Origin: an uncultured Halieaceae bacterium
Lineage (GTDB): Bacteria > Pseudomonadota > Gammaproteobacteria > Pseudomonadales > Halieaceae
Length of the DNA stretch: 64,000 nt
Direction: 5' to 3'
Assembly (NCBI GenBank): GCA_938074045.1
Contig: CALJGI010000015.1
Location: forward strand, 56,019-120,018
The position numbers were made by a program, and so were the translations under genes. Below are positions 1-64,000 of this stretch, one piece after another. The notes under the pieces were generated by a model that saw only the letters and a list, made by a program, of their open reading frames with translations, made no database searches and was not told the origin of the DNA. How positions within the stretch are numbered: the first letter of the stretch is position 1; each line of letters starts with the position of its first letter.

Positions 1-1595
1 TTATCAATTCCGGCGTAGATATTGACGACGAGACACAACTGTATTTCCACGGTAACTACGGCGATACCGAAGGCCGTTACCGCTTCTTTTACCGTAACCC
101 CAGCCATAGCTCTCTGAGCAGCCTGGTAAATGATCACGGCTACGACGGCCGCTTGCTCAACGCCGGTTATACGCCGTTCCTTGATGGCGATCAGAAGGAC
201 ATCAGCCTGGTTGTCGGTATGAAGGGCGTGTTGGGTAACGACTGGTACTACGATGTATCCGGTGGTTATGGTTTGAACGAGCTGGACTATTTTCTGCAAA
301 ACACCACCAACCACAGCCTTGGGCTGGGTAGTGATGGCGAACCACTGCAACGTGACTTTGACGCCGGCGGTTACGAGCAGGAAGAAATCAACTTCAATGC
401 TGATTTCTCCAAGGAAATCAACGATTCGATGAACCTCGCCGTGGGCATGGAGTGGCGCGAAGAAACCTACACAGTTAACGCGGGTGAGCCGAATTCCTAT
501 ATCGGTGCGGGTTCCAATGGTCTGGGCGGTTTCAAGCCCCAGGACGCAGGTTCCTTCGAGCGGGACAACTGGGGTGTCTATGCTGATCTTGAACACGATA
601 TCAGTGAAGACTTCATGCTGCAGTACGCCCTGCGCTATGAGGATTTTTCAGACTTCGGCAACACCACCAACGGTAAAATTGCAGCCAGATACAGCGTGTC
701 AGATGCGGTGACGCTGCGAGCTGCGGTATCAACCGGCTTTCACGCACCTACACCAGGTCAGGCCAATGTGCGTACCACCATCACCACCTTTGACGGCGCT
801 ACAGGTCTACAGGTAGAGGAAGGTCTGGTACCACCCACCAGTCCCGGCGCTATCGCTGTCGGTGGACAGGAGCTGAAGGAAGAAGAGTCTGTCAACTACA
901 GTCTTGGCTTCACTGCAGATTTTGGTGAGGCAACTACCCTGACGGTGGATTTGTTCCAGATTGAAGTGGACGATCGAATCTATCGCACAGGTGATATCGC
1001 GCTGCCAGGATCTTCCACAGGTGCAACGGTGTCCTTTTATACCAATGCTATCGATGTTGAGTCCAGCGGTGTGGACGTTGTCTTGACCACCGGCTTTGAC
1101 TGGAATGATGCTACCAGCACTGACGTGTCCTTCGCGTACAACTACAACGAAGTTGATGTTGTCGGTCAGCGCGCTGTGCAAACACCCACCGGCCCCGTAA
1201 CTCCGGTCAGTGACAGCACCGTTGAAGATATTGAGAACAACTTCCCGAATGAGCGTTGGGTACTTACCGCCAACACCATGTTTGGAGATCAGTGGAGCTA
1301 CATGGTTCGCGCCAATTTCTATGGCAGTCATTACGATGAGCGAGGCACCATTGGTGCAGCGAGCAGCCCCAGCGCCAAGATTGATTCGATTGTCTACGTC
1401 GACATGGAGCTAAACTACGACGTAAACGACAATCTGACGCTGACTTTGGGTGGATCGAATGTCTTTGATGAATTCATCGACAAAATTGGTGAGCCCAACG
1501 CCAATCGCTTGAGTGTTGGTCTGCAATACCCGCGTCGCACCGCCGCGAATTACGAAGGTGGGTCCTGGTATCTGCGTGCCAACTATGCGTTCTAA
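1..1595 (+). CDS. TonB-dependent outer-membrane receptor, C-terminal part (5' end outside window)
   Basis: The frame is open from position 3 with no stop up to the listed 153 start. The sequence has a beta-barrel-like alternating pattern and the typical C-terminal ...GGSWYLRANYAF ending in an aromatic residue. A strong terminator follows. Confidence 0.85.
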   Translation, partial: INSGVDIDDETQLYFHGNYGDTEGRYRFFYRNPSHSSLSSLVNDHGYDGRLLNAGYTPFLDGDQKDISLVVGMKGVLGNDWYYDVSGGYGLNELDYFLQNTTNHSLGLGSDGEPLQRDFDAGGYEQEEINFNADFSKEINDSMNLAVGMEWREETYTVNAGEPNSYIGAGSNGLGGFKPQDAGSFERDNWGVYADLEHDISEDFMLQYALRYEDFSDFGNTTNGKIAARYSVSDAVTLRAAVSTGFHAPTPGQANVRTTITTFDGATGLQVEEGLVPPTSPGAIAVGGQELKEEESVNYSLGFTADFGEATTLTVDLFQIEVDDRIYRTGDIALPGSSTGATVSFYTNAIDVESSGVDVVLTTGFDWNDATSTDVSFAYNYNEVDVVGQRAVQTPTGPVTPVSDSTVEDIENNFPNERWVLTANTMFGDQWSYMVRANFYGSHYDERGTIGAASSPSAKIDSIVYVDMELNYDVNDNLTLTLGGSNVFDEFIDKIGEPNANRLSVGLQYPRRTAANYEGGSWYLRANYAF

Positions 1596-1633
1596 GTGAA
1601 TCGCTTGCCTACTCAGTGGCAGCGATGAACGTG

Positions 1634-1662
1634 AGGCCGGCGCAAGCCGGCCTTTTTTTTTT
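1634..1662 (+). terminator. Rho-independent terminator (GGCCGGC-GCAA-GCCGGCC stem-loop plus T10)
   Basis: A perfect 7-bp GC stem at 1635-1641/1646-1652 with a GCAA loop is followed by ten T (1653-1662). A second small hairpin, AAAAAGGGG-TCAGA-CCCCTTT, lies at 1666-1686, making the region look bidirectional. Confidence 0.85.
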
Positions 1663-1705
1663 CATAAAAAGGGGTCAGACCCCTTTATTGCTATAAGCTA
1701 AAGAC

Positions 1706-2347
1706 ATGATACAGCTTCTCTACCAGGGGCAGATTGCCCTCTTTGTCCTGATCATGATTGCACTGGTGATCTCCCTTACCTTTCATGAGTGGGGTCATGC
1801 CGCGAGTGCACGCTATTACGGGGACAACACCGCGCAGGCTATGGGTCGATTGAGTCTGAACCCGATGGTGCATATTGATCCCATGGGGTTGCTGATGCTG
1901 GTGGTGGTAGGGATTGGGTTCGCGAAACCGGTGCCCACCAATCCACGTAACTTCAACTCGCGCTGGGCACAGATGGTGGTGGCTGCAGCCGGACCGGGCA
2001 TGAATCTCGTCGTTGCAGTAATTGCGGCTAATGTATATGTGCTGGGAAGAAAGTGGGGCTGGAGCGGATTTGAATCCGAGGGCGCGCAGTTTTTCTTTAC
2101 CTATCTGGCGCTGATCAACTTGCTGTTGATGTTGTTTAATCTGATTCCGTTGGGGCCCCTCGATGGCCATTACATTATGCCCTATCTGCTGCCCGCTAAA
2201 CTCTCGGTTCGCTACCAGATACTTAATCAGCGCTACGGGACCTACTTTTTGCTTGGACTGGTAGTACTGGCGATAGTCGGGGTGCCCATTTTCAAAGCGC
2301 TCTGGTCATTGGGTCAATGGATGCTACCGTTCATTGTGTTTGTGTGA
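1706..2347 (+). CDS. M50 family (site-2 protease-like) membrane metalloprotease
   Basis: It has the HEWGH (HExxH) motif in the first TM region and the NLIPLGPLDGHY motif typical of peptidase M50. The protein is polytopic and hydrophobic. Confidence 0.8.
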   Translation: MIQLLYQGQIALFVLIMIALVISLTFHEWGHAASARYYGDNTAQAMGRLSLNPMVHIDPMGLLMLVVVGIGFAKPVPTNPRNFNSRWAQMVVAAAGPGMNLVVAVIAANVYVLGRKWGWSGFESEGAQFFFTYLALINLLLMLFNLIPLGPLDGHYIMPYLLPAKLSVRYQILNQRYGTYFLLGLVVLAIVGVPIFKALWSLGQWMLPFIVFV

Positions 2348-2507
2348 TTTTAGGGTGTAAAGATGGCGTGCGTGCTGTGTGTCTCCGCTCGATACTCATG
2401 TTTGGCGCGAGTGGTTTGTATTCTCGGAATTTTCGAGTTTTGGTACTTAACCCTACATCTGCTACCATCAAGCTCAAACTGGCGAATGACTCAGGGCGCA
2501 GGCATTA

Positions 2508-3530
2508 ATGGCGGATACTTTTACAGGTGTCTCAAGTAACACCCGCATCCAGCAAATATCTGAGCTGGGTAGGGTATATACTCCCACAGAAGCACGATTT
2601 TCTCGTATTACCAAGCTCGCCTGCCAGATTTTTGATGTTCCCATAGCGCGCATATCTCTGTTGGCCCCAATTGGCGAGGAAGGGACTGCATCAACTGTGC
2701 TAACCCCGCGCGAACCCGGATTTTCTGATTATGCTCTGTTGCGTGAGAATCAACTGGTGATTCTGGATGCGCGCCTGAACCCTGAGTTTGCCAGTGATCA
2801 GGAAGTGACTGGTCGACCCTTTGTACGCTTTTACGCCGGCCAGGTGCTGCGCCATGAAGGTCGCAAGGTCGGCGCCCTCAGTGTCATCGATCAGGAATCC
2901 CGTGGCTTTTCCCCCTCAGATTGCGAAACCCTGGCATCGCTGGGTGCCTGGGTCGAAAATGAAATCAGATTAACCGCCCTAGGACAGGCGCAGCATGAAT
3001 TGTTGCAACAGCTGGACGCAGCAGAGCGTGCCAAACTCACTGACGTTGTCACCGGTTGCTGGAATCGACAAGGCCTTGAGCAACTAGCGCCTATCGAGCT
3101 GGACCGCGCTGTGCGACAAGGTGCGCAGATCACCGTTATGGCGATAAAGATGGAGTCTTACGAGAAGCTGCGCGCCTATCACAGCAACGAATTGGCCGAT
3201 GATGTATTACGCGAAGTAGCGCAGAGAATTGTTCTGGGTGTCAGACCCCAGGACGTTGTATGCCGGGATTACAGCGATTCATTTGTGGTGCTACTGGGTG
3301 ATTGTTCAAAGGAAACCGCCGCCCTGGTGGCTGACCGGGTGATCGGGAAGGTGCACGCCGAACCCGTGGTCAGGGAAGGGATCGACGTGCGGGCTTCCAT
3401 CGGCATTGGCGCGGTCTCCAGTCTTTCCCACCGCGGCCTGCAGTTTTCAGACCTGATGGAAGTGGCTACGGATGCCCGGCTCGAAGCCAGTCAACTGGGG
3501 CAGGGACAGGTACGTTTGCGCCAATTCTAG
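2508..3530 (+). CDS. GAF domain protein with degenerate GGDEF domain (YSDSF in place of GGDEF/GGEEF, RxxD I-site retained)
   Basis: The N-terminal part is GAF-like. The C-terminal part has the TGCWNRQG (DxLTGLxNR-like) motif and ...RPQDVVCRDYSDSFVVLLG... aligns to RxxD-x4-R-x-GGEEFvvll. Confidence 0.75.
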   Translation: MADTFTGVSSNTRIQQISELGRVYTPTEARFSRITKLACQIFDVPIARISLLAPIGEEGTASTVLTPREPGFSDYALLRENQLVILDARLNPEFASDQEVTGRPFVRFYAGQVLRHEGRKVGALSVIDQESRGFSPSDCETLASLGAWVENEIRLTALGQAQHELLQQLDAAERAKLTDVVTGCWNRQGLEQLAPIELDRAVRQGAQITVMAIKMESYEKLRAYHSNELADDVLREVAQRIVLGVRPQDVVCRDYSDSFVVLLGDCSKETAALVADRVIGKVHAEPVVREGIDVRASIGIGAVSSLSHRGLQFSDLMEVATDARLEASQLGQGQVRLRQF

Positions 3531-3927
3531 GTTTTCCGGTGGCCGCTTTGCAGAGTTCGTCAGATATCCCTATTCCCACGACCACAGCCCAGTTTGAGCC
3601 CCTGGTTCCCGGCGATGAAATATCCGATCCGTGATGAACTTTTGATCTTGGTCCCCTGGCGGCCCAGGACCATGTTCCCACGATATCCTTCAGGGTGTCA
3701 TTGGATGGGGCCCTGAGCTGGTGGCTGGATCATCTGCCCCAAACATGTACACAGTGCGATGCGATGGTATCTGGGTGTTTAGCATTCCGAGTCCACATCA
3801 AACTTTTTGTTTAGCAAAATCCGAGATTCCGATTTTTTCATTTCGTCGCGTGTAATTACTTGACCGGGAGTCAGCTCAGTACTATAAGCAATTTGCATTT
3901 ACTCCAGTTTCTACTTACGCACAATCT

Positions 3928-4551
3928 ATGAACGCTAAAGCCAACTACCCGGGGTCCATCCGGGTTCGGGGTATCGAAGTCGCGAACTTCCGTCATCCCG
4001 AAATCAGAAGATTGCGGCGACTGGGTTACCAACCCTCGATTCACGGCACCAAGGTATGGCGATCCTGCTACGCCATGATGGCTTACCTCGACCAGTATCC
4101 ACCGCAGCAGGGCGCGGCCATTATGGATGTCGGTTGTGGTTGGGGTGTGCTGGCCGCCTATTTGGCCAAGCATTTCGCTGCCGACGTGCTGGCGGTGGAT
4201 GCCGATGCTGACCTCGAGTATTACGTGGCATTGCACGCCGAAATAAACGACGTTGAACTTGATTTTCTGGCCCTGAAATTCCAGCAACTCAGAATCGCCG
4301 ATTTTGCCTGCTATGACATGGTGGTGGGCACTGATATCTGCTTCTGGGACGAGTTGGTACACCCGCTTTATCTGATGATTGGTCGCGCATTACGGGGAGG
4401 AGTCAAGCGCGTTGTTATCGGTGACCCGGGACGTCCAACCTTTTGGGCACTGACAGAAAAGTGTGCCGATCGATTTTCGGCGCGTACGATTATACAAAAA
4501 ACGACGGACCCGATTGTCACGCAAAAGCACTTGTTGATCGTTGGGCAATAA
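3928..4551 (+). CDS. Class I SAM-dependent methyltransferase (Methyltransf_16 / protein-lysine MTase-like)
   Basis: It has motif I IMDVGCGWGVLAAYLA, preceded by HGTKVWRSCYAMMAYL, which is typical of the FAM86/METTL21-like family. Confidence 0.65.
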   Translation: MNAKANYPGSIRVRGIEVANFRHPEIRRLRRLGYQPSIHGTKVWRSCYAMMAYLDQYPPQQGAAIMDVGCGWGVLAAYLAKHFAADVLAVDADADLEYYVALHAEINDVELDFLALKFQQLRIADFACYDMVVGTDICFWDELVHPLYLMIGRALRGGVKRVVIGDPGRPTFWALTEKCADRFSARTIIQKTTDPIVTQKHLLIVGQ

Positions 4552-5061
4552 CAGACAGTCTGGGTTGTTTGGCAATAATTTCACAAAAATACGCTGCATT
4601 ATTTACTTAGATAGTCATGACCCGCTCTCTAGAATTTGTTCCGTATTCATAGATTTATGACTTGGGTGTGACCATGTTTAGTCAAAGTAATGACACCGTC
4701 AGTTTTGTAGATTTTTTTCGCAGCGTGAACTTTAGTTCTGCGCGCACCAACAGCACGAAAAAAAATACCACTAATAACCAGTTCTATGTGGCTCTGCCGA
4801 TCGCGCCTGTAAGCAACGAAGTTGCCAACGACGATCATAGTTTGATTCGCAGCTATAACTGACAGCGTTCTGGCCCAAGCTCTGCATTCAGCTTTCCTTT
4901 AAATTTCAGCTTGTGGTTCCCGGTGTGCTCTGGTTGGCCGGTTGCAAACCGTTCACCTCACTTGCCTCAAGCCGAGCAGTCGACTACCTTGTGGGCGAGG
5001 TTGAGTCCCGAAAGCATGTAATAATATTGTGGCTCGCCGGTTTGCTAATGGGGAAAACATT

Positions 5062-6102
5062 ATGAGAGTCACTATCCGCGCTTGGTCATGGCTGGTCGTT
5101 CTGTTTGTGTCGTGTGTACCTGTGTCTGTAGTTGTTGGACAAGAAACACAAGCAAGCAAGGTAATTACCGCAGCAGTAATGCATGAGCCCGTAGTTCTCC
5201 GGGTAAGTACCTTTGGCATCTTGTCACCCAAAACTGAAGACTTGTCCTTTCGTATCGGTGGTCGCATAGCAGCCTTCAAGGTAGAGGAGGGCAGTCGGGT
5301 GACCAAGGGGCAATTGCTGGCGCAATTGGAAACACGTGACGCCCAGGACGCCTTGGGCCAACGCAAGGTGGACCTCGATCAGGCCGAGCGTAATTTCAAG
5401 CGGATGGAAACGTTGCACAAACAGGGTTCTATCCAGGCTTCACAGCTTGAGGACGCCAGTGATCGATTGGAACAATCACGTATTGCTCATGAGCAGGCGC
5501 GGCTTAATCTGGATCGCTGTTATCTTCGGGCCAGCAGCGATGGATTAATATTGCGCGAATTTCTGGATTCCCGGACCACGGTCACCGCGGGTCAGGCAAT
5601 ATATTCCTTTCAGAGTAATTCAGAGGAATGGGTAACCCGCGTCGATCTTACTGATCGCAATGCCTTTGCTCTGGGAGAGGGCTCTCCCGCGGAAGTACAG
5701 TTTTCACCTTATCCCGCGGTTAGTTTTAGCGGTGAAATTACCCGCCTGGCGCGGGTGGCAAATCCTGGAGATTCGCTCTACACCGCTGAAATTACTATTA
5801 CCAATCAAGGTAGAGAACTGCGACCAGGAATGGTTGCAGAGGTTGATATCTACCGGGAAACCGAACAGCGATTTACCACCGTCCCACTGGACGCGCTACT
5901 GGATGTTCGTGCTGATAAAGCCACGCTCTTCGTTCTTAGCGAATCACGGGATGCGGTCTCGATGCGCAGCGTCACTATCCAGGCTGTACAGGGGCAGAAG
6001 GTGGCCCTGATTGATGCGCTAGATGAAGGTTCCGAAGTGGTTATTCGGGGTCATGGCGATCTGGTTGACGGTGCACCTGTTGCCGTAATGGGGCAGGAGT
6101 AA
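5062..6102 (+). CDS. RND efflux periplasmic adaptor (membrane fusion protein, HlyD/AcrA family)
   Basis: It has a signal/anchor MRVTIRAWSWLVVLFVSC, a coiled-coil hairpin region (QLETRDAQDALGQRKVDLDQAERNFKRMETL...) and a beta-barrel C-terminus. I preferred ATG 5062 (GGGGA 7 nt upstream) over GTG 5029. Its stop lies 3 nt before the RND permease start. Confidence 0.8.
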   Translation: MRVTIRAWSWLVVLFVSCVPVSVVVGQETQASKVITAAVMHEPVVLRVSTFGILSPKTEDLSFRIGGRIAAFKVEEGSRVTKGQLLAQLETRDAQDALGQRKVDLDQAERNFKRMETLHKQGSIQASQLEDASDRLEQSRIAHEQARLNLDRCYLRASSDGLILREFLDSRTTVTAGQAIYSFQSNSEEWVTRVDLTDRNAFALGEGSPAEVQFSPYPAVSFSGEITRLARVANPGDSLYTAEITITNQGRELRPGMVAEVDIYRETEQRFTTVPLDALLDVRADKATLFVLSESRDAVSMRSVTIQAVQGQKVALIDALDEGSEVVIRGHGDLVDGAPVAVMGQE

Positions 6103-6105
6103 TTC

Positions 6106-9100
6106 GTGGAAGCGCTGGTTCGTTTTGTCGTTAGTAATCGTCTTTTTACAGTGCTTTTTGCGCTCACCATTTGTTTGCTGGCTTGGGTCAAGTTACCTGA
6201 ATTGACGATATCGCAGAATCCCATGATAGAGGTTCCAACGTTGGCGATCAGTGCGGTATTGCCGGGTGCATCGGCCAAGGAGATTGAGGCGCGTGTCGTA
6301 AATAAGTTGGAAGAGAAGTTGGAGAATACGCGCAAGCTGAAGAAATTCACAACGAAGATTCGCAATAGCAGTGCCGCGATCACTATGGAGTATTTATACG
6401 GTGTAGACATCGATGATGCCTATATCGACATAAACTCCAAGGTCAATAATCTGAAAAGTGACCTGCCAGCAGATACTGAAATTACGGTGATCAAGCAAAA
6501 CCCGATTGAACTGATGATTTCCTTTGTGCTGGCCGTGACCGGGGATACCGCTACCGAGGTCGAGCGGTACGCCGCGGCTGAAAGGGTAAAGGATGCCCTT
6601 CGAAGTGTCTCTGCCCTCGAAGAAATCGAGGTCATGGAGCCGGAAGAGGAAATTACCATAGACCTGGATACTGCGCGTATGGCGCGCTACGGTGTTGGCG
6701 TTCAGCAAGTAAGTCAGGCTATTCGAGGTAATAACCAGTTTCTTCCCACAGGTACTTTTACCGTAGGAGAAAAAACGATCGCCGTGGTTCCCTTTGCAGG
6801 GGGATATCAGGATCTGGATGCGCTGCGCGATACGATGCTGATTAGTGCTTCAGGATCAGCGCTGGCTTTGCGGGACATAGCCACAGTTCAGATACGGCGT
6901 CTTCACGATAGCGTTGTCACCAGGCATGCTGGTCAGGCAGCGAGTTGGATCACTTCAAAGCTGAACGCCAATGCCAATGTATTTGAAGTACGCACGCAAA
7001 TGGAAGCTGTGCTGGAGGAGGTTCGCCCGCAGTTGCAGCAAGAGGGTATGCAAATCGACTGGTTGTTTGATGTTGAGCCGGGGGTGGCTTACAAAATGAC
7101 CCAGTTGATCACCAATATTTTGCAGGGTATTGGTATTCTGACCATCGTGCTTTTGTTTGCGGTGGGCTATCGATCTGCCTTCGTGATTGCCATGATGTTA
7201 CCACTGGCACTGGGTCTGTCGGTGGTAGGTTTGTCCTTGACCGGATATGGGCTACAGGGCGTCTCGCTGGCGGGGTTTATTATTTCGCTGGGACTGATAG
7301 TCGATAACGGTATTGTGGTCACGGAAAATGCCTATAAGTTACAGAACTTTCGAGGTATGGACAGGGAACAGGCGGCAATAACCGGTACATCTTCAGTACT
7401 TGCCCCCTTGATCAGCAGTACGCTTACTACGGCGTTGGCTTTTGCTCCCTTGTTTTTATTGACGTCCATGACCGGGCTTTTCCTGCGCAGTCTTGTGGTT
7501 ACTATCTGGTTGTGTTTGGCCGCTTCACTGGTCGTGGCGGTAACCTTTTCCAGCATGATGTTGTCTCGAATAGGTACGGACGCACATGTGTGGAAGTTGC
7601 CGCGTTTGCCCAGCTTTATGATGGCGTTGCGTCCCTTCCGGGATAAGCAGTATGCAACGCTGCTCCGTTGGTTTATCCGCCGCCCCTGGGTTCTGGCCGT
7701 CATGGTGCTGGCTTTGCTATGGGTTACAGCCAAGGTGGCCGCGCTATTGCCGGTTATCGTGTTTCCGCCCAGCGAAGAGCCTTATTTTTCGATCACAGTC
7801 GAGGCCCCGGACGATCGCAGCCAGGACTACACCAGTGAGCTGGCGTTTGAGGCGAGCAGGATCGCGCGTGAATTTTCAGAGGTAGAGCAGTGCAGCACCA
7901 TTGTAGGTGCAGGGTTTCCTTTTGTAGATACGGGCATTGAACTGATGGCCTCGCGGCGCAATCATGCCATGGTATTTTGCGAAGTCGGTTTTCGAGATGC
8001 CAGGCAGTTATCCGAGCTCACCGATCGTATTAATCTCAAGCTAAAGCACATGGATTCACTGGCCCGTGTCAATGCCTCGCCCTTTGCGGTGGGCGGTGAA
8101 TCCGGTGGCGGCGACATAGAGCTGTTGGTGTCCGGGCCGCACATTGAACAGGTTCGGGAATACGCTCGTGAAATTGAAGAGGCGGTTCGTTCCGACGGCA
8201 TTGAAGGTATACGCAGTTTGAATAACCCGGCGCGTTCGCGAGGGTTTGCACTGGAGATCAAATTTCGCGAGCGGGTTGCCAATGCGCTGGGGGTGAGCCG
8301 CGGACAAGTAGATCAGGTGCTGGTGTTACTGACTCATGGTTCCAAGGTCGATGAACTACGCACTCGGCAGGGTGATGAATACGACATTATTCTGCGTGCC
8401 GACCGTGACTTCGAAGATCCCCTGGCCGTTTTTGATCGTCTGTTTGTGACCAATAACGCCGGTAACAATATCCCTCTCAGTCAGTTGATTGAGGCGAAGT
8501 TTGGTGAGGATGAATACGATATTGAACACCGTCAATTCAGACCGACGGTCAAGCTGCTGGTGAATGCTAATCCTGGGGTGAGTGTTCCCGCGTTAACCAC
8601 GGAGGTGGAAAGAGTGGCCTCGGCGGTGGAGTTGGAGCCTGGATACCGATTGAATTTTGAGGGCGAGGCGGCAAAAACGGCGGCGGAGTTTGGCGGGGCA
8701 GGTAAGTACACCGCCATTATCGGCGTGGTTATCCTGGCGATTTTTGTCCTCCAGTTTCGATCCTTTATGCAGCCGCTGGTTGTCTGTGCGGCTATCCCGC
8801 TCAGCTTCTACGGTGCTTTTTTCCTTCTGTATCTGACTGACCAACCGATTTCCTTTCTGGCATTTATCGGGCTGACGAGTCTGATGGGTATCGTGGTCAA
8901 CAACAGTATTTTGCTGGTCGATGAAGGAAATCAGCTGCGAGCGCTTGACCCTGAAAAACCCATTCATGAGGTGGCGGTACAGGCTGGAGTAAATCGCTTC
9001 ATGCCGATCGTGTTGACGTCTATCACCAGTATTTTTGGGCTGCTTCCCCTCGCGGTTGGCAACTCTCTTTTCAAGGCGCTGGCGGTGGTCGTCATCGGCG

Positions 9101-9237
9101 GATTAACCACGTCCACCTTTCTGACGCTGCTCTGTGTACCTGTGCTATATGCCAGATTGACCCAGGGTGATGAATTGACATCCGTTACCGGGGACTGGTC
9201 TGGTCGTTCCTCACTCGGAGAGAAGCGGGACAATTAA
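6106..9237 (+). CDS. RND efflux transporter permease (AcrB/AcrD/AcrF family)
   Basis: The protein is 1043 aa with two large periplasmic loops and 12 predicted TM segments. It has motifs such as GLIVDNGIVVTEN and GIVVNNSILLVD. Confidence 0.9.
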   Translation: MEALVRFVVSNRLFTVLFALTICLLAWVKLPELTISQNPMIEVPTLAISAVLPGASAKEIEARVVNKLEEKLENTRKLKKFTTKIRNSSAAITMEYLYGVDIDDAYIDINSKVNNLKSDLPADTEITVIKQNPIELMISFVLAVTGDTATEVERYAAAERVKDALRSVSALEEIEVMEPEEEITIDLDTARMARYGVGVQQVSQAIRGNNQFLPTGTFTVGEKTIAVVPFAGGYQDLDALRDTMLISASGSALALRDIATVQIRRLHDSVVTRHAGQAASWITSKLNANANVFEVRTQMEAVLEEVRPQLQQEGMQIDWLFDVEPGVAYKMTQLITNILQGIGILTIVLLFAVGYRSAFVIAMMLPLALGLSVVGLSLTGYGLQGVSLAGFIISLGLIVDNGIVVTENAYKLQNFRGMDREQAAITGTSSVLAPLISSTLTTALAFAPLFLLTSMTGLFLRSLVVTIWLCLAASLVVAVTFSSMMLSRIGTDAHVWKLPRLPSFMMALRPFRDKQYATLLRWFIRRPWVLAVMVLALLWVTAKVAALLPVIVFPPSEEPYFSITVEAPDDRSQDYTSELAFEASRIAREFSEVEQCSTIVGAGFPFVDTGIELMASRRNHAMVFCEVGFRDARQLSELTDRINLKLKHMDSLARVNASPFAVGGESGGGDIELLVSGPHIEQVREYAREIEEAVRSDGIEGIRSLNNPARSRGFALEIKFRERVANALGVSRGQVDQVLVLLTHGSKVDELRTRQGDEYDIILRADRDFEDPLAVFDRLFVTNNAGNNIPLSQLIEAKFGEDEYDIEHRQFRPTVKLLVNANPGVSVPALTTEVERVASAVELEPGYRLNFEGEAAKTAAEFGGAGKYTAIIGVVILAIFVLQFRSFMQPLVVCAAIPLSFYGAFFLLYLTDQPISFLAFIGLTSLMGIVVNNSILLVDEGNQLRALDPEKPIHEVAVQAGVNRFMPIVLTSITSIFGLLPLAVGNSLFKALAVVVIGGLTTSTFLTLLCVPVLYARLTQGDELTSVTGDWSGRSSLGEKRDN

Positions 9238-9271
9238 CTGGGCGAAACTTCGGCGCAGCCTAAATCATATG

Positions 9272-10477
9272 TCAGCGAATCGGGTCCGGACCTATTTCCA
9301 GCTGTAACTCGTCGCCGTCATAGGGGAGCGACCGAGCCAGCTCCTCGTTGAGGGTGACTCCGATGCCGGGTGCGGTGGGCGGTATCACGTAACCATCTTC
9401 CCACTGTATGGGGACTTCCAGCAGATCTGCATAAATACCCTCCCAGCGCTCGATGCCTTCGAGGATCAGGAAGTTGGGTATGCAGGTGGCCAGTTGAATA
9501 TTGGCGGCGCCCACGATCGGCCCGCAATAGAGGTGAGGCGCGATCTGGGCGTAGTGAACCTCAGCCAGGGCGGCGATCTTCTTGGCCTCCAGAATGCCGC
9601 CTACTCGGCCCAGATTCGGTTGCAAAATGCGGGCAGCGCCGGCTTCCAGGACACGGGCAAACTCCTGTTTGGTACACAGCCGTTCGCCGGTGGCCACGGG
9701 CACACTGGTACCGGCGGCAACCCTTGCCATCTCGGTTGGGTTCTCCGCGCCGGTCGGCTCTTCAAACCACAGTGGGTCAGCGGATTCCAACCGTCGCGCC
9801 ATGCGCAGAGCGCCGGCGGATGTGAACTGACCGTGGGTGCCAAACAACATGTCCGCTCGATTGCCGATCGCCTGGCGGATGGTATTGACGAAGCGCTCGC
9901 TGCGGTCCAGTTCTTCAAGACTGGGCATACCCGGGTCGTACACCGTATAGGGATCCGCCGGATCAAACTTTATCGCCGTGAAACCCTGGTCAACATAGTG
10001 CAGGGCACGTTCCGCTGCCATATCGGGGTTGATGTAAACATTCTCCGTTTCCAGGTCTGGGTAGGCGTCTCCTGAGGCCGGATACAGGTAGGTGTAGCTG
10101 CGCAGCCGCTCGTGCACGCGCCCCCCCAAAAGTTCATATACCGGTTTGTCACAGGCCTTGCCGATGATGTCCCAGCAGGCAATTTCCAGCGCAGATATGA
10201 CGCCCATTAAACTGATATCGGGGCGCAGCGCATAACCGGTTCCGTAAATGCGGCGCCACATTTGTTCTATGTGAAAAGGATCCTGGCCCAGCACATGGCG
10301 CTCGGCCGTGTCCCTGATCATCTGCGCCACGGTGTGTGGCCCGAAGGTGGCGTTGTAACACTCGCCGTAGCCAACCAGACCGTTATCGGTGGTGAGCTTT
10401 ACAAAAATAAAATAGCGACCTCCGGCCCGGGGTGGGGGGTTGCCGACCACAAAGGTTTCTATGTCTGTAATTTTCAT
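9272..10477 (-). CDS. Enolase-superfamily enzyme (mandelate racemase/muconate lactonizing; galactonate/mannonate dehydratase-like subgroup)
   Basis: The N-terminus MKITDIETFVV...YFIFVKLTTDNGLVGYGE is typical of acid-sugar dehydratases of this superfamily. Its start overlaps the upstream ADH stop by ATGA. Confidence 0.75.
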   Translation of the reverse strand: MKITDIETFVVGNPPPRAGGRYFIFVKLTTDNGLVGYGECYNATFGPHTVAQMIRDTAERHVLGQDPFHIEQMWRRIYGTGYALRPDISLMGVISALEIACWDIIGKACDKPVYELLGGRVHERLRSYTYLYPASGDAYPDLETENVYINPDMAAERALHYVDQGFTAIKFDPADPYTVYDPGMPSLEELDRSERFVNTIRQAIGNRADMLFGTHGQFTSAGALRMARRLESADPLWFEEPTGAENPTEMARVAAGTSVPVATGERLCTKQEFARVLEAGAARILQPNLGRVGGILEAKKIAALAEVHYAQIAPHLYCGPIVGAANIQLATCIPNFLILEGIERWEGIYADLLEVPIQWEDGYVIPPTAPGIGVTLNEELARSLPYDGDELQLEIGPDPIR

Positions 10478-11556
10478 TGGAATATAACCACGTTGCGCAG
10501 GGCTTTGCCGGATTTTACGGAGTCGATAGCGGCGTTGATGTCTTCCAGAGGGTAGCGACCGGATATCAGCTCGTCGAGCTTCAGGGTGCCCTCAAGGTAC
10601 AGGTTCGCCAGCGCCGGGATGTCTCTGTCGACCCGGGCAGAACCCATCTTTGAACCTACTATCCGCTGTCCATATCCCGCGAGGCTGCCGGGATCATACT
10701 CGGCCATGACGCCGGCAGCGGGCATACCGACAATAACGGATGTACCGCCCCGGGCGAGAAGCCCGATGGATTGTTCGATGGCAGAACGCGCGCCAACGGT
10801 GACGAAGACATAATCCACGCCGCGCCCGCCCGTCAGCGCCTGGACTTCCTGCACCAGCGTGTCGCTGCCGCCGTTCAGCCCGTGGGTTGCGCCGAACAAT
10901 TCTGCCGCCGCCAGTTTTTCCGGTTCCAGGTCGATGGCGATTACGGTACTGGCCCTGGTATGGGCCGCCGCCTGCACACTGTTAAGTCCGACACCACCAC
11001 AGCCAATCACCGCAATATTACGGCCGGGTTCTACCGCGACCGTTTGCGTGACGGCGCCATAGCCGGTGATCACCCCGCAAGCCAGCAGCGAGGCCGCGTC
11101 CATGGGAATCGAGCTGTCTATGACACAAAGTTGGCTGGCGTCTACCACAACCTCTTCCGCAAAAGCGCCGGTGCGCAGCCCCTGGATCAGCGCGCTGCCC
11201 TGATCATCTGTCAGTGGGGATTGTGCATCCAGAGGAAACTCGGTTTCGCACAGTGGTGTTTGTCCGCGACTGCAGTAATGGCAACTGCCGCAGGCCCGGA
11301 TCAGCGTGACCACAACGTGGTCACCGGTCTGGCAGTTGCTGACGCCGTCGCCCACGGACACCACCACGCCAGCGGCTTCATGGCCGAATACGGCGGGTAG
11401 TTCGCCACCCCAGTGACCGTCCAGATAATAGATATCGCTATGACAAATAGCGCAGGCCTTGAGTTGTACGTGAACCTCACCGCTTGTGGGTGGGTTTAGC
11501 GTGACCTCTTCAATACTGAGTGGTTCAGCAAACCCTCGACACACAGCAGCTTTCAT
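10474..11556 (-). CDS. Zinc-dependent alcohol dehydrogenase (MDR family, class III-like)
   Basis: It has CAICHSD and GHEAAGVV zinc-ligand motifs, a structural-zinc Cys cluster (CGSCHYCSRGQTPLC) and a GCGGVGL Rossmann motif. Confidence 0.85.
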   Translation of the reverse strand: MKAAVCRGFAEPLSIEEVTLNPPTSGEVHVQLKACAICHSDIYYLDGHWGGELPAVFGHEAAGVVVSVGDGVSNCQTGDHVVVTLIRACGSCHYCSRGQTPLCETEFPLDAQSPLTDDQGSALIQGLRTGAFAEEVVVDASQLCVIDSSIPMDAASLLACGVITGYGAVTQTVAVEPGRNIAVIGCGGVGLNSVQAAAHTRASTVIAIDLEPEKLAAAELFGATHGLNGGSDTLVQEVQALTGGRGVDYVFVTVGARSAIEQSIGLLARGGTSVIVGMPAAGVMAEYDPGSLAGYGQRIVGSKMGSARVDRDIPALANLYLEGTLKLDELISGRYPLEDINAAIDSVKSGKALRNVVIFQ

Positions 11557-11670
11557 TATTCTTCCAACCTTACCTGGTCAGCTGATTAAGGCTGCTAGTA
11601 TTGCGTCGAGGGGCTCCCTTGTCACCTGTTGATGAGTTGTTTTTACCACGCGATACGTGGTGCTAATGGA

Positions 11671-13110
11671 TCAGTGCATGGACATCTTGTCGCCTGCTAC
11701 GCCCAGCAAATCTTTCTTCGAGGCTGTGGCAGAGCTGTGTGCGCCGACCAGGGTGTCGAACTCCCAGTCTTTCACTGCTGCGGCCAGTGCGCGTGCATTG
11801 TTACTCGGTGCTGGCAGAGTTCCGTTGCGCGGCAGTGAGAAGTGATCGGCTTCGAATACGATGCCTTGTTTGGGCAAATACACCACCAGCAGATTTTCAG
11901 TGTGTGGGGTGGGCCCAATATTTCGTATGATCACCGTCTGTGATTTGTCGGCAATGCGATGGCCGTCTGCGACGAATTCTATTTTTGCCTTTTCCCCGGC
12001 CGCGGCGCGAACCACGCCCTCATTCTCGGCCACAGTCAACAGTGTCGCCTCTGCTGCGACAAAGTCGGCGGCCCCCGGCACGTGATCGCTGTGATGATGT
12101 GTGAGCAGCGCCTGTTTTATTGGTTTTTCAGGTACTGACTTGCGCAGCTCTTCGATGCGCGTGCTGACCCCACCAGTGGCGCCTGCTGCAAAAACCGAAT
12201 CTTCCATTTCCACGAACAGGCTGTAGGCGCCGTTGGCGCCGATCAGAAAGACTCCCTCGTCGAGCGTGGTGGTGCTCATGGCATCGGGGCCTACTGGCTC
12301 GTTGACGAGAGCATCCGCCGGCAGGTCTGTGATGTCAGCCTGCGCCTTGTTTACTTTGATATTGGCCAGCTTGCGATCGAGGTTGTGATCGCCATTCAGC
12401 AGTAGTTCGAAATCGGTGTTGAAGGAGGTACCGCCAATATCCTTGTGCCTGCGAAAGCGGTATTCCACCACGCCGAAGGGAGGCAGTATGCGTTCGGCCT
12501 TATTCAGGCGTCGGGATTCCTGATCAAAATACAGGCTCAACCCCGGCCCCACTTCCATGACCAGTGTAATCACGTCGTGGGGTTTGCCATCTACTTCTGC
12601 CACACCCAACCAGTGTGAGGTATGCCGGCGTTCCTGCAGTTGCTTGACCAGCAGCGGAGTGGTGACGCGGACAAAAGGCCCTGAGGCATTGTTGAAGTCC
12701 GGCTGTTCCTGGGGTGTAACGAAACCAGCCAGGTGGTTGATGTTAAAACCTTCGTCACCATTGATGATGTTGCCGACATCAAATTTGTTACCACCGCCGG
12801 TACCAGCGGCTCGAGTGACAAATATTTTTTTCTCATAGTCGATATAGGTGCTGCCCTTTGTTTTGTCGCGATCAAAGGGCGGGCCGGGTTTGCGGCTCTG
12901 ACCGACTGCCGCAGTTTCACTGATATTGTCCATGGAAACGATGTTCAGCCCACTGATCGTTTTCGCTCCGCCGTAAGCTTCAATCACGGCGTCGATAACC
13001 TCATTGGATTTTTTGACCGCCGTTTCGGCGATACTTTGCGCGCTGACCATAGCGCTGCTGGTCAGGCTGACCATTAACGCAACAGCGCCTATTACTGATT
13101 TTCCGTTCAT
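11671..13110 (-). CDS. Secreted MBL-fold metallo-hydrolase
   Basis: It has a signal peptide MNGKSVIGAVALMVSLTSSAMVSAQS and an HHHSDH (HxHxDH) metal-binding motif. Confidence 0.75.
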   Translation of the reverse strand: MNGKSVIGAVALMVSLTSSAMVSAQSIAETAVKKSNEVIDAVIEAYGGAKTISGLNIVSMDNISETAAVGQSRKPGPPFDRDKTKGSTYIDYEKKIFVTRAAGTGGGNKFDVGNIINGDEGFNINHLAGFVTPQEQPDFNNASGPFVRVTTPLLVKQLQERRHTSHWLGVAEVDGKPHDVITLVMEVGPGLSLYFDQESRRLNKAERILPPFGVVEYRFRRHKDIGGTSFNTDFELLLNGDHNLDRKLANIKVNKAQADITDLPADALVNEPVGPDAMSTTTLDEGVFLIGANGAYSLFVEMEDSVFAAGATGGVSTRIEELRKSVPEKPIKQALLTHHHSDHVPGAADFVAAEATLLTVAENEGVVRAAAGEKAKIEFVADGHRIADKSQTVIIRNIGPTPHTENLLVVYLPKQGIVFEADHFSLPRNGTLPAPSNNARALAAAVKDWEFDTLVGAHSSATASKKDLLGVAGDKMSMH

Positions 13111-13500
13111 GATGACTACCCTTTATTTTGTGCAATATTCGAGGAAATCGGTCTAGTGCCGATTGAATACCAGTGAGACTAACAGCACTTGCAGCGTAGC
13201 TCGCCCGTATTACGACCATGTGATCGATGTTTGGGTTAGAACGAGGGTGTAGTGATTACCTGAGGGCGGAACCGACCGGTTTTCAGGCTTGGTGGGGTCT
13301 TGAACTTTTTCGCAAAATAAGCATCATATCTAGCGGGTTTGAAATGGGCGTATGCGCGCCTTTTGTGAGTAGAAAAAGGAGAAATGCAACAATGGTTCCT
13401 GGTCATCAAAAGGGACTTTATTGGGAACGATCGCCTCCACTGTAGAACATTCGTTTTTATGGTTCGTAAGTCAATCAATTACAGTTAATAGGAGTGAAGC

Positions 13501-14457
13501 GTGCTCGAGGTGCAGCAGTTGTCGCGTCGCTATGGCGATTATGTGGCCGTTGATAAGGTCAGTTTCACTATTGGTCACGGTGAGATCTGTGGTTTGTTGG
13601 GACACAACGGAGCGGGTAAGACCACCATCATGAAAATGCTCAGCGGTTATCTGGAACCCGATGCCGGATCGATCACCGTTGACGGGCTGAATCTGGCCCA
13701 GAATCCATTGGCCGTTCAGCGCCAGCTTGGATATCTGCCCGAGAGCATGCCGCTTTATCCGGAATTGTGTGTTGTTGATTACCTCGATTATGCTGCGGAA
13801 CTCAAAGGTTTGCAGGGCGCCGACAAGACCGCGGAAATTCGACGCGTGATAGGTGCCACCAGTATCGCTGATCGCCTGACGCAGCCAGTCGCGACACTAT
13901 CCCGGGGCTATAAGCAGCGCACCGGTGTTGCACAGGCGTTGCTGGGATCACCCCGGCTCTTGATTCTCGATGAACCGACCAACGGTCTTGATCCTGAGCA
14001 GACTGCCCACATGCGGGAATTGATTCGAGAAATATCCCGCTCTGCGACCGTCATTCTGTCGACACATATCATGCAGGAGGTAGAAGCACTCTGTACCCGG
14101 GCATTGATTCTTCGCGATGGCAAAGTGGCTGTTGATCGAGAGCTTGCTGAACTCAGGTGCAGCAATCATTTAAGGCTGGTGGTCTCATTCGATAACGCAG
14201 AGGATGACACCATTCTTTCCGTAGACGGGATAACCGAGTGCGCTGCGGCGGGGTCCACCGAAACGGGGCAGGAGTACCGGCTGACCCTGGCAGAGGGGGC
14301 GAACATGTCTGAGGTCAGTGCCGAGCTGGCACGCCGGGTTGTGAACGCAGGTTATGATTTACGCGCACTACATCCCGAATACCGCGATCTGGAAACGCTG
14401 TTTCGCGAAGTCAGCGAATACCATGCAACCGCGGGGGGCTTCAACGATGCAGCCTGA
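13501..14457 (+). CDS. ABC transporter ATP-binding protein (ABC-2/GldA-like)
   Basis: It has Walker A GHNGAGKTT, signature LSRGYKQR and Walker B LLILDEPTNGLD. The start is GTG. Confidence 0.9.
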   Translation: MLEVQQLSRRYGDYVAVDKVSFTIGHGEICGLLGHNGAGKTTIMKMLSGYLEPDAGSITVDGLNLAQNPLAVQRQLGYLPESMPLYPELCVVDYLDYAAELKGLQGADKTAEIRRVIGATSIADRLTQPVATLSRGYKQRTGVAQALLGSPRLLILDEPTNGLDPEQTAHMRELIREISRSATVILSTHIMQEVEALCTRALILRDGKVAVDRELAELRCSNHLRLVVSFDNAEDDTILSVDGITECAAAGSTETGQEYRLTLAEGANMSEVSAELARRVVNAGYDLRALHPEYRDLETLFREVSEYHATAGGFNDAA

Positions 14458-17356
14458 TATCAGCGCAGGGAATATCATTCGGCGAGTGGCCCGCAAAGAG
14501 ATAACGCTCTTCTTCGCTTCTCCTATCGCCTATTTGTTTCTCATCACGTTTTCCGCCGTAAGCCTGTTTGTTTTTTTCTGGGGCGAGGCGTTTTTCTCTC
14601 GCAACATCGCAGATGTGCGGCCGCTGTTTGAGTGGATGCCGCTGTTGCTTATATTCCTGAGCGCCACCCTGACCATGCGTATGTGGAGTGAGGAGCGTCG
14701 CACCGGTACTTTGGAACATGTAATCACGCAAGCGGTACCGTTGTGGCATTTTGTCATCGGGAAATTTGTCGCCTGTATGGTGCTACTTGTAATGGCTTTG
14801 CTGGTAACAATGCCACTGCCACTGACTGTAGCGATGCTCGGCGAACTAGACTGGGGTCCGGTAGTGGCGGGGTATCTCGCGACGCTGTTGTTAGGCGCAG
14901 CCTATCTTTCAATTGGACTCTGCGTGTCGGCGCGCAGTGACAACCAGATTGTCAGCCTGATTTCAGCGGTTGCTGTGTGCTACCTCTTTTACCTCGTAGG
15001 CACGCCCACCATCACCGACTTCTTCGGTAATCGCCTGGGCGAGACGTTACGCCTGTTGGGTACGGGTTCCCGATTTGAATCGATTACTCGCGGCGTTGTC
15101 GATCTGCGGGATCTCAGCTTTTACCTGAGTCTGGTGGCGGTTTTTCTGGTCTTGAATACCTACCTGCTGGAACGGGAAAGATGGGCTGATACCGGGGAAC
15201 GCAAATACCATCAGCGCTGCGTACGGGTTACCGGACTGCTCATCGTCAACGTGCTGCTGGTTAATGTATGGCTGGGCCAGGTACGGTCATTGCGGGTCGA
15301 TATGACCGCCGGAAATCAATATTCAATATCCCCGGCGACGGAAGGTTATCTGTCGCAGTTGCGCGAGCCGTTGTTACTGCGCGGATATTTCAGTGCAAAA
15401 ACGCACCCTCTGCTTGCGCCGCTGGTTCCCCAGTTGCGTGACTTGATGAGTGAATATGAAATCGCGGGCGGCGATCGGGTTCGGGTGGAGTTTGTTGACC
15501 CCGTGGCCGACCCTGAGCTGGAGCAGGAGGCCAATCAAAAGTACGGAATTCAGCCGGTACCTTTTCAAGTGGCCGATCGCTATCAATCCTCGATTGTCAG
15601 CTCCTACTTCAATGTGCTGGTGCAGTACGGTGATGACTATGAGGTATTGGGATTTCGCGATCTGATTGAAATTCAGGCGCGGGCCGAGGCAGACATCGAT
15701 GTGCAGCTTCGCAACCCGGAGCACGATCTCACGCGGGCTATCAAGAAAGTGTTGCACGGTTACCAGGCCGGTGGAAACCTGTTCGAAACGGTGCAGGGCG
15801 AGCTCGACTTTACCGCCTATATATCGGCGGATGCTCTGCTGCCTGAGCAATTGATTGCGTTCAGACAGACGGTGGAAGACACCGTCGCCGAATTTTCTGA
15901 ACAATCCTCCGGCAGGTTGCGCTTCAATGTCATTGACCCCGACGCTGATCAGGGTGCGGTGGGTGAGCGAATTGCCGAAGAGTTCGGTTTTATGCCTATG
16001 GCCACCAGTCTGTTCAGTCAGCAGCGATTCTATTACTACCTTACATTATCGCGGGATGATCAGGTGATTCAGATTCCGCTTGAAGATATGACTGAGGATG
16101 GCCTTAAGCGCAATATCGAGGCCGCGATCAAGCGCTTCGCCACTGGATTTACCAAAACTGTGGCGCTGGTGCTGCCAGATTCACCGCCCCAGATCTCACC
16201 CTATATTCCAGCATCCGGGCCGGGGTTCGCTCAGTTGGAGGCGGCCCTCAGTGCTGATTTGAACGTGGAGCGAGAGGATATATCCGATGGCACTGTTACG
16301 GGTGCGGCGGATATTCTGGTACTGGCGGCTCCGCGTGAACTCGATGAGCTTGGGTTGTTTGCTGTGGATCAGTTTCTTATGCAGGGCGGTACCGTGCTGG
16401 TTGCGAGCTCACCATTCAGTGCCAGCCTTGCCGGCGGACGCCTGTCCTTGTCTCGACAAGACAGCGGACTGTCGGACTGGTTGGCTCACCACGGGTTTAG
16501 AATTGGCGAGGAACTGGTGCTGGATAGTCAGAACGCAGCCTTCCCGATTCCGGTGACGCGCAATATTGGTGGCTTTCAGTTACAGGAAATGCGGATGCTG
16601 GACTATCCCTATTTTGTTGATGTTCGGGCGCCGGGGTTGAACCAGGACAGCATGATTACCTCGGAGCTGCCACAGGCGACCATGACCTGGGCTTCGCCCA
16701 TAGAAGTGGATTCCCCGGCACAGGGTGATCGGAAACTGACGCGATTGTTACAGAGCTCACCAGACGCCTGGGTTTCCCCATCGACCGACATCATGCCCTC
16801 CATGGATGCCAACGGTCTGAGTCCTTTTACTCCCGCAGCATCCCGCGGCGCCTACCTGCTGGGTGTGGTGTCTGAAGGCCGCTTTAACTCGTACTTCGCC
16901 GGTCAGGACTCGCCCATTCTGAATAGCACGGGGCAGCCCGGTGTCAGCGCAGATGAACCCGGCGCCGAAGCTGAGGAAATAACGCCTGAGGAGCAAATTT
17001 CGGGCGTGATTGAGCGGTCTCCCGAATCCTCCAGGTTGATACTGTTCAGCTCGAATAACTTCCTGGAGGATCAGATTTTGCAATTCGCCGCAGCGGCCAA
17101 CCAGGGGGAGTATCTCAATACGCTGCAGATGATGACCAATGCAGTGGAATGGTCACTGGAGGACGCTGGCCTTCTCAGTATCAGATCGCGCAGCCATTTC
17201 AATCGCACCCTGCCACCCCTGGAACACAACAGTCAGTTATTCTGGGAATACCTCAACTATGCGCTGGCCATTCTGGCCGTCGGGGCTATTGCGTTTCTGG
17301 AACGCAGCTACCGCCGCAAATGGCAGCGACGTCATCTCGCACTGCTGGGACAATAG
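14447..17356 (+). CDS. Fusion of ABC-2 permease (GldF-like) with GldG-like auxiliary domain (ABC_transp_aux)
   Basis: The N-terminal ~250 aa are a 6-TM ABC-2 permease. A large soluble region follows, with the GldG-type start LLLRGYFSAKTHP...VEFVDP, and a C-terminal TM anchor. I chose ATG 14447 (MQPDISAG...), which overlaps the ATPase stop by 11 nt. The listed 14354 start would lie inside the ATPase gene. Confidence 0.75.
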   Translation: MQPDISAGNIIRRVARKEITLFFASPIAYLFLITFSAVSLFVFFWGEAFFSRNIADVRPLFEWMPLLLIFLSATLTMRMWSEERRTGTLEHVITQAVPLWHFVIGKFVACMVLLVMALLVTMPLPLTVAMLGELDWGPVVAGYLATLLLGAAYLSIGLCVSARSDNQIVSLISAVAVCYLFYLVGTPTITDFFGNRLGETLRLLGTGSRFESITRGVVDLRDLSFYLSLVAVFLVLNTYLLERERWADTGERKYHQRCVRVTGLLIVNVLLVNVWLGQVRSLRVDMTAGNQYSISPATEGYLSQLREPLLLRGYFSAKTHPLLAPLVPQLRDLMSEYEIAGGDRVRVEFVDPVADPELEQEANQKYGIQPVPFQVADRYQSSIVSSYFNVLVQYGDDYEVLGFRDLIEIQARAEADIDVQLRNPEHDLTRAIKKVLHGYQAGGNLFETVQGELDFTAYISADALLPEQLIAFRQTVEDTVAEFSEQSSGRLRFNVIDPDADQGAVGERIAEEFGFMPMATSLFSQQRFYYYLTLSRDDQVIQIPLEDMTEDGLKRNIEAAIKRFATGFTKTVALVLPDSPPQISPYIPASGPGFAQLEAALSADLNVEREDISDGTVTGAADILVLAAPRELDELGLFAVDQFLMQGGTVLVASSPFSASLAGGRLSLSRQDSGLSDWLAHHGFRIGEELVLDSQNAAFPIPVTRNIGGFQLQEMRMLDYPYFVDVRAPGLNQDSMITSELPQATMTWASPIEVDSPAQGDRKLTRLLQSSPDAWVSPSTDIMPSMDANGLSPFTPAASRGAYLLGVVSEGRFNSYFAGQDSPILNSTGQPGVSADEPGAEAEEITPEEQISGVIERSPESSRLILFSSNNFLEDQILQFAAAANQGEYLNTLQMMTNAVEWSLEDAGLLSIRSRSHFNRTLPPLEHNSQLFWEYLNYALAILAVGAIAFLERSYRRKWQRRHLALLGQ

Positions 17357-17365
17357 GAGAGCCTG

Positions 17366-18301
17366 ATGGAGAAGCTAGGTCAATATCTTACCGGTCTGTT
17401 AGGCCTGCAGCTGTTGGTGGTGGCACTGATATCTGGGCGCCAGTTCTACATGCCGGAACATACAGCAGATGCACTCGCACTGTCTTTCGACGCGGTGACT
17501 ATAGACCGTGTGGTGATCAGTGATCAGGAGCGCAGTTCGGTGCTGATTCGCGTGGGAGATCACTGGCAGCTGGATACCGCTTATCCGGTGCCCGCGGACA
17601 AGCCCCGAGTTGCTGCGGTGCTGGATTCGCTGTCGGATTTACGCACTACGTGGCCGGTGGCATCTACACCCGGCAGCCACAGCCGTTTTGAAGTGGGTGA
17701 AAACAGTTTCCAGAAGCGCGTTCAGTTGTACGCGGGAGAGGAGTTGTCCGCGGACTTGTTTGTAGGTACCAGCCCTGGGTTTCGCAAGGTTCATGTGCGC
17801 AGTGCTGATCGGGACGAGGTCTACGCGGTAACGCTCAATACCTACGATCTGCCATCGGACGACGACCGCTGGTTGGACAAGACGGTGCTGGCTTTTACCG
17901 AGGTAACGGCCATCGAGGGACCTGACTATTCGCTGGTCCGGCAGGGTGCGCAATGGCGCCTGCAGTCGCCAGCTGCCAGTAGCGAAGCAACAGAGCCGCC
18001 CTTGGACGAAACCAGAGTCAAGCAGTTGCTGGACGCACTGAATACATTCGTTGTATCGGGTTTGGCGGAGGCCGATCTGACGTTGCCACAGCCGGAAACC
18101 ACGCTGTGGGTGACAGGAGCCGGAGACCAGAAGCATCGCTTGAACCTCTATCAGGCGGCGGACAATCTATACGCGACCCGGGATGATGTGGCTGGCGTGT
18201 TTACGGTTCGACAATACGACTATGATCAATTGGCCGGCAAATCCCTGGCCGACTTGCAGCCGGTTGAAAATAAGGCAGCCGCCGACCTCGAAGTAGAGTG
18301 A
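17366..18301 (+). CDS. DUF4340-like protein (usual partner of GldG-type ABC systems)
   Basis: It has an N-terminal TM anchor and sits immediately after the GldG-like gene, which is the typical operon arrangement. The family assignment is from memory of this context only. Confidence 0.55.
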   Translation: MEKLGQYLTGLLGLQLLVVALISGRQFYMPEHTADALALSFDAVTIDRVVISDQERSSVLIRVGDHWQLDTAYPVPADKPRVAAVLDSLSDLRTTWPVASTPGSHSRFEVGENSFQKRVQLYAGEELSADLFVGTSPGFRKVHVRSADRDEVYAVTLNTYDLPSDDDRWLDKTVLAFTEVTAIEGPDYSLVRQGAQWRLQSPAASSEATEPPLDETRVKQLLDALNTFVVSGLAEADLTLPQPETTLWVTGAGDQKHRLNLYQAADNLYATRDDVAGVFTVRQYDYDQLAGKSLADLQPVENKAAADLEVE

Positions 18302-18368
18302 TTGCGGTCTGCTATCTTGGGGAGTAGGATCGCGGTTTTATTTGCGATCGCCTCTTTGCGGAATCACT

Positions 18369-19754
18369 ATGACATTGACAACCGAGGTTCACTCGTCAGT
18401 CCTCGACGAGATTGGCAACACCCCGATGCATGAAATCAGCCGGCTCGATACCGGACTGTGTCGTGTGTTTCTCAAGTTGGAAAATCAGAATCCCGGGGGT
18501 TCCATCAAGGACCGCATCGGCAAGGTGATGATTGAAACCGCAGAGGCCGAGGGAAAGCTCAAACCCGGTGACACCATCGTCGAGGCGACCGCCGGAAATA
18601 CCGGACTGGGACTGGCACTGACAGCTGCGCAAAAAGGGTATCAGTTATTGATCGTAGTGCCCGACAAGATGGCGCAGGAGAAGATATTTCACTTGCGGGC
18701 GATGGGCGCCGAGGTGCGAACTACCCGGTCCGATGTGGTGAAAGGACACCCGGAGTACTATCAGGATATGGCGGAGCGGCTGGCCAATGAAGGCGGTTAC
18801 TTCTACGTCAATCAATTTGGCAACCCCGCCAACCCGCTGGCGCACGAAACTACCACGGGCCCAGAAATCCTGTCCCAGTGTCAGGCCGTCGGTACCACGC
18901 CTGATTTTGTTGTCTGCGGTGTGGGTTCCGGAGGTACCATGACTGGCCTGTCGCGTTATTTTGCCACGGCCAATCCCGACACGCGCATGGTATTGGCAGA
19001 CCCACTCGGGTCCATTCTCGCTGAATATGTAAAAACCGGCGTGTTACCTACCAAGTCGGCGTCCTGGATGGTGGAAGGGATTGGCGAAGACTTTCTGCCC
19101 TCGATTCTTGACCTGTCCAGAGTGGCTGAGGCGTATACCATTCCCGATGCAGAATCGTTTCAGGTGGCCCGTGAGTTGTTGGAGAAGGAAGGTATTTTGG
19201 GTGGTTCCTCCGCCGGCACGCTGCTGGCAGCCACACTCAGACACGCCCGCGCGCAAACCGAGCCCCGTACTCTTGTTACGTTTGTCTGCGACAGCGGCAA
19301 CAAATACCTGTCGAAGATGTTTAATGACTACTGGATGCTGGACAATGGGTTCATCCGCTCACCCTCCAATGGTGATTTGCGCGACCTGGTGTCACGCAAG
19401 CACGCCGAACGACAGACGGTTACATTGAATCCACATACGTCGCTGGAACAAGCTTACAAAAACATGAAGTTGCACTCCATCTCACAGATACCGGTCATGG
19501 ACGACGGTAAGCTGGTGGGATTGTTGGACGAAGAAGACCTGCTGATGCACGTGTATCGCAGCGGCGGATTCTCCGGCACTGCCGAAGACATAATGGCGAG
19601 AGACCTGACGGTGGTAGATGCTGATGAGGATATAGACATGGTTCTCGCCATCCTGAGTCGCGGTATGGTCGTACCGGTGGTTCATGCCGGAGAGTTCCAG
19701 GGGCTGATTACTAAAATCGACGTTTTAAATCATCTGCGGCTCGCGCAGAGCTGA
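18369..19754 (+). CDS. Cystathionine beta-synthase (PLP fold-type II domain plus tandem CBS domains)
   Basis: The N-terminus is CysK/CBS-like (NPGGSIKDR, ATAGNTGLGLA, GVGSGGTMTG). The C-terminus holds a CBS pair (ISQIPVMDDGKLVGLL..., VVPVVHAGEFQGLITKIDVL). I preferred ATG 18369. Confidence 0.8.
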   Translation: MTLTTEVHSSVLDEIGNTPMHEISRLDTGLCRVFLKLENQNPGGSIKDRIGKVMIETAEAEGKLKPGDTIVEATAGNTGLGLALTAAQKGYQLLIVVPDKMAQEKIFHLRAMGAEVRTTRSDVVKGHPEYYQDMAERLANEGGYFYVNQFGNPANPLAHETTTGPEILSQCQAVGTTPDFVVCGVGSGGTMTGLSRYFATANPDTRMVLADPLGSILAEYVKTGVLPTKSASWMVEGIGEDFLPSILDLSRVAEAYTIPDAESFQVARELLEKEGILGGSSAGTLLAATLRHARAQTEPRTLVTFVCDSGNKYLSKMFNDYWMLDNGFIRSPSNGDLRDLVSRKHAERQTVTLNPHTSLEQAYKNMKLHSISQIPVMDDGKLVGLLDEEDLLMHVYRSGGFSGTAEDIMARDLTVVDADEDIDMVLAILSRGMVVPVVHAGEFQGLITKIDVLNHLRLAQS

Positions 19755-19765
19755 ACGGACAAATC

Positions 19766-20938
19766 ATGACCATAAACAAAAAGCATGGCTTTTCTACACG
19801 CGCCATCCACGCCGGGCAATCGCCCGAACCGGTTACTGGCGCTATCATGACGCCCATTTATGCGTCCTCCACCTTTGTTCAGGAAAGTCCCGGGCAGGAC
19901 AAGGGCTATGATTACTCCAGGGGTGGTAACCCTACCCGAAAAGCTCTGGAAGACTGTATCGCGGATCTGGAAAACGGTGCTGCCGGGTTCGCTTTCGCCT
20001 CGGGGATGGCGGCCACCGCCCATATACTGGAGCTACTGGATCATGGCACCCATATCGTTGCCGGCGATGATCTTTACGGCGGCACCTATCGTTTGTTCGA
20101 GAATGTTCGCAGGCGCAGTGCTGGTCAAAAAGCTACCTTTGTAGATTTTTCCGATCCCGCCGCGGTGGAAGCGGCGATACAACCTGAGACCAGAATGTTG
20201 TGGGTGGAGACCCCCACCAACCCCCTCCTGAAAATTGTCGACCTTGCGGCGATTGCAGAAATCGGTAGACGTCACGGCGTGATCACAGTGTGCGACAATA
20301 CCTTTGCCTCACCCTACTGCCAGTTGCCGCTGGATCTTGGCATCGATATCGTGGTTCATTCGGCCACCAAGTACCTGAATGGGCACTCAGACCTGATTGC
20401 CGGGGTTGCGGTGACGTCCGGCGATTCACCCCACGAAGATCTGGCCGAGCGCCTGTCTTACTTATGCATGTCCGTAGGAGGTGTGCTCGGTATTGTCGAC
20501 AGCTATACCCTGCTGCGTTCCCTGAAGACCTTACCCCTGCGTATGGAGCGACACTGTGCCAATGCCATGCAAATCGCCGAGTGGCTGGATGAGCATCCGG
20601 CCATTGATCGCGTTTACTACCCGGGCTTACCTGCACACAAGGGGCATGATATCGCCAGCCGCCAGATGCGTGGGTACGGTGGCGTGGTAACTGCGATACT
20701 GGCTGGCGGACTCGAGCCTGCCCGGCGGTTTCTGGAGAGTACGGAGTTGTTTTCGCTGGCCGAGAGCCTGGGAGGCGTAGAGAGTCTAATCGAGCATCCG
20801 GCCATTATGACCCACGCTTCGATTCCTGCGCATATCCGCCAGGAAATAGGCATTGAAGATGGCCTGGTCCGACTGTCGGTAGGTGTCGAAGACGTTGGTG
20901 ATCTGATCGCTGACCTGGATCAGGCGCTGCAAGCATGA
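19766..20938 (+). CDS. Cystathionine gamma-lyase / Cys-Met metabolism PLP-dependent enzyme
   Basis: Typical family motifs are present (GFSTRAIHAG, YSRGGNPT, HSATKYLNGHSD with the PLP lysine, ESLGGVESL). It lies directly downstream of the CBS gene. Confidence 0.8.
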   Translation: MTINKKHGFSTRAIHAGQSPEPVTGAIMTPIYASSTFVQESPGQDKGYDYSRGGNPTRKALEDCIADLENGAAGFAFASGMAATAHILELLDHGTHIVAGDDLYGGTYRLFENVRRRSAGQKATFVDFSDPAAVEAAIQPETRMLWVETPTNPLLKIVDLAAIAEIGRRHGVITVCDNTFASPYCQLPLDLGIDIVVHSATKYLNGHSDLIAGVAVTSGDSPHEDLAERLSYLCMSVGGVLGIVDSYTLLRSLKTLPLRMERHCANAMQIAEWLDEHPAIDRVYYPGLPAHKGHDIASRQMRGYGGVVTAILAGGLEPARRFLESTELFSLAESLGGVESLIEHPAIMTHASIPAHIRQEIGIEDGLVRLSVGVEDVGDLIADLDQALQA

Positions 20939-20956
20939 TCCATTTGCGCCATTCGT

Positions 20957-21448
20957 TTACTGAGCGATAATCTGCTCGGTCAGTTTCCGCAACTCCGGGT
21001 CATCGGCCTGGGAGATATGGGATTTGGCGTGGATCATGCCGTCGCCGTTGATAAAAAATGTCGTTGGCGTACCGGGAACTTGGTAGGCTTTGGCGACAGC
21101 ATCCCCGCCCACCAGCGTCTTGAAACGGTGCCCCCGTGCTCGCAGAACCTCTTCTGGTTTGACTCCCTCATCTTCGGCAAAACTGATCCCCAGCAGCGAG
21201 ACTGCGTCGGTGTGCTCGTTGGCCAACGCTTGTAGCCCCGGCTGGACACGCTTGCAGGCGGGGCACCAGGTAGCCCAGAAATGGAGGATCAGTGGCTTGC
21301 CGCTGTAGTCTGCCAGCGTGACGCGCTTACCCTGCGCGTCCAGCAGGGCAAAGTCGGGAGCTGGATCTGCAGCGTATACGACACTACTCCACTGTAGTAA
21401 CAACACCAATCCCAGCGTGGCGGCAATAGAATGCGTGATTCTGCTCAT
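20957..21448 (-). CDS. Periplasmic thiol:disulfide oxidoreductase (TlpA/redoxin family)
   Basis: It has a WCPAC active site and a signal peptide MSRITHSIAATLGLVLLLQWSSVVYA. I chose the start at 21448 so that the gene does not overlap the upstream transporter, which ends at 21486. Confidence 0.8.
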   Translation of the reverse strand: MSRITHSIAATLGLVLLLQWSSVVYAADPAPDFALLDAQGKRVTLADYSGKPLILHFWATWCPACKRVQPGLQALANEHTDAVSLLGISFAEDEGVKPEEVLRARGHRFKTLVGGDAVAKAYQVPGTPTTFFINGDGMIHAKSHISQADDPELRKLTEQIIAQ

Positions 21449-21485
21449 GGCGATTTCCTGTTTTAGTGCTGCAGTTTTTTCTGCG

Positions 21486-23201
21486 TTAAGTGTCGATTTC
21501 ACGATAGGAGCGCTCGCTGCCCCGCAGCGCGACCAGGCCGCTTGCCACCATCGCAAAGCCCATTCCCAGCGTCAGTATTGTCACGCCCAGGCCGTCACCG
21601 GTGGCGCGCCAGTAGGGCAGCGCATAGGCCCAGAACATGACGATGGAGAATACAATGCCAGCAGTGATGACCGCGAGGGCCACCAACTTCGTCCTGTCCT
21701 GCCGCTGGTTACTCACTTCTTCAGCGGGCGTGTGGTGGAGGCTCGCGCGCAGGCTGTGCTCTTCTTCGCTGACCTGGCTGCGGGCGATACAGAACTCGAT
21801 CGCCAGGTAGCTGGCGATGGCGCCTATCACCAGAGGATGCAGGTACACCGGCAGTTCGATCCAATCCATAAGCAGCGCAAAACGGGCGGCGGCGTTACCC
21901 ACCAGTCCGGCAATAATGCCCCAAAAGGCAGCACTTTCCGTGAGCCGCTTGCTCCAGACTGACATGATGGCCACCAGGCCCCAGCTGGAGGCGTAAATAG
22001 TGCCGACGAAATATGTGATCCAGAAAATCTTCCCTTCCGGTGTGAGGCTGGCAATGATCAGTGCGGCAACGCTGACACCCAACATCGCATACCGCGAGGA
22101 TTTCAGTTGTTGTTTGTCAGCTGCCCCTTTGTCTGCCAGCACATCGTGACTCAGGCTGAAGCCAACCAGCGAGAGAAAGGTGGAGGCGGAGGACATACCC
22201 GCGGCCATGATGCCGGACATCAGTAACACACCAACAACGGGCGGCATAACGTTCATTGCGGCCCAAATCATGCTTTCCTGGGCGGGTTCGATGTCTGGGT
22301 TCAGCAAATTAATGCTGGCACCCGCGAACATGAGCACGGTATAGAGCACCATAATGATCGCTGCGGTGACCACGGCGCTGCGGATCACTGTGTGTTCATC
22401 CCGGGCCAGCAGGTAGCGGCTGGCCTGCCAGGGGCTGACGGCGACCACTGTACCCCAGGCCAGGCCAAGTATGACCGCGTAGGCGACCACATCCCAGGGG
22501 GTGTTCCAGTCAGAGTTCGGGCCCACCATACTGTGCCAGGCAATGATGCCGGGCTTGGTTTCAAAATGGGCCAGTCTGTCGATCACGTTAAACCAGCCCC
22601 CCGCCGCCTCGACAATGTATGCTAGCCCCGCAAAGGCGACTACTGAAAATAATATGAACATGAGGGTGTCGGTGATTACCACCCCGCGGGAGCCGGAATA
22701 AAGGGTGAACCAGGTGTAGCCCATCCAGGTCAGAAACAGCGCAACCTGGAACGACAGACCGGTCGCCGCGTGCACAATGGTCGCTGTGCCCTGGGTGACG
22801 ACGACGAGATATCCGGTCAGACCCAGAATAATACTGATACCGGCCACTGTTTGAACACGTTGGCTATGGAAGCGATGGCCGAAAAATTCGGCGACCGTCA
22901 ATGCCCTGGACCGCCGCAGGAAACGACCAAAAAATAGCGCGCCCGCGATATAGCCCACGATGTTCATAGCGGTCATGATCAACAGCACGTTGGGGTGACC
23001 GGTGTAGGCAATACCCGTCTCGCCGAGAAAGGCGTTGGTGCTCATAAAGCTCGCGACCAGGGTGCCCACGATCAGCAGCGTTGGCGCATTTCGCCCCGCC
23101 ACAAAGTAGTCTTCCAGATGTTTGACCCTGCGGCCGGCGTAACTGCCTACCCCGAAGTAGAGTGCGATAGAAACCAGCAGGCCAATGGTGTAGATATTCA
23201 A
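21486..23201 (-). CDS. Sodium:solute symporter (SSS) family transporter
   Basis: The protein is 571 aa and polytopic, with an N-terminus typical of SSS (YFVAGRNAP). Confidence 0.8.
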   Translation of the reverse strand: MNIYTIGLLVSIALYFGVGSYAGRRVKHLEDYFVAGRNAPTLLIVGTLVASFMSTNAFLGETGIAYTGHPNVLLIMTAMNIVGYIAGALFFGRFLRRSRALTVAEFFGHRFHSQRVQTVAGISIILGLTGYLVVVTQGTATIVHAATGLSFQVALFLTWMGYTWFTLYSGSRGVVITDTLMFILFSVVAFAGLAYIVEAAGGWFNVIDRLAHFETKPGIIAWHSMVGPNSDWNTPWDVVAYAVILGLAWGTVVAVSPWQASRYLLARDEHTVIRSAVVTAAIIMVLYTVLMFAGASINLLNPDIEPAQESMIWAAMNVMPPVVGVLLMSGIMAAGMSSASTFLSLVGFSLSHDVLADKGAADKQQLKSSRYAMLGVSVAALIIASLTPEGKIFWITYFVGTIYASSWGLVAIMSVWSKRLTESAAFWGIIAGLVGNAAARFALLMDWIELPVYLHPLVIGAIASYLAIEFCIARSQVSEEEHSLRASLHHTPAEEVSNQRQDRTKLVALAVITAGIVFSIVMFWAYALPYWRATGDGLGVTILTLGMGFAMVASGLVALRGSERSYREIDT

Positions 23202-23219
23202 GGCGTCGTTTCCCGGGGG

Positions 23220-24002
23220 TTATTCTTCTTTGCCGTTCTGTCTTGCAAAAACGCCAGGAAGATAGTCATCCACCAGAGAGGGTGAATAGCCAATGATATC
23301 TATCAGTCGTCGCCGGCACTCGTTGATGTCAGCGCCGCGATCCCGCCACACCGGTACCCGCTTTACCAGTGTTTCAACACGCTCTCTGGGTGTGATGATC
23401 CAGGTGTCCTGTGGCGTCTCGCCAAAATAAAAGTCGGCACGACAGGTTTCCAATGCGGCGGGTTTCATATACAACGCCATGTTCAGTACCTTGTGGGCGC
23501 CGGAATCTGACATGTAGCCGGTAAGAAACTTCATGGTACCGCCATAGTCGCCGAGATCATCGATCAGCAGCACGGTTCGACCGCTGATGGGTATGGATAT
23601 TCCATGCTGCACCAGGGGCTTTTCGTGGCGTACGCCGGGGCCTTTGTAAAGCGATACGCCGACTGTTCCAAACTTCAGTTTCGGTGCCTGGGGGTCACGT
23701 CCCTCTACCAGATGATCGTAGAGTAATACCCCCGGCAGCATGCCGCCCATGGTGACAATGATCGCGCGGGATATCTGGTCCCGCGTATCCTGAGATTCCC
23801 GCTGATATTTATGAATCTGCTTGGCCACGTCGGCCACAGCCGCGGCTTCTATGGCGTCAGGTATTAACAGGAATCGCAGTTCATCGTCGGGGACGTGGAC
23901 GCCTTCAGGGTTGCGCCAGTACGCCAGGTCCAGATTGCCATTGTAGGCCGCAAGGTGTTTGGCGTAATCGGAATCTTGGGTGGTCATCAAGTAGGACTGC
24001 AT
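23220..24002 (-). CDS. Type I phosphoribosyltransferase (HPRT-like)
   Basis: It has the PRPP-binding motif VLLIDDLGDYGGTM. The start is uncertain (GTG 24023, ATG 24002 or ATG 23987). Confidence 0.7.
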   Translation of the reverse strand: MQSYLMTTQDSDYAKHLAAYNGNLDLAYWRNPEGVHVPDDELRFLLIPDAIEAAAVADVAKQIHKYQRESQDTRDQISRAIIVTMGGMLPGVLLYDHLVEGRDPQAPKLKFGTVGVSLYKGPGVRHEKPLVQHGISIPISGRTVLLIDDLGDYGGTMKFLTGYMSDSGAHKVLNMALYMKPAALETCRADFYFGETPQDTWIITPRERVETLVKRVPVWRDRGADINECRRRLIDIIGYSPSLVDDYLPGVFARQNGKEE

Positions 24003-24125
24003 TGCTTTTTCACAACTTAGCACATTTGAACCAGTCTGCCATTTTCAATGTTTGAACTGCCCGTTGGAATCAAGCTCCGTTACCATGATGCTGAACTTTC
24101 TCCCAGATAATGTGTTAAGACGACT

Positions 24126-24545
24126 ATGGAACAGTCATCCCGAATCAAACCCCCGATGGGACCGGATAACGGCTGGTGGTGGCAGGAAGTTGCCAATGAT
24201 GTATTACCCATCCAGCGCTGTAAGAACTGTCAGGTCCTGCGTCATCCACCGCGACCCATGTGCGATCAGTGTCGATCGATGGAGTGGGATTTTGTCCGCG
24301 CGGGTGGCGGCGGTGCGGTCTTCAGCTACACCGTGTTGGAGCACCCGCAGTTTCCCGGTTACAGCTACCCCATCATCATCGTGCTGGTTGATCTGGAGGA
24401 AGGTACGCGGATTACTGCGGAACTCGTGGACTGCGATCCCGGCGAGGTGGAGTTTGGCATGGCGGTGACTGTCAGGATTCAGGAGGACTCAGATGGATTC
24501 AAGTTGCCGGTCTTTTACCCTGTGATCGCACAGGAGGGTGAGTGA
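24126..24545 (+). CDS. DUF35 Zn-ribbon/OB-fold protein (thiolase partner)
   Basis: It has a CxxC...CxxC rubredoxin-like ribbon (CKNCQVLRHPPRPMCDQC) followed by an OB-fold-like segment. It overlaps the downstream thiolase-like gene. Confidence 0.75.
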   Translation: MEQSSRIKPPMGPDNGWWWQEVANDVLPIQRCKNCQVLRHPPRPMCDQCRSMEWDFVRAGGGGAVFSYTVLEHPQFPGYSYPIIIVLVDLEEGTRITAELVDCDPGEVEFGMAVTVRIQEDSDGFKLPVFYPVIAQEGE

Positions 24546-25714
24546 TGCCCATCAGTATGAAAAATGAAGCCGCTATCGCCGGGATTGGGCAAACCACCTA
24601 TTCAAAAAACTCCGGTGTGTCCGAACTCGCTCTGGCCTGCGAAGCTGTCAGTCGCTGTATTGATGACGCGGGTATCAGTCCGTCAGAAGTAGATGGGCTG
24701 GTGAGTTACACGCTGGAATCCTCTGATGAAATAGAAGTAGCCCAGAATGTCGGTCTGGGGGATCTCACTATGTACTCCCAGGTTAACTATGGCGGCGGTG
24801 CCGCGGTGGGATTGATACAACAAGCCGTGATGGCGGTTGCCACCGGTGCGGCCAACAATGTGGTTGTATGGCGGGCCATGAACGGTCGTTCCGGGCGGCG
24901 CATGGGTCAGGGAGCCAGTGGGGTGATGATGTCCAGCGACCTCATACACTGGTCCTGGTACCAGGTCTACGGCATGTTGACCCCGGTATCCTGGGTCACC
25001 CTGATAGCCAACAAATACATGCATCACTATGGGGTCACGGCGGAGCACCTGGCGGAAGTCGCCATAGCGCAGCGGGAGTATGCGCTTAATAATCCGGCGG
25101 CTTTTGGGTACGGTAAACCCCTCAGTCTGGATGAATATATGAATGCGCGCATGGTGAGTGCACCCCTGCGTCTCTACGATTGCTGTCAGGAAACCGACGG
25201 TGGCTGCGCGCTGCTTATCACCAGCACCGAGCGGGCACGGGATATGCGTCAGTCGCCCGCCGTGATTCGTGCGGTGAGTCAGGCCTCCACTCGTGGCCAG
25301 GAGCAGATGACCAGTTTTTACCGCGACGATATGCTGTCATTGCCGGAAATGGAATTGGCGGCCCGGCGCGTGTATGACATGAGCGGTCTCGGTCCCGACG
25401 ATATTGATGCCGCCTGCCTGTACGATGCATTCACCACCGAGGTGGTGATGCAGCTTGAATCCTTTGGTTTTTGCCAGCCAGGCGAAGCCAAGGATTTTGT
25501 GGCGGATGGGAATCTACGCCTGGACGGGCGGCTACCCAATAACACCCACGGTGGATTGTTATCCGAGGCTTATATACATGGGATCAACAACATCGCCGAA
25601 GGCGTGCGGCTGGTTCGTGGGCAATCCTTTAATCAGCCCGCCAAGGCAGAACATGTGCTGGTATCCAGCGGGGTGGGCGTGCCCACCGGAGCGCTGATTC
25701 TTGGACGGGATTAA
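24542..25714 (+). CDS. Thiolase-like protein (SCP-x / nonspecific lipid-transfer type)
   Basis: The C-terminal motifs NTHGGLLSEAYIHGIN and LVSSGVG are characteristic of SCPx-type thiolases paired with DUF35. The start is GTG 24542 or ATG 24545. Confidence 0.75.
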   Translation: MMPISMKNEAAIAGIGQTTYSKNSGVSELALACEAVSRCIDDAGISPSEVDGLVSYTLESSDEIEVAQNVGLGDLTMYSQVNYGGGAAVGLIQQAVMAVATGAANNVVVWRAMNGRSGRRMGQGASGVMMSSDLIHWSWYQVYGMLTPVSWVTLIANKYMHHYGVTAEHLAEVAIAQREYALNNPAAFGYGKPLSLDEYMNARMVSAPLRLYDCCQETDGGCALLITSTERARDMRQSPAVIRAVSQASTRGQEQMTSFYRDDMLSLPEMELAARRVYDMSGLGPDDIDAACLYDAFTTEVVMQLESFGFCQPGEAKDFVADGNLRLDGRLPNNTHGGLLSEAYIHGINNIAEGVRLVRGQSFNQPAKAEHVLVSSGVGVPTGALILGRD

Positions 25715-25724
25715 CTCGCGCCCA

Positions 25725-26119
25725 TTACATCATCTGCAGCAGTAGCCAGATTGAGCTGATCAGGATAACGAGTAGCGTTGGGAACATGCCTGAGGGTCGC
25801 AGTACCCCGGGACCTATCTCGGTTATACCCAGATAGTGGAGCACGCGCGCTACCACAAACAGGGCGCCAGGCTGTGTAGCCAGGTATCCGATGTTCCAGA
25901 GAGTTCCATCATGGTGAGCAGGATAAGGGTAATGGGCACGGTTTCGACGAAGTTGCCCTGTCCCCTGATCCGGCGCAGCATTTCGTCGTTGCCGCCATCG
26001 CCGATAAAAATTTTGGAGGAGAGGGGGTAAAAGCCAGCCCGCATTGTGACAACCAAAAACAGCAGACCGAGGACAGCCGCATACAGTGGGACGATACTTA
26101 GAGTGGATGGTAGATCCAT
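25725..26119 (-). pseudogene. MAPEG family (YecN-like) membrane protein gene interrupted by a -1 frameshift near 25860-25885
   Basis: The listed 89-aa ORF ends ...DTWLHSLAPCLW*. Shifting frame gives GALFVVARVLHYLGITEIGPGVLRPSGMFPTLLVILISSIWLLLQMM*, which is the expected MAPEG C-terminus. The total span is 395 nt, one short of a 132-codon frame. Confidence 0.7.
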
Positions 26120-26172
26120 TGTTGTATACCCCTGTGAAGCACCACCGTAGCGTCAGTGGTTTATTGAAACTG

Positions 26173-27234
26173 CTAGGTCGCGCTCGCGCCGTAGGTACGC
26201 TTACAGTATTCTAGGCATCCCACCATACCCTCGGCCACGGACACCCGGGGCTCGTATCCCAAGTCTTTGCGAGCCTTGTCGATACTGGCGTAGTGGGTGA
26301 CAGTCACCTTATCAAGTTCATGGGGTGCCAGCATAGGACGCGACCAGTCGAATTTGAAATAGCCCATCTGCCACAAGTTCATGATGGGACGCAACAAGCC
26401 GGTGGGAAGGGTTCTGTTGGGCACCGTGTAACCCAGGCCATCAATCAACGGCCGAAAAAATTCAAAAGCGTGCATGGGCTCACCGTCGCCGATAAAGTAG
26501 GCCTGCCCACCGGCAACGCCACCGGGGACCAGGTGCTGGGCCGCGAGCAGGTGCCCGTCGATCAGGTTGTCGATGTGGGAATTATCCTGCAGCACATCCT
26601 CAGCGCCGATGCGTGCCTTCAATCGACCCGCAACCAGTTGCTCGGCGAAGCTGTCGACCATGGTGTTTGACTCTGAACCCCAGATGCCGTCGGGTCTGAT
26701 GGCGCAGGTGAGCAGGTCGGGATCTGAATTTGCGGCCAGTACCAGTTTCTCGGCGGCTATTTTTGTTTGAGAGTACACCGATTTGAATCGAGTGGCGTAG
26801 GGCTGGCTTTCATTCATATTGGGCAAGGGTTCACCCTCGAAGCAGACATCAACCGTGCTGGTGTGCACAAACCGTTTCACCCCCCGGGCAATACAGGCAT
26901 CCAGCAGATTGAAGGTGCCATCTACATTTACCTGCCAGGCCTCATCGAAATAGGCCTCGGGAACGTGTTTACCACCCAGCAGGCTGATCTGTGCTGCCGT
27001 ATGGAATACAGTGTTCACGCCGTCGCAGATTCGACTCATGGCGGCTGGCTGGGAGATATCAGCACGGAGACAGCTCAGTTTGTCGTCCTGGATATCAAGG
27101 GGGGTTCGGTGCACCAGTGCGCGCACGGTGAGGCCGTGGCCCAATAGTCGCCGCACGAGGTTGCGGCCCACAAAGCCAGCGGCTCCGGTTACCAGGCATA
27201 TACCAAGGTCTTCTGCACGAAAAGGAGCTGTCAT
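26173..27234 (-). CDS. NAD(P)-dependent 3-beta-hydroxysteroid dehydrogenase/epimerase family protein
   Basis: It has the Rossmann motif VTGAAGFVGRNL and the catalytic YSQTK (YxxxK). Confidence 0.8.
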   Translation of the reverse strand: MTAPFRAEDLGICLVTGAAGFVGRNLVRRLLGHGLTVRALVHRTPLDIQDDKLSCLRADISQPAAMSRICDGVNTVFHTAAQISLLGGKHVPEAYFDEAWQVNVDGTFNLLDACIARGVKRFVHTSTVDVCFEGEPLPNMNESQPYATRFKSVYSQTKIAAEKLVLAANSDPDLLTCAIRPDGIWGSESNTMVDSFAEQLVAGRLKARIGAEDVLQDNSHIDNLIDGHLLAAQHLVPGGVAGGQAYFIGDGEPMHAFEFFRPLIDGLGYTVPNRTLPTGLLRPIMNLWQMGYFKFDWSRPMLAPHELDKVTVTHYASIDKARKDLGYEPRVSVAEGMVGCLEYCKRTYGASAT

Positions 27235-27390
27235 TTGCCTGATAAGTCATACCACATAGACCCTTAATGATACGTCAATCGGTGATAATTTGGCCATATT
27301 ATTGTCTCAGTGGGGGTCGAGGCATGTTGATACTGTGACAACGCTGGTAACATAAGGAGCGTACAATAAATTGGTGTTTGAGCGGGGATT

Positions 27391-29535
27391 ATGAAAACAG
27401 ATGGTAAGATTGTCATGTTGAGAATGGTTGTTGCTGCGATTATTGCTATGGCGCTTTCAGCCTGTCGTATCAGCGTCGAGGTCCCCGAGGGTGGCTACCT
27501 GGTGTCAGCGTCCGGTAATTACGACTGTATCGACCCGGATGGCGCGCCACTACCCGCCGCAGCACCGAATGGGCGGGATCGCCACCTGCACCGCCCCGGC
27601 GAGGTCAGCACCCAGCACGATGAGAATTTTCATTGTGAGATTGATGTCAGCGATACCTCATTTAATGAAACCCTCACCGCCGTGGCATACGATGGATGGC
27701 AATTCAGTCACTGGCGCTCAGCCGAGGGCAGTTTGTACGGTGGCACCTCAGCCAACCCCATTCAACTGTGGACCCTGGGTTTTGATGCTTTTCCGGTGCT
27801 GATGGATGTCCTGGCGTCCAACACGACCTACTACCTGGAGCCCATTTTCAAGCGTGTCAGCGCTGATGGCAACGATTTGGCCTGCGACGATTTCAGCGGC
27901 AGTTTCGAGCGCATCCAATCGATAGTATTTGATGGCTACAACTGCACTAATTCCGCCTGTCATGGCGGTAGCGCCAATGCCGGTGGTCTCGATCTCAGCC
28001 CGGCCGTCGCCTATGACAATTTATTCCGGGTCGATTCCACGGCCAACCTGGCGGAGCCCCGGCAGCGTGTTTATCCCGGCGAGCAGAAACTCAGTTTCCT
28101 CTATCAGAAACTGGAAGCGGGTACATTGGGAACCGCATTGCCCACCGGTGGCGGCCAGGTGATGCCCATCGGTGGCTCTGCGCTCTCCGCCGATCATCTG
28201 GAGGCCCTGCGCTTGTGGATTCGCGGCGGGGCACCAGAATTTCAGGATGTAGATAACGTTGCCACCCTGCTGGGCTGCTCTCAGCCCACCCCATCCCAGG
28301 CGAATAAGATTGAACCACCCGCAGCACCCCCGCTGGGCGAGGGCGTGCAGTTTGTCAGCGGGCCCTGGACGGTGGAAGCTGACAGTGAGAACGAGGTGTG
28401 CTACGCCACCTACTATGATCTGGAGCAGACCCCTGGACTGTTACCCGATTGGGCCAAAACGGAGTGTGAAGGCAGCATCTATGCCGACTATGATGGCACC
28501 TGTATGGCCATCAACTCGCAAATCCTCACGCAGGATCCGCAGTCACATCACAGTATTATCGATGTGTATGTGGGCACCGCGACGCCGCTGGATGAATCCT
28601 GGGGTGAATGGCAGTGCTTGAATGGACCCAGCGCCGGTGCCGCTTGCGACCCTACAAAAATCGGTGTGCCGGTGTCACAGGGCGGAGCAGACTGCGGCGG
28701 TGATTTGTACGTCTGCGGAACGCCAGCGCAAAAATCAACAGCCTGTATTGGCTGGGGTCCAAGAGACAACCGCTTCAAACAGGTGAGCATGGGCGGCAGT
28801 CAGGCACCCATATCGGTCAACAAATTGCGCGAGGGGATTTACTCGGTGCTGCCAACCAAGGGCGTGATTGCATGGAATTCGCATGCTTTCAACCTGAGTG
28901 ATCAGGAAACAACGGTAGAACAGTACAATAATTTTACCTTTGCACCCGCGGACGCCAGGGAACACCGTAATCGGGCAATTTTTGACTCGCGTTGGATTTT
29001 TACCGCCAACGTACCAGTGTTTGAACAGCGGACATACTGTTCCACCTATGTCATCCCACAGGGTGCGCGTCTCACCTCGCTCAGTTCACACGCCCACCAG
29101 CGCGGTGTGCATTGGCAGACCTGGTTGCCGCCGAATGACCCAGCCTGTCGCCCGAATACCGGCTGTGAGCCCAACGAGCGCCCGGAGGACTATGTCAGCC
29201 GCATCTACAATGACCCGTTGGAGATTGAATACGATCCACCGCTGGAATTTGATTCCGCTGACATTACGCAGCGTACATTCAAGTATTGCTCCACCTATGA
29301 CAACGGATTTAACTTTCCTGACCTGCTGAAACGCAACTCCACCTCCGTGGGTTCCACCTGTATTGGCAACGCCTATTGCGTCGGTGGTTCCACTCCGGGT
29401 CTGGCCTGCGGTAGCGATGACAGCCTGTGCGGCGATGGCGGTTCCTGTGATGCCTGCCCCGTGGTGGGTGGCGTAACTACCGAGGATGAAATGTTCATCC
29501 TGCTGGGTAACTACTACTTGCTACCGGTGAATTAA
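27391..29535 (+). CDS. Cysteine-rich lipoprotein: PSCyt1-like motif region plus possible PHM/DBH-type copper-monooxygenase-like region
   Basis: It has a lipobox ...MALSAC. Residues 185-282 (CTNSACHGG..GGLDLS....VMPIGG..LSADHLEALRLWIRGGAPE) resemble the planctomycete cytochrome c domain. Residues HH386/387, H498, H567-A-H569-QRG and TTEDEM701FILLGNYY resemble copper type II monooxygenase ligands. Confidence 0.6.
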   Translation: MKTDGKIVMLRMVVAAIIAMALSACRISVEVPEGGYLVSASGNYDCIDPDGAPLPAAAPNGRDRHLHRPGEVSTQHDENFHCEIDVSDTSFNETLTAVAYDGWQFSHWRSAEGSLYGGTSANPIQLWTLGFDAFPVLMDVLASNTTYYLEPIFKRVSADGNDLACDDFSGSFERIQSIVFDGYNCTNSACHGGSANAGGLDLSPAVAYDNLFRVDSTANLAEPRQRVYPGEQKLSFLYQKLEAGTLGTALPTGGGQVMPIGGSALSADHLEALRLWIRGGAPEFQDVDNVATLLGCSQPTPSQANKIEPPAAPPLGEGVQFVSGPWTVEADSENEVCYATYYDLEQTPGLLPDWAKTECEGSIYADYDGTCMAINSQILTQDPQSHHSIIDVYVGTATPLDESWGEWQCLNGPSAGAACDPTKIGVPVSQGGADCGGDLYVCGTPAQKSTACIGWGPRDNRFKQVSMGGSQAPISVNKLREGIYSVLPTKGVIAWNSHAFNLSDQETTVEQYNNFTFAPADAREHRNRAIFDSRWIFTANVPVFEQRTYCSTYVIPQGARLTSLSSHAHQRGVHWQTWLPPNDPACRPNTGCEPNERPEDYVSRIYNDPLEIEYDPPLEFDSADITQRTFKYCSTYDNGFNFPDLLKRNSTSVGSTCIGNAYCVGGSTPGLACGSDDSLCGDGGSCDACPVVGGVTTEDEMFILLGNYYLLPVN

Positions 29536-29603
29536 CAGACCTCCGGCCCAGGGTGTTCCATATATCGCGCGGGAGGTTTAGCTATCCTCCCTGGCATAGA
29601 GTG

Positions 29604-30449
29604 TCACGCGTCCAGGGCGACCTGCTGCTCCTGGTCGATGTCCTGTCGCCACTCACTGAGGTTGGATTCGATCGCCCAGAAACCACATATCCATAGCATC
29701 TGATCCCAGGCATAGACCCAGTGGCCGGTCCACAGCCACCAGGCGGCGTCCATAAACAAAATGGCGTAAAAAAATCGCCCGGCGTGACTGACCGTCATCA
29801 AACGCCCACCGGAGATATTTTTGTTTTGCAGCCACACCGCCAGTTCGATAGCCCAGATGACTAGCAGCCATACCGAGGCATCGATCATGTCTACCAACAC
29901 ATGTTTCCTCTCCAACGCGTAGCCATCGGTGTCGGTAACCACGGTGGGGTCGAGGTAGTAAAAGGTGGTGTCTGTAGAAATGGTTTTACAGTTGTTACTG
30001 TCGATCAATTCGTAGCGATAATTCTCGCCAAATGAGATGTCCTGATCCGTCAGCTGACACAGGGAACTGATCTCAGTGGCCGGCACAACGGCTTCCGTAT
30101 CGATCAGCGTTGTGGCACGGGCGAACACGGTGTGCGCCAGAAAGATATAGCAGACCAGGCGCATGCCATGAATCGACCATATCAGCGGTTTTGATTCAAA
30201 GGCCTCGTCCTCCAGGGCATAAGTTTCCAGTTCAAGCATGAACAGTAGACCGAACCAGGCGAACTCGTCGATGGTGGTGGCGAAGGCCTGGGTCCACTCC
30301 AAAAAAGTGCCGCCATTGCGCAGGGTGTGTGAGGCGATATAGGCCTCTTCAACAGCGTAGTAACCCCAGTTCAGCAGCAATAGCGAGTACACCGTCCACT
30401 TCAGTACCTGGCTTTTATCGGCGTTTTGCCAGCGTTCAGCGATAGTCAC
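29604..30449 (-). CDS. Hypothetical polytopic membrane protein
   Basis: The ORF is 281 aa with several hydrophobic, Trp-rich segments. I recognised no family. Confidence 0.55.
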   Translation of the reverse strand: MTIAERWQNADKSQVLKWTVYSLLLLNWGYYAVEEAYIASHTLRNGGTFLEWTQAFATTIDEFAWFGLLFMLELETYALEDEAFESKPLIWSIHGMRLVCYIFLAHTVFARATTLIDTEAVVPATEISSLCQLTDQDISFGENYRYELIDSNNCKTISTDTTFYYLDPTVVTDTDGYALERKHVLVDMIDASVWLLVIWAIELAVWLQNKNISGGRLMTVSHAGRFFYAILFMDAAWWLWTGHWVYAWDQMLWICGFWAIESNLSEWRQDIDQEQQVALDA

Positions 30450-30452
30450 TGA

Positions 30453-31811
30453 CTAGACGACACCATAGGCCAGCATGGCATCAGCGACCTTCACAAACCC
30501 CGCAATATTGGCACCACGCACGTAATCGATATGCTCCGTTCCAGCGACGCCGCCATACTCGACACAGCGATCGTGGATGCCTCCCATGATGTCCACCAGC
30601 AGCTTCTGCAGTTCTGCTTCCTTCCAGGAAATGCGCGCCGAGTTCTGGCTCATCTCCAGCCCCGAGACTGCTACCCCGCCGGCGTTGGCCGCCTTACCCG
30701 GGCCGTACAGAATCTGCGCTTCCTTGAACAGGTGTACCCCCTCCAGATTGGTGGGCATGTTGGCGCCTTCTGAAACGCCAATACACCCGTTTTTCAGTAA
30801 GGTGCGGGCGTCATCGCCATCCAGTTCGTTCTGGGTGGCGCAGGGCATGGCAAGATCACAGGGAACTCCCCAGGGGCGTTTATCGGTGTGAAACTCAGAT
30901 CCCGCGAACTCGCCTGCGTAATCGGCGATGCGCCCCCGCCTTGTGGTCTTGTGTTCTTTGACCCAATCAATTTTTTCCTGATCGATACCCGCCGGGTCGT
31001 AAATAAAGCCACCGGAATCAGACAGCGTCAGCACCTTGCCGCCCAGGTGAGTGACTTTCTCAGCGGCGTGGGTGGCCACGTTGCCGGAACCTGAAATAAC
31101 CACAGATTTGCCGTCGATACTGTCCCCGACATGTTGCAGCATGTTTTGCAGAAAGTAAGTGGCGCCATAGCCGGTGGCCTCGGTACGGATAAGACTGCCG
31201 CCGTATTCCAGACCCTTGCCAGTGAGTACGCCGGTGAACTGATTGGTGATGCGCTTGTACTGACCAAACATGTAACCGATTTCCCGGGCACCCACACCGA
31301 TATCACCCGCGGGCACGTCTATATCAGCGCCGACATGTCGGTACAACTCGGTCATAAAAGACTGGCAGAAACGCATGACTTCGTGGTCTGACTTTCCCTT
31401 CGGATTGAAGTTTGATCCGCCCTTGCCGCCGCCCATGGGCAAACCCGTCAGGCTGTTTTTGAAGGTTTGTTCAAAGGCCAGGAACTTCAGCACACTTTCC
31501 GTCACGTCACGGTGAAATCGCAGGCCGCCCTTGTAAGGGCCGATGGCGCTGTTGTTTTGTACGCGCCAGCCGCGTTGGACGCGGATATTGCCGTTATCGT
31601 CCTCCCAGCAGACGCGAAAGCTCACCACCCGATCCGGTTCGGCGATACGGCGCAGAATCTGGTATTCGTGGTACGGGAGTTTGTCCTGTATAAATTCGAA
31701 AATGTCCTCGGATACTTCCTGTACCGCCTGCACAAACTCGGGTTGGCCGGGATTACGGCGTTTGACCCCTGACATGAATTCATCCAGATTAACGTGCTCT
31801 GCTACCGACAT
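30453..31811 (-). CDS. gdhA: NADP-specific glutamate dehydrogenase
   Basis: It has the active-site motif GLPMGGGKGGSNFNPKGKS and the dinucleotide motif ISGSGNVA. ATG 31811 is preceded by AAGGAG, and that start matches the usual GdhA N-terminal length. Confidence 0.9.
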   Translation of the reverse strand: MSVAEHVNLDEFMSGVKRRNPGQPEFVQAVQEVSEDIFEFIQDKLPYHEYQILRRIAEPDRVVSFRVCWEDDNGNIRVQRGWRVQNNSAIGPYKGGLRFHRDVTESVLKFLAFEQTFKNSLTGLPMGGGKGGSNFNPKGKSDHEVMRFCQSFMTELYRHVGADIDVPAGDIGVGAREIGYMFGQYKRITNQFTGVLTGKGLEYGGSLIRTEATGYGATYFLQNMLQHVGDSIDGKSVVISGSGNVATHAAEKVTHLGGKVLTLSDSGGFIYDPAGIDQEKIDWVKEHKTTRRGRIADYAGEFAGSEFHTDKRPWGVPCDLAMPCATQNELDGDDARTLLKNGCIGVSEGANMPTNLEGVHLFKEAQILYGPGKAANAGGVAVSGLEMSQNSARISWKEAELQKLLVDIMGGIHDRCVEYGGVAGTEHIDYVRGANIAGFVKVADAMLAYGVV

Positions 31812-31926
31812 GCCTGTCTCCTTAATCATGGGCGCGGAGATGCTCTCTCCACGCGTGTTATGTTTCCCAGTGTAGAGTAGTTTTCAGCACAATGCATGGC
31901 ATGGGCAGGGGTAGAAATCAGCGGCT

Positions 31927-33111
31927 TTAGAGGCTGAAGTTTCCGTCATGCAGGCCTGGAAATAGCTTCTCCAGAGCGGCCCGGTCCTCGCTACTCAAGG
32001 CCTTCCAGACTTCACAAAGATCGCGCCACACCGCTACCTGAAAAGTTTTAACCACGGCACGGAAGGGGTGGCCCTGCAGCACGCCGTCATACAAGGATTC
32101 ACCGCGATCAAACGCCTCTTCATTAAAAGGGGTCAGATCCCTTTTTTGACTCAGCGAGCGGTAGGCGGCGTCATTTTGTTGCATCAGGGGAACAAAGGTC
32201 TCGCTAATAGCGGCCATAAGCGGTGCGAGATCGGAGTTCAGTGTCAGCTTCCCATCGCTACCTGCCTGCCTGCCGTCGCGAATATTACACAGCCATCGGA
32301 ACGTGAGGGGAGCCAGTTCCTCTATCAACTCGGCGGCGCGACCATCTACTAGATTCATGCTGAGTTGCCCGTAGGCCGATGCATCCGCCAGCGTGAACTG
32401 GTGCCCGAGTAAGAACGGTTGCTGTTGTAGGATGTTTTCCATGGCGGCGAGATATTGGCGCCAGGCGTTATCCAGTAGTTGGTGAGTGGGGGGAAAGCCT
32501 TCTCTGGATGGTGGCGTCAATTGAGGGCTTACTCCCAGGTCCAGCCCCGCGGGTGCCACGCTGAACAGATAGGGGCAGCGCCGCACCTGGCGGTGGGGCA
32601 GTCTTTTAGCCATGATGCGACGCACACCCGGCGGCAGGAGTTTGCGAAACTCCCGGCTGGTCATCCGCCCCATTTGATTGGTGGCCGCGGATGTCACCCA
32701 GCGATTGTGGTGCACCATGTAAAGACCGAATTCATCGAAGGCCTCATCGATCAGGTGGCAGACAAAGTCGAGCTGTGGTGAAGCGGGTAGCAATGGTGTC
32801 GGGGTTGTAGCAAGCGAGTCCAGATGCTCGGCCAACGCCGAGGAATCGTAGTAAAAACTTGAGCCGTCAAAGCTGTAATAGGGAACGGCGGGGTATTCGT
32901 CCAGCTCTGCATCCCGGCCCGTATATTTTTTGACGGAGGCCGATTTTTGCGCAGACTGCAGCCGCCGGAAGGTTGTAAATGCCTGCCTCAGCGTTGCCTG
33001 ATCAGGCCAGCGTTGCCAGGGGACATTGGCATGGTTGGCCAGCGCCTGTACCTTCAATTGAAAAGGTGAGGCGATGACCCCCCAAAATATTAGCTGCTGC
33101 GGGTCACTCAC
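31927..33111 (-). CDS. Glutathione S-transferase-like protein (long form)
   Basis: It has a thioredoxin-like N-terminus (LIFWGVIASPFQLKV...PAVPYY) and a GST C-terminal-type helix (FLLGHQFTLADASAYGQL). I chose GTG 33111, which overlaps the upstream cupin stop by 8 nt. The listed 33249 start would lie inside the cupin gene. Confidence 0.6.
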   Translation of the reverse strand: MSDPQQLIFWGVIASPFQLKVQALANHANVPWQRWPDQATLRQAFTTFRRLQSAQKSASVKKYTGRDAELDEYPAVPYYSFDGSSFYYDSSALAEHLDSLATTPTPLLPASPQLDFVCHLIDEAFDEFGLYMVHHNRWVTSAATNQMGRMTSREFRKLLPPGVRRIMAKRLPHRQVRRCPYLFSVAPAGLDLGVSPQLTPPSREGFPPTHQLLDNAWRQYLAAMENILQQQPFLLGHQFTLADASAYGQLSMNLVDGRAAELIEELAPLTFRWLCNIRDGRQAGSDGKLTLNSDLAPLMAAISETFVPLMQQNDAAYRSLSQKRDLTPFNEEAFDRGESLYDGVLQGHPFRAVVKTFQVAVWRDLCEVWKALSSEDRAALEKLFPGLHDGNFSL

Positions 33112-33631
33112 CGACGATAATAACGCCGTCGCAGTTCTCGCCGTAGAGTTCGCACAGGCCGCGGTAGGCCATGAGAATGCTGCGGGCGTCGACGATGCTG
33201 GTGACGTCACCCTTATCATCGATGTTGATATTGCTGCCAAAAATGGCAAACCACACTACCGCGTCTTCGGTGGCGTCTTGGGCGACGGTGAGGGTGTGCA
33301 GTGAATGCGCCGGTTCATAGAGGTACGATCCCGCCTTGTTGACCTTGTCGGGATACTCCTCGTAAAACCATTCGCCGGATTGAGTAACGGCGAATACCGG
33401 ACCGGTATGGTAGTGGGTGTCGACCTTGAATCCCGGACGGAAGCGATTGCGAACAATCCACAGATTCTGATTCAAATCCACCTGTAGTAATTGCAGCGTG
33501 GACCCATCGGGTAATTCGACATGGGGCAAGTCCTCGTCATGCAGCAGAATTGCTTCGCGACTGTTCTCGCGACTTACTACAGGGCCTTCGGCCATTGCCG
33601 CCAGCATCTCCAGTGCGGTCATCTCACTCAT
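33104..33631 (-). CDS. Cupin domain protein (ChrR-like cupin / 2,4'-dihydroxyacetophenone dioxygenase family)
   Basis: It has an HYHTGPVFAVTQSGEWFYEEY...YLYEPAHSLHTL metal-ligand pattern and is ~175 aa. Confidence 0.6.
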   Translation of the reverse strand: MSEMTALEMLAAMAEGPVVSRENSREAILLHDEDLPHVELPDGSTLQLLQVDLNQNLWIVRNRFRPGFKVDTHYHTGPVFAVTQSGEWFYEEYPDKVNKAGSYLYEPAHSLHTLTVAQDATEDAVVWFAIFGSNINIDDKGDVTSIVDARSILMAYRGLCELYGENCDGVIIVGE

Positions 33632-33676
33632 TCTCGTAGTCCTCGTGAAAATTGAATCATTGGTACCTGTGCCTGC

Positions 33677-33856
33677 TTATTTCTTCTTTTTTGGCGCAGT
33701 CTTCTTTTTGGCTGCCGGCGCTTTTTTTGCGGCTGGTTTTTTCTTTGGTGCAGCTTTTTTCCTGGCCACTGGCTTCTTTTTTGCGGCGGCAGATTTTGTG
33801 CGTGCTTTGGCGGTTGAACGCGGCGCTTTTTCCTTCGCTGTCCCGGCCGGCCCACC
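33677..33856 (-). repeat. Low-complexity coding repeat (AKKK/PAAKK units) encoding a histone-H1/AlgP-like tail
   Basis: The plus strand shows iterated GC(G/T)GC...TTTTTT units. These units also generate three spurious overlapping ORFs in the track. Confidence 0.8.
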
Positions 33857-35263
33857 GGTGGGGATGCCCGCGGCGACTTCCAGCTCAACCAGGGCATCTT
33901 CCATATAGTCGATCAGCCGCTGTACCTGGGGCATGGAGCGTCGGCAGGCGATGATACCGAAATCGACGTTGCGATCGTAGGTCACCAGCGTGATGTTCAG
34001 GGCGATGCCATCGGTAATGATGGACATGGGATAGGAACCCTCCATGCGCGCGCCATTCCAGTACATCTTCTGCCGAATACCTGGTACGTTGGATATGACG
34101 GTGTTAAATGGCGGCATCTTGCTCGCCAGGCCCAGTGGCATCAGCAACATGGCGGGAGACTGAATCAGCATGCTGAACAGTGTTACTTCCTCGGCACTCA
34201 TGCCGCTATAGAAGTCCTTACCGGCCTTTGTAGAGGCCTTGATAGCCTGAATACGCTTCGCCGGGTCGCTGATGTTGGTGGCGAGGTCCGCGCTGATAGA
34301 GGCCACTGCATTGGTGGAATCGACATCGCCTGCCTGCCGCAGCGATACCGGAACCATGGCTTTCAGCGAGTCATCCGGCATCACGCCGTGCCGCTGCAAA
34401 TAGGTTCTGAGCGCGCCGGCGCACATGGCGAGTACGGCGTCGTTAAATGTGCCGTCATATGCTTTGCCGATGGCGTGAATGCGCGCAAAAGGCCAGGACT
34501 GGGCGACAAAGCGACGAGCGCTACCCACCGAGGTATTGATGTGGCTGGTGGGCACCTGCATAAAGGGCAGCATCAAGGCACCACCTTCGCCGCGCCAGGC
34601 ATTGGTAAAACGCTTGAGAGCACCATATAGATTACCGCTGGTGTCATAGACAGCTTTGAGTGCCTCGGATACTGTGCGCAGATTGGAGTCACCCAGACCA
34701 TTTTCCCGCGCCGTTGGCAGGGTGGCCCGGTAGCGCTCCCAGGAGTTCATCGACATGGGGGATTCCAGCATGCGCGAGGTGGGGTCTGCCGACAACATGC
34801 TGCGACTGAGATGTACCGACCGCGCGCCATCAATGGCGGCGTGATGGGTCTTGGTGTACATGGCGAACTGACGCTTCTGTAAACCTTCGATCAGATGGGT
34901 TTCCCACAGCGGGCGGCTGCGATCCAGCAGGGTGGTGTGTAATCTGGAGGCCAGATTGAACAATTCGCGGTAGCGTCCTGGTTCGGGTAGGGCGGAGTGA
35001 CGTATGTGATATTCGATATCCAGCGCTGGATCCGGTTCCCAATAGACGTTGCCCGCCATGCCCAGTAGCCCGGTTTTGATGCGATCGCCAAAGGGCGGTA
35101 GTAACTTGTCAAAGTTGCGCAGGCCATCAGCGGTTTCCCGCAAAAACTCCTGCTCATCTGCGCCCTCGGGCAGTGTGTACAGGCTGACACCTGCCACATG
35201 CATGGGGGTTTCCCGGGTTTCTGCTATCAGAAACCCTTTGTCGACAAAATTAAGTTTTTTCAT
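33677..35263 (-). CDS. Wax ester synthase/diacylglycerol acyltransferase (WS/DGAT) with Lys/Ala/Pro-rich C-terminal tail
   Basis: It has the catalytic HHAAIDG (HHxxxDG) motif and a conserved N-terminus (LNFVDKGFLIAETRETPMHV). The last ~59 aa are ...AKEKAPRSTAKARTKSAAAKKKPVARKKAAPKKKPAAKKAPAAKKKTAPKKKK. Confidence 0.85.
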   Translation of the reverse strand: MKKLNFVDKGFLIAETRETPMHVAGVSLYTLPEGADEQEFLRETADGLRNFDKLLPPFGDRIKTGLLGMAGNVYWEPDPALDIEYHIRHSALPEPGRYRELFNLASRLHTTLLDRSRPLWETHLIEGLQKRQFAMYTKTHHAAIDGARSVHLSRSMLSADPTSRMLESPMSMNSWERYRATLPTARENGLGDSNLRTVSEALKAVYDTSGNLYGALKRFTNAWRGEGGALMLPFMQVPTSHINTSVGSARRFVAQSWPFARIHAIGKAYDGTFNDAVLAMCAGALRTYLQRHGVMPDDSLKAMVPVSLRQAGDVDSTNAVASISADLATNISDPAKRIQAIKASTKAGKDFYSGMSAEEVTLFSMLIQSPAMLLMPLGLASKMPPFNTVISNVPGIRQKMYWNGARMEGSYPMSIITDGIALNITLVTYDRNVDFGIIACRRSMPQVQRLIDYMEDALVELEVAAGIPTGGPAGTAKEKAPRSTAKARTKSAAAKKKPVARKKAAPKKKPAAKKAPAAKKKTAPKKKK

Positions 35264-35527
35264 AGGGTGGTTCTCTGTCCATCTATGCTATCTGCTCACC
35301 GATAGTACATCCCGTGGAGGGGTATCATACCTGCTTGTGTGCCTTTTGACTCCAGATTGCCCCTTAGCTTTTGTGCGTGTCGACGGCGTTTCACGGGTTT
35401 ACAGGATTGACTTATTATGACACTATTTCTGCCAATATAGGAGGAAATACCCGCTGTCGCTGCGTAAATCTGTTTTCCTTCCCGATTCGTATAAAGCCTG
35501 ATGTAACCAAAACGGAGACCCGGCTTC

Positions 35528-36292
35528 ATGCCCACTGATCTATTTGACCTCACCGGCAAGATTGCGCTGGTAACGGGAGCCAGCCGGGGAATCGGCGAGG
35601 AAATCGCCCGGTTGCTGGCGGAGCAGGGGGCCCATGTCATTGTCACCAGTCGCCGTATCGATGGCTGTCAGGCGGTGGCCGACGCCATCACGGCAGCGGG
35701 TGGCAGTGCCGAAGCCTTCGCCTGCCACGTCGGCAATATGGACGACATCACGGCGGTTTTCGCGCACATCAGCGGCACCCACGGCAAACTGGATATTCTG
35801 GTCAACAATGCCGCCACCAACCCGTATTTCGGGGATATTCTGGATACCGATCTGGGCGCTTTTACCAAAACCATTGATGTGAATGTGCGCGGCTACTTTT
35901 TCATGTCGATTGCAGGTGCTAAATTGATGCGCGATGGCGGTGGCGGCGCGATTGTGAACACCGCCTCGATCAATGCCTTGAAGCCGGGGCCTGCGCAGGG
36001 TATTTACTCCATCTCCAAGGCTGCGGTGGTCAATATGACCCAGGCGTTTGCCAAAGAGGTGGCCAGGCACAACATCCGGGTCAATGCCCTGCTGCCTGGT
36101 TTGACCAAGACACAGTTCGCCGGTGCGCTGTTTGAGAATGAGGACATTTACAACGCTGCGATGGTCACCATTCCCATGCACCGACACGCAGAACCCCGCG
36201 AAATGGCGGGCACGGTTCTCTACCTCGTCTCCGACGCCTCCAGCTACACCACGGGAGAGTGTATCGTCGTCGATGGTGGATTAACGATTTAA
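35528..36292 (+). CDS. SDR family oxidoreductase (3-oxoacyl-ACP reductase-like)
   Basis: It has TGASRGIG, NNAA and YSISKAA (YxxxK) motifs. Confidence 0.85.
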   Translation: MPTDLFDLTGKIALVTGASRGIGEEIARLLAEQGAHVIVTSRRIDGCQAVADAITAAGGSAEAFACHVGNMDDITAVFAHISGTHGKLDILVNNAATNPYFGDILDTDLGAFTKTIDVNVRGYFFMSIAGAKLMRDGGGGAIVNTASINALKPGPAQGIYSISKAAVVNMTQAFAKEVARHNIRVNALLPGLTKTQFAGALFENEDIYNAAMVTIPMHRHAEPREMAGTVLYLVSDASSYTTGECIVVDGGLTI

Positions 36293-36308
36293 AGGTTGAG
36301 GAATCACC

Positions 36309-36689
36309 ATGATGAATAAAGTATTCAAAGTTGTTGTCGTATTACCCGCACTGCTGTTCGTGTTTATTGGCCTGCGCTTTTTGTTTGATCCAGCGGGAGC
36401 TGTTGCCGAGCTTGGCATGCCGCTACTCGATGGTATCGGGCGCAGCACCCAGATCGGCGATCTGTCCGCCTTTTTCATCACCGGTGGCCTGTGCGTGCTG
36501 ATAGCGGTTTATACCGGACGCCGTACCTGGTATTACCCGGCTATCATGTTATTGGGCTTGACGGCGATTGGCCGCACGCTGGCCTGGCTGGTGCACGGAG
36601 CCGACTTTGCGACGCAATCCATAGCCGTAGAAGTGATTGTGTCGGCGCTGCTGATAGCCGCTTCTGTCAAGCTGGCAGACAAAGATTGA
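36309..36689 (+). CDS. Small 4-TM membrane protein (DUF4345-like)
   Basis: The protein is 126 aa with four hydrophobic segments. The family call is from memory. Confidence 0.5.
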   Translation: MMNKVFKVVVVLPALLFVFIGLRFLFDPAGAVAELGMPLLDGIGRSTQIGDLSAFFITGGLCVLIAVYTGRRTWYYPAIMLLGLTAIGRTLAWLVHGADFATQSIAVEVIVSALLIAASVKLADKD

Positions 36690-36748
36690 ATCCGGGAAGA
36701 GACAGCAAATAGCTCGGCCCCCTTTTTATAACCGTTGAAATCAGGAGT

Positions 36749-37948
36749 TTGACCTTGGACTTACAATATACAGCAGAGGAACATGCCTTCCGGGAGGAAG
36801 TGCAGCAATTCTTCGCCGAGCAATGGGACGACGAGATGAAGTCCATGCTCGAAAATCGCCGCGGCACGGATGGCATGAAACCCGGCATGATCGAGTGGCA
36901 GAAGCGACTGTACAATAAGGGATGGATGGCGCCAGGTTGGCCGGTTGAGCACGGTGGTGTGGACTGGAGCCCAACCCAGCATCATATCTTCAATTCAGAA
37001 CGAGCCCGTGTCGGAGCACCGGAACGCATACCCTTTGGTGTGACTATGGTTGCCCCGGTGATATACAGCTATGGCACCGAAGAGCAGAAATCGAAGTTTC
37101 TACCCCGCATTCTGGCCAGTGAGGACTGGTGGTGTCAGGGTTATTCAGAGCCCGGATCCGGATCGGATCTCGCCTCCCTGCAATGCAAGGCGGAACTGGA
37201 CGGAGAGGATTATGTCATCAACGGCAGCAAAATCTGGACCACCTATGCCCAGTATGCTGACTGGATATTCTGTCTGGTGCGCACAGATAACAGTGGTCGC
37301 AAGCAGGAAGGTATTACCTTTATGCTGATCGACATGAACTCTCCTGGCGTGACGGTGCGCCCCATCGCTACCATCGACGGCTTTCATCACCTCAATGAAG
37401 TCTTTTTCGAGGACGTTCGTGTACCCGTGGCCAATCGCATCGGCGAGGAAGGCAAGGGTTGGACCTATGCCAAGTCGCTGCTGGTCCACGAGCGCCTGAG
37501 CATAGCCGAGGTTGCTGATTCCCAGGGCATGCTCGCAAAGATTCGCGATCTGGCGCGGCGGGAAATCAATGGCGGCAAGCCGTTGCTGGAAGATGCCCGA
37601 TTTGCCCAGCGCCTCAGCGATGTGGAAATCGAACTGATGGCGTTGGAGTTCACCGAATTGCGGGTACTGGCCGACGCCGCCAAGGGCGTGCAGCCGGGCC
37701 CGGAATCGTCACTGCTGAAATTGCAGGGCACGGAAATTCAACAAACGCTGCAGGAACTGCTGATGGACGTGTCGGGCTACTACAGCCAGACCTTGCAGGG
37801 AGACCTGAGCGACGAGGAATTCGGTAATGATTACGCCGATCTCGCGCGCAAGCTCTACTTCCGGGGACGTGCCTCGACCATCTACGGTGGCTCCAACGAG
37901 GTGCAGAAAAATATTACCGCCAAATACGTACTGGGGTTGGCATCATGA
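36749..37948 (+). CDS. Acyl-CoA dehydrogenase, putative catalytic (alpha) subunit
   Basis: It has ACAD motifs (WCQGYSEPGSGSD, INGSKIWTT). Glu248 in LLVHERL aligns with the IVD/LCAD-type catalytic base. The MCAD-type position is Gly (IYGGSNEVQ). The start is TTG with AGGAG upstream. Confidence 0.8.
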   Translation: MTLDLQYTAEEHAFREEVQQFFAEQWDDEMKSMLENRRGTDGMKPGMIEWQKRLYNKGWMAPGWPVEHGGVDWSPTQHHIFNSERARVGAPERIPFGVTMVAPVIYSYGTEEQKSKFLPRILASEDWWCQGYSEPGSGSDLASLQCKAELDGEDYVINGSKIWTTYAQYADWIFCLVRTDNSGRKQEGITFMLIDMNSPGVTVRPIATIDGFHHLNEVFFEDVRVPVANRIGEEGKGWTYAKSLLVHERLSIAEVADSQGMLAKIRDLARREINGGKPLLEDARFAQRLSDVEIELMALEFTELRVLADAAKGVQPGPESSLLKLQGTEIQQTLQELLMDVSGYYSQTLQGDLSDEEFGNDYADLARKLYFRGRASTIYGGSNEVQKNITAKYVLGLAS

Positions 37949-39114
37949 ATTTTGATTTAACTGAAGAACAGACAATGATCCAGGACAGCCTGGAGCGATT
38001 CGTCAACGAGCACTACACACTGGACCAGCGCAACGCGGTTATCTCGCTACGCGATGGCTTCAGTCCAGCCCACTGGCAACGCTTTGCTGAACTGGGCTGG
38101 TTGTCCATTCCTTTTGCTGAAGATAATGGTGGCTTTGGTGGCGGACCGGTAGACAACATGGTCATTATGCGGGAAATCGGTAAAGGCCTTGTGGCCGAGC
38201 CGTTTCTGCCCACCGTTCTTTTGTTTGGCGGGTTGCTGGAAGCCGGTGGCAGGCAGGAACTGCAGCAAACCTACCTACCACAGATTATTGCTGGTGAATT
38301 ACAGGGTGCTTTTGCCTATCTCGAGAAGCAGAGCCGCTACGAAATGACAGACGTGGTCACCCAGGCGCGTCAGGATGGCGACAATTGGGTAATCGATGGC
38401 GAGAAGATAGTGGTACTGAACGGCGGCGCGGCACAGAAACTGGTGGTGCTGGCGCGCACCTCCGGCGATCAATCCGATGAAAAGGGTCTGACCCTGTTTT
38501 TGGTGGATGCGGACGCCAGTGGTGTGCAGCGCAAAGCCTACCGTATGACGGATGGACGCGACGTCGCCAATATCACCTTCTCCAACGTGGTTGCCGAAGC
38601 GGTAGTGGGCGAAGTTGATCAGGGCGCTGAAGTCATGAACCCGGTGGTAGACAGCGCGCGACTGGCGGTATGCGCCGAGGCCCTGGGCGCCATGGAATCA
38701 CTCAATGCACAAACCCTGGAGTACCTGAAAACCCGTAAACAGTTTGATGTCACCATCGGTTCCTTCCAGGCACTGCAGCATCGGGCTGTTGATATGTTCA
38801 GCGCGACGGAAAATGTACGTTCGTTGTTGTATCGCGCGGTCTGCACCGCCGCGGCGGGTCATGAAGACGCCACCCGCAGTTTGCTGGCACTGAAGGTGAT
38901 GGTGGGCCGCGCCGGTCGGCTGGTCGGCGGTGAATCGATTCAGATGCATGGTGGCATGGGTATGACGGACGAGCTGTCCGTTGGCTTTTACGTCAAGCGC
39001 CTGATGATCATCAACCTGTTGTTTGGCGACGCCGATTATCACCAACAGCAATTTATCGAAGTGGCCAATGCCGAGCAGAGCGAATTGACCCTCGCCGACA
39101 CCGAGGCAGCCTGA
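37945..39114 (+). CDS. Acyl-CoA dehydrogenase family protein, putative non-catalytic (beta) subunit
   Basis: It has an ACAD fold (IDGEKIVVLNG, QMHGGMGMTDE). Both known catalytic-base positions lack Glu (VDSARL, LLFGDADYH). It overlaps the previous ACAD gene by ATGA. Confidence 0.75.
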   Translation: MNFDLTEEQTMIQDSLERFVNEHYTLDQRNAVISLRDGFSPAHWQRFAELGWLSIPFAEDNGGFGGGPVDNMVIMREIGKGLVAEPFLPTVLLFGGLLEAGGRQELQQTYLPQIIAGELQGAFAYLEKQSRYEMTDVVTQARQDGDNWVIDGEKIVVLNGGAAQKLVVLARTSGDQSDEKGLTLFLVDADASGVQRKAYRMTDGRDVANITFSNVVAEAVVGEVDQGAEVMNPVVDSARLAVCAEALGAMESLNAQTLEYLKTRKQFDVTIGSFQALQHRAVDMFSATENVRSLLYRAVCTAAAGHEDATRSLLALKVMVGRAGRLVGGESIQMHGGMGMTDELSVGFYVKRLMIINLLFGDADYHQQQFIEVANAEQSELTLADTEAA

Positions 39115-39120
39115 GCATCC

Positions 39121-40014
39121 ATGACTGAGCAATATGTGGAAGCCAACGGTCTGCGCCTGGCCTATGACGAGTTTGGCACAGAACATGACACTGTCATATT
39201 GCTGATCATGGGTCTGGGGACCCAGATGATCGCCTGGCCGGATGTGTTTTGTGAAGATCTGGCAGCCCGTGGCTACCGGGTTATTCGCTTTGACAACCGG
39301 GACATCGGCTTGTCGCAGAAAATGGAGGGGGCCCAATCGCCGGGGCTTGCCTCGTTGATGCTGCGATCCCGGCTGGGCATGTCCCTGCGTGTTCCCTACA
39401 AACTGCACGATATGGCTGAAGACGCCGTTGATCTGATGAATGCCCTGGGTGTGGGATCTGCCCATCTTGTTGGGGCTTCCATGGGCGGCATGATTGCCCA
39501 GTTGATCGCGGCGCATTATCCCAATCGGGTGCTGTCGCTGACGTCCATCATGTCCACCAGTGGGCGTCGCTCGCTGCCTGGTGCCAACCGCGAAGTGGCG
39601 ATGCATATGCTGCGCCGCCCCCGTAACTCAGATCCGGAAACATTGCTTCAGTACACCATGCGCACCTATCGCTTGATAGGCAGCCCGGCCTATCCACCGT
39701 CGGACGAAATTCTGCGCGGTAAGATCGCCGCGGCATTTAAGCGCTCCTATTACCCCATGGGTTACCGCCGGCAGATGGCGGCCATTGTCGCCAGCGGTGA
39801 TCGCGTGGCGGTGCTGAAACAGGTCAAAGCGCCGACCCTGGTGATTCATGGCACGGCGGACCCGTTGGTGCGCGTGGAGGGTGGCATAGACACCGCGAAA
39901 CTGGTGCCCGGCGCAAGGCTCGAGTTACTGGACGGTATGGGGCATGATCTACCGCAACCCTTGCTGCCGCGCATTGCCGATTTGATCGGTAGCCACGCAA
40001 AAACAGCTGCCTGA
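39121..40014 (+). CDS. Alpha/beta hydrolase
   Basis: It has an HG-type oxyanion region (LLIMGLG), a nucleophile elbow GASMGG and a C-terminal GMGHD histidine motif. Confidence 0.8.
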   Translation: MTEQYVEANGLRLAYDEFGTEHDTVILLIMGLGTQMIAWPDVFCEDLAARGYRVIRFDNRDIGLSQKMEGAQSPGLASLMLRSRLGMSLRVPYKLHDMAEDAVDLMNALGVGSAHLVGASMGGMIAQLIAAHYPNRVLSLTSIMSTSGRRSLPGANREVAMHMLRRPRNSDPETLLQYTMRTYRLIGSPAYPPSDEILRGKIAAAFKRSYYPMGYRRQMAAIVASGDRVAVLKQVKAPTLVIHGTADPLVRVEGGIDTAKLVPGARLELLDGMGHDLPQPLLPRIADLIGSHAKTAA

Positions 40015-40044
40015 TCACATAACGTCACCCATTGGAGACTCACC

Positions 40045-41142
40045 ATGGCTGAGCAAAGCACTCTGGAAGTAAAGAAAGATGACTGGTCCACCACCCGGTT
40101 GGTGAGCACACCTTTGCCGGAAAATCTGGCTGAAAAAGAGGTTTTGCTACGAGTCGCCAGACAGGCTCTGACCGCGAACAATATCAGCTACGCATCGGCG
40201 GGAGACAGTATTGGCTACTGGGGCTTTTTCCCGGCTGAGCAAGACTGGGGGCGCATTCCCGCTATGGGCTGGGCGGATGTGGTGGCATCAAACCATCCTG
40301 AAATTGAACCCGGTGAGCGGGTCTGGGGGTTCTTTCCTTTCAGCACCCATCTGAAAATTCTGGCTGGTAAGGTATCGGCGGGTAATTTTACCGATGTCTC
40401 ACCTCACCGTGCTGACTACGCCCCGGTATATGCGCAGTTCGATCGGGCCTCGGCCAATCCCATCTACGAAGTCGAACGCGAAGATCAGGACAGCCTGTTG
40501 CGGGGTCTGTTTATGACCTCCTGGCTGGTAGAAGACATGATAGACATGAACGATAGCTACGGCGCGACCGCCTGCCTGATTACCAGTGCATCCAGCAAGA
40601 CCAGTATCGCACTGGGCCACTGCGTCAGCGGGCGCGGCAAGCTGAAATCGATAGGGCTGACCTCTGAAGGCAACCGCGCCTTTTGTGAAAGCCTGGGTTG
40701 CTACGATGAAGTGGTGACCTACGACGACATTGCCAGCCTCGATGCGAACCAACCGGTGGTGATGGTGGATATGGCGGGCAGTTCACAATTGCTGACCGAT
40801 CTGCACCATCACTACAACAACAATATGAAATATTCCTGCCGGGTTGGAGCGACTCACTACGAAGGCTTTGGCGAAGTGTCCGGGCTGCCCGGTGCTGTCC
40901 CCGAATTTTTCTTCGCCCCGGGTCATATTCAGGTTCGCAGCCAGCAATTGGGCGCCTCGCAATTGATGATGCAACTCGGTATGGCGTACGTGGCGTTTCG
41001 CCAGTTTTGCGATCGCTGGTTACGGATGGAGCGCAGTTACGGCCCAGACGGCCTCGTTGAGGTTTATCAGAAGGTGCTGGCGGGTTCGGCGGACCCGGCT
41101 ACCGGTCAAATCGTTTCCATGTGGGAGGAGGCTGAGGGATGA
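40045..41142 (+). CDS. DUF2855-like (MDR-superfamily-like) protein
   Basis: The ORF is 365 aa and conserved-looking, within the operon. The family call is from memory and tentative. Confidence 0.5.
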   Translation: MAEQSTLEVKKDDWSTTRLVSTPLPENLAEKEVLLRVARQALTANNISYASAGDSIGYWGFFPAEQDWGRIPAMGWADVVASNHPEIEPGERVWGFFPFSTHLKILAGKVSAGNFTDVSPHRADYAPVYAQFDRASANPIYEVEREDQDSLLRGLFMTSWLVEDMIDMNDSYGATACLITSASSKTSIALGHCVSGRGKLKSIGLTSEGNRAFCESLGCYDEVVTYDDIASLDANQPVVMVDMAGSSQLLTDLHHHYNNNMKYSCRVGATHYEGFGEVSGLPGAVPEFFFAPGHIQVRSQQLGASQLMMQLGMAYVAFRQFCDRWLRMERSYGPDGLVEVYQKVLAGSADPATGQIVSMWEEAEG

Positions 41143-41531
41143 AAGCGCTTCGACTTCACCTGGGCGGCATTTTGCTTATGTTGCTGGCGGCCCAAACCTA
41201 CGCGTCATCGGATGGCCTGGCCGGCATCTGGCAGCATGAGGATGAGCCGGTATGGATACAGATCGATGACAGTGGCGAGCAGATTGCGGGTGTTATTCGC
41301 CGCAACGGTAACAATGCCGAATCCGAAGGCTTTGAACTGATCAGGGGCGTTGAGGCCGACCAGAAAAAGCCCGGTCGCTGGACCGGCGAGATCTATGCCG
41401 AACGCTTTGAAGAATACAAAAACGCGACGTTTACTCTGCCGGAGGCGGATCTGTTACGCGTCAAGGTCAAAGTCGGTTTTTTGAGCAAAACTGTGGAGTG
41501 GAATAGGGTAGAATCCCTACCCTCAGAATAA
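41139..41531 (+). CDS. Small secreted protein (DUF2147-like)
   Basis: It has a signal peptide MKALRLHLGGILLMLLAAQTYA and a GIWQHEDEP...IQI...GVI pattern. It overlaps the previous gene by 4 nt. Confidence 0.5.
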   Translation: MKALRLHLGGILLMLLAAQTYASSDGLAGIWQHEDEPVWIQIDDSGEQIAGVIRRNGNNAESEGFELIRGVEADQKKPGRWTGEIYAERFEEYKNATFTLPEADLLRVKVKVGFLSKTVEWNRVESLPSE

Positions 41532-41582
41532 GACGGGTCGCCCTGACTCGTCGATGGCACCACCACAGATGGAGAATGCTCA

Positions 41583-42143
41583 ATGAGCAATTTGATGTAC
41601 CAAAATTCCGCCCCGGTCTTTACCCACCAACTGAAAAATCTCGCCGCCATGTTGAAAGCAGCAGCGAAGGACGCCAAAGCCCGCGGTATCGACCCAAATG
41701 TAATACTGAATGCCCGTCTGGCACCAGACATGCTGCCGCTTACGAGACAGGTGCAGATTGCCACTGATCACGCCAAGGGCTGCTGTGCGAGATTGGCGGG
41801 AGTAGAGTCCCCTACCTTTGATGACAATGAAGCGACCTTCGCTGAACTGCAGGCGCGCATCAAGAAAACCCTCGCCTTTATCCGCAGCATCAAGGCCGCA
41901 CTGTATGAAGGCAGTGAGAGCCGGGATATCGTACTCACCATTCCCATTGGCAAGCTGACCTTTAACGGCGCGGATTACCTCAACGGTTGGGCGCTGGCCA
42001 ATTTCTATTTCCACTACACCACGGCCTACAGCATTTTGCGGCACAACGGCGTAGCACTTGGCAAGATGGATTTTCTCGGCGTGGTTCCCGGCATGACAGC
42101 CAGCGGCAAGATCGCCAAGATGATCGAGGCCAGTAAAAAGTAG
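41583..42143 (+). CDS. DUF1993-like four-helix-bundle protein
   Basis: The N-terminus ...APVFTHQLKNLAAMLKAAAKDAKARGIDPNVILNARLAPDMLPLTRQVQIATDHAKG is typical of DUF1993. Confidence 0.6.
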   Translation: MSNLMYQNSAPVFTHQLKNLAAMLKAAAKDAKARGIDPNVILNARLAPDMLPLTRQVQIATDHAKGCCARLAGVESPTFDDNEATFAELQARIKKTLAFIRSIKAALYEGSESRDIVLTIPIGKLTFNGADYLNGWALANFYFHYTTAYSILRHNGVALGKMDFLGVVPGMTASGKIAKMIEASKK

Positions 42144-42157
42144 GTAGCGTTTAGCGC

Positions 42158-43069
42158 CTATTCACTTTCCGGGTTTAGTCGCCGGTCGGCACGCAGCCGG
42201 TCGGCGAGTAAATCGATAAACCCCCTTACCCGGGCACTACCCCGACGGTTCTCCCGGTGCAAAATATGCAGCGGGCTCGGCTGTGGTGTGAACTGATCCA
42301 GCAGCACCTCCAGTTCACCTTTGGAAATTGCCTCCGCCAATTGATACGACAACAGACGGGTTATGCCGAGCCCCTCTATGGCTGCCTCAACCGCCGCGTC
42401 GTTGGTACTGGCCGATACGCGTGGTTTTATCGGCACGGTGATCACCTGGCTGTCTTCCAGAAACCGCCACCCTGGAGCAAAGCCGCCGGCGGTGGAGGCG
42501 ACCAGTGCGTGCCCGTTCAGCTCCGATGGATGTTGTGGACGGCCATGCTGATCCAGGTAGGCGGGTGCAGCACAGACTGTGTGGTGTACCGAGCCCACCC
42601 TGAGTGCGCGCATGCTGGAATCCGGTAACGCGCCGATACGCACGGCGACGTCTATGCCTTCCTCAACCAGATTCACCGCTCTATCCAGAAACACCGCCTC
42701 TACGGTGACGGCGGGGTAGCGGCGCAAATACTCATTGATGGCTGGCATCACGTACAGACGACCAAACAACACCGGCGCAGTTACAGTCAGATGACCCGCC
42801 GGTTCGGCGTTAATACCCACCGCGGCCTCATCCGCCTGGGCCAGTAGATCGAGTATACGTTTGGCATCCTCCAGGTAACGCAATCCCGCTTCCGTAGCCC
42901 TGACAAAGCGAGTGGTGCGGGCCAGTAACTGGATACCGAGCCGCGCTTCCAGGGCCGCGACTGATCGGGTTACAGCGGGAGGGGATATGTCCAGCCGGCG
43001 TGCCGCCGCGGCGAAGCCCTGCTCCTCGGCAACCGCGACGTAGGTCTTCAGTTCCTGAAAGCGATCCAC
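42158..43069 (-). CDS. LysR family transcriptional regulator
   Basis: It has an HTH (FAAAARRLDISPPAVTRSVAALEARLG) and a LysR substrate-binding domain. I chose GTG 43069 as the start. It is divergent from the 43188 gene. Confidence 0.85.
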   Translation of the reverse strand: MDRFQELKTYVAVAEEQGFAAAARRLDISPPAVTRSVAALEARLGIQLLARTTRFVRATEAGLRYLEDAKRILDLLAQADEAAVGINAEPAGHLTVTAPVLFGRLYVMPAINEYLRRYPAVTVEAVFLDRAVNLVEEGIDVAVRIGALPDSSMRALRVGSVHHTVCAAPAYLDQHGRPQHPSELNGHALVASTAGGFAPGWRFLEDSQVITVPIKPRVSASTNDAAVEAAIEGLGITRLLSYQLAEAISKGELEVLLDQFTPQPSPLHILHRENRRGSARVRGFIDLLADRLRADRRLNPESE

Positions 43070-43187
43070 ATCATTATTCCTAATTGAGTAATAATATATT
43101 TCCAATATCGCATATTCATTTAAATAATGGAATTAAGCATAGTGTCTCTCAACGCGGCGACAGACGCCGACAGGGGAGTACACAGCG

Positions 43188-44516
43188 ATGGGACACAAAT
43201 TTGCCGAGATCGGATTTACCCCCAGGGTTAAGGCCTTGCAGCTGCTTCACGGTAGCCGCGCCAACTACGAGAATTTTGAGAACAGAGCCGACAGCAACAG
43301 TGAGTTGAGCTCACGCGAAGCAGAATTTATCAGCGAGCGGGATAGTTTCTACGTGGCCAGTGTGTCGGAAAGCGGCTGGCCCTATGTGCAACATCGCGGC
43401 GGTCCCCGCGGCTTTATGAAAGTACTCGATGGCAAGACCATCGGCTTTGCCGACTACTCCGGCAATCGTCAGTACATGACCACCGGCAATGTGCAGGGTG
43501 ACGACAGGGTGTCACTGTTCTTTATGGACTACCCCAATCGCCGTCGCCTGAAAATGTTTGGCCGGGTTGAAATCGTCGGCAACGACCACGGCAACGACAA
43601 CGAGAACGATCACGTATTGAGTCGGCTGGAAGATCCGGAGTATCCCGCCCAGGTGGAGCGGGCATTTTTGATTCGGGTGGAGGGCTTTGACTGGAACTGC
43701 CCCCAGCACATCACACCCCGTTTCACCGAGGATGAAATCTCTGCGACTGTGGAAACGCTGCAATGGGAGAACGCCGTGCTGCGTCAAAGAGCGCCGGAAG
43801 CGGCCCTAAGACCATCGCAAGCTGCCCTGGTCGGCGCCTTGGGTGTCGGCCAACTGGAACTGGTGGTGAGTGGTATCCGTCAATTGACACCGCGGGTTCG
43901 TGGGATTGAATTGCGTCATCCCAGCGGTGATGAATTGCCGGCGGTGACTGCTGGTTCCCACCTTCGTCTGCCGGTACTCCTGGCTGACGGCAGCGTGGGG
44001 GAGCGACACTATTCGATTTGTTCAGATCCGCGCCAGCGCGAACGCTATGAACTGGCGGTTTTGCGTGAAGATGACGGCGCCGGAGGTTCTATCTTTGTGC
44101 ATCGGGATATTCAGATCGGTCAGCGTTTTAACACCGACTACCCGGAAAATCATTTTTCACTCGCTGCCCCCGAGATACCGAAGGTCCTGATAGCCGGCGG
44201 GATCGGTATTACCCCCATCAACGCGATGAGCTATGAACTGAGCAGAACCGAAGCTGACTTTCACCTGCATTACGCGGGTAGCAGCATGCGCGAACTGGCA
44301 TTGCACAGCGAATTGAAAGAGCGGCTCGGGGAGCGGTTGACCACTTACACCAGCGAGGCAGGACAACGGCTGGAACTACTGCAGGTGCTGCGTCAGGCAC
44401 CCGCAGACGCGGAGTTCTATGCCTGTGGCCCCGATCGGCTGATTGCTGGTTTGTTTGCCGCCGCCAGGGAAGCCGGAATCAAGCGCGAGCGAATTCATGT
44501 TGAGCGTTTCAGCTAG
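43188..44516 (+). CDS. Fusion of PNPOx-like FMN-binding split-barrel domain with FNR-type FAD/NAD(P)-binding reductase (no Fe-S domain)
   Basis: The N-terminus is pyridoxamine-5'-phosphate-oxidase-like (FYVASVSESGWPYVQHRGGPRGF). The C-terminus has RHYS (RxYS), GGIGITP and YACGP motifs. The protein ends without a Cys4 ferredoxin module. Confidence 0.7.
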   Translation: MGHKFAEIGFTPRVKALQLLHGSRANYENFENRADSNSELSSREAEFISERDSFYVASVSESGWPYVQHRGGPRGFMKVLDGKTIGFADYSGNRQYMTTGNVQGDDRVSLFFMDYPNRRRLKMFGRVEIVGNDHGNDNENDHVLSRLEDPEYPAQVERAFLIRVEGFDWNCPQHITPRFTEDEISATVETLQWENAVLRQRAPEAALRPSQAALVGALGVGQLELVVSGIRQLTPRVRGIELRHPSGDELPAVTAGSHLRLPVLLADGSVGERHYSICSDPRQRERYELAVLREDDGAGGSIFVHRDIQIGQRFNTDYPENHFSLAAPEIPKVLIAGGIGITPINAMSYELSRTEADFHLHYAGSSMRELALHSELKERLGERLTTYTSEAGQRLELLQVLRQAPADAEFYACGPDRLIAGLFAAAREAGIKRERIHVERFS

Positions 44517-44550
44517 ACCTTTAAAACCATAACCCGAAAGGAGTACCACC

Positions 44551-45174
44551 ATGTCAAACATCAATCTTTATCGTCACGCCCTGTCCGGGCATTCACACCG
44601 CGTCGAGTTGTTCCTGTCTCTGTTGGGGGTGAAAGCCCGACTGGTAGATGTCGATCTGCTCTCCGGGGAACACAAACAACCTGAGTTTCTCAGCCGCAAC
44701 GCCTACGGGCAGGTGCCGGTACTGGAGGACGGTGCGCATGTGATTGCCGACTCCAACGCCATTCTGGTGTATCTCGCCCAGGCGTTTGATCCCAAAGGCA
44801 ATTGGTACCCCAGCGAGCCGGCTCTGGCCGCCGACGTGCAGCGCTATTTGTCACTCGCGGCTGGGCCTATTGCGTCAGGGCCAGCGGCGGCACGTCTGGT
44901 GACCGTATTCGGTGCCGGGTTGGATCACGACAAGGCCAAGCAGGTAGCCGAGGGCGTATTGACCACGTTGGATGCGCATCTGGCTGGACGTGATTGGTTG
45001 GTGGGAGAAACGCCCACCATCGCCGATGTCGCCAACTACGCCTACATTGCCCATGCACCGGAGGGTGAGGTCTCACTGAGTGGTTATGTGAATATACGGA
45101 ACTGGCTGGCACGTATTGAAGCGCTGCCCGGGTTTGTACCCATGCAGATCACGGCGGTCGGACTTGCTGCCTAG
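44551..45174 (+). CDS. Glutathione S-transferase
   Basis: It has an N-terminal thioredoxin-like fold (QVPVLEDGAHVIADSNAILVYL) and a C-terminal GST helix region (LVGETPTIADVANY). Confidence 0.8.
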   Translation: MSNINLYRHALSGHSHRVELFLSLLGVKARLVDVDLLSGEHKQPEFLSRNAYGQVPVLEDGAHVIADSNAILVYLAQAFDPKGNWYPSEPALAADVQRYLSLAAGPIASGPAAARLVTVFGAGLDHDKAKQVAEGVLTTLDAHLAGRDWLVGETPTIADVANYAYIAHAPEGEVSLSGYVNIRNWLARIEALPGFVPMQITAVGLAA

Positions 45175-45216
45175 TCGCTTAACCTGCCTTTCTACGGGCG
45201 TACGAGTGTGCGCCCT

Positions 45217-46164
45217 TTACTTGCTCCCTTTAAACCGCGCAAACCAATCCAGGGTTCGGCGCACGGACTGCTCAAAGTCTTCATCTCTGAGCAGATGCTC
45301 CTTTGAATCGTACAGATGCACTTCGCTGCGTTCACCCAACACACGGGCGATGGCATGCGCATTTTTTACCGGCGTTGTTTCGTCGTGCACACCGTGATGG
45401 ATTTGCACCGGCACCTTAGTCGCAGCCAACATCTCGTCGTTCCACAGCCTGGGTAGCCTTAGCCTCATGATTCGGTAGTACCAACGTTCCGGGTAGGCGG
45501 TGGACCACAGCGCTGCCGCTTTGATCTTCTCATCCACGGCAGTGAGGACGGACAAGGTCATCGCCCCACCCATGGAATGCCCAAACATAAACACCTGGTC
45601 GGTATCGGCATGGGGCAGGGAGTCCAGCGCATTCAAAGCCGCGATCACATCCCGCACATACCAGAAAGGCGCCAACAGATCGGTGGTGAACTCACGACCT
45701 TCAGAAACGTTGTGCCCGCGATAGTCAGGTGCAACGACGATGTAACCCGCTGCCGCAAAGCGTTGCGGTATGCCCCGGTAGTAATCACCGGGGCGATTGT
45801 CATTGCCGTGTTTATCCTGGCCGTGTTCCTCCGGGCGTGGATGGTAGCCGTGATTGTAAATCACCGCCGGCCAGCCAGCGGCGGGCGGCTCACCGGCGGG
45901 CGTTAACACCAGGGCGTACTGCAGAAGATTATCGTTGGTGAAGGACATCACCTGCCGACGTATGCCATCGATGGCCGGGTTTTCTCGTACGATATCGAAT
46001 TCGGTATCAGCGCTTTGCCGGTAGTGGTCGCGCAGGCCTTCGGGATAAATCTTGTTGATGTCGTCCCGGGCATCACCCAACTGCCAGAAAGACCAGGCTG
46101 CACCGACCAGCATCACGATCGCCGCGGTTGCCAGAACAAATTTTGCGATGGTTTTTATTTTCAT
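45217..46164 (-). CDS. Membrane-anchored alpha/beta hydrolase (prolyl oligopeptidase/dienelactone hydrolase-like)
   Basis: It has an N-terminal TM segment, a nucleophile elbow GHSMGG and a C-terminal HHGVHDE motif. Confidence 0.75.
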   Translation of the reverse strand: MKIKTIAKFVLATAAIVMLVGAAWSFWQLGDARDDINKIYPEGLRDHYRQSADTEFDIVRENPAIDGIRRQVMSFTNDNLLQYALVLTPAGEPPAAGWPAVIYNHGYHPRPEEHGQDKHGNDNRPGDYYRGIPQRFAAAGYIVVAPDYRGHNVSEGREFTTDLLAPFWYVRDVIAALNALDSLPHADTDQVFMFGHSMGGAMTLSVLTAVDEKIKAAALWSTAYPERWYYRIMRLRLPRLWNDEMLAATKVPVQIHHGVHDETTPVKNAHAIARVLGERSEVHLYDSKEHLLRDEDFEQSVRRTLDWFARFKGSK

Positions 46165-47321
46165 CGACCAGACCTTAATACATCCTGCACCAGCTGACTT
46201 ACCTGGGCATGATCAGCGCTGCGTGGGTTGGTGCCGGCGGCGGTATCGAGCAGGGCTTTAGCCGCGATGGTGTCAGCACAATCAGGTGGCACGCCAATAT
46301 CCGTCAAGCTACGGGGTATCTGCAACTCATCCAGCAGCGCACATAGATAATCATACAGCGCAGCAAAGGTTGCTTCTTCCAATCCCAGTACCTGATTTAT
46401 TGCAGGGATTTTGTGGGCAATGCTGTCGGCGTTAAATCGCAACACGGTGGGTAGCAGAATGGCATTGGTCAGGCCGTGGTGCGTGTTGTAGTCGGCACCC
46501 ACCATATGACTGATGGCGTGCACCAGCCCCAGCCCCTTAATAAAGGCGACGCCCCCCAGGCAGCTGGCCACCAGCATGCCGCCTCGGGCAGCCATATTGT
46601 CCGGCTCGTTTACTGCGGTGACCAGGTATTCCCGGTTGAGACGCAGGCTCTCCAGCGCTATCCCATCACACAGCGGATGAAAGTCCGGCACACAGTAAGC
46701 CTCCAGCGCATGAATCAGCGCATCGAGACCGGTCCATGCGGTTAGATTGGTCGGCAGTGACAGAGAGAGTGCCGGGTCCAGTAGCGCGATGCGCGGTTTG
46801 TGCTGCGGGTGCCAGGCGCAATATTTGATGCCCCGTTCAGCGTCGGTGAGCATGGCCGTGCTATCGGTTTCTGCACCTGTGCCTGCGGTAGTCGGTATAC
46901 AAATCAAAGGCGGGAAGAGTTTAGCGACAGTGGGTGAATCCAGGTCGTAGTTAAAAGCCGCCGCGGGGTGATTGGAATGAGCGATCAGCGAGATGGCCTT
47001 GCCCCCATCCATACCGCTGCCGCCGCCGATGGCGATGATGCCGTTGTGCCTGCCGCGATGATAAGCATCCTTGCCGGCATAAATTTCCTGCTCAAGCGGG
47101 TTGGGTGAAATATCCGCAAACAGAGCGGCACCTGAAAAAGACGCCCTGAGGTCATCCATCAGGGTGGCCATGTAGGGCAGGTCACAGCTGCCTTTGTCGG
47201 TGACAACCAAGGGGCGGGAGATACCACTTTTTTCACAGAACTGGACAATTTTGCGGGCCCGGCCCGGGCCATAGTGGATATCTACCGGAAATTCCCAATC
47301 CCGGTCGGCAAGCATATCCAT
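46161..47321 (-). CDS. Iron-containing (group III) alcohol dehydrogenase
   Basis: It has a GGGSGMDGGK motif and His-rich metal-ligand motifs (HALEAY, HMVGADYNTHHG). It overlaps the downstream hydrolase gene by 4 nt. Confidence 0.85.
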   Translation of the reverse strand: MDMLADRDWEFPVDIHYGPGRARKIVQFCEKSGISRPLVVTDKGSCDLPYMATLMDDLRASFSGAALFADISPNPLEQEIYAGKDAYHRGRHNGIIAIGGGSGMDGGKAISLIAHSNHPAAAFNYDLDSPTVAKLFPPLICIPTTAGTGAETDSTAMLTDAERGIKYCAWHPQHKPRIALLDPALSLSLPTNLTAWTGLDALIHALEAYCVPDFHPLCDGIALESLRLNREYLVTAVNEPDNMAARGGMLVASCLGGVAFIKGLGLVHAISHMVGADYNTHHGLTNAILLPTVLRFNADSIAHKIPAINQVLGLEEATFAALYDYLCALLDELQIPRSLTDIGVPPDCADTIAAKALLDTAAGTNPRSADHAQVSQLVQDVLRSGR

Positions 47322-47416
47322 GGTTTTTCCGCTCTGTAGTCTTTGTTGCCAGTATTGTGCCCTGTGGAGTGGACCGCTACCAACCCGTCTACTGTGGCTT
47401 TGTCACCAGCTCAGCG

Positions 47417-47659
47417 TTACAGCATCTCAAACTGGCAATCCATCAGAGTTACCAGATCATCAAAGTCCTGCGCTGACAGGCTCATCGCGCGACATATATT
47501 GGAGCGGTTGCTATTCATCGATCGAAGTTGGCAGAAGAGATCAAAGTTCACCTGTGCCAGTTTCAGGGGATGTATCGCCACTTGCGGTCGAATGCTTACG
47601 CCAAATTCCCTGGGGGTGTCAGGGATGGTGGTAATGGACTGTTCGGGTCGATTTTGCAT
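47417..47659 (-). CDS. Hypothetical 80-aa protein
   Basis: This is the only sizeable ORF in the 47322-47978 gap and is co-oriented with the Fe-ADH gene. I recognised no family. Confidence 0.3.
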   Translation of the reverse strand: MQNRPEQSITTIPDTPREFGVSIRPQVAIHPLKLAQVNFDLFCQLRSMNSNRSNICRAMSLSAQDFDDLVTLMDCQFEML

Positions 47660-47840
47660 AACTGACTTCCTTTTTTGATCGAGTGTGTTTCAGTTCATGT
47701 GTTGCAACATATATGCCAGCTTTTTCTGATCCCCGGTTTGGCGCACCTCAACACCAACTCAACCTGTGAAATTTGGCGTCCAAAGGGGTTACGGACGCGA
47801 TATTGATCGACTGTTTCTGCAGAACGAATGCATGGTGAAT

Positions 47841-47852
47841 TGCAAAATGCAA
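47841..47852 (+). promoter_or_regulatory. TGCAAAATGCAA motif (TGCAWWWTGCAA family), candidate regulator/enhancer site upstream of the LruC gene
   Basis: This is one of three near-identical 12-mers that I found in intergenic regions heading the accessory operons. It lies 127 nt upstream of ATG 47979. Confidence 0.35.
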
Positions 47853-47978
47853 AAAGTATCTTTTGATCTTGCAGTCAGAGTCGCGGAGGCCAGTAAAAAC
47901 GGACCGATATGTTCGGTCTGGATTGGCATGAATCTTGAAGGTATTCAGGCAAATTGATTTCGTCAAAGAAGCCTGTTT

Positions 47979-50234
47979 ATGAAGTTCAGTACAGTTTTTA
48001 AGCGTGTCTTGTCGACTCTGGTTTTTCTCATGATCTGCAGCCCCTCCGTGGCTGCGCCGTTTTCTGCATGCCCCAATGAGGCATTTCTGACTCAGGGCAA
48101 ACCAGGGGTGCTCTATGGCGTTAATCTGACCAGTGGGCAGTACGATTTACTGAGCGAACTCAACACCGTGAATAAACTCAATGGTATGGGCTTTAATTAC
48201 CATGATGGCTATTTATACGCCTGGTATTATGAAGGGCAGACCCTCGCCAGAATTCATGCCGACTACTCCATAGAGCCGCTTACCCTGCAGCCGGCTTTGT
48301 CGCTGCAATACTACGTAGGTGACACTTCAGTTGCGGAAAATGCGCACTTCCTGTATCGAAAAAATGGAGATGACGGTGGACTTTGGCGCATAGAGCTTGA
48401 CCCGTCCGGGCAGGATTATCTTGCGGCGACTCGGATAGCCACCACCAGCAACCTCTACCTCAACATATTCGATATGGCTTTTCACCCATCGGACGGCTTT
48501 ATCTACAGCGTGGATAATATCGGTCGCCTGTACCGAATATCACCCGCCAATGGCAGCAGGACCGTGTTAGGAAATGTCGGTGAGTCAGGCACCTTTGGTG
48601 CGGTTTACTTTGATGCGGGTGGTCAGCTTTATATCAGTCGAAATCAGGATGGTCGTATTTTCAGAATTGACCCAAATGACGCGTCACCCACGGCTCAGTT
48701 CTTTTCCTATGGGCCAGCGTCCAGCAACAACGATGGCGCTCGATGCGCTCTGGCACCGGTTGCTGAGCCGGCGACGCCCTCTATGGATTTCGGTGATGCG
48801 CCCATCAGCTACGGCACCCGCATGGCGGAGAATGGCGCTCGCCATGTGGTAGTCAGTGGTATTCGACTGGGTGGCAAGATAGATGCTGAGAACAGGGCTT
48901 TCCTGGCGCCAGACGAGTCCGATGATGCCAAGGATGGCAGCGATGATGAAGATGGCGTGCAGGTTGTGACATCCATTACCCAGGGTGAGCAGGCAATTTT
49001 GCAGGTGGCTACCACTGGCAATGGGTTCCTGAATGTATGGATTGATCTGGACCGTAACGGTACTTTTGATGGCGCTGATCAGTTGGTCACAGATCTGGAG
49101 CTGTCAGGCTCGACACATTTTGTCACCATGGATGTACCTGCGGAATCTGCCATTGGACCAAGCTGGATGCGGGTACGCTACGCCAGCACCGTGGGCCTGT
49201 CTGCAACCGGAGCAGCGAGTGATGGTGAGGTTGAAGACTATCCCATCGAAATCACGCGACCTTCAACTAAGGTAGAGTATTACCCTTCAGAATCCGGGGT
49301 GGTAACCGTCGCCTTTGAGGATCTTTGGCCATCGGTCGGTGACTACGATCTGAATGATCTCGTAGTCTATTTGCGTACCTCCATCACATCAGACACAGAC
49401 GCTGGACAGCGGATCAGACAGATATCGGTTGAAGGTGAGTTTGCCGCGGTTGGGGCGGCATTTCACAGTGGCTTTGCCATTGCCATTCCCGGGCTCAAGA
49501 CTAAAGACGTAGATTATGCCAAGACGGAATTGCTAATAGATGGAAAAATTCCAACCGCTGTATCTGGCGGTACCATTGGGGAATTTCAGCCATTACAGGG
49601 AATAGCTATTGCGCAAAATCAGAATGCGCTGTTTGAGATAACCAGAGATTTGTGGAACGTTGTTGAAAAAGGTGAAGGCTGTGCCTTTTTCCGTTCCGAT
49701 AATAACTGTGGTGCGGCGAACAGAGTGCCGTTCTCGTTGGTGATCCCGGTGGTAGGTAACGTCCCCTTGTCGTCAATCGAGAAAGGAGCGTTTGATCCGT
49801 TTTTATTTGCAACCACGGGCTACGGAAGAAGCAGCATATTTGTGGACAGCCAGGGTAATCCATTGGCGCCCGGAGATGGGCTCGAAATCCACCTCAAAAA
49901 TCAATTGCCAACCTGGCGTGCTGATCAGGCTTTGCTGGGACGGTCTTCTGATCGCTCACAGTCCGCCACGCTTAATGCCGCGGGTAGTCCCGTCAGCTAT
50001 CAGACAGCCAACGGTTTGCCATGGGCAATTGAGGTGCCTGCCAGGTGGTGTTATCCCTCCGAATATCAGGATCTATCAATCGCATATCCTGATTTTCCGT
50101 TGTTTGTGCTCAGTAACGGCACCCAGGCCAGGAACTGGTATGTCGTCGGCAATGCCGCTTCACACCCCACCCGGGGAGCAGCGGGATATCTCTACAAACA
50201 AGACGGTTTGCTTGATGCAAGTTGTGCGCAATAA
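47979..50234 (+). CDS. Secreted LruC-domain protein with GEVED domain and N-terminal repeat (DUF6923-like) region
   Basis: It has a signal peptide ending SVAAP and repeated ...DGxLY... propeller-like units. DFGDAPISYG...DDEDGV...DGEVEDY marks a GEVED domain, and VAFEDLWPSVGDYDLNDLVV is the LruC/DUF4842 signature. Confidence 0.75.
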   Translation: MKFSTVFKRVLSTLVFLMICSPSVAAPFSACPNEAFLTQGKPGVLYGVNLTSGQYDLLSELNTVNKLNGMGFNYHDGYLYAWYYEGQTLARIHADYSIEPLTLQPALSLQYYVGDTSVAENAHFLYRKNGDDGGLWRIELDPSGQDYLAATRIATTSNLYLNIFDMAFHPSDGFIYSVDNIGRLYRISPANGSRTVLGNVGESGTFGAVYFDAGGQLYISRNQDGRIFRIDPNDASPTAQFFSYGPASSNNDGARCALAPVAEPATPSMDFGDAPISYGTRMAENGARHVVVSGIRLGGKIDAENRAFLAPDESDDAKDGSDDEDGVQVVTSITQGEQAILQVATTGNGFLNVWIDLDRNGTFDGADQLVTDLELSGSTHFVTMDVPAESAIGPSWMRVRYASTVGLSATGAASDGEVEDYPIEITRPSTKVEYYPSESGVVTVAFEDLWPSVGDYDLNDLVVYLRTSITSDTDAGQRIRQISVEGEFAAVGAAFHSGFAIAIPGLKTKDVDYAKTELLIDGKIPTAVSGGTIGEFQPLQGIAIAQNQNALFEITRDLWNVVEKGEGCAFFRSDNNCGAANRVPFSLVIPVVGNVPLSSIEKGAFDPFLFATTGYGRSSIFVDSQGNPLAPGDGLEIHLKNQLPTWRADQALLGRSSDRSQSATLNAAGSPVSYQTANGLPWAIEVPARWCYPSEYQDLSIAYPDFPLFVLSNGTQARNWYVVGNAASHPTRGAAGYLYKQDGLLDASCAQ

Positions 50235-50264
50235 CTATTGGATCACCATCGGGAAGAAACCACA

Positions 50265-51203
50265 ATGAAACACGATTATAGACGGAACATTTACATCAGT
50301 GCTGCCTTTGCCATTGGCTTGAATACGTCGGGATGTGTATACACGTCCTTGTCGTCATCCACGCATGCTGAGCTATATCGCTGGGATGATAGCGGCTTGA
50401 CACTCGTTGCCAGTAGAAACGTTATGGAAGACCGTGAATCGAATCGATACTTCAACTTCTCAGACATCCTCATAAAAGACAAAACGCTGGAACAGCTTGG
50501 TGATGCACCTTACGTATTCAGAAGCTGTGATGTGGCTGTATGCCATGAAATAGTACTGTTCCACGACAACGTGGAGGAAGGACCGCACAATCTGCTGATC
50601 GGTGGGTTTGCAGCGTCCGGGTTGTCCACGGCAATGTACCGTGAGGTAGCTGATCTGGACCCAGCTGATGCCCGGCAGGCCCTCAATGAGTTGGCGGCAC
50701 AATTGCTTCGTGAGCCAGGACTGGATAATCACTATACAGAATTTGTGCAGCTCGACCTGAGCGCGGCGCAGGATAATGCGAAACTCAAGAGTGTTGCCTG
50801 GGAAAGTTATGCTCAGGAGGCGATAAGCTCAGGAGAGGAGATGTCGATAAATCAGATCGTACGTTCCAGTGTTACCGCTACGCGAGATCTATCAAGCGAC
50901 GCTGATTTTACGTTCTCCACAGCGCAGAACATTTTTCTGGATATCGATGTATCGGAACGCATGACAGACAATGTTCATTTATCTGTATGCGGAGACTTCC
51001 AGAAGTCAGGTATTGGTTACCTGGTGAACTATGCTGACTGTCAATTGAAAGTGATGATGTTAGATGGCAGCTACCAGGGTAGTTTACGACAATCTCAGGC
51101 AGGGGGAGAGCTCCTGATTACCCTACTGCCGGTCAGCAGCCCGGAAGATATTGAGTATTTTCTGTGGGACAGTGCGGTTGAAAATATATTTTCTGTGCGG
51201 TGA
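50265..51203 (+). CDS. Hypothetical lipoprotein
   Basis: MKHDYRRNIYISAAFAIGLNTSGC has a lipobox-like end. The gene follows the LruC gene by 30 nt. I recognised no family. Confidence 0.55.
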   Translation: MKHDYRRNIYISAAFAIGLNTSGCVYTSLSSSTHAELYRWDDSGLTLVASRNVMEDRESNRYFNFSDILIKDKTLEQLGDAPYVFRSCDVAVCHEIVLFHDNVEEGPHNLLIGGFAASGLSTAMYREVADLDPADARQALNELAAQLLREPGLDNHYTEFVQLDLSAAQDNAKLKSVAWESYAQEAISSGEEMSINQIVRSSVTATRDLSSDADFTFSTAQNIFLDIDVSERMTDNVHLSVCGDFQKSGIGYLVNYADCQLKVMMLDGSYQGSLRQSQAGGELLITLLPVSSPEDIEYFLWDSAVENIFSVR

Positions 51204-51236
51204 CTGGCATAAAGAGTGGAATGTAATAGAGGAAGG

Positions 51237-51254
51237 GCCCCCGCGAGCGGGGGC
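51237..51254. terminator. GC-rich hairpin between convergent genes (GCCCCCG-CGAG-CGGGGGC)
   Basis: It has a 7-bp perfect stem and a 4-nt loop. No clear U-tract is present on either strand. Confidence 0.45.
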
Positions 51255-51318
51255 GTGCTGCTGAACCTGTGGTATGTGTGGGGTTAGCTGGCACTGCAGA
51301 AGAGAGGGGTGGGGGTGA

Positions 51319-51978
51319 TTAGTAAGCGCCTCGCGCTGACAGCACTGCGGGCACTGTGCGGATAAGAATGAGGAGGTCGGTCAATACAGAGCGGTTGTCG
51401 ATATACTCCAGATCCAGTCGTACCTGATCAGTGAAGGGTAGCTCAGATCTTCCGGATATTTGCCAAAGGCAGGTAATCCCCGGTACAACGGCGAGGCGCT
51501 GCATCTCGTAGCTGCTGTATTCGGCAACTTCGGAAGGAATTGGTGGGCGGGGGCCAACCAGCGTCATATCACCAGAAACAACATTCCACAGTTGCGGCAG
51601 CTCGTCGACTGAAAACTTTCTGATCCATTTCCCAAGCCGGGTGATACGTGGATCCTGGCGTATCTTGAAAGTGGGGCCGTCACTGATTTCATTGCTGTCT
51701 GACAGCATGTTTTTAATTGCTTCGGCGTCTACCACCATTGACCTGAACTTCCAGCACGTGAAATGGCTGCCGTCTTTTCCTACCCTCGTCTGTCCGAAAA
51801 GGACTGGCCCTGGACTGTCTAATTTAAGCGCTGCTGCTACCAGCAGTAGGAAGGGTAGGGCTACCAGCAGAGCGATGCCTGCCACAGCTATATCTATGGC
51901 TCGCTTGATCATTTCATAGGTGGTAACAGATTGGATGTGCAGGGTTGAGTAGGCCCACAGGTTTGTTATTCGTTGCAT
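51319..51978 (-). CDS. Polyprenyl-phosphate sugar-phosphate transferase (Bac_transf family; WbaP C-terminal-domain-like priming enzyme)
   Basis: It has the motifs KRAIDIAVAGIALLV, SPGPVLFGQTRVG, FKIRQDPRITRLG, DELPQLWNV..GDMTLVGPRP. I chose ATG 51978 (GGAGA upstream) because ATG 52014 would lie upstream of the predicted sigma-54 transcription start. ATG 51912 is also possible. Confidence 0.85.
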   Translation of the reverse strand: MQRITNLWAYSTLHIQSVTTYEMIKRAIDIAVAGIALLVALPFLLLVAAALKLDSPGPVLFGQTRVGKDGSHFTCWKFRSMVVDAEAIKNMLSDSNEISDGPTFKIRQDPRITRLGKWIRKFSVDELPQLWNVVSGDMTLVGPRPPIPSEVAEYSSYEMQRLAVVPGITCLWQISGRSELPFTDQVRLDLEYIDNRSVLTDLLILIRTVPAVLSARGAY

Positions 51979-52020
51979 TGTAGAGTTCTCCAGAATGTCC
52001 TTGTTGACACTCATCTACGT

Positions 52021-52036
52021 CGCAAACCGCGTGCCA
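52021..52036 (-). promoter_or_regulatory. Sigma-54 (-24/-12) promoter candidate for the priming transferase gene
   Basis: The minus strand reads TTGGCACG-CGGT-TTGCG, a perfect TGGCACG-N4-TTGC core. The predicted +1 is near 52010. Confidence 0.65.
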
Positions 52037-52101
52037 ATCCTACAACTAATTGAAATACATGAAGAAATCTTTGTGATGCTTGAGATGGCGTGTAGATTCA
52101 C

Positions 52102-52113
52102 TGCAATTTGCAA
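52102..52113. promoter_or_regulatory. TGCAATTTGCAA motif (TGCAWWWTGCAA family; inverted repeat TGCAA-T-TTGCA) between the divergent sigma-54 promoters
   Basis: It lies 65 nt from the minus-strand -24 element and 133 nt from the plus-strand -24 element, which is enhancer-like geometry. Confidence 0.4.
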
Positions 52114-52244
52114 AGCCTTCTGCAACTCATGCTGCGCCATGCTAATAAATCCGGTCGCTACGAATTCTGCGTTGCTAGGCTCAGAACCTATAAAAACAGT
52201 AATTTTTGAGTATTTTTTACGGCTTTATTTGGCGTCAGGAAAAC

Positions 52245-52260
52245 TGGCACGAACTCTGCA
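52245..52260 (+). promoter_or_regulatory. Sigma-54 (-24/-12) promoter candidate for the DUF6492-GT4-flippase-sulfotransferase operon
   Basis: The sequence is CTGGCACG-AACT-CTGCA, with invariant GG and GC at the correct spacing and one mismatch to TTGC. The predicted +1 is near 52271, the RBS GGAGAG is at 52283-52288 and the ATG is at 52296. Confidence 0.6.
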
Positions 52261-52295
52261 TTCCCTTGTGTAGATGCCAATTGGAGAGACTAAAA

Positions 52296-53174
52296 ATGCA
52301 GCAAGAGAAGTTGACCGAGACAGATATAGCGCTGGTCACGTGTTCATACGGCCCAGATTTTAAGCGTTGCCAGCGGCTGTGCGCCAGTGTGGACCAGTAT
52401 GTACCTGCGGCGATTGAACATATTCTGGTGGTCCCAGCAGAAGATCAAAAACTATTCAGTCAATTAGGTACTGGCAATCGAGTCATTGTCAGCGTTGAAG
52501 ACACTCTTCCATGTCGCTTCTCCCGAATTCCAATGACGAGAAAGTGGTGGCTGGGACCAAACTTTTGGCCCGTTCGCGGATGGATGTTGCAACAGCTCAC
52601 CAAATTGAGCGCGGACAGGCTGACGGACCGAGAGCTCATCATGTTTGTGGATTCGGACATCGAGTTTATTCGACCGCTGCTGACAGGACTGATTGTGCAA
52701 GGGGAATTGTGCCGACTGCACCGTCATCCTGGAGAGAAAAATACTGGAGAACACCTTAGGTGGCATCACATGGCAGCAGAGGTCCTCGATCTACCTAAAC
52801 AGTACTTCGGTAGTGATTATATTGCGCCTCTGGTCACATGGCGAAGAAGCAATCTGATCAGCTTGAAAAACATTATGCAGATACGTTCACAGCTGCCATG
52901 GCATGAATTATTGCTGCGGCGATTAACTATGTCTGAGTACATTTTATATGGAGTTTATGTTGAACATGTGTTGGGCGAGGACAACAACGGCCATTTCCCG
53001 GACGATGGGACACTTTGTCATTGCTGTTGGTTTGGTGAAGACGCCAATTTGTTGAATCGTGAACAGCGCGTCAGTGATTCTTCCCTTGCGGTTCTCATTC
53101 AATCCAATATCGGCCTGTCTGTTGATCATGTCGATGCCTTGATGCAGCAAGTACGCACCCAACTGGCACGTTAG
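52296..53174 (+). CDS. DUF6492-like protein, putative GT-A-like nucleotide-sugar transferase
   Basis: It has IALVTCSYGPDF... and a DxD-like motif FVDSDIEF. It is the first gene of the plus-strand polysaccharide operon. The family call is from memory. Confidence 0.5.
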   Translation: MQQEKLTETDIALVTCSYGPDFKRCQRLCASVDQYVPAAIEHILVVPAEDQKLFSQLGTGNRVIVSVEDTLPCRFSRIPMTRKWWLGPNFWPVRGWMLQQLTKLSADRLTDRELIMFVDSDIEFIRPLLTGLIVQGELCRLHRHPGEKNTGEHLRWHHMAAEVLDLPKQYFGSDYIAPLVTWRRSNLISLKNIMQIRSQLPWHELLLRRLTMSEYILYGVYVEHVLGEDNNGHFPDDGTLCHCCWFGEDANLLNREQRVSDSSLAVLIQSNIGLSVDHVDALMQQVRTQLAR

Positions 53175-53186
53175 GAGACACCCGTG

Positions 53187-54440
53187 ATGAAGAAAATGCT
53201 GTTTCTAACATCGGAATTACCCTGGCCATTGCATAGTGGTGGTAAATTAAAGACCTTCAAGCTGCTGGAATCACTGGCATCAAAGTATGATGTAACACTC
53301 GTATGCCCTTTGAAAGGTGAAGACGAGCAATATCTCAATGAGTTTTGTCGTCTATCGCCATGCCGAATTCATCTGCATGAGCCCGTTGATCGTGCCAGAA
53401 ATGCGACTAACCTGGTAAAGAGCTATATCGCCGGTGTACCACTGAATGTACTGCGGAGTTATAGCGAGCAGTTGGCGTCGAGGACACGCAAAATAGCTGC
53501 ACACTTCGACGTGATCTTTCTCGATCACTATGAGTTGCATTACTACATACCGCAATCTCAGTTTGGGAAAGTGATTTATCACGCTCACAACACCTACCAC
53601 AAGATTTGGCAAACCTACGCGGCGACGCCAGGCAATATCTTATTTAGAGCGGCTGCATGGCTGGAGTTTAAGCGGGTTAAGACCTGCGAGAAGCGGCTGT
53701 GTAAAAAGGTAAGGTTAGTACTGGCTGCACCTGGCGATATTGAAATCCTGAGTCAGGGTTTGTCAGGCTCCGTGCCATTCCACCCGACATACCACTTGGG
53801 AAACAGCTCTCAGCTGACCATGCCAGATCTGGCGTTTGATCGATCAAAGCATAAGTTGGTCTACGTTGGTTTTCTTGGCTGGGAGCCGAATTCAGCAGGA
53901 CTGTTGTGGTTTATTGAGCGGGTTTGGCCCAGGTTGGTCAATGTGTTTCCCGAGCTTACCTTTGACATTGTAGGCAAAAACCCGGATCAGCGACTGTCTT
54001 CGGCTGTAGCCCAACACCGGGGGATTACGCTCTGTGGCTTTGTTGAAGATCTGGAAACGGTCTACCAGCAAGGGAGTGTTTCTGTTGCCCCTTTGCTGTT
54101 TGGAAGCGGCATGAAAGTTAAGGTATTAGATGCTATGTCCCGCGGATTGCCCGTGGCAACTACCTCGATCGGGGCTGAGAGCATTGCCTGTGACCATGGA
54201 GAGCATCTAATGATCGGCGATACTCCAGAGTTGATGACTGAGAACATTACTCAATTGTTGCGTGATGAAGGGCTATGGAATCGATTGCAGCTCAGTTCTC
54301 GTCAACTTATTCGCGAACACTATACCTGGGAATCCATGTTTTCCGAGATGCACAGGGTGATCGACTGTTTGGATATCTGCGTGACCGACCGCAGAAGTAG
54401 CGACGTGATGTTGCAATTGTCGCTGGTTGGAGAGCGCTAG
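53187..54440 (+). CDS. Glycosyltransferase family 4 (GT-B, Glycos_transf_1)
   Basis: The N-terminus is MKKMLFLTSELPWPLHSGGKL. The C-terminal region LVYVGFLGWEPN...SGMKVKVLDAMSRGLPVATTSIGAE carries an EX7E-like motif. Confidence 0.8.
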   Translation: MKKMLFLTSELPWPLHSGGKLKTFKLLESLASKYDVTLVCPLKGEDEQYLNEFCRLSPCRIHLHEPVDRARNATNLVKSYIAGVPLNVLRSYSEQLASRTRKIAAHFDVIFLDHYELHYYIPQSQFGKVIYHAHNTYHKIWQTYAATPGNILFRAAAWLEFKRVKTCEKRLCKKVRLVLAAPGDIEILSQGLSGSVPFHPTYHLGNSSQLTMPDLAFDRSKHKLVYVGFLGWEPNSAGLLWFIERVWPRLVNVFPELTFDIVGKNPDQRLSSAVAQHRGITLCGFVEDLETVYQQGSVSVAPLLFGSGMKVKVLDAMSRGLPVATTSIGAESIACDHGEHLMIGDTPELMTENITQLLRDEGLWNRLQLSSRQLIREHYTWESMFSEMHRVIDCLDICVTDRRSSDVMLQLSLVGER

Positions 54441-54443
54441 CAC

Positions 54444-55742
54444 ATGACGAGCCTATGCAAAATGAGTGTATTGGCTCTGAGTCGGGGCTTTGCAGTCTGC
54501 GCCCAGTTCGCCGTGCAAATTATAGTGGGTTATGTGGCGGGAGCGGCAGCCCTGGGAAGTTATCAATTGTTTACGGTGTGGTCGGCAATCCTGGGTGAGG
54601 GTATTGGCCGTGGTTTGCCAACCGGTACGATGAAAAAGGTCAGCGTGAATTTTGCAGAGGGAAAGTTATCGTCTATTTCGAATTGGATGGCATGGTCCTG
54701 TCGCGAGATAATCAGAGGTTGCGTGCCTCTCTTTTTACTATTCGTTCTGTTTTCGCTAGCGGCACGGATAGCCGGACTGCAAGTCAGTGATACTGCATTG
54801 GCATTTTGCGGTGGCGTCCTCCTTGCCGCGCCCTTGTTTGCCCTGAGTCGGGTTTATGCTGAAGCATTGAAGGCTATCGAACGACAGGTATTCGCCGTCG
54901 CAGTTGAAAACCTCATGGTCCCTGCATTCATATTGCTGCTGTGTGGTGTCTATGTAATTTTTGGATTGAGCGTCAATGAGGTGGCTCTTTTGATGGCATT
55001 TTCTGCCGCAGTTCTGTCTTCTTATTTGATAATGAGGCGAGCGCTTTTGAGATCCCTTTATGGCCTTTTGAATTCTTCTAAAGGCACAGAGTCTTGCCTG
55101 CCTCATTCTCGGGAGCTTAAGTATTTTTGGTTAATCGGATTACTCAATATTTGTTCATTGCAGATGCCTTTCCTTGTGCTTCCCTTATTCGCAGATTTGG
55201 CGGAGATAGGAGTGTTTGCTTTAGCCTTTAAGTTCATTAATGTGGTCACCACGATTCTCCTACTTTTATCGGCGGTATATAGTCCGCGCATGGCTCGCGC
55301 CGCGGCTATACACGATGTTTCCGGACTCCGCAGTCTGCTGCAGCAGACGCAGCTGATATCTGTGTGCGTATTTGTACCCTTAACCGCGTTTATCTACTTA
55401 AGCAGTGGATATATATCTGAATATCTGGGAGAAGACTTTGTAGGAGTCAAGGCTTTCTATCTTATTCTTGCCGTAGGCTATTTGTTCAATGCGGCGACCG
55501 GGTTACAAGGCGTACTGCTTAACATGGCGGGCGCTGCAAAGTTTGAAACCATTATTTCGGTTATTGTGATGGTAGTGTCTTTTTTTGCAGCGCTGGCATT
55601 CGGTCACCAGTACGGCGTAACTGGCGTTGCCATGGTATTCACCTGTGCTATTGCTTTAAAGAATATAGCGTCATATCTGGTGGCACTGTACTGGTTGAAT
55701 CACCTGGAAGTGGCCTCAAGAGATTTGGTGGTGGCTGTATGA
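54444..55742 (+). CDS. Polysaccharide flippase (Wzx-like, MOP superfamily)
   Basis: The protein is 432 aa with ~12 predicted TM segments and sits inside a glycan locus. It overlaps the sulfotransferase start by ATGA. Confidence 0.7.
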   Translation: MTSLCKMSVLALSRGFAVCAQFAVQIIVGYVAGAAALGSYQLFTVWSAILGEGIGRGLPTGTMKKVSVNFAEGKLSSISNWMAWSCREIIRGCVPLFLLFVLFSLAARIAGLQVSDTALAFCGGVLLAAPLFALSRVYAEALKAIERQVFAVAVENLMVPAFILLLCGVYVIFGLSVNEVALLMAFSAAVLSSYLIMRRALLRSLYGLLNSSKGTESCLPHSRELKYFWLIGLLNICSLQMPFLVLPLFADLAEIGVFALAFKFINVVTTILLLLSAVYSPRMARAAAIHDVSGLRSLLQQTQLISVCVFVPLTAFIYLSSGYISEYLGEDFVGVKAFYLILAVGYLFNAATGLQGVLLNMAGAAKFETIISVIVMVVSFFAALAFGHQYGVTGVAMVFTCAIALKNIASYLVALYWLNHLEVASRDLVVAV

Positions 55743-56689
55743 GAGATACGCGCAGAGAGAACGCTCTGGATTTTGTGATTGTAGGCGCACAAAAATCAGC
55801 AACAACATCTTTGTTTGAAATACTTAAAAACCACCCCCTCATCAGCTTGCCTATTGAAAAGGAAGTGCCGTTTTTTTCTGGTGATGATTTCGACCCCAGG
55901 CTGTGGCCCCGGTTTATGCAGTGTCACTTCGATGCAGCCTCACCCGGACAGATACTGGGAAAAATAAGCCCACAGTACATGTGTGACAGGCGGGTTGCAG
56001 GACGACTGGCCGGGCTGATGCCAGAAGTGCGGGTGATAGCTATATTACGAGATCCCATTGAGCGCAGCTGGTCGCATTTCCAAATGGGTAAGCGGCGGAT
56101 GACTGAGGAGAGGGATTTTTCAGGGGCGGTACGCGAGCTACTGGAGATCGATGCTCAGGAAAAAGCGGTATCACAAACGCCTCCGACCCACGCTGATGGT
56201 TATGAGTCGGAAGGCGATTTTTATCTGGCCTGGAGTGAATATGGTCGCCAGCTTACGGAGTTTTACCAGCACTTCTCCAGCGACCAGATACTGGTGCTTT
56301 TCACAGAAGACCTGAAGCGCGACCCGCAGTTGGTTATTGATCGCGTTCTGGCTTTCATAGGTCTTGCATCCGGTTACTCGCCAGCAAATCTCTCAACCAG
56401 ATCTCACCAGGGCGGGGGCGGTATGAAAATTTCTCACAACGTACGGGAGTGGTTTCGGCAGTGCCCACCCGTAGGTTGGCTGTGGTCACTGGTGCCGCCG
56501 CGTATACAGGGGAGAATCCGGTTCAAATATGAGCAATGGAACATTAGCGGGAGAGACGATCAAATGCCCCTGTGTGATGACCTGCGACAACTCCTTTATT
56601 CGCATTTTGCGAGAGACTTGAATCGCCTGAATGACTATGTCGAGTTGCTGCCGGAATGGAAATCGAGATATCGCCTGGATCTGCAGTAG
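55739..56689 (+). CDS. PAPS-dependent sulfotransferase (heparan-sulfate sulfotransferase-like, Sulfotransfer_1 type)
   Basis: It has the 5'-PSB loop FVIVGAQKSATTSL and the 3'-PB motif ILRDPIERSWSHF. Confidence 0.75.
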   Translation: MRDTRRENALDFVIVGAQKSATTSLFEILKNHPLISLPIEKEVPFFSGDDFDPRLWPRFMQCHFDAASPGQILGKISPQYMCDRRVAGRLAGLMPEVRVIAILRDPIERSWSHFQMGKRRMTEERDFSGAVRELLEIDAQEKAVSQTPPTHADGYESEGDFYLAWSEYGRQLTEFYQHFSSDQILVLFTEDLKRDPQLVIDRVLAFIGLASGYSPANLSTRSHQGGGGMKISHNVREWFRQCPPVGWLWSLVPPRIQGRIRFKYEQWNISGRDDQMPLCDDLRQLLYSHFARDLNRLNDYVELLPEWKSRYRLDLQ

Positions 56690-56695
56690 GCACGT

Positions 56696-56707
56696 TGCAT
56701 AATGCAA
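56696..56707. promoter_or_regulatory. TGCATAATGCAA motif (TGCAWWWTGCAA family; inverted repeat TTGCAT-A-ATGCAA)
   Basis: It lies in the 153-nt gap between the sulfotransferase and exporter genes, ~110 nt upstream of the sigma-54-like element at 56816. Confidence 0.4.
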
Positions 56708-56815
56708 TGCCTCCGGCGACGCCTGCTGATAAATATTCGCAGTAGAAGCTAGTGTTGCTACAGGAATAGCGGTTAAGTTACTGTTATTAAAGCATAAAAG
56801 ATGGGTTGGCCCAAT

Positions 56816-56831
56816 TGGCATTCGCCTTGCA
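56816..56831 (+). promoter_or_regulatory. Sigma-54-like -24/-12 element directly upstream of the exporter gene
   Basis: The sequence is TTGGCAT-TCGCC-TTGCA, with GG and GC at the correct spacing. The predicted +1 (~56842) abuts ATG 56843, so no leader or RBS would exist. Confidence 0.35.
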
Positions 56832-56842
56832 CTACATTGGGT

Positions 56843-59737
56843 ATGAAAACATATATTGCAATTTTCCGAGGGGTTTGTGCCGCCGCACTGGTCGTCTGGA
56901 GCGGGTCTTTGATGGCTTCTACTTATGAACCTTTTGTTGAACCTCTGGCGGCGGAACAACAGCGTCAATACCAGCAAGCAGGTGCGCGGGGTGCGGATGC
57001 TCCCCTGCAACCGCCTCAGGTTCCTCTCACGATAACGGTGCCGTCGGCCGTTGCGTCGACACTCACAGCACTTGACGACTCCGTTACTGATCGTCTGGGT
57101 GCCGTGACGGCGCTGGAGCGGCCGGTTGACCAGAAATTGGACATGCCGTTGCCGCATTTTGGGTATGACCTGTTCAATGTCGTACCGAGCACCTTTGCGC
57201 CGGTTGATAGCATACCAGTGCCGGCTGATTACAAGATCGGCCCTGGTGATACGTTGGTTATCCAACTGTTTGGAAACCGTAATGTTGAATTTACCCTGGT
57301 AGTCACCCGCGATGGTCAGATACTGATCCCTGAATACGGTCCACTGGCGGTAAGTGGGCTAACCTTTGATGAAGCTGAACGGCTGATCGTTGAGGGGTTT
57401 GAGCAGCGGGTTATTGGTGCGAAGGCGGTCGTCTCAATTGGTAAATTGCGCACCATCCAGGTAAGGGTGACTGGTGACGTAAACCAGCCCGGTATCTATA
57501 CCGTGGGCGCTCTGACCACCCTCATCGATGCCCTGATTGTGACGGGCGGAGTAAAGACGACGGGGTCCTTGCGCCGCATTCGGTTATACCGTGGTGATGT
57601 CATGGTCAGTCAGCTCGACTTATACGATCTGCTACTTCGCGGCCACACCAGGGGAGACGCCACACTTCGTCATGGCGACACCATCTTTGTGCCCGCTCTG
57701 GGCCCAGTCGCCTATGTTGCGGGTGAGGTCCAGCGACCCGCTATATACGAGCTGCTAGGCAAAGTTCAGCTGGACTCATTGATCGACATGGCCGGAGGAC
57801 TGCTGCCGGGAGCCTCCCTGACTTCATCTCATATTGAGCGAATCTCAGTTGGTGCAGGCAAGACCATCATTGATCTTGGCTCCATTGGTAAACGTTCTCT
57901 TGAAGATATTACAGTCGTCAATGGTGATCTTCTGCGGGTGCTGCCCAAGGAAGATCGACTGGATAATGTGGTTTTCCTCGAGGGACACGTGCGTCGTCCT
58001 GGTGGTTATCAGTTTCTGGAGCAGATGCGGCTCTCAGAGTTGATCTCAGGTCCAGAGGAATTGCTCCATGGCGCGGATATAGGCTTCGCCGCCATTCGGC
58101 GTGAAAACCCGACCACTCTGCGCACGGAGATAATCTATTTCAAGCCAGAAGAGTTATTTGGAAACCGTGGTGGCGCGCCAGATATTGCGCTCGTTAATCG
58201 CGATGTTGTTATGTTTTTTCGCGCCGCTGAGGCCAGAGAGAAAGTTTTGGCGGGTCTGGTCAAGGAGTTGCGTGAGCAGGCCGGTCACGGCCGACCCCCG
58301 CATACGATCGTTGTCAGTGGCTCGACCAAACATACGGGAACGTTTCCATTGCAAGCGGGAGCGCGATTGCTGGATGTAGTAGCTCTGGCTGGCGGTGTGC
58401 GTAGCGACACCGACCGTGCCTATGTTGTGGTGTCCAGCATGGACGAAGGTGATGACCAACTCTCCATGCGCGCGGTGGATCTTGAAGCGGCTACGCGATT
58501 TCCCGAGCACGATGATAACCTGCTCATTCGCCCGCGAGACAAAATCTATTTCTTTGGCGTGAACTCCGACCGGTCCGCGCTCATGGAGGACGACCTGTAT
58601 ACATTGAGGGAACAAGCAAGGTATGGCGCTGAGGTATTGACTGTGGGTGTGCTGGGTGAGGTATCTGCCCCCGGCACCTATCCTCTTGAGCCCGGCATGC
58701 GGACCAGTGATCTTGTTTGCGCAGCGGGTGGTTTGACCCGAAAGGCTGCTGGACTCAATGCCAGTCTTTCCCGTCACAGCAAGGATGGGCAAAGCCAGAA
58801 GCTGGTAGAGCATATCCAGATCGATATCGTGGCATTACTCAGCTTGTGTGAATATAGATTAGCGGTAAAACGGGGTGATGCCCTTTCGGAGGCACAGCAC
58901 CTCTACATGTCCCGGCTGGCTGAAATGGCTGACGATTATGTGCTGCAACCGATGGATCAGCTGGCGGTTAGTGTCAAGGCAAACTGGGTTGAAAAGTCGG
59001 TCGTGTATCTATCTGGTGAAGTGATTAATCCAGGTTCTTACGTTATTGATCCTGGAGAAACTCTTTGTGAAGTGCTGCAAAGAGCTGGTGGTATTACTAA
59101 TCGCGCTTATCTCCTGGGTGCTGTATTTACCCGTCAATCTGCTCTGGAAATGCAACAAAAAACCATCGAGCAGATACAGGGGCAACTGGATGAGCTAATG
59201 GTTGAGTTGTCGCTTTCTCACTCTGCACGCAACGCAGAAAAGAATGCCGAAAATGTGGGTGACAAGCGGGATTATCTGAACGTCATTAATCAGTTGGAAC
59301 GAGCCAAGCCTACTGGTCGGGTAGTGATTGATCTTGAGGAGCAATTGCGCTGTCGGCGCAAGTCGCAAATGGCGTTGCAAGACGGGGATCGACTGGAAGT
59401 CCCCATTCGACCTGACTTTGTCATGGTTTCCGGACAGGTATACGTGCCGACCAGTCAGCAGTACACGAAGGAAAGAACCGTCGCTGACTATGTAAAGCTC
59501 AGTGGGGGTCACACAGTATTGGGGCGACTTAACGACACATTTGTTATTCAGCCCAATGGTGAAGTATTGAACTATAGCGGAAGACGTCGCTCGTCCTCTA
59601 TTGCGCACAGGCATGTTATGCCCGGCGCCAGAATTTTTGTGCCGCTGAACGTGGATCGAATGAATGCCACTGAGAAGGCGCAGAGCTGGGTTAGCTCGCT
59701 GACGCAGGCAGCTTTGTTGGCGGGGTTGGTGTTGTGA
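56843..59737 (+). CDS. Very large outer-membrane polysaccharide export protein (Wza/OPX family; Poly_export domain plus about seven SLBB repeats)
   Basis: It has a signal peptide MKTYIAIFRGVCAAALVVWSGSLMA and the Poly_export motif YKIGPGDTLVIQLFGN. Iterated G-x-V-x2-PG-x-Y units are present (VTGDVNQPGIYTV, VAGEVQRPAIYEL, LEGHVRRPGGYQF, VSGSTKHTGTFPL, LGEVSAPGTYPL, LSGEVINPGSYVI, VSGQVYVPTSQQY). The C-terminus is hydrophobic (WVSSLTQAALLAGLVL). Confidence 0.8.
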   Translation: MKTYIAIFRGVCAAALVVWSGSLMASTYEPFVEPLAAEQQRQYQQAGARGADAPLQPPQVPLTITVPSAVASTLTALDDSVTDRLGAVTALERPVDQKLDMPLPHFGYDLFNVVPSTFAPVDSIPVPADYKIGPGDTLVIQLFGNRNVEFTLVVTRDGQILIPEYGPLAVSGLTFDEAERLIVEGFEQRVIGAKAVVSIGKLRTIQVRVTGDVNQPGIYTVGALTTLIDALIVTGGVKTTGSLRRIRLYRGDVMVSQLDLYDLLLRGHTRGDATLRHGDTIFVPALGPVAYVAGEVQRPAIYELLGKVQLDSLIDMAGGLLPGASLTSSHIERISVGAGKTIIDLGSIGKRSLEDITVVNGDLLRVLPKEDRLDNVVFLEGHVRRPGGYQFLEQMRLSELISGPEELLHGADIGFAAIRRENPTTLRTEIIYFKPEELFGNRGGAPDIALVNRDVVMFFRAAEAREKVLAGLVKELREQAGHGRPPHTIVVSGSTKHTGTFPLQAGARLLDVVALAGGVRSDTDRAYVVVSSMDEGDDQLSMRAVDLEAATRFPEHDDNLLIRPRDKIYFFGVNSDRSALMEDDLYTLREQARYGAEVLTVGVLGEVSAPGTYPLEPGMRTSDLVCAAGGLTRKAAGLNASLSRHSKDGQSQKLVEHIQIDIVALLSLCEYRLAVKRGDALSEAQHLYMSRLAEMADDYVLQPMDQLAVSVKANWVEKSVVYLSGEVINPGSYVIDPGETLCEVLQRAGGITNRAYLLGAVFTRQSALEMQQKTIEQIQGQLDELMVELSLSHSARNAEKNAENVGDKRDYLNVINQLERAKPTGRVVIDLEEQLRCRRKSQMALQDGDRLEVPIRPDFVMVSGQVYVPTSQQYTKERTVADYVKLSGGHTVLGRLNDTFVIQPNGEVLNYSGRRRSSSIAHRHVMPGARIFVPLNVDRMNATEKAQSWVSSLTQAALLAGLVL

Positions 59738-60678
59738 TGATCAATCACTCAGAGCACTTGGTTGCGCCTCCGACCGCTGCGTTGGAAATAGACCTGTGGC
59801 CCTATGTGGCTGCGCTGTTGGAATCCTGGCGTTTGGTATTGATGGCGGGTGTGCTCGCTGGAGCACTGGCTTATGTTGCTGGACAGATGGCGTCGCCCCT
59901 GTATGAGTCATCAGCGCGAATCAGCGTTGTGGATATCGAGGATCCGGGCGGCGTGTCACCGGATGATCGGCGGGCACCAGAAGTGCTCACCCTGGTGGAG
60001 CATGGATTCATCATGGGTACTACGCGAGATAATTATGACCAGGTGATGTTGGCCCGCTTGCGATCGCGTCAGTTTGCGCAGCTTTTTCTGGACACATTCA
60101 ATATTTATAAGCATATGTTTCCGGAGCATTGGGACAACGTGCAGGACGATTGGAAGAACGGTTTCGAACTGGACCGTGGACTCGCCTTTACAATATTCAG
60201 AGACAGTGTTCGCCTGATCGAGCATGACGAAGAGACCGACATAATCACTGTGAAAATGCAGTGGCCAGATGCGCTCCTGGCAAAAGAATGGGTGAATAAT
60301 TACATCGTTTTATTCAACGACTACATGCGAAAAAAGACTCTTGGCGACGTCGAAAAAAAGCAGAGCTTTCTGATCGAGGAATTGAAGAAGTCGGAGTTGG
60401 TAGATATTGAACGTTCGATATACCGATTGATAGAAGCACAGACTGCGATCGCCATGCTGGCGCATGCGCGCGAGGAATATGTACTGGAAGTCATAGACCC
60501 GGGTGCACTGCCCTACGCGAGCGTGAGTATGTCCCCAAGGAAAAGAGCGCTGTTGGGTTTTATGACCGGCTTGTTGCTGTCTGTTTTCTTCTTGTTTTGC
60601 AAAATCTTATTGATTCGTTTACTGGCGCGTTTTCGCCAACATCAAGAGACCTATCAGGTCGATATTTATGAGAAATGA
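59734..60678 (+). CDS. Wzz-like polysaccharide co-polymerase / chain-length determinant (no kinase domain)
   Basis: It has an N-terminal Wzz motif region with TM1 (WRLVLMAGVLAGALAYVA), a coiled-coil periplasmic region and a C-terminal TM segment (LLGFMTGLLLSVFFLF). It overlaps the exporter stop. Confidence 0.7.
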   Translation: MMINHSEHLVAPPTAALEIDLWPYVAALLESWRLVLMAGVLAGALAYVAGQMASPLYESSARISVVDIEDPGGVSPDDRRAPEVLTLVEHGFIMGTTRDNYDQVMLARLRSRQFAQLFLDTFNIYKHMFPEHWDNVQDDWKNGFELDRGLAFTIFRDSVRLIEHDEETDIITVKMQWPDALLAKEWVNNYIVLFNDYMRKKTLGDVEKKQSFLIEELKKSELVDIERSIYRLIEAQTAIAMLAHAREEYVLEVIDPGALPYASVSMSPRKRALLGFMTGLLLSVFFLFCKILLIRLLARFRQHQETYQVDIYEK

Positions 60679-62254
60679 TATGACACATGCAGCTCTTTAT
60701 GACGAACGTCAGTTTGTTAATTCGCTCGGTATTCCAGTGGATAACCTGACAATGCACGAGGCGGTGGAAGAGGTGATCAAACTCGCCAGACGTAGGGATG
60801 GCAGATCCCGCTGGGTAGCGACTCTGAATGTTGATTTTCTGACCAATTCACTGGGGTTTGGTTTTGCAAAGCCTCGGCACCCCGAACTGCTGGACGTACT
60901 CAGAAACTCGGATCTTGTGACCGCCGACGGATTTCCGATTCTGTGGCTGAGCCGGATGACGGGCCATACCCTCAAACAGCGTGTAACCGGTGCAGATCTT
61001 ATGCCAGCTATCGCAGCGCGTTCCGCTCAAGAAGGCTTGTCTTTGTATTTGTTGGGTGGAGCGCCAGGAAGCGCAGAGGACGCTGCTGCGATTTTGCAGG
61101 AGCAAAATCCCGGCCTGGCGATAGCTGGATGCGCTGCACCATACATTTCAACTTCAGGACCACAGCTGGTCAATTGGTCAGATGATGATGATGCCATAGT
61201 GGAATTGATCAACAGCTCTGGCGCCGATGTTCTCTTTATTGGATTGGGCAATCCCAAGCAGGAACTATGGTTTAGTCGCAACAGGGAACGTTTGAATGTA
61301 CCTGTATCTATGGGTGTGGGTGGCACCTTCGAGTTTATTACCGGGCGGGTAGCTCGAGCGCCCCAGTTGTTGCAACGCTGTAACCTGGAGTGGGCCTATC
61401 GAATAACGAGGGACCCCCAGCGTCTGTGGAAGCGATATGCGGTGGGTGTTGTAAAGCTGACCATACTTGCAGCGCCTCTATTGTGGCTTCGACTTATAGA
61501 TACTTATTACAACCTTGCACATCCGGTGAAAAAGGGTACTGCGGTTTGGAAAACAATCTGGTCTTCGAAAGCCAGATCGATCCAGCTGTGTCGGCTACCT
61601 GCGCAAGTCATTGATGAGCACTTGATGGACATAGTGCGACGCCAGCGTATGCCATTATGTGGAGACAGTCTTTTGTTTATAGACTTTTCGGCGGTTGATC
61701 ATGTCGACCTGGCGGCGCATCATCATTTTTTCCGCCTGGCGGCATTGGCCGGCAGTCCAGGCCGCGATGTGCAATTGTTGGGTGTTTCACCGGATTTACA
61801 GCGTCGATTAGGCGCGAGCCGGTTGATTGATCTGTTTGATTCCTCTGTTGCGGGTGATTCAATTTCCTCGTTGAGAGATCTGAATTCGGCGGATGAATCT
61901 GGTTTTGGATGCTCCAGTTATGTGCTCGAAAGCAGCGCCATCATCTTTCTCAGCGGCAAGGTTACCGGTGCAAGTCTGAACGGGATCGGATTCCAGGAGT
62001 GTTTGTTACAGAACACCAGGCAACGTACATGTGTTCTGGACATGAGGCGGGTTGATGCCGTGGATACGTCGGGGCTGGCTGAGTTGTATGCGGCTTGCGC
62101 AGCTGCAGCCGAGGAAGGCGGCGCCGTGCTAGTTAGTGGGGCTGGAGAACTCACCAGGCAGGCCATGAGAATCTGTGGCCTGGATTGGCCGGTTGAGTTC
62201 ATTGATGATCTGGAAATGTTGTCCTGGATTGTTGGCGAGGCATCTCGTGCCTGA
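60668..62254 (+). CDS. WecB/TagA/CpsF (GT26) glycosyltransferase fused to two C-terminal STAS domains
   Basis: GT26 motifs occupy aa ~20-262 (GIPVDNLTMHEAV, VATLNVDFL, ADGFPILWLSR, YLLGGAPG, GLGNPKQELW, MGVGGTFEFITGRVARAP, EWAYRITRDPQRLWKRY). STAS1 spans aa ~295-395 (LLFIDFSAVDHVDLAA...VQLLGVSPDLQRRL). STAS2 spans aa ~415-520 (CVLDMRRVDAVDTSGLAEL...VLVSGAGELTRQAMRICGL). Confidence 0.75.
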   Translation: MRNDMTHAALYDERQFVNSLGIPVDNLTMHEAVEEVIKLARRRDGRSRWVATLNVDFLTNSLGFGFAKPRHPELLDVLRNSDLVTADGFPILWLSRMTGHTLKQRVTGADLMPAIAARSAQEGLSLYLLGGAPGSAEDAAAILQEQNPGLAIAGCAAPYISTSGPQLVNWSDDDDAIVELINSSGADVLFIGLGNPKQELWFSRNRERLNVPVSMGVGGTFEFITGRVARAPQLLQRCNLEWAYRITRDPQRLWKRYAVGVVKLTILAAPLLWLRLIDTYYNLAHPVKKGTAVWKTIWSSKARSIQLCRLPAQVIDEHLMDIVRRQRMPLCGDSLLFIDFSAVDHVDLAAHHHFFRLAALAGSPGRDVQLLGVSPDLQRRLGASRLIDLFDSSVAGDSISSLRDLNSADESGFGCSSYVLESSAIIFLSGKVTGASLNGIGFQECLLQNTRQRTCVLDMRRVDAVDTSGLAELYAACAAAAEEGGAVLVSGAGELTRQAMRICGLDWPVEFIDDLEMLSWIVGEASRA

Positions 62255-63284
62255 GTCGCTTACTTATGTTGTGCTGCTCAATTACAACAACTGGCGGGAC
62301 ACGGTTGCCTGTTTAAGTTCACTTTTTCACACCTGTGCCGCGAGGATTCGCGTCGTGGTCTGTGACAACGCCTCTAGTGATGGCAGTCTGGCGCGCATTA
62401 AGCAGTGGGCGGATGGGCATTGTGACGTGGCCGACCTGGGTCACCCAAGACTAAATGCGCTGGTTCAGTCGCATGATCAGGGAATCAGGCACGTGGTTCT
62501 GAATAGTGAATTCCTGGCCACTGATAGATCCCGGCATGAAGGCGTACCATTGGTGTTGATTGATAATGGTTGCAACGGTGGTTTTGCCGCCGGATGCAAT
62601 GTGGGCATGCGCTTCGCTCTTCAGCAGCCGGACATGACCCATGTCTGGCTGCTGAACAATGACACCGTGGTGGAACCGGATTGTCTCGCAGCCATGCACC
62701 GACGTCTAGCGCGCAGTGCATCGGACGCCGTGTGTGGTTCCATGATTCATTTTTTCGATCAGCCCGAGATGATTCAGGCCGTGGGTGGAAATCGATTCAA
62801 CCGGTTCACGGGTGCTGCCGCATGCTCGGAAGGCAGGTTTTTGTCGGAGCACCAAGACATTGATATTGAGCGAATAGAGGCAGAGCTGGACTACCTAAGT
62901 GGTTGTTCAATGCTGTTGCCGCGCCGTTTTCTCGATCAGGTCGGATTGATGAGCGAGGACTATTTTCTTTATTACGAGGAAATTGACTGGTTTACCCGCG
63001 CATCCGGGGCCTATGACTGCCGCATTGCCAGAGATGCGCGCCTGTACCATCGTGAGGGTGGTTCCATTGGTTCTCCCGGGTTGGACCGGCCAACCCCTTC
63101 ACTGCTTGCGGACAAACATATTTTTCGCAGCAAGCACATTTTCATGGCACGGTACTACAAACAGCGCCTGATCTGGTGCTACCTGCATACGGCGATAGAG
63201 GGTCTGAAGCGAGTTCTGAAGGGGCAGTTCAGCAATGCCCGGACCGTATTCTCAGTCCTGTCTGAACGTGCCACCGCCGGTTAG
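62247..63284 (+). CDS. Glycosyltransferase family 2 (rhamnosyltransferase-like)
   Basis: It has YVVLLNYNNWRDT, VVCDNASSDGS, NGGFAAGCNVG and LLNNDTVVEPD motifs. I chose GTG 62247, which overlaps the upstream stop by 8 nt. Confidence 0.8.
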   Translation: MPESLTYVVLLNYNNWRDTVACLSSLFHTCAARIRVVVCDNASSDGSLARIKQWADGHCDVADLGHPRLNALVQSHDQGIRHVVLNSEFLATDRSRHEGVPLVLIDNGCNGGFAAGCNVGMRFALQQPDMTHVWLLNNDTVVEPDCLAAMHRRLARSASDAVCGSMIHFFDQPEMIQAVGGNRFNRFTGAAACSEGRFLSEHQDIDIERIEAELDYLSGCSMLLPRRFLDQVGLMSEDYFLYYEEIDWFTRASGAYDCRIARDARLYHREGGSIGSPGLDRPTPSLLADKHIFRSKHIFMARYYKQRLIWCYLHTAIEGLKRVLKGQFSNARTVFSVLSERATAG

Positions 63285-63288
63285 CTCT

Positions 63289-64000
63289 GTGAGCTTTATT
63301 GCGTCAGATGCCGGCCATGCATTACGCGCTTTGAGATTCTCGGTAAGGCTGAGCGAATGGATACCAATGGTGCTTATCTTTCTGTACGTGTTTGCAGGGT
63401 GTCAGGGTGGCAGGTACTACCTGGCAAACCGGCTACAGGAGCTGGGTATATTAAGTGCCATGCTGCTGTTATTGATCGGCGGCTGGCAGGCCATGTACCG
63501 CTTGTCTCTGAGGGAGTGGGCTGCCTGGTGTTTGAAGCCTGTAGCGCTGATGCTGGGCGTGATGGGAATTAGCTCACTGGTGTTTTACTTCAACTACTCG
63601 GGTAATCCGCTGTACAGCTTTTTCTCTGCGCGAGAGGTAATGTTACTGATGGGTGGCCCAGGTATCTATCTGCTGTATCGCAGCGACTTGCCTCTTTCAT
63701 GTATTGAAAGAGCGATATACACCGGGTTGCTGGCGCTCATGCTGAACTACCTGTTCTTCTACTACACCATGGATTTAAAGGCAGCCTTTTTCTCCAGTGA
63801 TCACACCGTGAGCAACTTGGTCACCTACGACGAGTGGCGGGGCTTCCGGCTGAAGCCGCCACTGTTTGCCGTCATGGTCGTGTTACTCAGTGCGCTCATG
63901 GCGATGCTGCAGGGCGGCAAAGGTTGGTTGAGGTGGCTGTCTGTGCTGGCTTTCAGCGCGGCCTGCTACATCTGGTCCATCGTTTTGTTTCGATCGATAT
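63289..64000 (+). CDS. Polytopic membrane protein, probable polysaccharide polymerase (Wzy/O-antigen-ligase-like); 3' end outside window
   Basis: I translated this frame by hand and it is open from 63289 to 64000 with no stop. It is absent from the ORF track because it has no stop in the window. The sequence is highly hydrophobic (VLIFLYVFAG..., LLLLIGGWQAMY..., LMLGVMGISSLVFYF...). The start is GTG 63289, TTG 63331 or ATG 63367. Confidence 0.6.
   Translation, partial: MSFIASDAGHALRALRFSVRLSEWIPMVLIFLYVFAGCQGGRYYLANRLQELGILSAMLLLLIGGWQAMYRLSLREWAAWCLKPVALMLGVMGISSLVFYFNYSGNPLYSFFSAREVMLLMGGPGIYLLYRSDLPLSCIERAIYTGLLALMLNYLFFYYTMDLKAAFFSSDHTVSNLVTYDEWRGFRLKPPLFAVMVVLLSALMAMLQGGKGWLRWLSVLAFSAACYIWSIVLFRSI

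What the first reader, a model, noticed from the sequence alone, without database searches (positions are those of the whole stretch)
27391..29535. Cysteine-rich lipoprotein combining a PSCyt1-like motif with a PHM/DBH-type copper-monooxygenase ligand pattern
Residues 185-282 read C-TNSA-CH-GG...GGLDLS...MPIGG..LSADHLEALRLWIRGGAPE. This resembles the planctomycete cytochrome c (PSCyt1) domain, but with a CX4CH spacing instead of CXXCH. The C-terminal 390 aa contain, in order, HH (386-387), H498, H567-A-H569-QRG and TTEDEM701FILLGNYY. Copper type II ascorbate-dependent monooxygenases have CuH ligands HH...H, CuM ligands H-x-H (PROSITE-type H-T-H-x2-G) and a Met in a T-x-DEM-C...YY context. The H498-to-H567 spacing of 69 compares with 70 in PHM. 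More than 30 Cys suggest many disulfides. A periplasmic haem-type domain feeding electrons to a binuclear-copper monooxygenase would be a novel bacterial redox enzyme architecture.
Basis: partly seen in the sequence, partly recalled or inferred. Interest (0 to 1): 0.7.

Follow-up and report, generated by a model that had tools for sequence, protein, structure and literature searches.

The report
Haem-fused bacterial PHM-like copper enzyme
This gene encodes a bacterial lipoprotein that joins a c-type cytochrome module to a two-domain copper-enzyme fold otherwise known from animal hormone-making enzymes (PHM, dopamine beta-hydroxylase), and it belongs to a large, unnamed family that probably uses its built-in haem in place of vitamin C as electron supply.

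Summary

Haem module (residues 165-295): C-x4-CH is 219/219 conserved. Ten relatives have canonical CXXCH at the same aligned site. An axial-ligand-like Met258-Pro259 is 230/233 conserved. The module's profile matches multihaem proteins that pass Pfam thresholds for PSCyt1 and cytochrome c, and FoxE in the PDB.

Copper half (residues ~318-714): a confident AlphaFold model (pLDDT above 90 there) has human DBH and rat PHM as its top 30 PDB matches (prob 1.00). The only conserved His/Met are H386, H387, H498, H567, H569 and M701 (≥98.7%), in PHM order. Profile alignment places HxHxxG and DEM on PHM H242/H244 and M314.

The fusion is obligate (179/180) and there is no conserved partner gene. Pfam, NCBIfam and PDB sequence searches find nothing for the copper half, and no paper in the searched library describes it.

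Not shown: metal and haem binding, ligand geometry (no coordinates available), direction of electron flow, and substrate.

Verdict: a new variant of a known kind, an undescribed bacterial haem c-PHM/DBH-like family.

The parts
27391..29535 (+). Complete ORF, 714 aa plus stop codon; haem c-PHM/DBH-like fusion lipoprotein
   Evidence: An identical protein (P0001) is found on public contigs.
27391..27465 (+). Signal peptide with lipobox L-S-A-C25 (residues 1-25)
   Evidence: Read directly from the sequence. The model puts a helix at residues 4-21. A lipobox-like motif occurs in 62 of 176 full-length relatives.
27466..27870 (+). Variable N-terminal beta-rich module (residues 26-160), low model confidence
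   Evidence: Only a sub-threshold Flg_new_2 / InlB B-repeat hit at residues 94-122. Relatives carry DUF4214, DUF4215, TSP3, dockerin or other modules here instead. pLDDT is 42-84.
27883..28275 (+). PSCyt1-type c-type cytochrome module (residues 165-295)
   Evidence: The isolated-domain model has pLDDT 91.6.
27943..27963 (+). Haem attachment motif C185-TNSA-C190-H191 (CX4CH)
   Evidence: 219/219 conserved. The same aligned site is CXXCH in 10 of 120 relatives.
28162..28167 (+). M258-P259, candidate distal axial Met ligand of the haem
   Evidence: M is 230/233 and P is 229/233 conserved. It aligns to the 'MP' of FoxE and of cytochrome c-552.
28342..28950 (+). PHM-like N-terminal beta-sandwich (putative CuH subdomain, residues ~318-520), with a Cys-rich insert at ~405-460
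   Evidence: Model pLDDT above 90. Foldseek hits to DBH and PHM.
28546..28551 (+). H386-H387, putative CuH ligands (PHM H107/H108 equivalents)
   Evidence: 231/233 and 232/233 conserved. They lie at the start of a strand that follows a hairpin. The residue-level match to PHM is inferred from order, not aligned.
28882..28884 (+). H498, putative third CuH ligand (PHM H172 equivalent)
   Evidence: 229/230 conserved. It is 69 residues before H567, against 70 in PHM.
28951..29532 (+). PHM-like C-terminal beta-sandwich (putative CuM subdomain, residues ~521-714), with a Cys-rich insert at ~575-690
29089..29097 (+). H567-A-H569, putative CuM ligands (PHM H242/H244 equivalents)
   Evidence: 222/225 each. 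hhalign places them on PHM H242-T-H244-xxG. The strict PHM signature matches at this site in 13 members.
29491..29493 (+). M701, putative CuM Met ligand (PHM M314 equivalent), in the T-T-E-D-E-M...YY context
   Evidence: 211/213 conserved. hhalign puts it on PHM M314.

Best explanation
The gene encodes a secreted, lipid-anchored, self-contained redox enzyme with three parts.

(1) A variable N-terminal beta-rich module. Its role is not known; anchoring or targeting is a guess based on what relatives carry at that position.

(2) A monohaem c-type cytochrome of the PSCyt1 type. Haem is attached through an unusual C-x4-CH motif. His191 and Met258 are the likely axial ligands, which is the arrangement expected of an electron carrier rather than a catalytic haem.

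(3) A disulfide-rich, two-beta-sandwich catalytic core with the PHM/DBH fold. It carries a CuH-type site (H386, H387, H498) and a CuM-type site (H567, H569, M701).

Proposed mechanism. The haem takes electrons one at a time from the periplasmic respiratory pool. It passes them within the protein to the copper pair, replacing the ascorbate used by the animal enzymes. CuM then binds O2 and hydroxylates a C-H bond of a substrate that is not yet known.

Shown here: the architecture, the fold, ligand conservation, the obligate fusion and the family's size. Inferred: metal and haem occupancy, direction of electron flow, oxygenase chemistry. The substrate is unknown. It is probably not a C-terminal glycine peptide, because PHM's substrate-anchoring residues R240, N316 and Y318 have no counterparts.
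For: Fold: the AlphaFold2 model has mean pLDDT 85.1 and pTM 0.71, with residues 300-714 mostly above 90. The top 30 Foldseek PDB hits are all DBH (4zel, E 7e-9) or PHM (E about 1e-6; TM-score normalised to target 0.38-0.59; prob 1.00). The next hits are jelly-roll capsid proteins and PNGase F, at prob about 0.5 or lower and target-normalised TM below 0.3.

Ligands: exactly five His and one Met are conserved (98.7% or more of 213-233 sequences), in PHM order. The other His and Met of this region vary.

CuM motifs: the two best hhalign local alignments against a 34-sequence PHM profile are colinear. They put H567/H569/G572 on H242/H244/G247 and D-E-M701 on D-E-M314. Thirteen members match H.F....HTH..G at that site, and the commonest residues there are F562 and T568.

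Haem: CX4CH occurs in 106 of 120 relatives and CXXCH in 10, at the same aligned position. Relatives with tandem copies of the module pass the Pfam gathering cut-offs for PSCyt1, Cytochrome_CBB3 and Cytochrom_C. They align over the whole module at E 1e-16 to 1e-36, and single proteins mix CXXCH and CX4CH repeats. The best PDB sequence hit is FoxE, a dihaem cytochrome c (E 0.005), with both motifs aligned. UniProt's automatic name for the Sorangium member is 'Cytochrome c domain-containing protein'.

Coupling: 179 of 180 complete cores have the haem module directly upstream. No partner gene is conserved across clades.

Precedent, from my own knowledge: cytochrome c-fused copper nitrite reductases, and the cytochrome domains that reduce LPMO copper.
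Against: The copper half shows no significant sequence-level link to the Cu2_monooxygenase family. Pfam gives no hit. A PHM HMM run without filters scores at most 5.4 bits on 264 members. The hhalign E-values are only 0.04-0.06, and the CuH subdomain does not align at all.

The isolated haem module has no significant Foldseek match, not even to cytochromes c.

PHM's first signature, HHM..F.C, matches 0 of 264 members.

The direction of electron flow and the chemistry are not constrained by any data obtained here.
Confidence: 0.7

Rival explanations
1. Same architecture, opposite electron flow. The copper core acts as an oxidase or dehydrogenase that oxidises a substrate (for example a metal ion such as Fe(II) or Mn(II), or a small reductant). 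The electrons leave through the haem to the respiratory chain or to O2, so the protein is not a monooxygenase.
For: The best PDB sequence match of the haem module is FoxE, a putative iron oxidase. The same haem module is fused to a lysyl-oxidase domain in P0244, so the module serves different copper enzymes. Nothing obtained here fixes the direction of electron transfer.
Against: A CuM-type His2Met site in the T-x-D-E-M context is the O2-activating site in every characterised member of this fold (established knowledge of PHM, DBH and TBM), and it is 99% conserved here. The FoxE match covers only the generic cytochrome motifs.
Confidence: 0.15
2. The C-terminal double beta-sandwich is a non-catalytic binding or structural domain (PNGase F-like, lectin-like or jelly-roll). 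The conserved His/Met residues serve a structural metal site or no metal at all. The protein would then be mainly an anchored cytochrome.
For: There is no significant sequence-level similarity to the Cu2 monooxygenases. Jelly-roll proteins and PNGase F also appear among the weaker Foldseek hits. N-terminal modules in relatives look like adhesion or scaffold domains.
Against: PHM and DBH hold all top 30 places at prob 1.00, while PNGase F and the capsid proteins sit at prob about 0.5 or lower with much lower TM-scores. The conserved set is exactly 3 His plus 2 His/1 Met, in PHM order, with PHM-like local motifs. The obligate fusion to an electron carrier makes little sense for a passive domain.
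Confidence: 0.07
3. The CX4CH motif is not a haem attachment site (for example a disulfide or another metal site), and residues 165-295 form a haem-free helical domain.
For: No CXXCH is present in the window protein. Pfam gives no hit for it. Foldseek finds no cytochrome c match for the isolated module.
Against: CXXCH replaces CX4CH at the same aligned site in 10 relatives. CXXCH and CX4CH repeats alternate within single PSCyt1-positive proteins. Cys, Cys and His are 219/219 conserved and Met-Pro about 99%. FoxE and cytochrome c-552/c-551 are the top PDB sequence matches. From my own knowledge, CX4CH haem attachment is documented in Desulfovibrio cytochrome c3-type proteins; I tried to confirm this in a paper and did not find the passage.
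Confidence: 0.06

Closest known systems
Peptidylglycine alpha-hydroxylating monooxygenase (PHM) and dopamine beta-hydroxylase (DBH); copper type II ascorbate-dependent monooxygenases (Pfam PF01082 + PF03712)
   Same: The two-beta-sandwich catalytic fold is shared (top 30 Foldseek hits). So is the ordered ligand set HH...H / HxH...M, the local CuM motifs H-x-H-x-x-G and [TS]-x-D-E-M...Y-Y, and the H-to-HxH spacing of 69 against 70. Both are disulfide-rich secreted proteins.
   Different: The window protein is bacterial and its family is undetectable with Pfam or PHM HMMs. It has large Cys-rich inserts: HH-to-H is 111 residues against 64, and HxH-to-M is 132 against 70. PHM signature 1 (HHM..F.C) is absent. 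PHM's substrate-binding residues R240, N316 and Y318 have no counterparts. It carries a fused c-type cytochrome, whereas the animal enzymes depend on soluble ascorbate (and DBH has a DOMON domain).
PSCyt1 (PF07635, 'Planctomycete cytochrome C') and related class I-type cytochrome c modules; FoxE (PDB 5mab)
   Same: The module layout is shared: N-terminal helix, Cys-x(n)-Cys-His, GGLDL, PG-x-x-x-S-x-L-Y-x-K, M-P, and L-x-x-W-I-x-x-G-A. Tandem-repeat relatives pass the PSCyt1 gathering cut-off.
   Different: The window module itself is below every Pfam threshold. It uses CX4CH rather than CXXCH. It is fused to a PHM-like core rather than to the PSCyt2/PSD (DUF1553/DUF1549) partners that, from my own knowledge, are typical in Planctomycetes.
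Copper enzymes with a tethered or partner cytochrome as electron donor: cytochrome c-fused copper nitrite reductases, and cellobiose dehydrogenase / CYBDOM cytochrome domains that reduce LPMO copper (from my own knowledge)
   Same: The logic is the same: a one-electron haem carrier linked to a copper active site, which makes the enzyme independent of a diffusible small-molecule reductant.
   Different: The copper folds are unrelated (cupredoxin trimer, or LPMO immunoglobulin-like fold), and in CDH/CYBDOM the haem type differs (haem b). No such arrangement has been reported for the PHM/DBH fold in the library searched.

Membership tests
Copper type II ascorbate-dependent monooxygenases (PHM/DBH; Pfam PF01082 Cu2_monooxygen + PF03712 Cu2_monoox_C) | Significant match to the family's sequence models | tested here: not met
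   No Pfam hit for the window protein at E<=10. One of 38 relatives hits Cu2_monoox_C, at E 0.28. A PHM-family HMM run without filters scores at most 5.4 bits on 264 members. hhalign E-values are 0.04-0.06.
Copper type II ascorbate-dependent monooxygenases (PHM/DBH) | Catalytic core made of two beta-sandwich subdomains (the PHM fold) | tested here: met
   Model pLDDT is above 90 over the core. Foldseek's top 30 PDB hits are all DBH or PHM, at prob 1.00, E 7e-9 to 1e-4, target-normalised TM up to 0.59.
Copper type II ascorbate-dependent monooxygenases (PHM/DBH) | CuM site: H-x-H plus a Met in the D-E-M context, in the C-terminal subdomain | tested here: met
   H567, H569 and M701 are 99% conserved. 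hhalign places them on H242, H244 and M314. The strict signature H.F....HTH..G matches at this site in 13 members.
Copper type II ascorbate-dependent monooxygenases (PHM/DBH) | CuH site: HH plus a distal His, in the N-terminal subdomain | tested here: inconclusive
   H386, H387 and H498 are 99% conserved, in the right order, with PHM-like spacing to the HxH motif. However, no profile alignment covers them, and signature HHM..F.C matches 0 of 264 members.
Copper type II ascorbate-dependent monooxygenases (PHM/DBH) | Ligands form two copper sites facing an interdomain cleft about 11 A apart; copper is actually bound | not testable with these tools
   The structure tool does not return model coordinates, and there are no metal data.
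Copper type II ascorbate-dependent monooxygenases (PHM/DBH) | Ascorbate as the physiological reductant | not testable with these tools
   From the obligate fused cytochrome, I infer that ascorbate is replaced; this was not measured.
c-type cytochromes, PSCyt1-type module (PF07635) | Cys-x(n)-Cys-His haem attachment motif with a conserved distal ligand | tested here: met
   C185, C190 and H191 are 219/219 conserved and M258 is 230/233. CXXCH and CX4CH are interchangeable at the same aligned site.
c-type cytochromes, PSCyt1-type module (PF07635) | Significant match to the family model | tested here: inconclusive
   The window protein gives no hit, and 2 of 38 relatives reach only E 0.15. The link is indirect: the module's HMM matches P0226, P0252 and P0263 at E 1e-16 to 1e-25 per domain, and these proteins pass the PSCyt1 cut-off (38-49 bits against 22) and the Cytochrome_CBB3 cut-off.
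c-type cytochromes, PSCyt1-type module (PF07635) | Cytochrome c fold | tested here: inconclusive
   The isolated-module model is confident (pLDDT 91.6) and all-helical, with N- and C-terminal helices flanking the motif and the Met. Foldseek nevertheless finds no significant PDB match. By sequence profile the best PDB hit is FoxE at E 0.005.
Bacterial lipoproteins | Signal peptide ending in a lipobox [LVI][ASTVI][GAS]C | tested here: met
   L22-S-A-C25 follows a hydrophobic helix at residues 4-21. The lipobox pattern is recalled from memory. A looser version of it matches 62 of 176 full-length relatives.

The most novel reading that the evidence does not exclude
This family is a previously unrecognised class of bacterial O2-activating copper monooxygenases. 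It would be a distant prokaryotic branch of the PHM/DBH fold that is wired directly to the respiratory chain through a covalently fused CX4CH cytochrome c. That wiring would make it independent of ascorbate. It would hydroxylate an as yet unknown periplasmic or cell-surface substrate in Halieaceae, Myxococcota and Binatia.
Probability: 0.5. Interest if true: 0.8.

Novelty: new variant of a known kind. Interest (0 to 1): 0.7.

Why it matters
PHM, DBH and TBM are the textbook 'noncoupled binuclear copper' monooxygenases. They are studied almost only in animal enzymes, which are hard to express and which need ascorbate.

A bacterial relative with a built-in haem electron donor would help in two ways. 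First, electron entry into CuH and the long-debated CuH-to-CuM transfer could be triggered and followed optically through the haem. Second, it would open a pool of uncharacterised oxygenases with 437 loci in species-representative genomes and 379 protein clusters (50% identity) at E<=1e-30.

The family has no Pfam or NCBIfam model and is annotated 'hypothetical protein', so it is invisible to current annotation. Relatives exist in cultured strains (Sorangium cellulosum; Candidatus Seongchinamella marina IMCC8485), so the prediction can be tested directly.

Tried and rejected
Direct family scans. Pfam and NCBIfam find nothing relevant for the window protein. PDB sequence searches with the single protein and with the full-length profile give no usable hit.

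Profile comparisons with PHM. hhalign in global mode against PHM produced a meaningless alignment. hhalign of the CuH subdomain aligned only a Cys loop. A PHM HMM run without filters against 264 family members, with reversed sequences as a control, stayed at noise level.

Haem-module fold. Foldseek with the isolated haem module found no cytochrome match.

Model coordinates. I looked for them in order to measure ligand distances, but none are exposed.

Conserved partner gene. I inspected contexts of six homologs. I also clustered all ORFs from 80 genome loci. Only within-clade synteny turned up, and high-GC shadow ORFs made the ORF calling noisy. The downstream membrane protein in the window is unrelated to the gene downstream of the homolog in L008.

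Substrate from context. Neighbourhoods have a loose lipid / hydrophobic-metabolism flavour (3beta-HSD/SDR, thiolase, WS/DGAT, GST, MAPEG, YceI, epoxide hydrolase). This is not consistent enough to support any substrate claim, so I rejected it as evidence.

Literature. Eight searches and two paper look-ups found no description of a bacterial cytochrome c-PHM fusion. The look-up meant to document CX4CH haem attachment found no passage, so that point rests on my own knowledge.
Full report
**Observation.** The window holds an ATG-initiated ORF at 27391..29535 on the + strand, encoding 714 aa.
- C185-TNSA-C190-H191, with no CXXCH anywhere in the protein
- H386-H387, H498 and H567-A-H569-QRG
- TTEDEM701FILLGNYY at the C-terminus
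- an N-terminal signal peptide ending in the lipobox L-S-A-C25

The only factual error is the cysteine count: 25, not 'more than 30'. I retrieved the authentic rat PHM catalytic-core sequence from the PDB (4e4z_A; chain residue 1 = PAM residue 45). On it the third CuH His and the first CuM His are 70 residues apart, against 69 here.

**The family.** The protein is not an orphan.
- A word-indexed search found 523 relatives. They share residues ~165-714, while the N-terminus varies (DUF4214, DUF4215 cysteine-rich repeats, or nothing).
- An exhaustive profile search of 1.84 billion cluster representatives gave 379 proteins at E<=1e-30, 3,718 at E<=1e-10 and 11,850 at E<=1e-3. Only the best 150 are listed; I assume the weaker hits are mostly cytochrome-module-only matches, but I did not inspect them.
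- A scan of one genome per species found 437 loci. These lie mainly in Halieaceae (marine Gammaproteobacteria), Myxococcota (Polyangiales, Sandaracinaceae), Candidatus Binatia and 'delta proteobacterium' MAGs, and several genomes carry two or three paralogs.
- The best match there is 69% identical, in a Halieaceae MAG, so the window most likely comes from a Halieaceae-like gammaproteobacterium.
- Public records call these proteins 'hypothetical protein'. UniProt's automatic name for the Sorangium cellulosum member is 'Cytochrome c domain-containing protein'.
- Neither Pfam nor NCBIfam has a model that recognises the window protein. The only hit is a sub-threshold InlB B-repeat match in the N-terminal module.

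**The haem module (residues 165-295).** The evidence is at the sequence level and I consider it strong.
- Over 264 family sequences, C185, C190 and H191 are present in 219 of 219 sequences that cover the site, M258 in 230 of 233 and P259 in 229 of 233.
- Of 120 relatives, 106 have CX4CH and 10 have canonical CXXCH. In the alignment the CXXCH members simply have a two-column gap between the two cysteines.
- The module also occurs as tandem repeats in other proteins. P0226 has four CXXCH copies. P0252 and P0263 have one CXXCH and three CX4CH copies each. These proteins pass the Pfam gathering cut-offs for PSCyt1 (38-49 bits against 22), for Cytochrome_CBB3 (P0226, P0252 and P0263) and for Cytochrom_C (P0226 and P0252).
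- An HMM of the window family's module aligns to each repeat over its whole length, with domain E-values from 1e-16 to 1e-36. All landmarks match: Cys-x(n)-Cys-His, GLDL, PG...S.LY.K, MP and WI..GA.
- The module profile's best PDB match by sequence is FoxE (5mab), a dihaem c-type cytochrome, at E 0.005. FoxE's CxxCH aligns to Cx4CH across a 2-residue gap, and its 'MPLG...WILAGAP' aligns to the family's Met-Pro and C-terminal helix. Weaker hits include several further c-type cytochromes (c-552, c-551 and a putative cytochrome c), mixed with unrelated proteins.
- The fold-level test was inconclusive. The isolated module folds confidently (pLDDT 91.6; helices flank the motif and follow the Met), but Foldseek returns no significant PDB match.

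A covalently bound, probably His/Met-ligated haem points to an electron-transfer role. That last step rests on established knowledge of class I cytochromes c, not on a test made here.

**The copper half (residues ~318-714).** The main evidence here is structural.
- With a 38-sequence alignment, AlphaFold2 gives mean pLDDT 85.1 and pTM 0.71. Nearly all of residues 300-714 are above 90, and the region is all-beta.
- In Foldseek against the PDB, the top 30 hits are all human dopamine beta-hydroxylase (4zel, E 7e-9) or rat PHM entries (E from about 1e-6 to 1e-4; target-normalised TM 0.38-0.59; prob 1.00).
- The next hits are double-jelly-roll capsid proteins and a PNGase F-like protein, at prob about 0.5 or lower and target-normalised TM below 0.3.
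- At sequence level the relationship is almost invisible. PDB sequence searches find nothing. A PHM-family HMM run without filters scores at most 5.4 bits on 264 members.
- What sequence similarity remains sits on the active-site motifs. I built a 34-sequence PHM-family profile in which every protein carries PF01082 and nearly all also PF03712. Against it, the two best local hhalign alignments are colinear. They place H567-A-H569-Q-R-G572 on H242-T-H244-H-L-G247, and G-V-T-T-E-D-E-M701...Y-Y on G-G-T-S-S-D-E-M314...Y-Y (E 0.038 and 0.058).
- Thirteen family members match the strict PHM signature H-x-F-x4-H-T-H-x2-G at this aligned site. I recalled that pattern from memory and validated it on 74 of 120 real PHM-family sequences. 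The commonest residues in the family's columns there are F562 and T568, so the family consensus is more PHM-like than the window protein itself.

**Ligand set.** Conservation isolates exactly the PHM set: H386 231/233, H387 232/233, H498 229/230, H567 222/225, H569 222/225 and M701 211/213. The window protein's other His (525, 574) and Met (372, 467) in this region are freely replaced.

For the CuH site, the residue-level equivalence to PHM H107/H108/H172 rests on order, spacing and secondary-structure position. The HH opens a strand after a hairpin, and H498 lies near the end of a strand. It does not rest on an alignment, and PHM's first signature HHM..F.C is absent.

Relative to PHM there are two large Cys-rich inserts: HH-to-H is 111 residues against 64, and HxH-to-M is 132 against 70. 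Sixteen conserved cysteines in this region suggest about eight disulfides.

PHM's substrate-anchoring residues have no counterparts. R240 lies two residues before H242, and N316 and Y318 follow M314; here the corresponding stretches read S-S-H-A-H and M-F-I-L-L. The R240 comparison extends the alignment by register and is an inference. A glycine-extended peptide is therefore unlikely to be the substrate.

**Coupling and context.** Of 180 sequences with a complete core and at least 140 residues upstream of it, 179 carry the haem module: 177 have one copy and 2 have two. The single exception is P0221. I found no conserved neighbour.
- Inspection of six homolog contexts shows different neighbours in each.
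- Clustering all ORFs from 80 genome loci shows that no real immediate neighbour is shared by more than about 4 loci. The larger neighbour clusters I checked match genes syntenic around a Myxococcota homolog (L011).
- In the window the gene is flanked by a divergent 3beta-HSD-family dehydrogenase plus a short MAPEG ORF upstream, and by a convergent unannotated membrane protein followed by glutamate dehydrogenase downstream.

So the protein looks like a self-contained unit whose only obligate partner is its own haem.

**Mechanism proposed.**
- Shown: a secreted lipoprotein with a PSCyt1-type CX4CH cytochrome module joined to a PHM/DBH-fold core that conserves the CuH-type and CuM-type ligand sets.
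- Inferred: the haem accepts single electrons from periplasmic carriers and delivers them to the copper pair, taking the place of ascorbate. CuM then activates O2 and hydroxylates a C-H bond.

Precedents for tethered haem donors to copper enzymes are, from my own knowledge, cytochrome c-fused copper nitrite reductases and the CDH/CYBDOM-LPMO systems.

The variable N-terminal modules in relatives (InlB B-repeat-like, DUF4214, DUF4215, TSP3, dockerin, TIG, a PQQ-type propeller) hint at surface or polymer association. They do not identify a substrate.

The main rival keeps the architecture but reverses the electron flow, giving an oxidase whose electrons leave through the haem. Passive-domain and haem-free readings are unlikely for the reasons given under the rival explanations.

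**Comparison and novelty.** Functionally and structurally this is closest to PHM/DBH. By family membership it fails the sequence-model criterion, meets the fold and CuM-motif criteria, and is inconclusive for CuH. I therefore file it as a distant, new branch of the PHM/DBH fold, not as a member of PF01082/PF03712. The haem module is a divergent PSCyt1-type cytochrome c.

Eight full-text searches and two paper look-ups found no description of a bacterial cytochrome c-PHM/DBH fusion. That library lacks most subscription journals, and superfamily-level database annotations could not be checked.

I rate it a new variant of a known kind, with interest 0.7. It is a large, unannotated family and could offer bioinorganic chemists a bacterial, haem-triggerable model of noncoupled binuclear copper monooxygenases. 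Metal binding, geometry, chemistry and substrate all remain to be shown.

Noticed in passing
P0244 (832 aa, Logan assemblies); not in the window: Two copies of the same CX4CH PSCyt1-like module (residues 29-152 and 420-541) are fused to a Lysyl_oxidase domain (PF01186, residues 676-760). The haem module therefore appears to be a reusable electron-transfer cassette for different copper enzymes.
   Followed up: partly
P0226, P0231, P0252, P0263 (relatives from the representative search): These proteins carry tandem arrays of the module. P0226 has 4 CXXCH copies. P0231 has 3 CHRD domains plus 5 CXXCH copies. P0252 and P0263 each have 1 CXXCH and 3 CX4CH copies. CXXCH and CX4CH variants coexist within single polypeptides.
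   Followed up: partly
P0123 (1249 aa) and P0221 (1458 aa): P0123 adds a PQQ-type beta-propeller (about residues 795-950) after the complete haem-copper core. P0221 is the only complete core found without a haem module or any C-x(2-4)-CH motif.
   Followed up: no
L003 (Sorangium cellulosum CP012672.1), genes around 10001-11689: The Sorangium homolog lies 63 bp downstream of a same-strand type II thioesterase gene. Nearby are a 9,237-aa megasynthase-sized ORF, an acyl-CoA dehydrogenase and a methyltransferase, which could indicate a link to a natural-product cluster. This arrangement was not seen in other clades.
   Followed up: no
window 29604-30449 (-): A 281-aa ORF convergent with the finding has no Pfam hit. 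It reads as a multi-pass membrane protein. It is unrelated to the unannotated gene downstream of the homolog in L008.
   Followed up: partly
window 25850-26119 (-) and 26173-27234 (-): A short MAPEG-family ORF (89 aa, covering positions 2-86 of a 129-position model) lies downstream of a 3beta-HSD/epimerase-family gene that is transcribed divergently from the finding. The same pair is present on the identical public contig L001.
   Followed up: no
haem module, the W-I-x-x-G-A region (window residues ~270-285) and P0226 residues 137-165: There are weak local hits to PF06934 (fatty acid cis/trans isomerase, a periplasmic haem protein): E 0.18 in one family member and E 0.0013 in P0226. This suggests that the N-terminus of CTI may contain a related cytochrome module.
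   Followed up: no
window 31927-33249 (-) and 33677-35263 (-): A 440-aa protein has only weak GST C-terminal domain hits, and next to it is a WS/DGAT wax-ester synthase. A WS/DGAT gene also lies near the homolog in L010, and GST genes flank the homologs in L006 and L009. This is a loose recurring lipid/glutathione theme without statistical support.
   Followed up: partly

What the first reader, a model, noticed from the sequence alone, without database searches (positions are those of the whole stretch)
33677..33856. Wax-ester synthase/DGAT carrying a histone-H1/AlgP-like polycationic tail
The enzyme has the HHxxxDG active site. It ends in ~59 residues of AKKK/PAAKK repeats (…KKKPVARKKAAPKKKPAAKKAPAAKKKTAPKKKK). 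Similar KPAA-type tails occur in nucleoid- or granule-associated proteins such as AlgP and the phasin PhaF, where they bind DNA. On a WS/DGAT such a tail could tether nascent wax-ester/TAG bodies to the nucleoid or to anionic membranes. I do not know of a characterised example.
Basis: partly seen in the sequence, partly recalled or inferred. Interest (0 to 1): 0.6.

Follow-up and report, generated by a model that had tools for sequence, protein, structure and literature searches.

The report
Wax-ester synthase with histone-like tail
A storage-fat-making enzyme of a marine Halieaceae bacterium really does end in a floppy, strongly positive lysine-rich tail. The same kind of tail sits on two other lipid enzymes and a granule-coat protein of this bacterial family, which suggests an undescribed way of anchoring fat droplets to the chromosome or another negatively charged structure.

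Summary
Window 33677-35263 (-) encodes a 528-aa WS/DGAT with the HHAAIDG motif, both Pfam domains, and a confidently predicted fold matching 6CHJ and 7NXG. Its folded core ends at residue 466. A 62-residue tail follows (34% K, 27% A, 13% P, net +23) and is predicted to be disordered.

The tail is not an artefact:
- All 120 closest homologues and 26-27 of 30 named-genome homologues at 48% identity or more carry a tail of the same composition. Sequence and length vary (16-105 aa).
- About 20% of more distant WS/DGAT clusters carry one too, through at least 15 gains or losses.

In this genome only about nine proteins have such stretches. They include a second, unrelated WS/DGAT paralogue, a HAD-LPAAT acyltransferase (tail in 29 of 30 Halieaceae orthologues) and a PhaF-like phasin (30 of 30). 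That phasin tracks WS/DGAT, not PHA synthase, across the family.

The most likely function is a polyanion tether that attaches nascent wax-ester/TAG bodies to the nucleoid, as PhaF, PhaM, MLDS and AlgP do for other inclusions. Binding to anionic membrane or polyphosphate remains possible. I found no published description. The function is inferred, not shown.

The parts
33677..35263 (-). Complete WS/DGAT gene (528 codons plus TAA stop)
   Evidence: ORF list and translation. TIGR02946 scores 432 bits, above its cut-off.
33866..35263 (-). Folded catalytic core, residues 1-466
   Evidence: AlphaFold2 model with mean pLDDT 87.3 and pTM 0.84; core blocks are mostly above 90 and the last helix is 447-465. 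Foldseek top hits are 6CHJ and 7NXG (E 3.5e-44 and 7e-40). In the sequence search, 6CHJ (455 aa) is matched to its last residue, aligned with query residue 467.
34433..35254 (-). WS_DGAT_cat domain (PF03007), residues 4-277
   Evidence: Pfam E 1.6e-65
34826..34846 (-). Active-site motif HHAAIDG (HHxxxDG), residues 140-146
   Evidence: Read directly from the translation. H140, H141, D145 and G146 are invariant in 23-, 38- and 94-sequence alignments.
33881..34312 (-). WS_DGAT_C domain (PF06974), residues 318-461
   Evidence: Pfam E 9.9e-33
33680..33865 (-). Polycationic K/A/P tail, residues 467-528 (net +23, predicted disordered)
   Evidence: Composition, codons and A-runs. It is not a DNA tandem repeat. 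pLDDT is 45-52 with no secondary structure from residue 470. Tails of the same composition occur in all 120 closest homologues and in 26-27 of 30 named-genome homologues at 48% identity or more.

Best explanation
The gene encodes a normal wax-ester synthase/diacylglycerol acyltransferase. Its last helix is followed by a 62-residue intrinsically disordered, histone-H1-like Lys/Ala/Pro tail.

I propose that the tail is a sequence-independent polyanion-binding tether. The enzyme core sits on the nascent wax-ester/TAG body, as is established for AtfA-type enzymes. The tail binds the nucleoid. Lipid bodies are therefore nucleated, spaced and partitioned along the chromosome. PhaF and PhaM do this for PHA granules, MLDS does it for Rhodococcus lipid droplets, and AlgP does it for polyphosphate granules.

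In Halieaceae the tail appears to be a shared address label of a whole set of lipid-body proteins:
- this WS/DGAT;
- a second, unrelated WS/DGAT paralogue;
- a HAD-phosphatase/LPAAT fusion that could feed glycerolipid precursors;
- a PhaF-like phasin.

Shown here: the anatomy, the predicted disorder, conservation of composition under rapid sequence and length turnover, recurrence across the family, and co-occurrence of the tailed proteins. Inferred: binding to DNA, localisation, and the effect on lipid bodies. I put about 0.8 on the general statement 'polyanion-binding localisation module' and about 0.45 on DNA/nucleoid as the specific partner.
For: (1) The tail is real and selected for composition, not sequence. 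All 120 closest homologues are tailed. Across the 119 measured tails K is 32%, A 21.5%, P 10.6%, R 9.4%, D+E 1.1% and aromatics about 0. Length is 16-105 aa and net charge +6 to +41.

(2) It extends beyond the fold of the solved WS/DGATs and is predicted disordered.

(3) It recurs. 31 of 150 representatives of 50%-identity clusters carry a polycationic tail. On a tree of 146 cores this needs 22-24 state changes, at least 15 of them forced by well-supported branches.

(4) The two tailed paralogues in this genome lie in opposite halves of the tree. The C13 paralogue's nearest relatives among this genome's copies (C2, C37) are tail-less. This fits sub-functionalisation by localisation.

(5) Only about nine proteins in the genome carry such stretches. 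Three are lipid acyltransferases and one or two are phasin-like (one clear PhaF-type phasin). The rest are DksA, an H1-like protein, RNase R and an HTH antitoxin, which act on DNA, RNA or the transcription machinery.

(6) Tails are conserved on the HAD-LPAAT in 29 of 30 Halieaceae orthologues and in five further families of the order.

(7) The PhaF-like phasin is tailed in 30 of 30 copies. It is present in 53 of 61 family genomes, against 56 of 61 with WS/DGAT and about 10 of 61 with an intact PhaC. Phasin versus WS/DGAT gives Fisher p = 6e-4. In one genome the phasin lies next to two WS/DGAT genes.

(8) Literature precedents exist. The PAKKA tail of MLDS binds DNA non-specifically and recruits DNA to lipid droplets (PMC5504291). 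PhaM attaches PHB granules to the nucleoid (PMC3556143). The KPAA tail of AlgP is needed for polyphosphate-granule spacing (PMC9239181).

(9) The tails lack the hydrophobic and aromatic residues typical of membrane-binding polybasic motifs, and they are much longer (the comparison rests on my own knowledge).
Against: There is no experimental or direct computational evidence for DNA binding or localisation.

The tail has no exact PAKKA repeat (0 PAKKA, 1 KPAA, 2 PAAKK, 2 APKK). It has no Pfam HC2 hit at E <= 0.01.

The same tail sits on a probably membrane-embedded LPAAT. WS/DGAT acts first at the cytoplasmic membrane. So anionic phospholipid is a credible alternative partner.

The orthologue cores are near neutral (mean net -2.5), whereas tail-less relatives are slightly basic (+3.7). 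This hints at charge compensation for membrane binding, although the test on the 150 representative proteins (tailed-core mean +2.1 versus +3.7) was not significant (p = 0.25).

Published K/A/P tails also bind polyphosphate and RNA (PMC9239181; PMC12818456, seen only as an abstract).

The co-occurrence statistics are not corrected for phylogeny; the four genomes lacking both phasin and WS/DGAT belong to two genera.

Gene neighbourhood gives no functional hint.
Confidence: 0.45

Rival explanations
1. Electrostatic membrane or droplet-surface anchor. The polycationic tail binds acidic phospholipids (PG, cardiolipin) of the inner membrane leaflet or of the lipid-body monolayer. This raises the interfacial residence of a soluble, otherwise near-neutral enzyme.
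For: The tailed orthologue cores are near neutral (mean net -2.5; this protein +1). Tail-less relatives average +3.7. The same tail is found on an LPAAT-type enzyme that also works at a phospholipid interface. From established knowledge, AtfA-type enzymes start lipid-body formation at the cytoplasmic membrane.
Against: The charge difference is not significant (p = 0.25). The tails contain virtually no hydrophobic or aromatic residues and reach 105 aa and +41 in WS/DGAT orthologues and 166 aa in HAD-LPAAT orthologues. That is far more than known membrane-binding polybasic patches need. The HAD-LPAAT already has a hydrophobic segment (seen by inspection of the sequence), so a membrane anchor would be redundant there. 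The same tail type in this genome sits on DNA- and RNA-binding proteins.
Confidence: 0.22
2. Polyphosphate- or RNA-linked condensate. The tail docks the enzyme and its lipid bodies to polyphosphate granules or RNA, or drives co-condensation that clusters the tailed lipid enzymes into one metabolic assembly.
For: AlgP, with a KPAA tail, associates with polyphosphate granules and its tail is required for their spacing (PMC9239181). PhaF has been reported as an RNA-binding protein through its disordered region (PMC12818456, abstract). Several enzymes of one pathway carry the same tail.
Against: Nothing in the genome context links these genes to polyphosphate metabolism. Nothing separates this from the DNA hypothesis, because polyphosphate granules themselves sit in the nucleoid.
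Confidence: 0.13
3. Non-binding physical role. The tail acts as an entropic, charged bristle that keeps a hydrophobic enzyme soluble, or makes lipid bodies repel each other and so prevents coalescence.
For: Composition is conserved while sequence and length are free to vary. This is what a purely physical role would predict. The tail is predicted to be disordered.
Against: A bristle could equally be acidic or neutral. Yet the 119 measured orthologue tails, 29 of 30 LPAAT tails and 30 of 30 phasin tails are all cationic. In a cell full of polyanions, a segment of +20 to +40 will not stay unbound.
Confidence: 0.1
4. Artefact. The tail is produced by a frameshift or mis-assembly in low-complexity DNA and is not part of the protein.
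For: The tail DNA contains A-runs of 6-7 bases. The assembly is a 57-contig draft. Raw reads could not be checked.
Against: All 120 closest homologues from independent assemblies, including contigs of more than 4 Mb from isolates, have an in-frame tail of the same composition but different DNA and length.
Confidence: 0.01

Closest known systems
Characterised bacterial WS/DGATs: Acinetobacter baylyi AtfA/WSD1 (PDB 7NXG) and the Marinobacter aquaeolei VT8 enzyme (PDB 6CHJ)
   Same: Same family by every test: HHxxxDG motif, both Pfam domains, TIGR02946 above its cut-off, 34-39% identity, and predicted fold with TM 0.86 to the targets.
   Different: In the sequence search, 6CHJ (455 aa) is matched to its last residue, aligned with query residue 467. 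Representative characterised enzymes listed in PMC5407786 are 451-482 aa. None has the 62-aa polycationic extension.
MLDS, the major lipid-droplet protein of Rhodococcus jostii RHA1 (PMC5504291)
   Same: One polypeptide combines a lipid-droplet-associated part with a C-terminal Lys/Ala/Pro tail. In MLDS the tail binds DNA without sequence specificity and recruits DNA to droplets. This is the closest working analogue.
   Different: MLDS is a small structural protein, not an enzyme. Its tail has canonical PAKKA motifs; this tail has none exactly. MLDS is from an actinobacterium and there is no sequence homology.
PhaM-PhaC1 of Ralstonia eutropha and PhaF of Pseudomonas
   Same: A K/A/P (PAKKA/AAKP) tail attaches a carbon-storage inclusion to the nucleoid and controls granule number, size and inheritance (PMC3556143). 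A PhaF-like phasin with such a tail is present in this genome and in 53 of 61 Halieaceae.
   Different: In those systems the tail is on an adaptor or coat protein that binds the synthase or the granule. Here the synthase itself carries it. The stored polymer is neutral lipid, not PHA; an intact PhaC is absent from most Halieaceae sampled.
AlgP (AlgR3) of Pseudomonas aeruginosa
   Same: A histone-H1-like KPAA repeat tail of similar composition is required for even spacing of a storage inclusion (PMC9239181).
   Different: [quoted passage not shown] It has no enzymatic domain, its tail is 154 aa, and its repeats are much more regular.

Membership tests
WS/DGAT (wax ester synthase/acyl-CoA:diacylglycerol acyltransferase; PF03007 + PF06974, TIGR02946) | Catalytic HHxxxDG motif | tested here: met
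   HHAAIDG at residues 140-146. H140, H141, D145 and G146 are invariant in alignments A1-A3.
WS/DGAT (wax ester synthase/acyl-CoA:diacylglycerol acyltransferase; PF03007 + PF06974, TIGR02946) | Two-domain architecture scoring above curated cut-offs | tested here: met
   PF03007 scores 222 bits (cut-off 23.6). PF06974 scores 113.7 bits (cut-off 20.7). TIGR02946 scores 431.9 bits (cut-off 309.95).
WS/DGAT (wax ester synthase/acyl-CoA:diacylglycerol acyltransferase; PF03007 + PF06974, TIGR02946) | Fold of the solved WS/DGAT structures | tested here: met
   AlphaFold2 model with pLDDT 87.3. Foldseek E is 3.5e-44 to 6CHJ and 7e-40 to 7NXG, with TM 0.86 normalised to the target. NRPS condensation domains follow at E about 1e-14.
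WS/DGAT (wax ester synthase/acyl-CoA:diacylglycerol acyltransferase; PF03007 + PF06974, TIGR02946) | Wax-ester and/or TAG synthase activity | not testable with these tools
   This needs an enzyme assay. A full-length FAR-like reductase domain (PF07993, E 1.9e-44, 667-aa frame) elsewhere in the genome makes a wax-ester route plausible.
Histone-H1-like K/A/P DNA-binding tails (AlgP, PhaF C-terminus, PhaM, MLDS, HupB, Hc2) | Long low-complexity Lys/Ala/Pro segment, strongly cationic, almost no acidic or hydrophobic residues | tested here: met
   62 aa: K 34%, A 27%, P 13%, one acidic residue, net +23. The 119 measured orthologue tails have the same composition.
Histone-H1-like K/A/P DNA-binding tails (AlgP, PhaF C-terminus, PhaM, MLDS, HupB, Hc2) | Canonical repeat units (PAKKA, KPAA, AAKP, S/TPKK) | tested here: inconclusive
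   0 PAKKA, 0 S/TPKK, 1 KPAA, 2 PAAKK, 2 APKK, 5 KKK. There is no DNA tandem repeat. The motifs are near variants only.
Histone-H1-like K/A/P DNA-binding tails (AlgP, PhaF C-terminus, PhaM, MLDS, HupB, Hc2) | Profile match to an H1-like family (Pfam HC2 PF07382, NF038052/NF038053) | tested here: not met
   No HC2 hit for this protein at E <= 0.01. One orthologue (P0071) has a precomputed PF07382 hit. The tailed phasin and DksA of the same genome hit HC2 at 0.0029 and 1.8e-9. Such matches are compositional anyway.
Histone-H1-like K/A/P DNA-binding tails (AlgP, PhaF C-terminus, PhaM, MLDS, HupB, Hc2) | Intrinsic disorder | tested here: met
   pLDDT is 45-52 and there is no secondary structure from residue 470, next to a core mostly above 90.
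Histone-H1-like K/A/P DNA-binding tails (AlgP, PhaF C-terminus, PhaM, MLDS, HupB, Hc2) | Sequence-independent DNA binding | not testable with these tools
   This needs EMSA or SPR with the tail peptide.
Inclusion-to-nucleoid tethers (PhaF, PhaM, MLDS type) | An inclusion-binding module and a polycationic tail in one protein, with inclusion number, size and segregation depending on the tail | not testable with these tools
   The architecture fits. Dependence of lipid-body behaviour on the tail needs genetics and microscopy.

The most novel reading that the evidence does not exclude
Halieaceae and neighbouring marine Gammaproteobacteria may build a nucleoid-attached neutral-lipid organelle whose components all carry the same histone-H1-like address tail. 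The components would be the WS/DGAT synthases, a HAD-phosphatase/LPAAT fusion that could supply diacylglycerol on site, and a PhaF-type phasin. In this family the phasin would coat wax-ester/TAG bodies rather than PHA. The tail would then be a convergently evolved, transferable 'storage-inclusion to chromosome' tag, gained many times within the WS/DGAT family.
Probability: 0.25. Interest if true: 0.75.

Novelty: new variant of a known kind. Interest (0 to 1): 0.58.

Why it matters
How bacteria position and inherit neutral-lipid bodies is known only for Rhodococcus, through the MLDS adaptor. A synthase that carries its own H1-like tail would be the simplest possible coupling of lipid-body birth to the chromosome. 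It would extend the PhaF, PhaM, AlgP and MLDS principle to abundant marine Gammaproteobacteria, where WS/DGAT genes are reported as abundant in coastal sediments (PMC10351704).

The finding is directly testable with a truncation. It reassigns a widespread 'phasin' to lipid bodies. It offers a portable tag for localising enzymes, or for controlling droplet size, in engineered wax-ester and TAG producers.

It also warns annotators that these low-complexity tails are genuine, conserved parts of the enzymes.

Tried and rejected
- **First structure model.** The model built from 38 close orthologues was poor (pLDDT 51) and was not used. A 94-sequence alignment fixed this.
- **Gene neighbourhood.** The downstream ChrR-type cupin, the GST-like gene and the upstream SDR are not found next to the orthologues. 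Operon context gives no clue.
- **DNA tandem repeats in the tail.** None were found. Unlike some orthologues with KAKP runs, this copy is not a recent slippage product.
- **Core-charge compensation.** Tailed cores versus tail-less cores show a trend only (p = 0.25).
- **Looser genome-wide charge scan.** It was swamped by Arg-rich shadow ORFs and added nothing.
- **Names of distant tailed clusters.** The look-up gave only two organisms, a Halioglobus and a Burkholderiales MAG.
- **Literature searches.** I searched for a lysine-rich, positively charged or histone-like tail on a wax-ester synthase. Only HBHA, MLDS and unrelated papers came back. The supplementary text of the MLDS paper held in the library mentions no acyltransferase alongside its PAKKA proteins.
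- **Frameshift artefact.** Considered and rejected, because the orthologues carry the tail.

Full report
**1. What is there**

Window 33677-35263 on the minus strand is a 528-codon ORF. It matches WS_DGAT_cat at residues 4-277 (E 1.6e-65) and WS_DGAT_C at 318-461 (E 1e-32). It matches TIGR02946 over 4-464 with 432 bits against a cut-off of 310. The catalytic motif is HHAAIDG at residues 140-146.

By sequence it matches the two solved bacterial WS/DGATs, 6CHJ (E 4.7e-103) and 7NXG (E 6.4e-92). The alignment to 6CHJ runs to that chain's last residue (455), aligned with query residue 467.

An AlphaFold2 model built on 94 homologues has mean pLDDT 87.3 and pTM 0.84. The core is mostly above 90 and the last helix is 447-465. 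From residue 470 to 528 there is no secondary structure and pLDDT is 45-52. Foldseek puts 6CHJ and 7NXG first (E 3.5e-44 and 7e-40), with NRPS condensation domains far behind.

Counted from the end of the fold, the tail is 62 residues: K 34%, A 27%, P 13%, one acidic residue and net +23, next to a core of net +1. The tail DNA is not a tandem repeat. Its longest A-run is 7 bases.

**2. Is it real, and more than chance?**

A scan of all 18,413 ORFs of at least 60 aa in the 4.1-Mb assembly looked for at least 9 Lys in 30 residues of K/A/P/R/T/S/V/G. It returned ten ORFs, about nine of them real proteins.

All 120 best database homologues (63-82% identity) end in a basic K/A/P/R/T tail. They come mostly from Halioglobus, Haliea and other Halieaceae MAGs and isolates, and some lie on contigs of more than 4 Mb.

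In the 119 whose fold end could be located, tail length runs from 16 to 105 aa (median 48). Net charge runs from +6 to +41 (median +18). Pooled composition is K 32%, A 21.5%, P 10.6%, R 9.4%, T 8.7%, S 6.4%, D+E 1.1%, with essentially no aromatic residues. The tails cannot be aligned with one another. Close relatives differ by expansion or contraction of KAKP-type runs.

So selection acts on composition and charge, not on sequence. The frameshift-artefact reading fails.

**3. How far does it reach?**

I examined 80 loci from named genomes.
- At 48% identity or more, 26 of the 30 complete homologues meet a strict polycation criterion, and a 27th has a tail interrupted by masked bases.
- These come from Halioglobus, Congregibacter, Pseudohaliea rubra DSM 19751, Parahaliea, Luminiphilus and Lentisalinibacter sediminis. 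They also come from MAGs labelled Lysobacterales, Chromatiales and Alteromonadaceae.
- At 45% identity or less, only 2 of 49 have one, both from Mycobacterium MAGs. The other 47 come from Alcanivorax, Marinobacter, Hahella, Moraxellaceae, Nocardioides, Mycolicibacterium and others.

In an even sample of 61 Halieaceae genomes, an orthologue at 49% identity or more is present in 43 genomes (30 of 40 genera). Every open frame is longer than the 466-aa core.

Of 150 representatives of 50%-identity clusters (28-57% identical to the query), 31 have a polycationic tail. Some are Lys-rich and some Arg-rich.

On a maximum-likelihood tree of 146 cores, the trait needs 22-24 changes. At least 15 are forced by well-supported branches. 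Shuffled labels need about 29-30. The tail has therefore been gained and lost many times within the family.

**4. The other tailed proteins of this genome**

The genome has four WS/DGAT genes.
- The paralogue on contig 13 (610 aa) has a tail of about 135 aa rich in K, T, S and A.
- The two others end at the fold.
- The contig-13 protein is sister to the two tail-less paralogues and lies in the opposite half of the tree from the window protein. The two tails in this one genome are therefore independent.

The remaining K/A/P proteins are:
- a 536-aa fusion of a HAD-IB hydrolase domain with a 1-acylglycerol-3-phosphate acyltransferase domain (PF12710 + PF01553; TIGR01490 + TIGR00530), ending in KAKAKAKAKPKAKPK...;
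- a PhaF-like phasin (PF05597);
- a second, weakly phasin-like protein;
- DksA with an N-terminal extension;
- a 245-aa H1/AlgP-like protein;
- RNase R;
- an HTH antitoxin.

So three of about nine tailed proteins are lipid acyltransferases and one or two are phasin-like. The rest act on DNA, RNA or the transcription machinery.

**5. Are those other tails conserved?**

The HAD-LPAAT orthologue is present in 55 of 61 Halieaceae genomes. Of 30 fetched copies, 29 have K/A/P tails of 45-166 aa. Tailed orthologues also occur in five other families of the order, while the best orthologues in one family lack the tail.

The phasin is present in 53 of 61 family genomes, and 30 of 30 fetched copies are tailed with 13-84 aa. 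Class I/II PHA synthase is intact in only about 10 of the 61, whereas WS/DGAT is present in 56.
- Phasin versus WS/DGAT gives 52/1/4/4 (both present / phasin only / WS/DGAT only / neither), Fisher p = 6e-4.
- Phasin versus PhaC gives p = 0.33.
- Neither test is corrected for phylogeny. The four genomes lacking both belong to two genera.

In this genome the only PhaC-like gene is broken by a stop codon and frameshifts, and there is no class III synthase.

In another genus, the tailed phasin and its TetR/PhaD-like neighbour lie divergently next to two WS/DGAT genes. In this genome the same phasin-TetR pair lies 49 kb from the tailed WS/DGAT. The PhaF-type phasin of Halieaceae therefore tracks neutral-lipid synthesis, not PHA.

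**6. Mechanism**

Published systems give a consistent precedent.
- The C-terminal PAKKA tail of MLDS binds DNA without sequence specificity and recruits DNA to Rhodococcus lipid droplets (PMC5504291).
- PhaM attaches PHB granules to the nucleoid and sets their number, size and inheritance (PMC3556143).
- The KPAA tail of AlgP is needed for even spacing of polyphosphate granules, probably through chromosome tethering (PMC9239181).

By analogy, the tail here most likely ties the enzyme, and the nascent wax-ester/TAG body on which such enzymes sit, to the nucleoid. Because the tail is on the synthase itself, no adaptor would be needed. The identically tagged HAD-LPAAT and phasin would be brought to the same place.

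The length, the charge and the absence of hydrophobic residues fit nucleic-acid-binding tails better than membrane-binding polybasic patches. The HAD-LPAAT already has a hydrophobic segment, so a membrane anchor would be redundant there.

Against this, nothing here shows binding. The tail lacks exact PAKKA units and gives no HC2 profile hit. The near-neutral cores of the tailed orthologues hint at charge compensation for binding to anionic membrane, though not significantly. K/A/P tails are also reported to bind polyphosphate and RNA.

My estimates are:

| Reading | Probability |
|---|---|
| General polyanion-binding localisation module | about 0.8 |
| DNA/nucleoid as the partner | 0.45 |
| Acidic phospholipid | about 0.22 |
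| Polyphosphate or RNA | about 0.13 |
| Non-binding bristle | about 0.1 |
| Artefact | about 0.01 |

**7. Comparison with the known, and novelty**

The protein is a member of the WS/DGAT family by every sequence and fold test. It differs from all characterised members, which are 451-482 aa in the table of PMC5407786, by its tail.

Functionally it resembles MLDS, PhaM/PhaF and AlgP, without homology to them. Full-text searches found no description of a WS/DGAT with such a tail.

Earlier AI notes of this scan describe the same kind of tail on WS/DGATs of other genomes, and phasins linked to WS/DGAT. They agree with this report but are not independent evidence.

What this report adds:
- the count of gains and losses;
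- the two independent tails in one genome;
- the conserved tail on the HAD-LPAAT;
- the family-wide decoupling of the tailed phasin from PHA synthase.

I rate it a new variant of a known kind: a known enzyme plus a known tail type, in an undescribed, conserved and recurrent combination. Interest is moderate to high because one truncation experiment would test it.

Noticed in passing
Outside the window: own genome contig C29:33441-35051 (-); orthologues L085-L138: A 536-aa fusion of a HAD-IB hydrolase domain with an LPAAT (PlsC-type) acyltransferase ends in a KAKAKPK-type polycationic tail. The tail is present in 29 of 30 Halieaceae orthologues (45-166 aa) and in five further families of the order. 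The HAD domain might act as a phosphatidate phosphatase and supply DAG; this was not tested.
   Followed up: partly
Outside the window: own genome C15:40416-40904 (-), with a TetR/PhaD-like gene at C15:39762-40397 (-); L139-L169: A PhaF-like phasin (core NIWLAGLGAYGKA) with a K/A/P tail is present in 53 of 61 Halieaceae genomes, and 30 of 30 fetched copies are tailed. PHA synthase is intact in only about 10 of 61, while WS/DGAT is in 56 of 61. In G054 the phasin-TetR pair sits next to two WS/DGAT genes. The 'phasin' probably serves wax-ester/TAG bodies.
   Followed up: partly
Outside the window: own genome C28, about 28200-31200 (-): The only PhaC-like (PF07167) gene of the assembly is broken by a TAG stop and frameshifts, and there is no class III PhaC. 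It is either a PHA synthase pseudogene or a set of draft-assembly errors.
   Followed up: partly
Outside the window: own genome C13:99388-101220 (+): A second WS/DGAT paralogue (610 aa) has a tail of about 135 aa rich in K, T, S and A. It is sister to two tail-less paralogues (on C2 and C37) and only distantly related to the window protein.
   Followed up: yes
Outside the window: own genome C23:25170-26009 (+) and C25:150995-151777 (+): DksA carries an N-terminal K/A/P extension of about 100 aa (HC2 hit 1.8e-9). A 245-aa AlgP/H1-like Lys/Ala protein has no Pfam or NCBIfam family.
   Followed up: no
window 33498-33908 (+) and 33628-33897 (-): Shadow ORFs of 136 and 89 aa overlap the tail-coding DNA in other frames. 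One is Phe/Ala-rich and the other Arg/Lys/Gln-rich. They are by-products of the low-complexity AAR/GCN/CCN coding, not genes.
   Followed up: yes
window 31927-33631 (-): 45 nt downstream of the WS/DGAT lies a ChrR-type cupin gene (PF12973, 175 aa). After it comes a 440-aa ORF with only a weak GST C-terminal match, whose annotated TTG start overlaps the cupin gene by 146 nt. Neither gene is conserved next to WS/DGAT orthologues.
   Followed up: partly
L044 and L055 (Mycobacterium sp. MAGs): Two mycobacterial WS/DGAT homologues (about 44% identical to the query) carry polycationic tails. L044 has (APVKK)n-type repeats. Neighbouring actinobacterial homologues do not carry tails, so this looks like another independent gain.
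   Followed up: no

Follow-up and report, generated by a model that had tools for sequence, protein, structure and literature searches.

The 12-mer repeated upstream of three transcription units in the window (the whole 64-kb stretch of Halieaceae DNA that was analysed) is better described as a 13-bp dyad, TTGCA-W3-TGCAA. Its three copies in the window (sites 1–3) and a fourth just beyond it (dyad 4) most likely serve as UAS/enhancers for a bEBP of the LuxO/SypG clade encoded at the 3' end of the locus; the probability of this reading is put at about 0.8. We infer the assignment of this regulator to the sites from LuxO homology and genomic linkage. An earlier note on this DNA had suggested that one regulator, possibly a bEBP, is shared by the LruC-like unit and the polysaccharide locus. 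The suggestion is supported by the match of the dyads to the LuxO UAS, their enhancer-like distance to sigma-54 promoters, the family-wide conservation of their position and the presence of a LuxO-type bEBP in the locus, from which binding and regulation by this protein may be predicted.

The pattern search of the window placed TGCAWWWTGCAA on the plus strand at 47841-47852, 52102-52113 and 56696-56707, exactly where the earlier note had reported its three copies, and all three sites are intergenic, as it had stated. The search of both strands returned five matches at three loci against 0.13 expected, a number reached in none of 100 shuffles. The 13-mer form YTGCAWWWTGCAA is expected 0.05 times in the window, and exact matches of the motif exceed expectation ~40–100-fold. 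Sites 1 and 3 also match on the minus strand, one base leftward, because they are palindromic. The inverted-repeat registers that had been listed did not hold: the functional unit is instead the dyad in the register TTGCA-N3-TGCAA, present in two perfect copies and one copy with a single mismatch (Table 1). The perfect copy just past the window had been overlooked, as had the position of site 1, like that of site 2, between divergent elements, one of which runs on the minus strand from 47718 to 47704. A one-mismatch match at 50208 (TTGCTTGATGCAA) lies inside a coding region and was not counted as a site.

Table 1. Dyads, sigma-54 elements and genes of the locus (positions beyond 64000 are window-equivalent)
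Feature	Position	Strand	Sequence	Remarks
Dyad site 1	47840-47852		TTGCAAAATGCAA	perfect; between divergent sigma-54 elements
Dyad site 2	52101-52113		cTGCAATTTGCAA / CTGCAATTTGCAA	one mismatch (position 1); between divergent sigma-54 promoters
Dyad site 3	56695-56707		TTGCATAATGCAA	perfect; 6 nt past the sulfotransferase stop codon
Dyad 4	64589-64601			perfect; just beyond the window, before the bEBP gene
Sigma-54 element	47704-47718	-	TGGCATATATGTTGC	exact TGGCA-N6-TTGC match; GG 129 bp from dyad 1 centre
Sigma-54-like element	47924-47938	+	TGGCATGAATCTTGA	non-canonical -12 (GA; TTGA); GG 79 bp from dyad 1 centre
Sigma-54 promoter	52022-52036	-	TGGCACGCGGTTTGC	for the priming sugar transferase gene; GG 72 bp from dyad 2 centre
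Sigma-54 promoter	52245-52259	+	TGGCACGAACTCTGC	for polysaccharide operon 1; GG 139 bp from dyad 2 centre
Sigma-54 promoter	56816-56830	+	TGGCATTCGCCTTGC	exact pattern match; for the exporter operon; GG 116 bp from dyad 3 centre
80-aa ORF	47417-47659	-		conserved regulon member in relatives
LruC-like secreted protein	47979-50234	+		DUF6923, GEVED, DUF4842 (Pfam)
Putative lipoprotein	~50265-51203	+		in the LruC-like unit 47979-51203
Priming sugar transferase gene	51319-51978	-		Bac_transf
Polysaccharide operon 1	52296-56689	+		DUF6492, GT1 glycosyltransferase, MatE-like flippase, sulfotransferase (Pfam)
Polysaccharide operon 2	56843-64000	+		Poly_export/SLBB exporter, Wzz-like, WecG-STAS fusion, GT2, Wzy-like membrane protein (Pfam)
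LuxO-like bEBP	64758-66179			~760 bp past the window end; REC-AAA+-HTH
H-NOX	66192-66740			after the bEBP gene; HNOB 1.2e-43
Hybrid histidine kinase				after the H-NOX gene; HNOBA, HisKA, HATPase_c, REC

Each dyad of the window lies 72–139 bp upstream of one or two sigma-54 -24/-12 elements, of which the window locus has five, and sites 1 and 2 serve divergent pairs. The distance of 65–135 nt to a -24-like element given in the earlier note agrees with gaps of 72, 132 and 109 nt between the site ends and the plus-strand -24 elements. Behind the minus-strand element at site 1 come a Shine-Dalgarno sequence and, at 47659, an ATG; the element drives the small 80-aa ORF and probably also the Fe-ADH/hydrolase genes farther downstream. 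The opposite element is a candidate promoter of the LruC-like gene. At the bEBP gene of this genome 104 bp separate the perfect dyad from a -24-like element downstream; this promoter was spotted by eye only. The -12 is non-canonical at two promoters, those of the LruC-like gene (TTGA) and the bEBP gene (ATGT). General features of sigma-54 UAS are present: the dyads stand ~70–150 bp upstream of GG-N10-GC promoters, and this position is conserved in relatives.

Comparison with related loci was made for 26 family loci (453 kb) and 54 outgroup loci (911 kb); the latter contain no perfect dyads. The kinship of the genomes used means that their sites are not independent observations in the association and periodicity statistics, according to which 22 of the 25 perfect dyads in the family loci sit 55–165 bp upstream of a sigma-54-like element (chance ~3.5%), and the dyad-to-promoter distances in related loci cluster at ~82, 94, 104, 117 and 138 bp, i.e., with a period of ~11 bp. 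Of the six distances measured in this genome, five conform to the ~11-bp series; the 79 bp at the LruC-like promoter is off it. In the alignment of the site 2 region (A2; 10 genomes, 51% mean identity) only the dyad core and the two promoters are invariant, the latter in the -24/-12 of the 52022-52036 promoter and TGGCA...CTGC of the 52245-52259 promoter. Each of the 12 upstream regions of exporter genes inspected in relatives has at least one dyad (≤1 mismatch), and tandem arrangements of two or three are common; the corresponding promoters in relatives are 81–118 bp away from the dyads. The left half-site in the logo of related loci is TTGCA or TCGCA, and the right one is TGCAA. The window dyads stand singly; two or three are found at the qrr promoters (LuxO) and in many relatives.

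No activator gene is present in the window. Two sequences (L082 and L084) are the continuation of its contig, with 2 mismatches in 5186 bp of overlap, and here the gene of a LuxO-like bEBP is followed by those of an H-NOX protein and a hybrid histidine kinase. The bEBP has the Group I architecture (Pfam domains Response_reg, Sigma54_activat, AAA_lid_14 and HTH_8, a Fis-type HTH) and carries the motifs GHVKGAFTGA and GESGTGKE. At full length it scores 621.7 bits with the NCBIfam LuxO model NF041946 and 414.7 bits with NtrC; the former value is below the equivalog cutoff of 800 bits, so the DNA specificity need not be identical to that of LuxO. The bEBPs of relatives score 590–602 bits on the LuxO model, which is the best model by ~200 bits. 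Among solved structures the closest is LuxO 5EP0 (441 bits vs 321 for NtrC1; 55% identity, no gaps). The DNA-binding domain alone reaches 70.8 bits (LuxO positions 414–462) vs ≤24 with any other bEBP model, and all 11 critical HTH residues described for V. cholerae LuxO (PMC11407668) are kept.

The HNOB protein gene adjoins that of a kinase with an HNOBA-like N-terminus, as in H-NOX/histidine-kinase modules. The kinase includes an Hpt domain in L003 and in Congregibacter brevis; the locus showed no separate LuxU-like gene. The complete C. brevis genome has the same gene order of the locus, with the bEBP gene inside the dyad-driven exporter operon. The sigma-54-like variant of the LruC-like promoter, TGGYAY-N5-TTGA, also precedes the bEBP gene in five of five relatives (L002, L003, L005, L008 and L010). 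Dyads stand before the gene in all five, and in four of them a dyad is found 128–149 bp upstream of this promoter. The gene of sigma-54 itself, rpoN, was not seen in the ~72 kb of the genome covered.

The target set of site 1 differs from that given in the earlier note. The LruC-like gene stands as a candidate unit at this site, but it is a lineage-specific addition, absent from the loci of all 26 relatives, and the conserved target is the divergent ~80-aa ORF. Homologues of the latter are encoded in L003, L005, L006, L008, L019, L024 and L025, and in the first three they stand directly behind a dyad and a sigma-54 promoter. The 80-aa protein has no Pfam family match and belongs to no recognisable DNA-binding family; its structure prediction gave a low-confidence model only. 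The N-termini encoded by the LruC-like unit are a signal peptide and lipobox-like. Orthologues of polysaccharide operon 1 are present in most family loci. In operon 2 the exporter could start at 56843 or 56912, and the gene of the Wzy-like membrane protein runs past the window end. No Qrr or other sRNA family was found in the window at the gathering threshold, in 10.5 kb around the sites (E≤1), or in L084 and the loci of seven relatives; hence the genes targeted are protein-coding ones in polysaccharide operons, as is the case for syp in Vibrio fischeri.

The proposed mechanism is as follows. A dimer of the HTH domain would bind each TTGCA-W3-TGCAA dyad, and the bEBP would oligomerise when its receiver domain is in the active state. 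From its position 72–139 bp upstream, the oligomer could loop the DNA and contact sigma-54 RNA polymerase at -24/-12, and ATP hydrolysis by the bEBP would open the promoter. The priming transferase gene and two operons of polysaccharide biosynthesis and export could be co-activated in this way, as could the conserved 80-aa ORF and, following it, the Fe-ADH and hydrolase genes. The LruC-like secreted protein and the lipoprotein would be lineage-specific targets. Activation of its own gene by the bEBP would create positive feedback. As the likely input we infer the neighbouring H-NOX haem sensor and hybrid kinase (HNOBA-HisKA-HATPase-REC, with Hpt in relatives), and the sign of this signal could be either; such an input would put polysaccharide production under the influence of NO or redox sensing.

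Alternatively, the dyads could be real regulatory sites read by another protein, a LuxO/NtrC-family paralogue encoded elsewhere or a non-bEBP dimer such as the 80-aa protein, while the linked bEBP uses other sequences. Cross-use of such sites is known from V. fischeri, where the LuxO and SypG sites overlap at qrr1 (PMC10162802); the genome view covers ~72 kb, leaving room for a second LuxO-like paralogue or many more sites, and the bEBP of the locus scores under the LuxO equivalog cutoff. This explanation is nevertheless improbable: the DNA-binding domain of the linked bEBP is LuxO-specific (~70 vs ≤24 bits) and the site is that of the LuxO UAS, bEBP and dyads share one locus across the family, the bEBP gene has dyads of its own, and the 80-aa protein matches no DNA-binding family and gave a structure model of low confidence only.

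Still less probable is that the dyads act mainly as repression operators (cf. LuxO autorepression/roadblocking) or are purely architectural. The historical annotation of LuxO is 'repressor protein' (JGI names), and a protein bound at site 3, only 6 nt past the upstream stop codon, could affect read-through. However, the dyads are found at the classical enhancer distance with conserved, helically phased spacing, they overlap neither promoters nor start codons, and the three intergenic regions with dyads yielded no sigma-70-like promoter that could be repressed. The shared 12-mer could also be a chance or compositional coincidence, e.g., functionless TTGCA-rich sequence related to -12 elements, because TTGCA is also the -12 consensus and promoter-rich DNA might be enriched in it. 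Moreover, the 13-mer with one mismatch allowed is not enriched over the whole window (4 found vs 3.4 expected). Against this stand the excess of exact matches, all intergenic, the retention of dyad position and spacing in relatives with ~50% protein identity, and the lack of dyads in the outgroup loci; the comparative data have already effectively refuted the chance explanation.

With the LuxO/SypG-clade bEBP as the reader of the dyads, an anonymous repeated 12-mer becomes a testable regulon with a DNA code, a regulator class, a promoter set and a plausible H-NOX input. A further and tentative proposal, which we consider possible rather than likely, is a self-contained circuit of Halieaceae and neighbouring Cellvibrionales, in which H-NOX acts through the Hpt-bearing hybrid kinase and the LuxO-clade bEBP on the dyads of exopolysaccharide sigma-54 promoters, without Qrr and without LuxU. 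If so, direct NO/redox control of surface polysaccharide may be the ancestral function of the LuxO/SypG lineage, and the quorum-sensing role at qrr in Vibrio a later specialisation with the DNA recognition code retained. Coastal seawater is rich in the OM60/NOR5 (Halieaceae) clade, which reacts to phytoplankton blooms (PMC10100682); in Halieaceae, a switch of exopolysaccharide and adhesin bears on particle attachment and aggregation. The LuxO recognition sequence would be in use outside Vibrionaceae for direct control of protein-coding operons. LuxO occupancy in V. cholerae, as determined by ChIP-seq, was essentially confined to qrr genes (PMC10328515). For annotation it is relevant that one pipeline automatically names such proteins 'repressor protein LuxO'; judged by their targets, they are not quorum-sensing LuxO.

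Among known systems, PrsR (TIGR02915, PEP-CTERM/exosortase-associated) is likewise a sigma-54 bEBP tied to exopolysaccharide loci of environmental proteobacteria. The bEBP described here, however, scores 382 bits with TIGR02915 (cutoff 502.6), far under its LuxO score, and 18 bits in the DNA-binding domain; no exosortase/PEP-CTERM features were noticed among the locus genes scanned. Generic NtrC-type (Group I) enhancers share the dyads 70–150 bp upstream of -24/-12, the helical phasing, the enhancer common to divergent promoters and positive autoregulation. The specificity differs, being of the LuxO type: NtrC is ~200 bits lower at full length and absent from the DNA-binding-domain matches.

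The published consensus of the LuxO UAS is TTGCAWWWTGCAA (PMC10162802), and the V. cholerae ChIP-seq sites are ttgcaaaatgcaa (qrr1) and ttgcaatttgcaa (qrr2/4) (PMC10328515, Table 1). Site 1 is identical to the qrr1 site, and site 2 is one base off the qrr2/4 site. The LuxO/qrr system of Vibrionaceae has the same 13-bp dyad ~100 bp upstream of sigma-54 promoters, and a REC-AAA+-HTH regulator (55% identity for Photobacterium LuxO) with the LuxO-type DNA-binding domain and a site at its own gene. In V. harveyi and V. parahaemolyticus, LuxO receives input from a kinase under H-NOX control (PMC3759921, PMC6759604). In contrast to LuxO/qrr, the targets here are protein-coding polysaccharide operons, with no Qrr in the window, its extension or seven relatives. 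The linked hybrid kinase has Hpt in relatives instead of a separate LuxU at the locus, and the host belongs to Halieaceae (Cellvibrionales) instead of Vibrionaceae; the regulator scores under the LuxO equivalog cutoff.

In the SypG/syp system of V. fischeri, too, the gene of a bEBP, here a LuxO paralogue, lies inside a polysaccharide locus; SypG activates several sigma-54 promoters of the locus, using a common upstream enhancer. The functional classes of genes correspond as well (exporter, chain-length proteins, glycosyltransferases, priming transferase, STAS-domain protein), and NO/HnoX-HahK signalling feeds into syp (PMC12369376, PMC8738867). SypG is able to use LuxO-type sites at qrr1, and its reported enhancer in syp is TTCTCANNNTGMDWN (PMC10162802). 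The right half-site TGCAA of the dyads described here fits the TGMDW of this enhancer, whereas the left one is TCTCA in syp and TTGCA/TCGCA here. The genes of H-NOX and the kinase adjoin that of the bEBP in the Halieaceae locus, whereas the signal in V. fischeri goes via SypF; the Halieaceae locus features DUF6492, the sulfotransferase and the WecG-STAS fusion. LuxO, SypG and the Halieaceae bEBP offer a natural comparison of how such regulators separate or share enhancers.

Exhaustive pattern search of the window located TGCAWWWTGCAA on the plus strand at 47841, 52102 and 56696, which confirms the three shared 12-mers that the earlier note had reported at these positions. The chance expectation is 0.13, and the observed count was reached by no shuffle. 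All three copies (3/3) are intergenic, as had been claimed. Two of them, being palindromic, match the minus strand as well; when both strands are read, the natural unit is a 13-bp dyad, TTGCA-N3-TGCAA (expectation 0.05). With one mismatch allowed, the window holds 4 copies of the 13-mer vs. 3.4 expected, which is no enrichment, and the signal therefore resides in the exact copies; the sole further one-mismatch match, at 50208, lies within a coding region.

Every dyad in the window faces sigma-54-type -24/-12 elements. Measured from the dyad centre to the GG, the five elements, taken in order from site 1 to site 3, lie at 129, 79, 72, 139 and 116 bp. Non-canonical -12 elements are seen in two promoters, that of the LruC-like gene and that of the enhancer-binding-protein gene past the window end. 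The exporter gene behind site 3 starts at 56843 or 56912. A classical sigma-54 enhancer system is the best-supported reading of these dyads and promoters, as judged from sequence.

Dyads, sigma-54-type elements and associated genes (window numbering; WE, window-equivalent numbering carried on past 64,000; L numbers denote relatives' loci or, for L082 and L084, contigs overlapping and extending the window)
Feature	Position	Strand	Sequence or remark
Dyad site 1	47840-47852		TTGCAAAATGCAA
Dyad site 2	52101-52113		cTGCAATTTGCAA
Dyad site 3	56695-56707		TTGCATAATGCAA
Dyad site 4, perfect	WE 64589-64601		TTGCAAAATGCAA; after Wzy-like gene
Sigma-54 element, site 1 left side	47718->47704	-	TGGCATATATGTTGC
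Sigma-54 element, site 1 right side	47924-47938	+	TGGCATGAATCTTGA
Sigma-54 element, site 2 left side	52036->52022	-	TGGCACGCGGTTTGC
Sigma-54 element, site 2 right side	52245-52259	+	TGGCACGAACTCTGC
Sigma-54 element after site 3	56816-56830	+	TGGCATTCGCCTTGC
TGGYAY-N5-TTGA	47924-47938; L002 702; L003 2488; L005 4104; L008 345; L010 5607
80-aa ORF	47417-47659; L003 homologue 7327-7566	-
Genes from site 1		-	80-aa ORF, then Fe-alcohol dehydrogenase and hydrolase
Genes from site 1, other side			Secreted LruC-like protein (DUF6923/GEVED/DUF4842), probable lipoprotein
Genes from site 2		-	Bac_transf priming transferase
Genes from site 2, other side			DUF6492, GT1, flippase, sulfotransferase
Genes from site 3			Poly_export/SLBB exporter, Wzz-like, WecG-STAS fusion, GT2, Wzy-like membrane protein running off the window
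WecG-STAS fusion	60668-62254; L003 641-2242; L085 5991-7586
bEBP, 473 aa	WE 64758-66179		REC/Sigma54_activat/HTH_8
H-NOX (HNOB) protein			After bEBP gene
Hybrid kinase			HNOBA, HisKA, HATPase_c, REC; after H-NOX
Three-gene module	WE 64758-~68500 (L082 5944-8267; L084 3354-7063); L003 2579-6622; L085 10001-14037		bEBP, H-NOX, hybrid kinase

A further exact TGGCA-N6-TTGC occurs at 4813-4827 (minus strand), apparently in intergenic DNA. It has no LuxO-type dyad in its vicinity and may be a sigma-54 promoter served by a different activator, or a chance match. A scan flagged GACCGA-N5-TCGGTC (47902-47918), a perfect inverted repeat just before the -24-like element of the LruC-like gene, as terminator-like on the minus strand; it could be the site of a second regulator or a chance match. 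The polysaccharide locus (50001-56000) has a G+C content of 47.5-52% vs. mostly 55-58% in the remaining window. Low G+C is common in surface-polysaccharide clusters, and the value is compatible with horizontal exchange.

DUF6492 homologues assign the locus to Halieaceae, the best match among representative genomes being 55%. Profile search yielded 80 loci, comprising family loci from Halieaceae and neighbouring Cellvibrionales (L002-L027) and distant outgroups (L028-L081). There are 25 perfect dyads in the family loci (453 kb) and none in the outgroup loci (911 kb); these statistics are drawn from related genomes. An outward-oriented sigma-54-like element lies 55-165 bp downstream of 22 of the 25, where about 3.5% would be expected from element density. 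At the equivalents of sites 2 and 3 dyads recur, in many cases as tandem sets of two or three spaced by 22-30 bp, and at least one was present in every exporter upstream region examined (12/12). The family logo reads T-Y-G-C-A-W-W-W-T-G-C-R-A and includes a symmetric TCGCA...TGCGA variant. Distances from the dyad to the GG of -24 cluster at about 82, 94, 104, 117 and 138 bp, with a period of about 11 bp that is descriptive and carries no formal probability, since the genomes are related. In a ten-genome alignment of the Bac_transf<>DUF6492 intergenic region (mean identity 51%), the invariant columns are those of the minus-strand -12/-24 element, the dyad core and the plus-strand -24/-12 element.

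Two locus arrangements occur among the family loci. In one, which the window shows, Bac_transf and DUF6492 diverge and the far 3' end is taken by the gene of the enhancer-binding protein (bEBP). The other (L002, L003, L005, L006, L008, L010, L025) has the genes for bEBP, H-NOX and kinase upstream, with Wzz immediately before DUF6492. Where the operon boundaries shift, the dyads and sigma-54 promoters shift with them. The fusion of a WecG/TagA-family glycosyltransferase to a C-terminal STAS domain is kept across the family. SypA of V. fischeri, a STAS protein that stands alone, exerts post-transcriptional control over the production of syp polysaccharide, and the fusion may therefore be a built-in regulatory handle. 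Locus L013 and the bEBP P0189, both clearly of Halieaceae type, are labelled 'Cryomorphaceae' / 'Planctomycetaceae' in MAG records, probably through binning or labelling errors.

Neither a GAFTGA nor a Walker motif of a bEBP was found in any frame of the window, and the bEBP sits just past its end. Look-up of window proteins retrieved two contigs, L082 and L084, that run past this end; L082 shows 2 mismatches over the 5186 bp that it shares with the window end. Source-genome sequence covered by the analysis came to about 72 kb in all. The bEBP gene is preceded by a dyad of its own (site 4), with a two-mismatch copy 24 bp upstream and a -24-like element at 104 bp. Together with the H-NOX and hybrid kinase genes it forms a three-gene module at the end of the polysaccharide locus, the synteny of which is kept in the complete genome of Congregibacter brevis (L085). 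An Hpt domain is present in the orthologous kinases of L003 and C. brevis. The bEBP/H-NOX pair was found wherever the fetched flank was long enough (six loci and C. brevis). Five relatives have dyads and a TGGYAY-N5-TTGA promoter directed at the bEBP gene itself. The C. brevis gene lacks both and is carried within the dyad-driven exporter operon. Positive feedback follows from either layout.

By four independent measures taken from its sequence, the bEBP is LuxO-like. At full length, its best NCBIfam model is LuxO (621.7 bits vs. 414.7 for NtrC; the equivalog cutoff is 800 bits). The best PDB match is LuxO 5EP0 (441 bits vs. 321 for NtrC1), with 55% gapless identity; by comparison, SypG and LuxO of a single Vibrio genome share about 48% identity. 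The helix-turn-helix, GNINRAAGLLEVVPSTIYRKLQ, keeps 11/11 of the residues critical in V. cholerae LuxO (PMC11407668). Several of these are common to the whole Fis-type family, for which reason a domain-only profile test was run: the last 59 residues reach 70.8 bits with LuxO positions 414-462, and no other bEBP model gives them more than 24 bits.

The DNA sites agree with published LuxO enhancers (Vibrio consensus TTGCAWWWTGCAA, PMC10162802). The ChIP-seq sites of V. cholerae LuxO are ttgcaaaatgcaa (qrr1), ttgcaatttgcaa (qrr2 and qrr4) and ttgcattttgcaa (qrr3) (PMC10328515); site 1 thus has exactly the qrr1 sequence, and a single base separates site 2 from that of qrr2/4. The SypG enhancer, TTCTCANNNTGMDWN (consensus from PMC10162802), has the right half in common with the window dyad and differs in the left half.

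Other readers and targets of the sites were weighed. NtrC, PrsR or another bEBP type was rejected as the reader, since the corresponding models score far lower, above all in the DNA-binding domain. Sigma-70 promoters, as an alternative to the sigma-54 elements, are absent from the three dyad-bearing intergenic regions, and their overall count is at chance. Qrr or other sRNA targets downstream of the sigma-54 promoters were rejected, as Rfam matched nothing across the window, near the sites at E<=1, or in 8 loci that are related to the window or extend it. An IHF site between dyad and promoter is not claimed: the family consensus of the ten-genome alignment contains an IHF-like AAAATCAATAGnTTA block, and the window has a single one-mismatch match across five regions.

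The LruC-like gene, lipoprotein, Fe-alcohol dehydrogenase and hydrolase were absent from every relative's locus examined. They were rejected as conserved regulon members and are specific to the lineage of the window organism; the LruC-like side of site 1 has the look of a recruitment particular to this lineage. At -12 its promoter reads the non-canonical TTGA, yet this promoter type is conserved before relatives' bEBP genes. This recurrent sigma-54-like element, TGGYAY-N5-TTGA (GA for GC at -12), precedes the LruC-like gene and the bEBP genes of L002, L003, L005, L008 and L010, and may represent a weaker or differently tuned promoter class.

On the other side of site 1, the 80-aa ORF has homologues in at least seven relatives (L003, L005, L006, L008, L019, L024, L025), always inside or adjoining the polysaccharide locus. 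The homologue stands directly behind a dyad and sigma-54 promoter in L003, L005 and L006, and within a dyad-driven EPS operon in L008. The protein has the C-terminal motif LDFxLF..L.KLGVSRERICSAL.IS..DF.YL, matches no Pfam family and retrieved only itself in a homologue search; its single-sequence AlphaFold model (pLDDT 53) is too poor for fold search. A role as a small regulator or accessory factor in the polysaccharide system is possible.

In the proposed mechanism, dimers of the LuxO-type helix-turn-helix would bind the dyads, and the activated AAA+ oligomer, through looping of the DNA, would contact sigma-54 holoenzyme at the -24/-12 elements and open the promoter, single dyads serving divergent promoter pairs. 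The bEBP probably takes its input from the adjoining H-NOX and hybrid kinase. Vibrio H-NOX, when NO-bound, controls HqsK or HahK, and these in turn act on LuxO or SypG (PMC3759921, PMC6759604, PMC8738867, PMC12369376). On this parallel, bEBP phosphorylation and hence polysaccharide production would depend on NO or redox state, and NO-bound H-NOX would be expected to inhibit the kinase; we infer the identity and sign of the signal from the Vibrio systems.

Similarity of the protein to LuxO is not new, since the JGI pipeline automatically names many such bEBPs 'repressor protein LuxO'. No literature linking LuxO-type regulation with Halieaceae was found in the searchable record, where the enhancer, the regulon and the H-NOX linkage appear undescribed. 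The system resembles SypG/syp of V. fischeri in its locus-encoded LuxO paralogue, the several sigma-54 promoters of a polysaccharide cluster and the NO input; it differs in using the LuxO-type DNA code, its dyad not matching the SypG enhancer sequence. From LuxO proper it differs in a bEBP score below the equivalog cutoff, the lack of qrr targets and the lack of a LuxU seen at the locus. Given these differences from LuxO proper and from the SypG enhancer, the Halieaceae system is placed within the LuxO/SypG kind as a member of neither.
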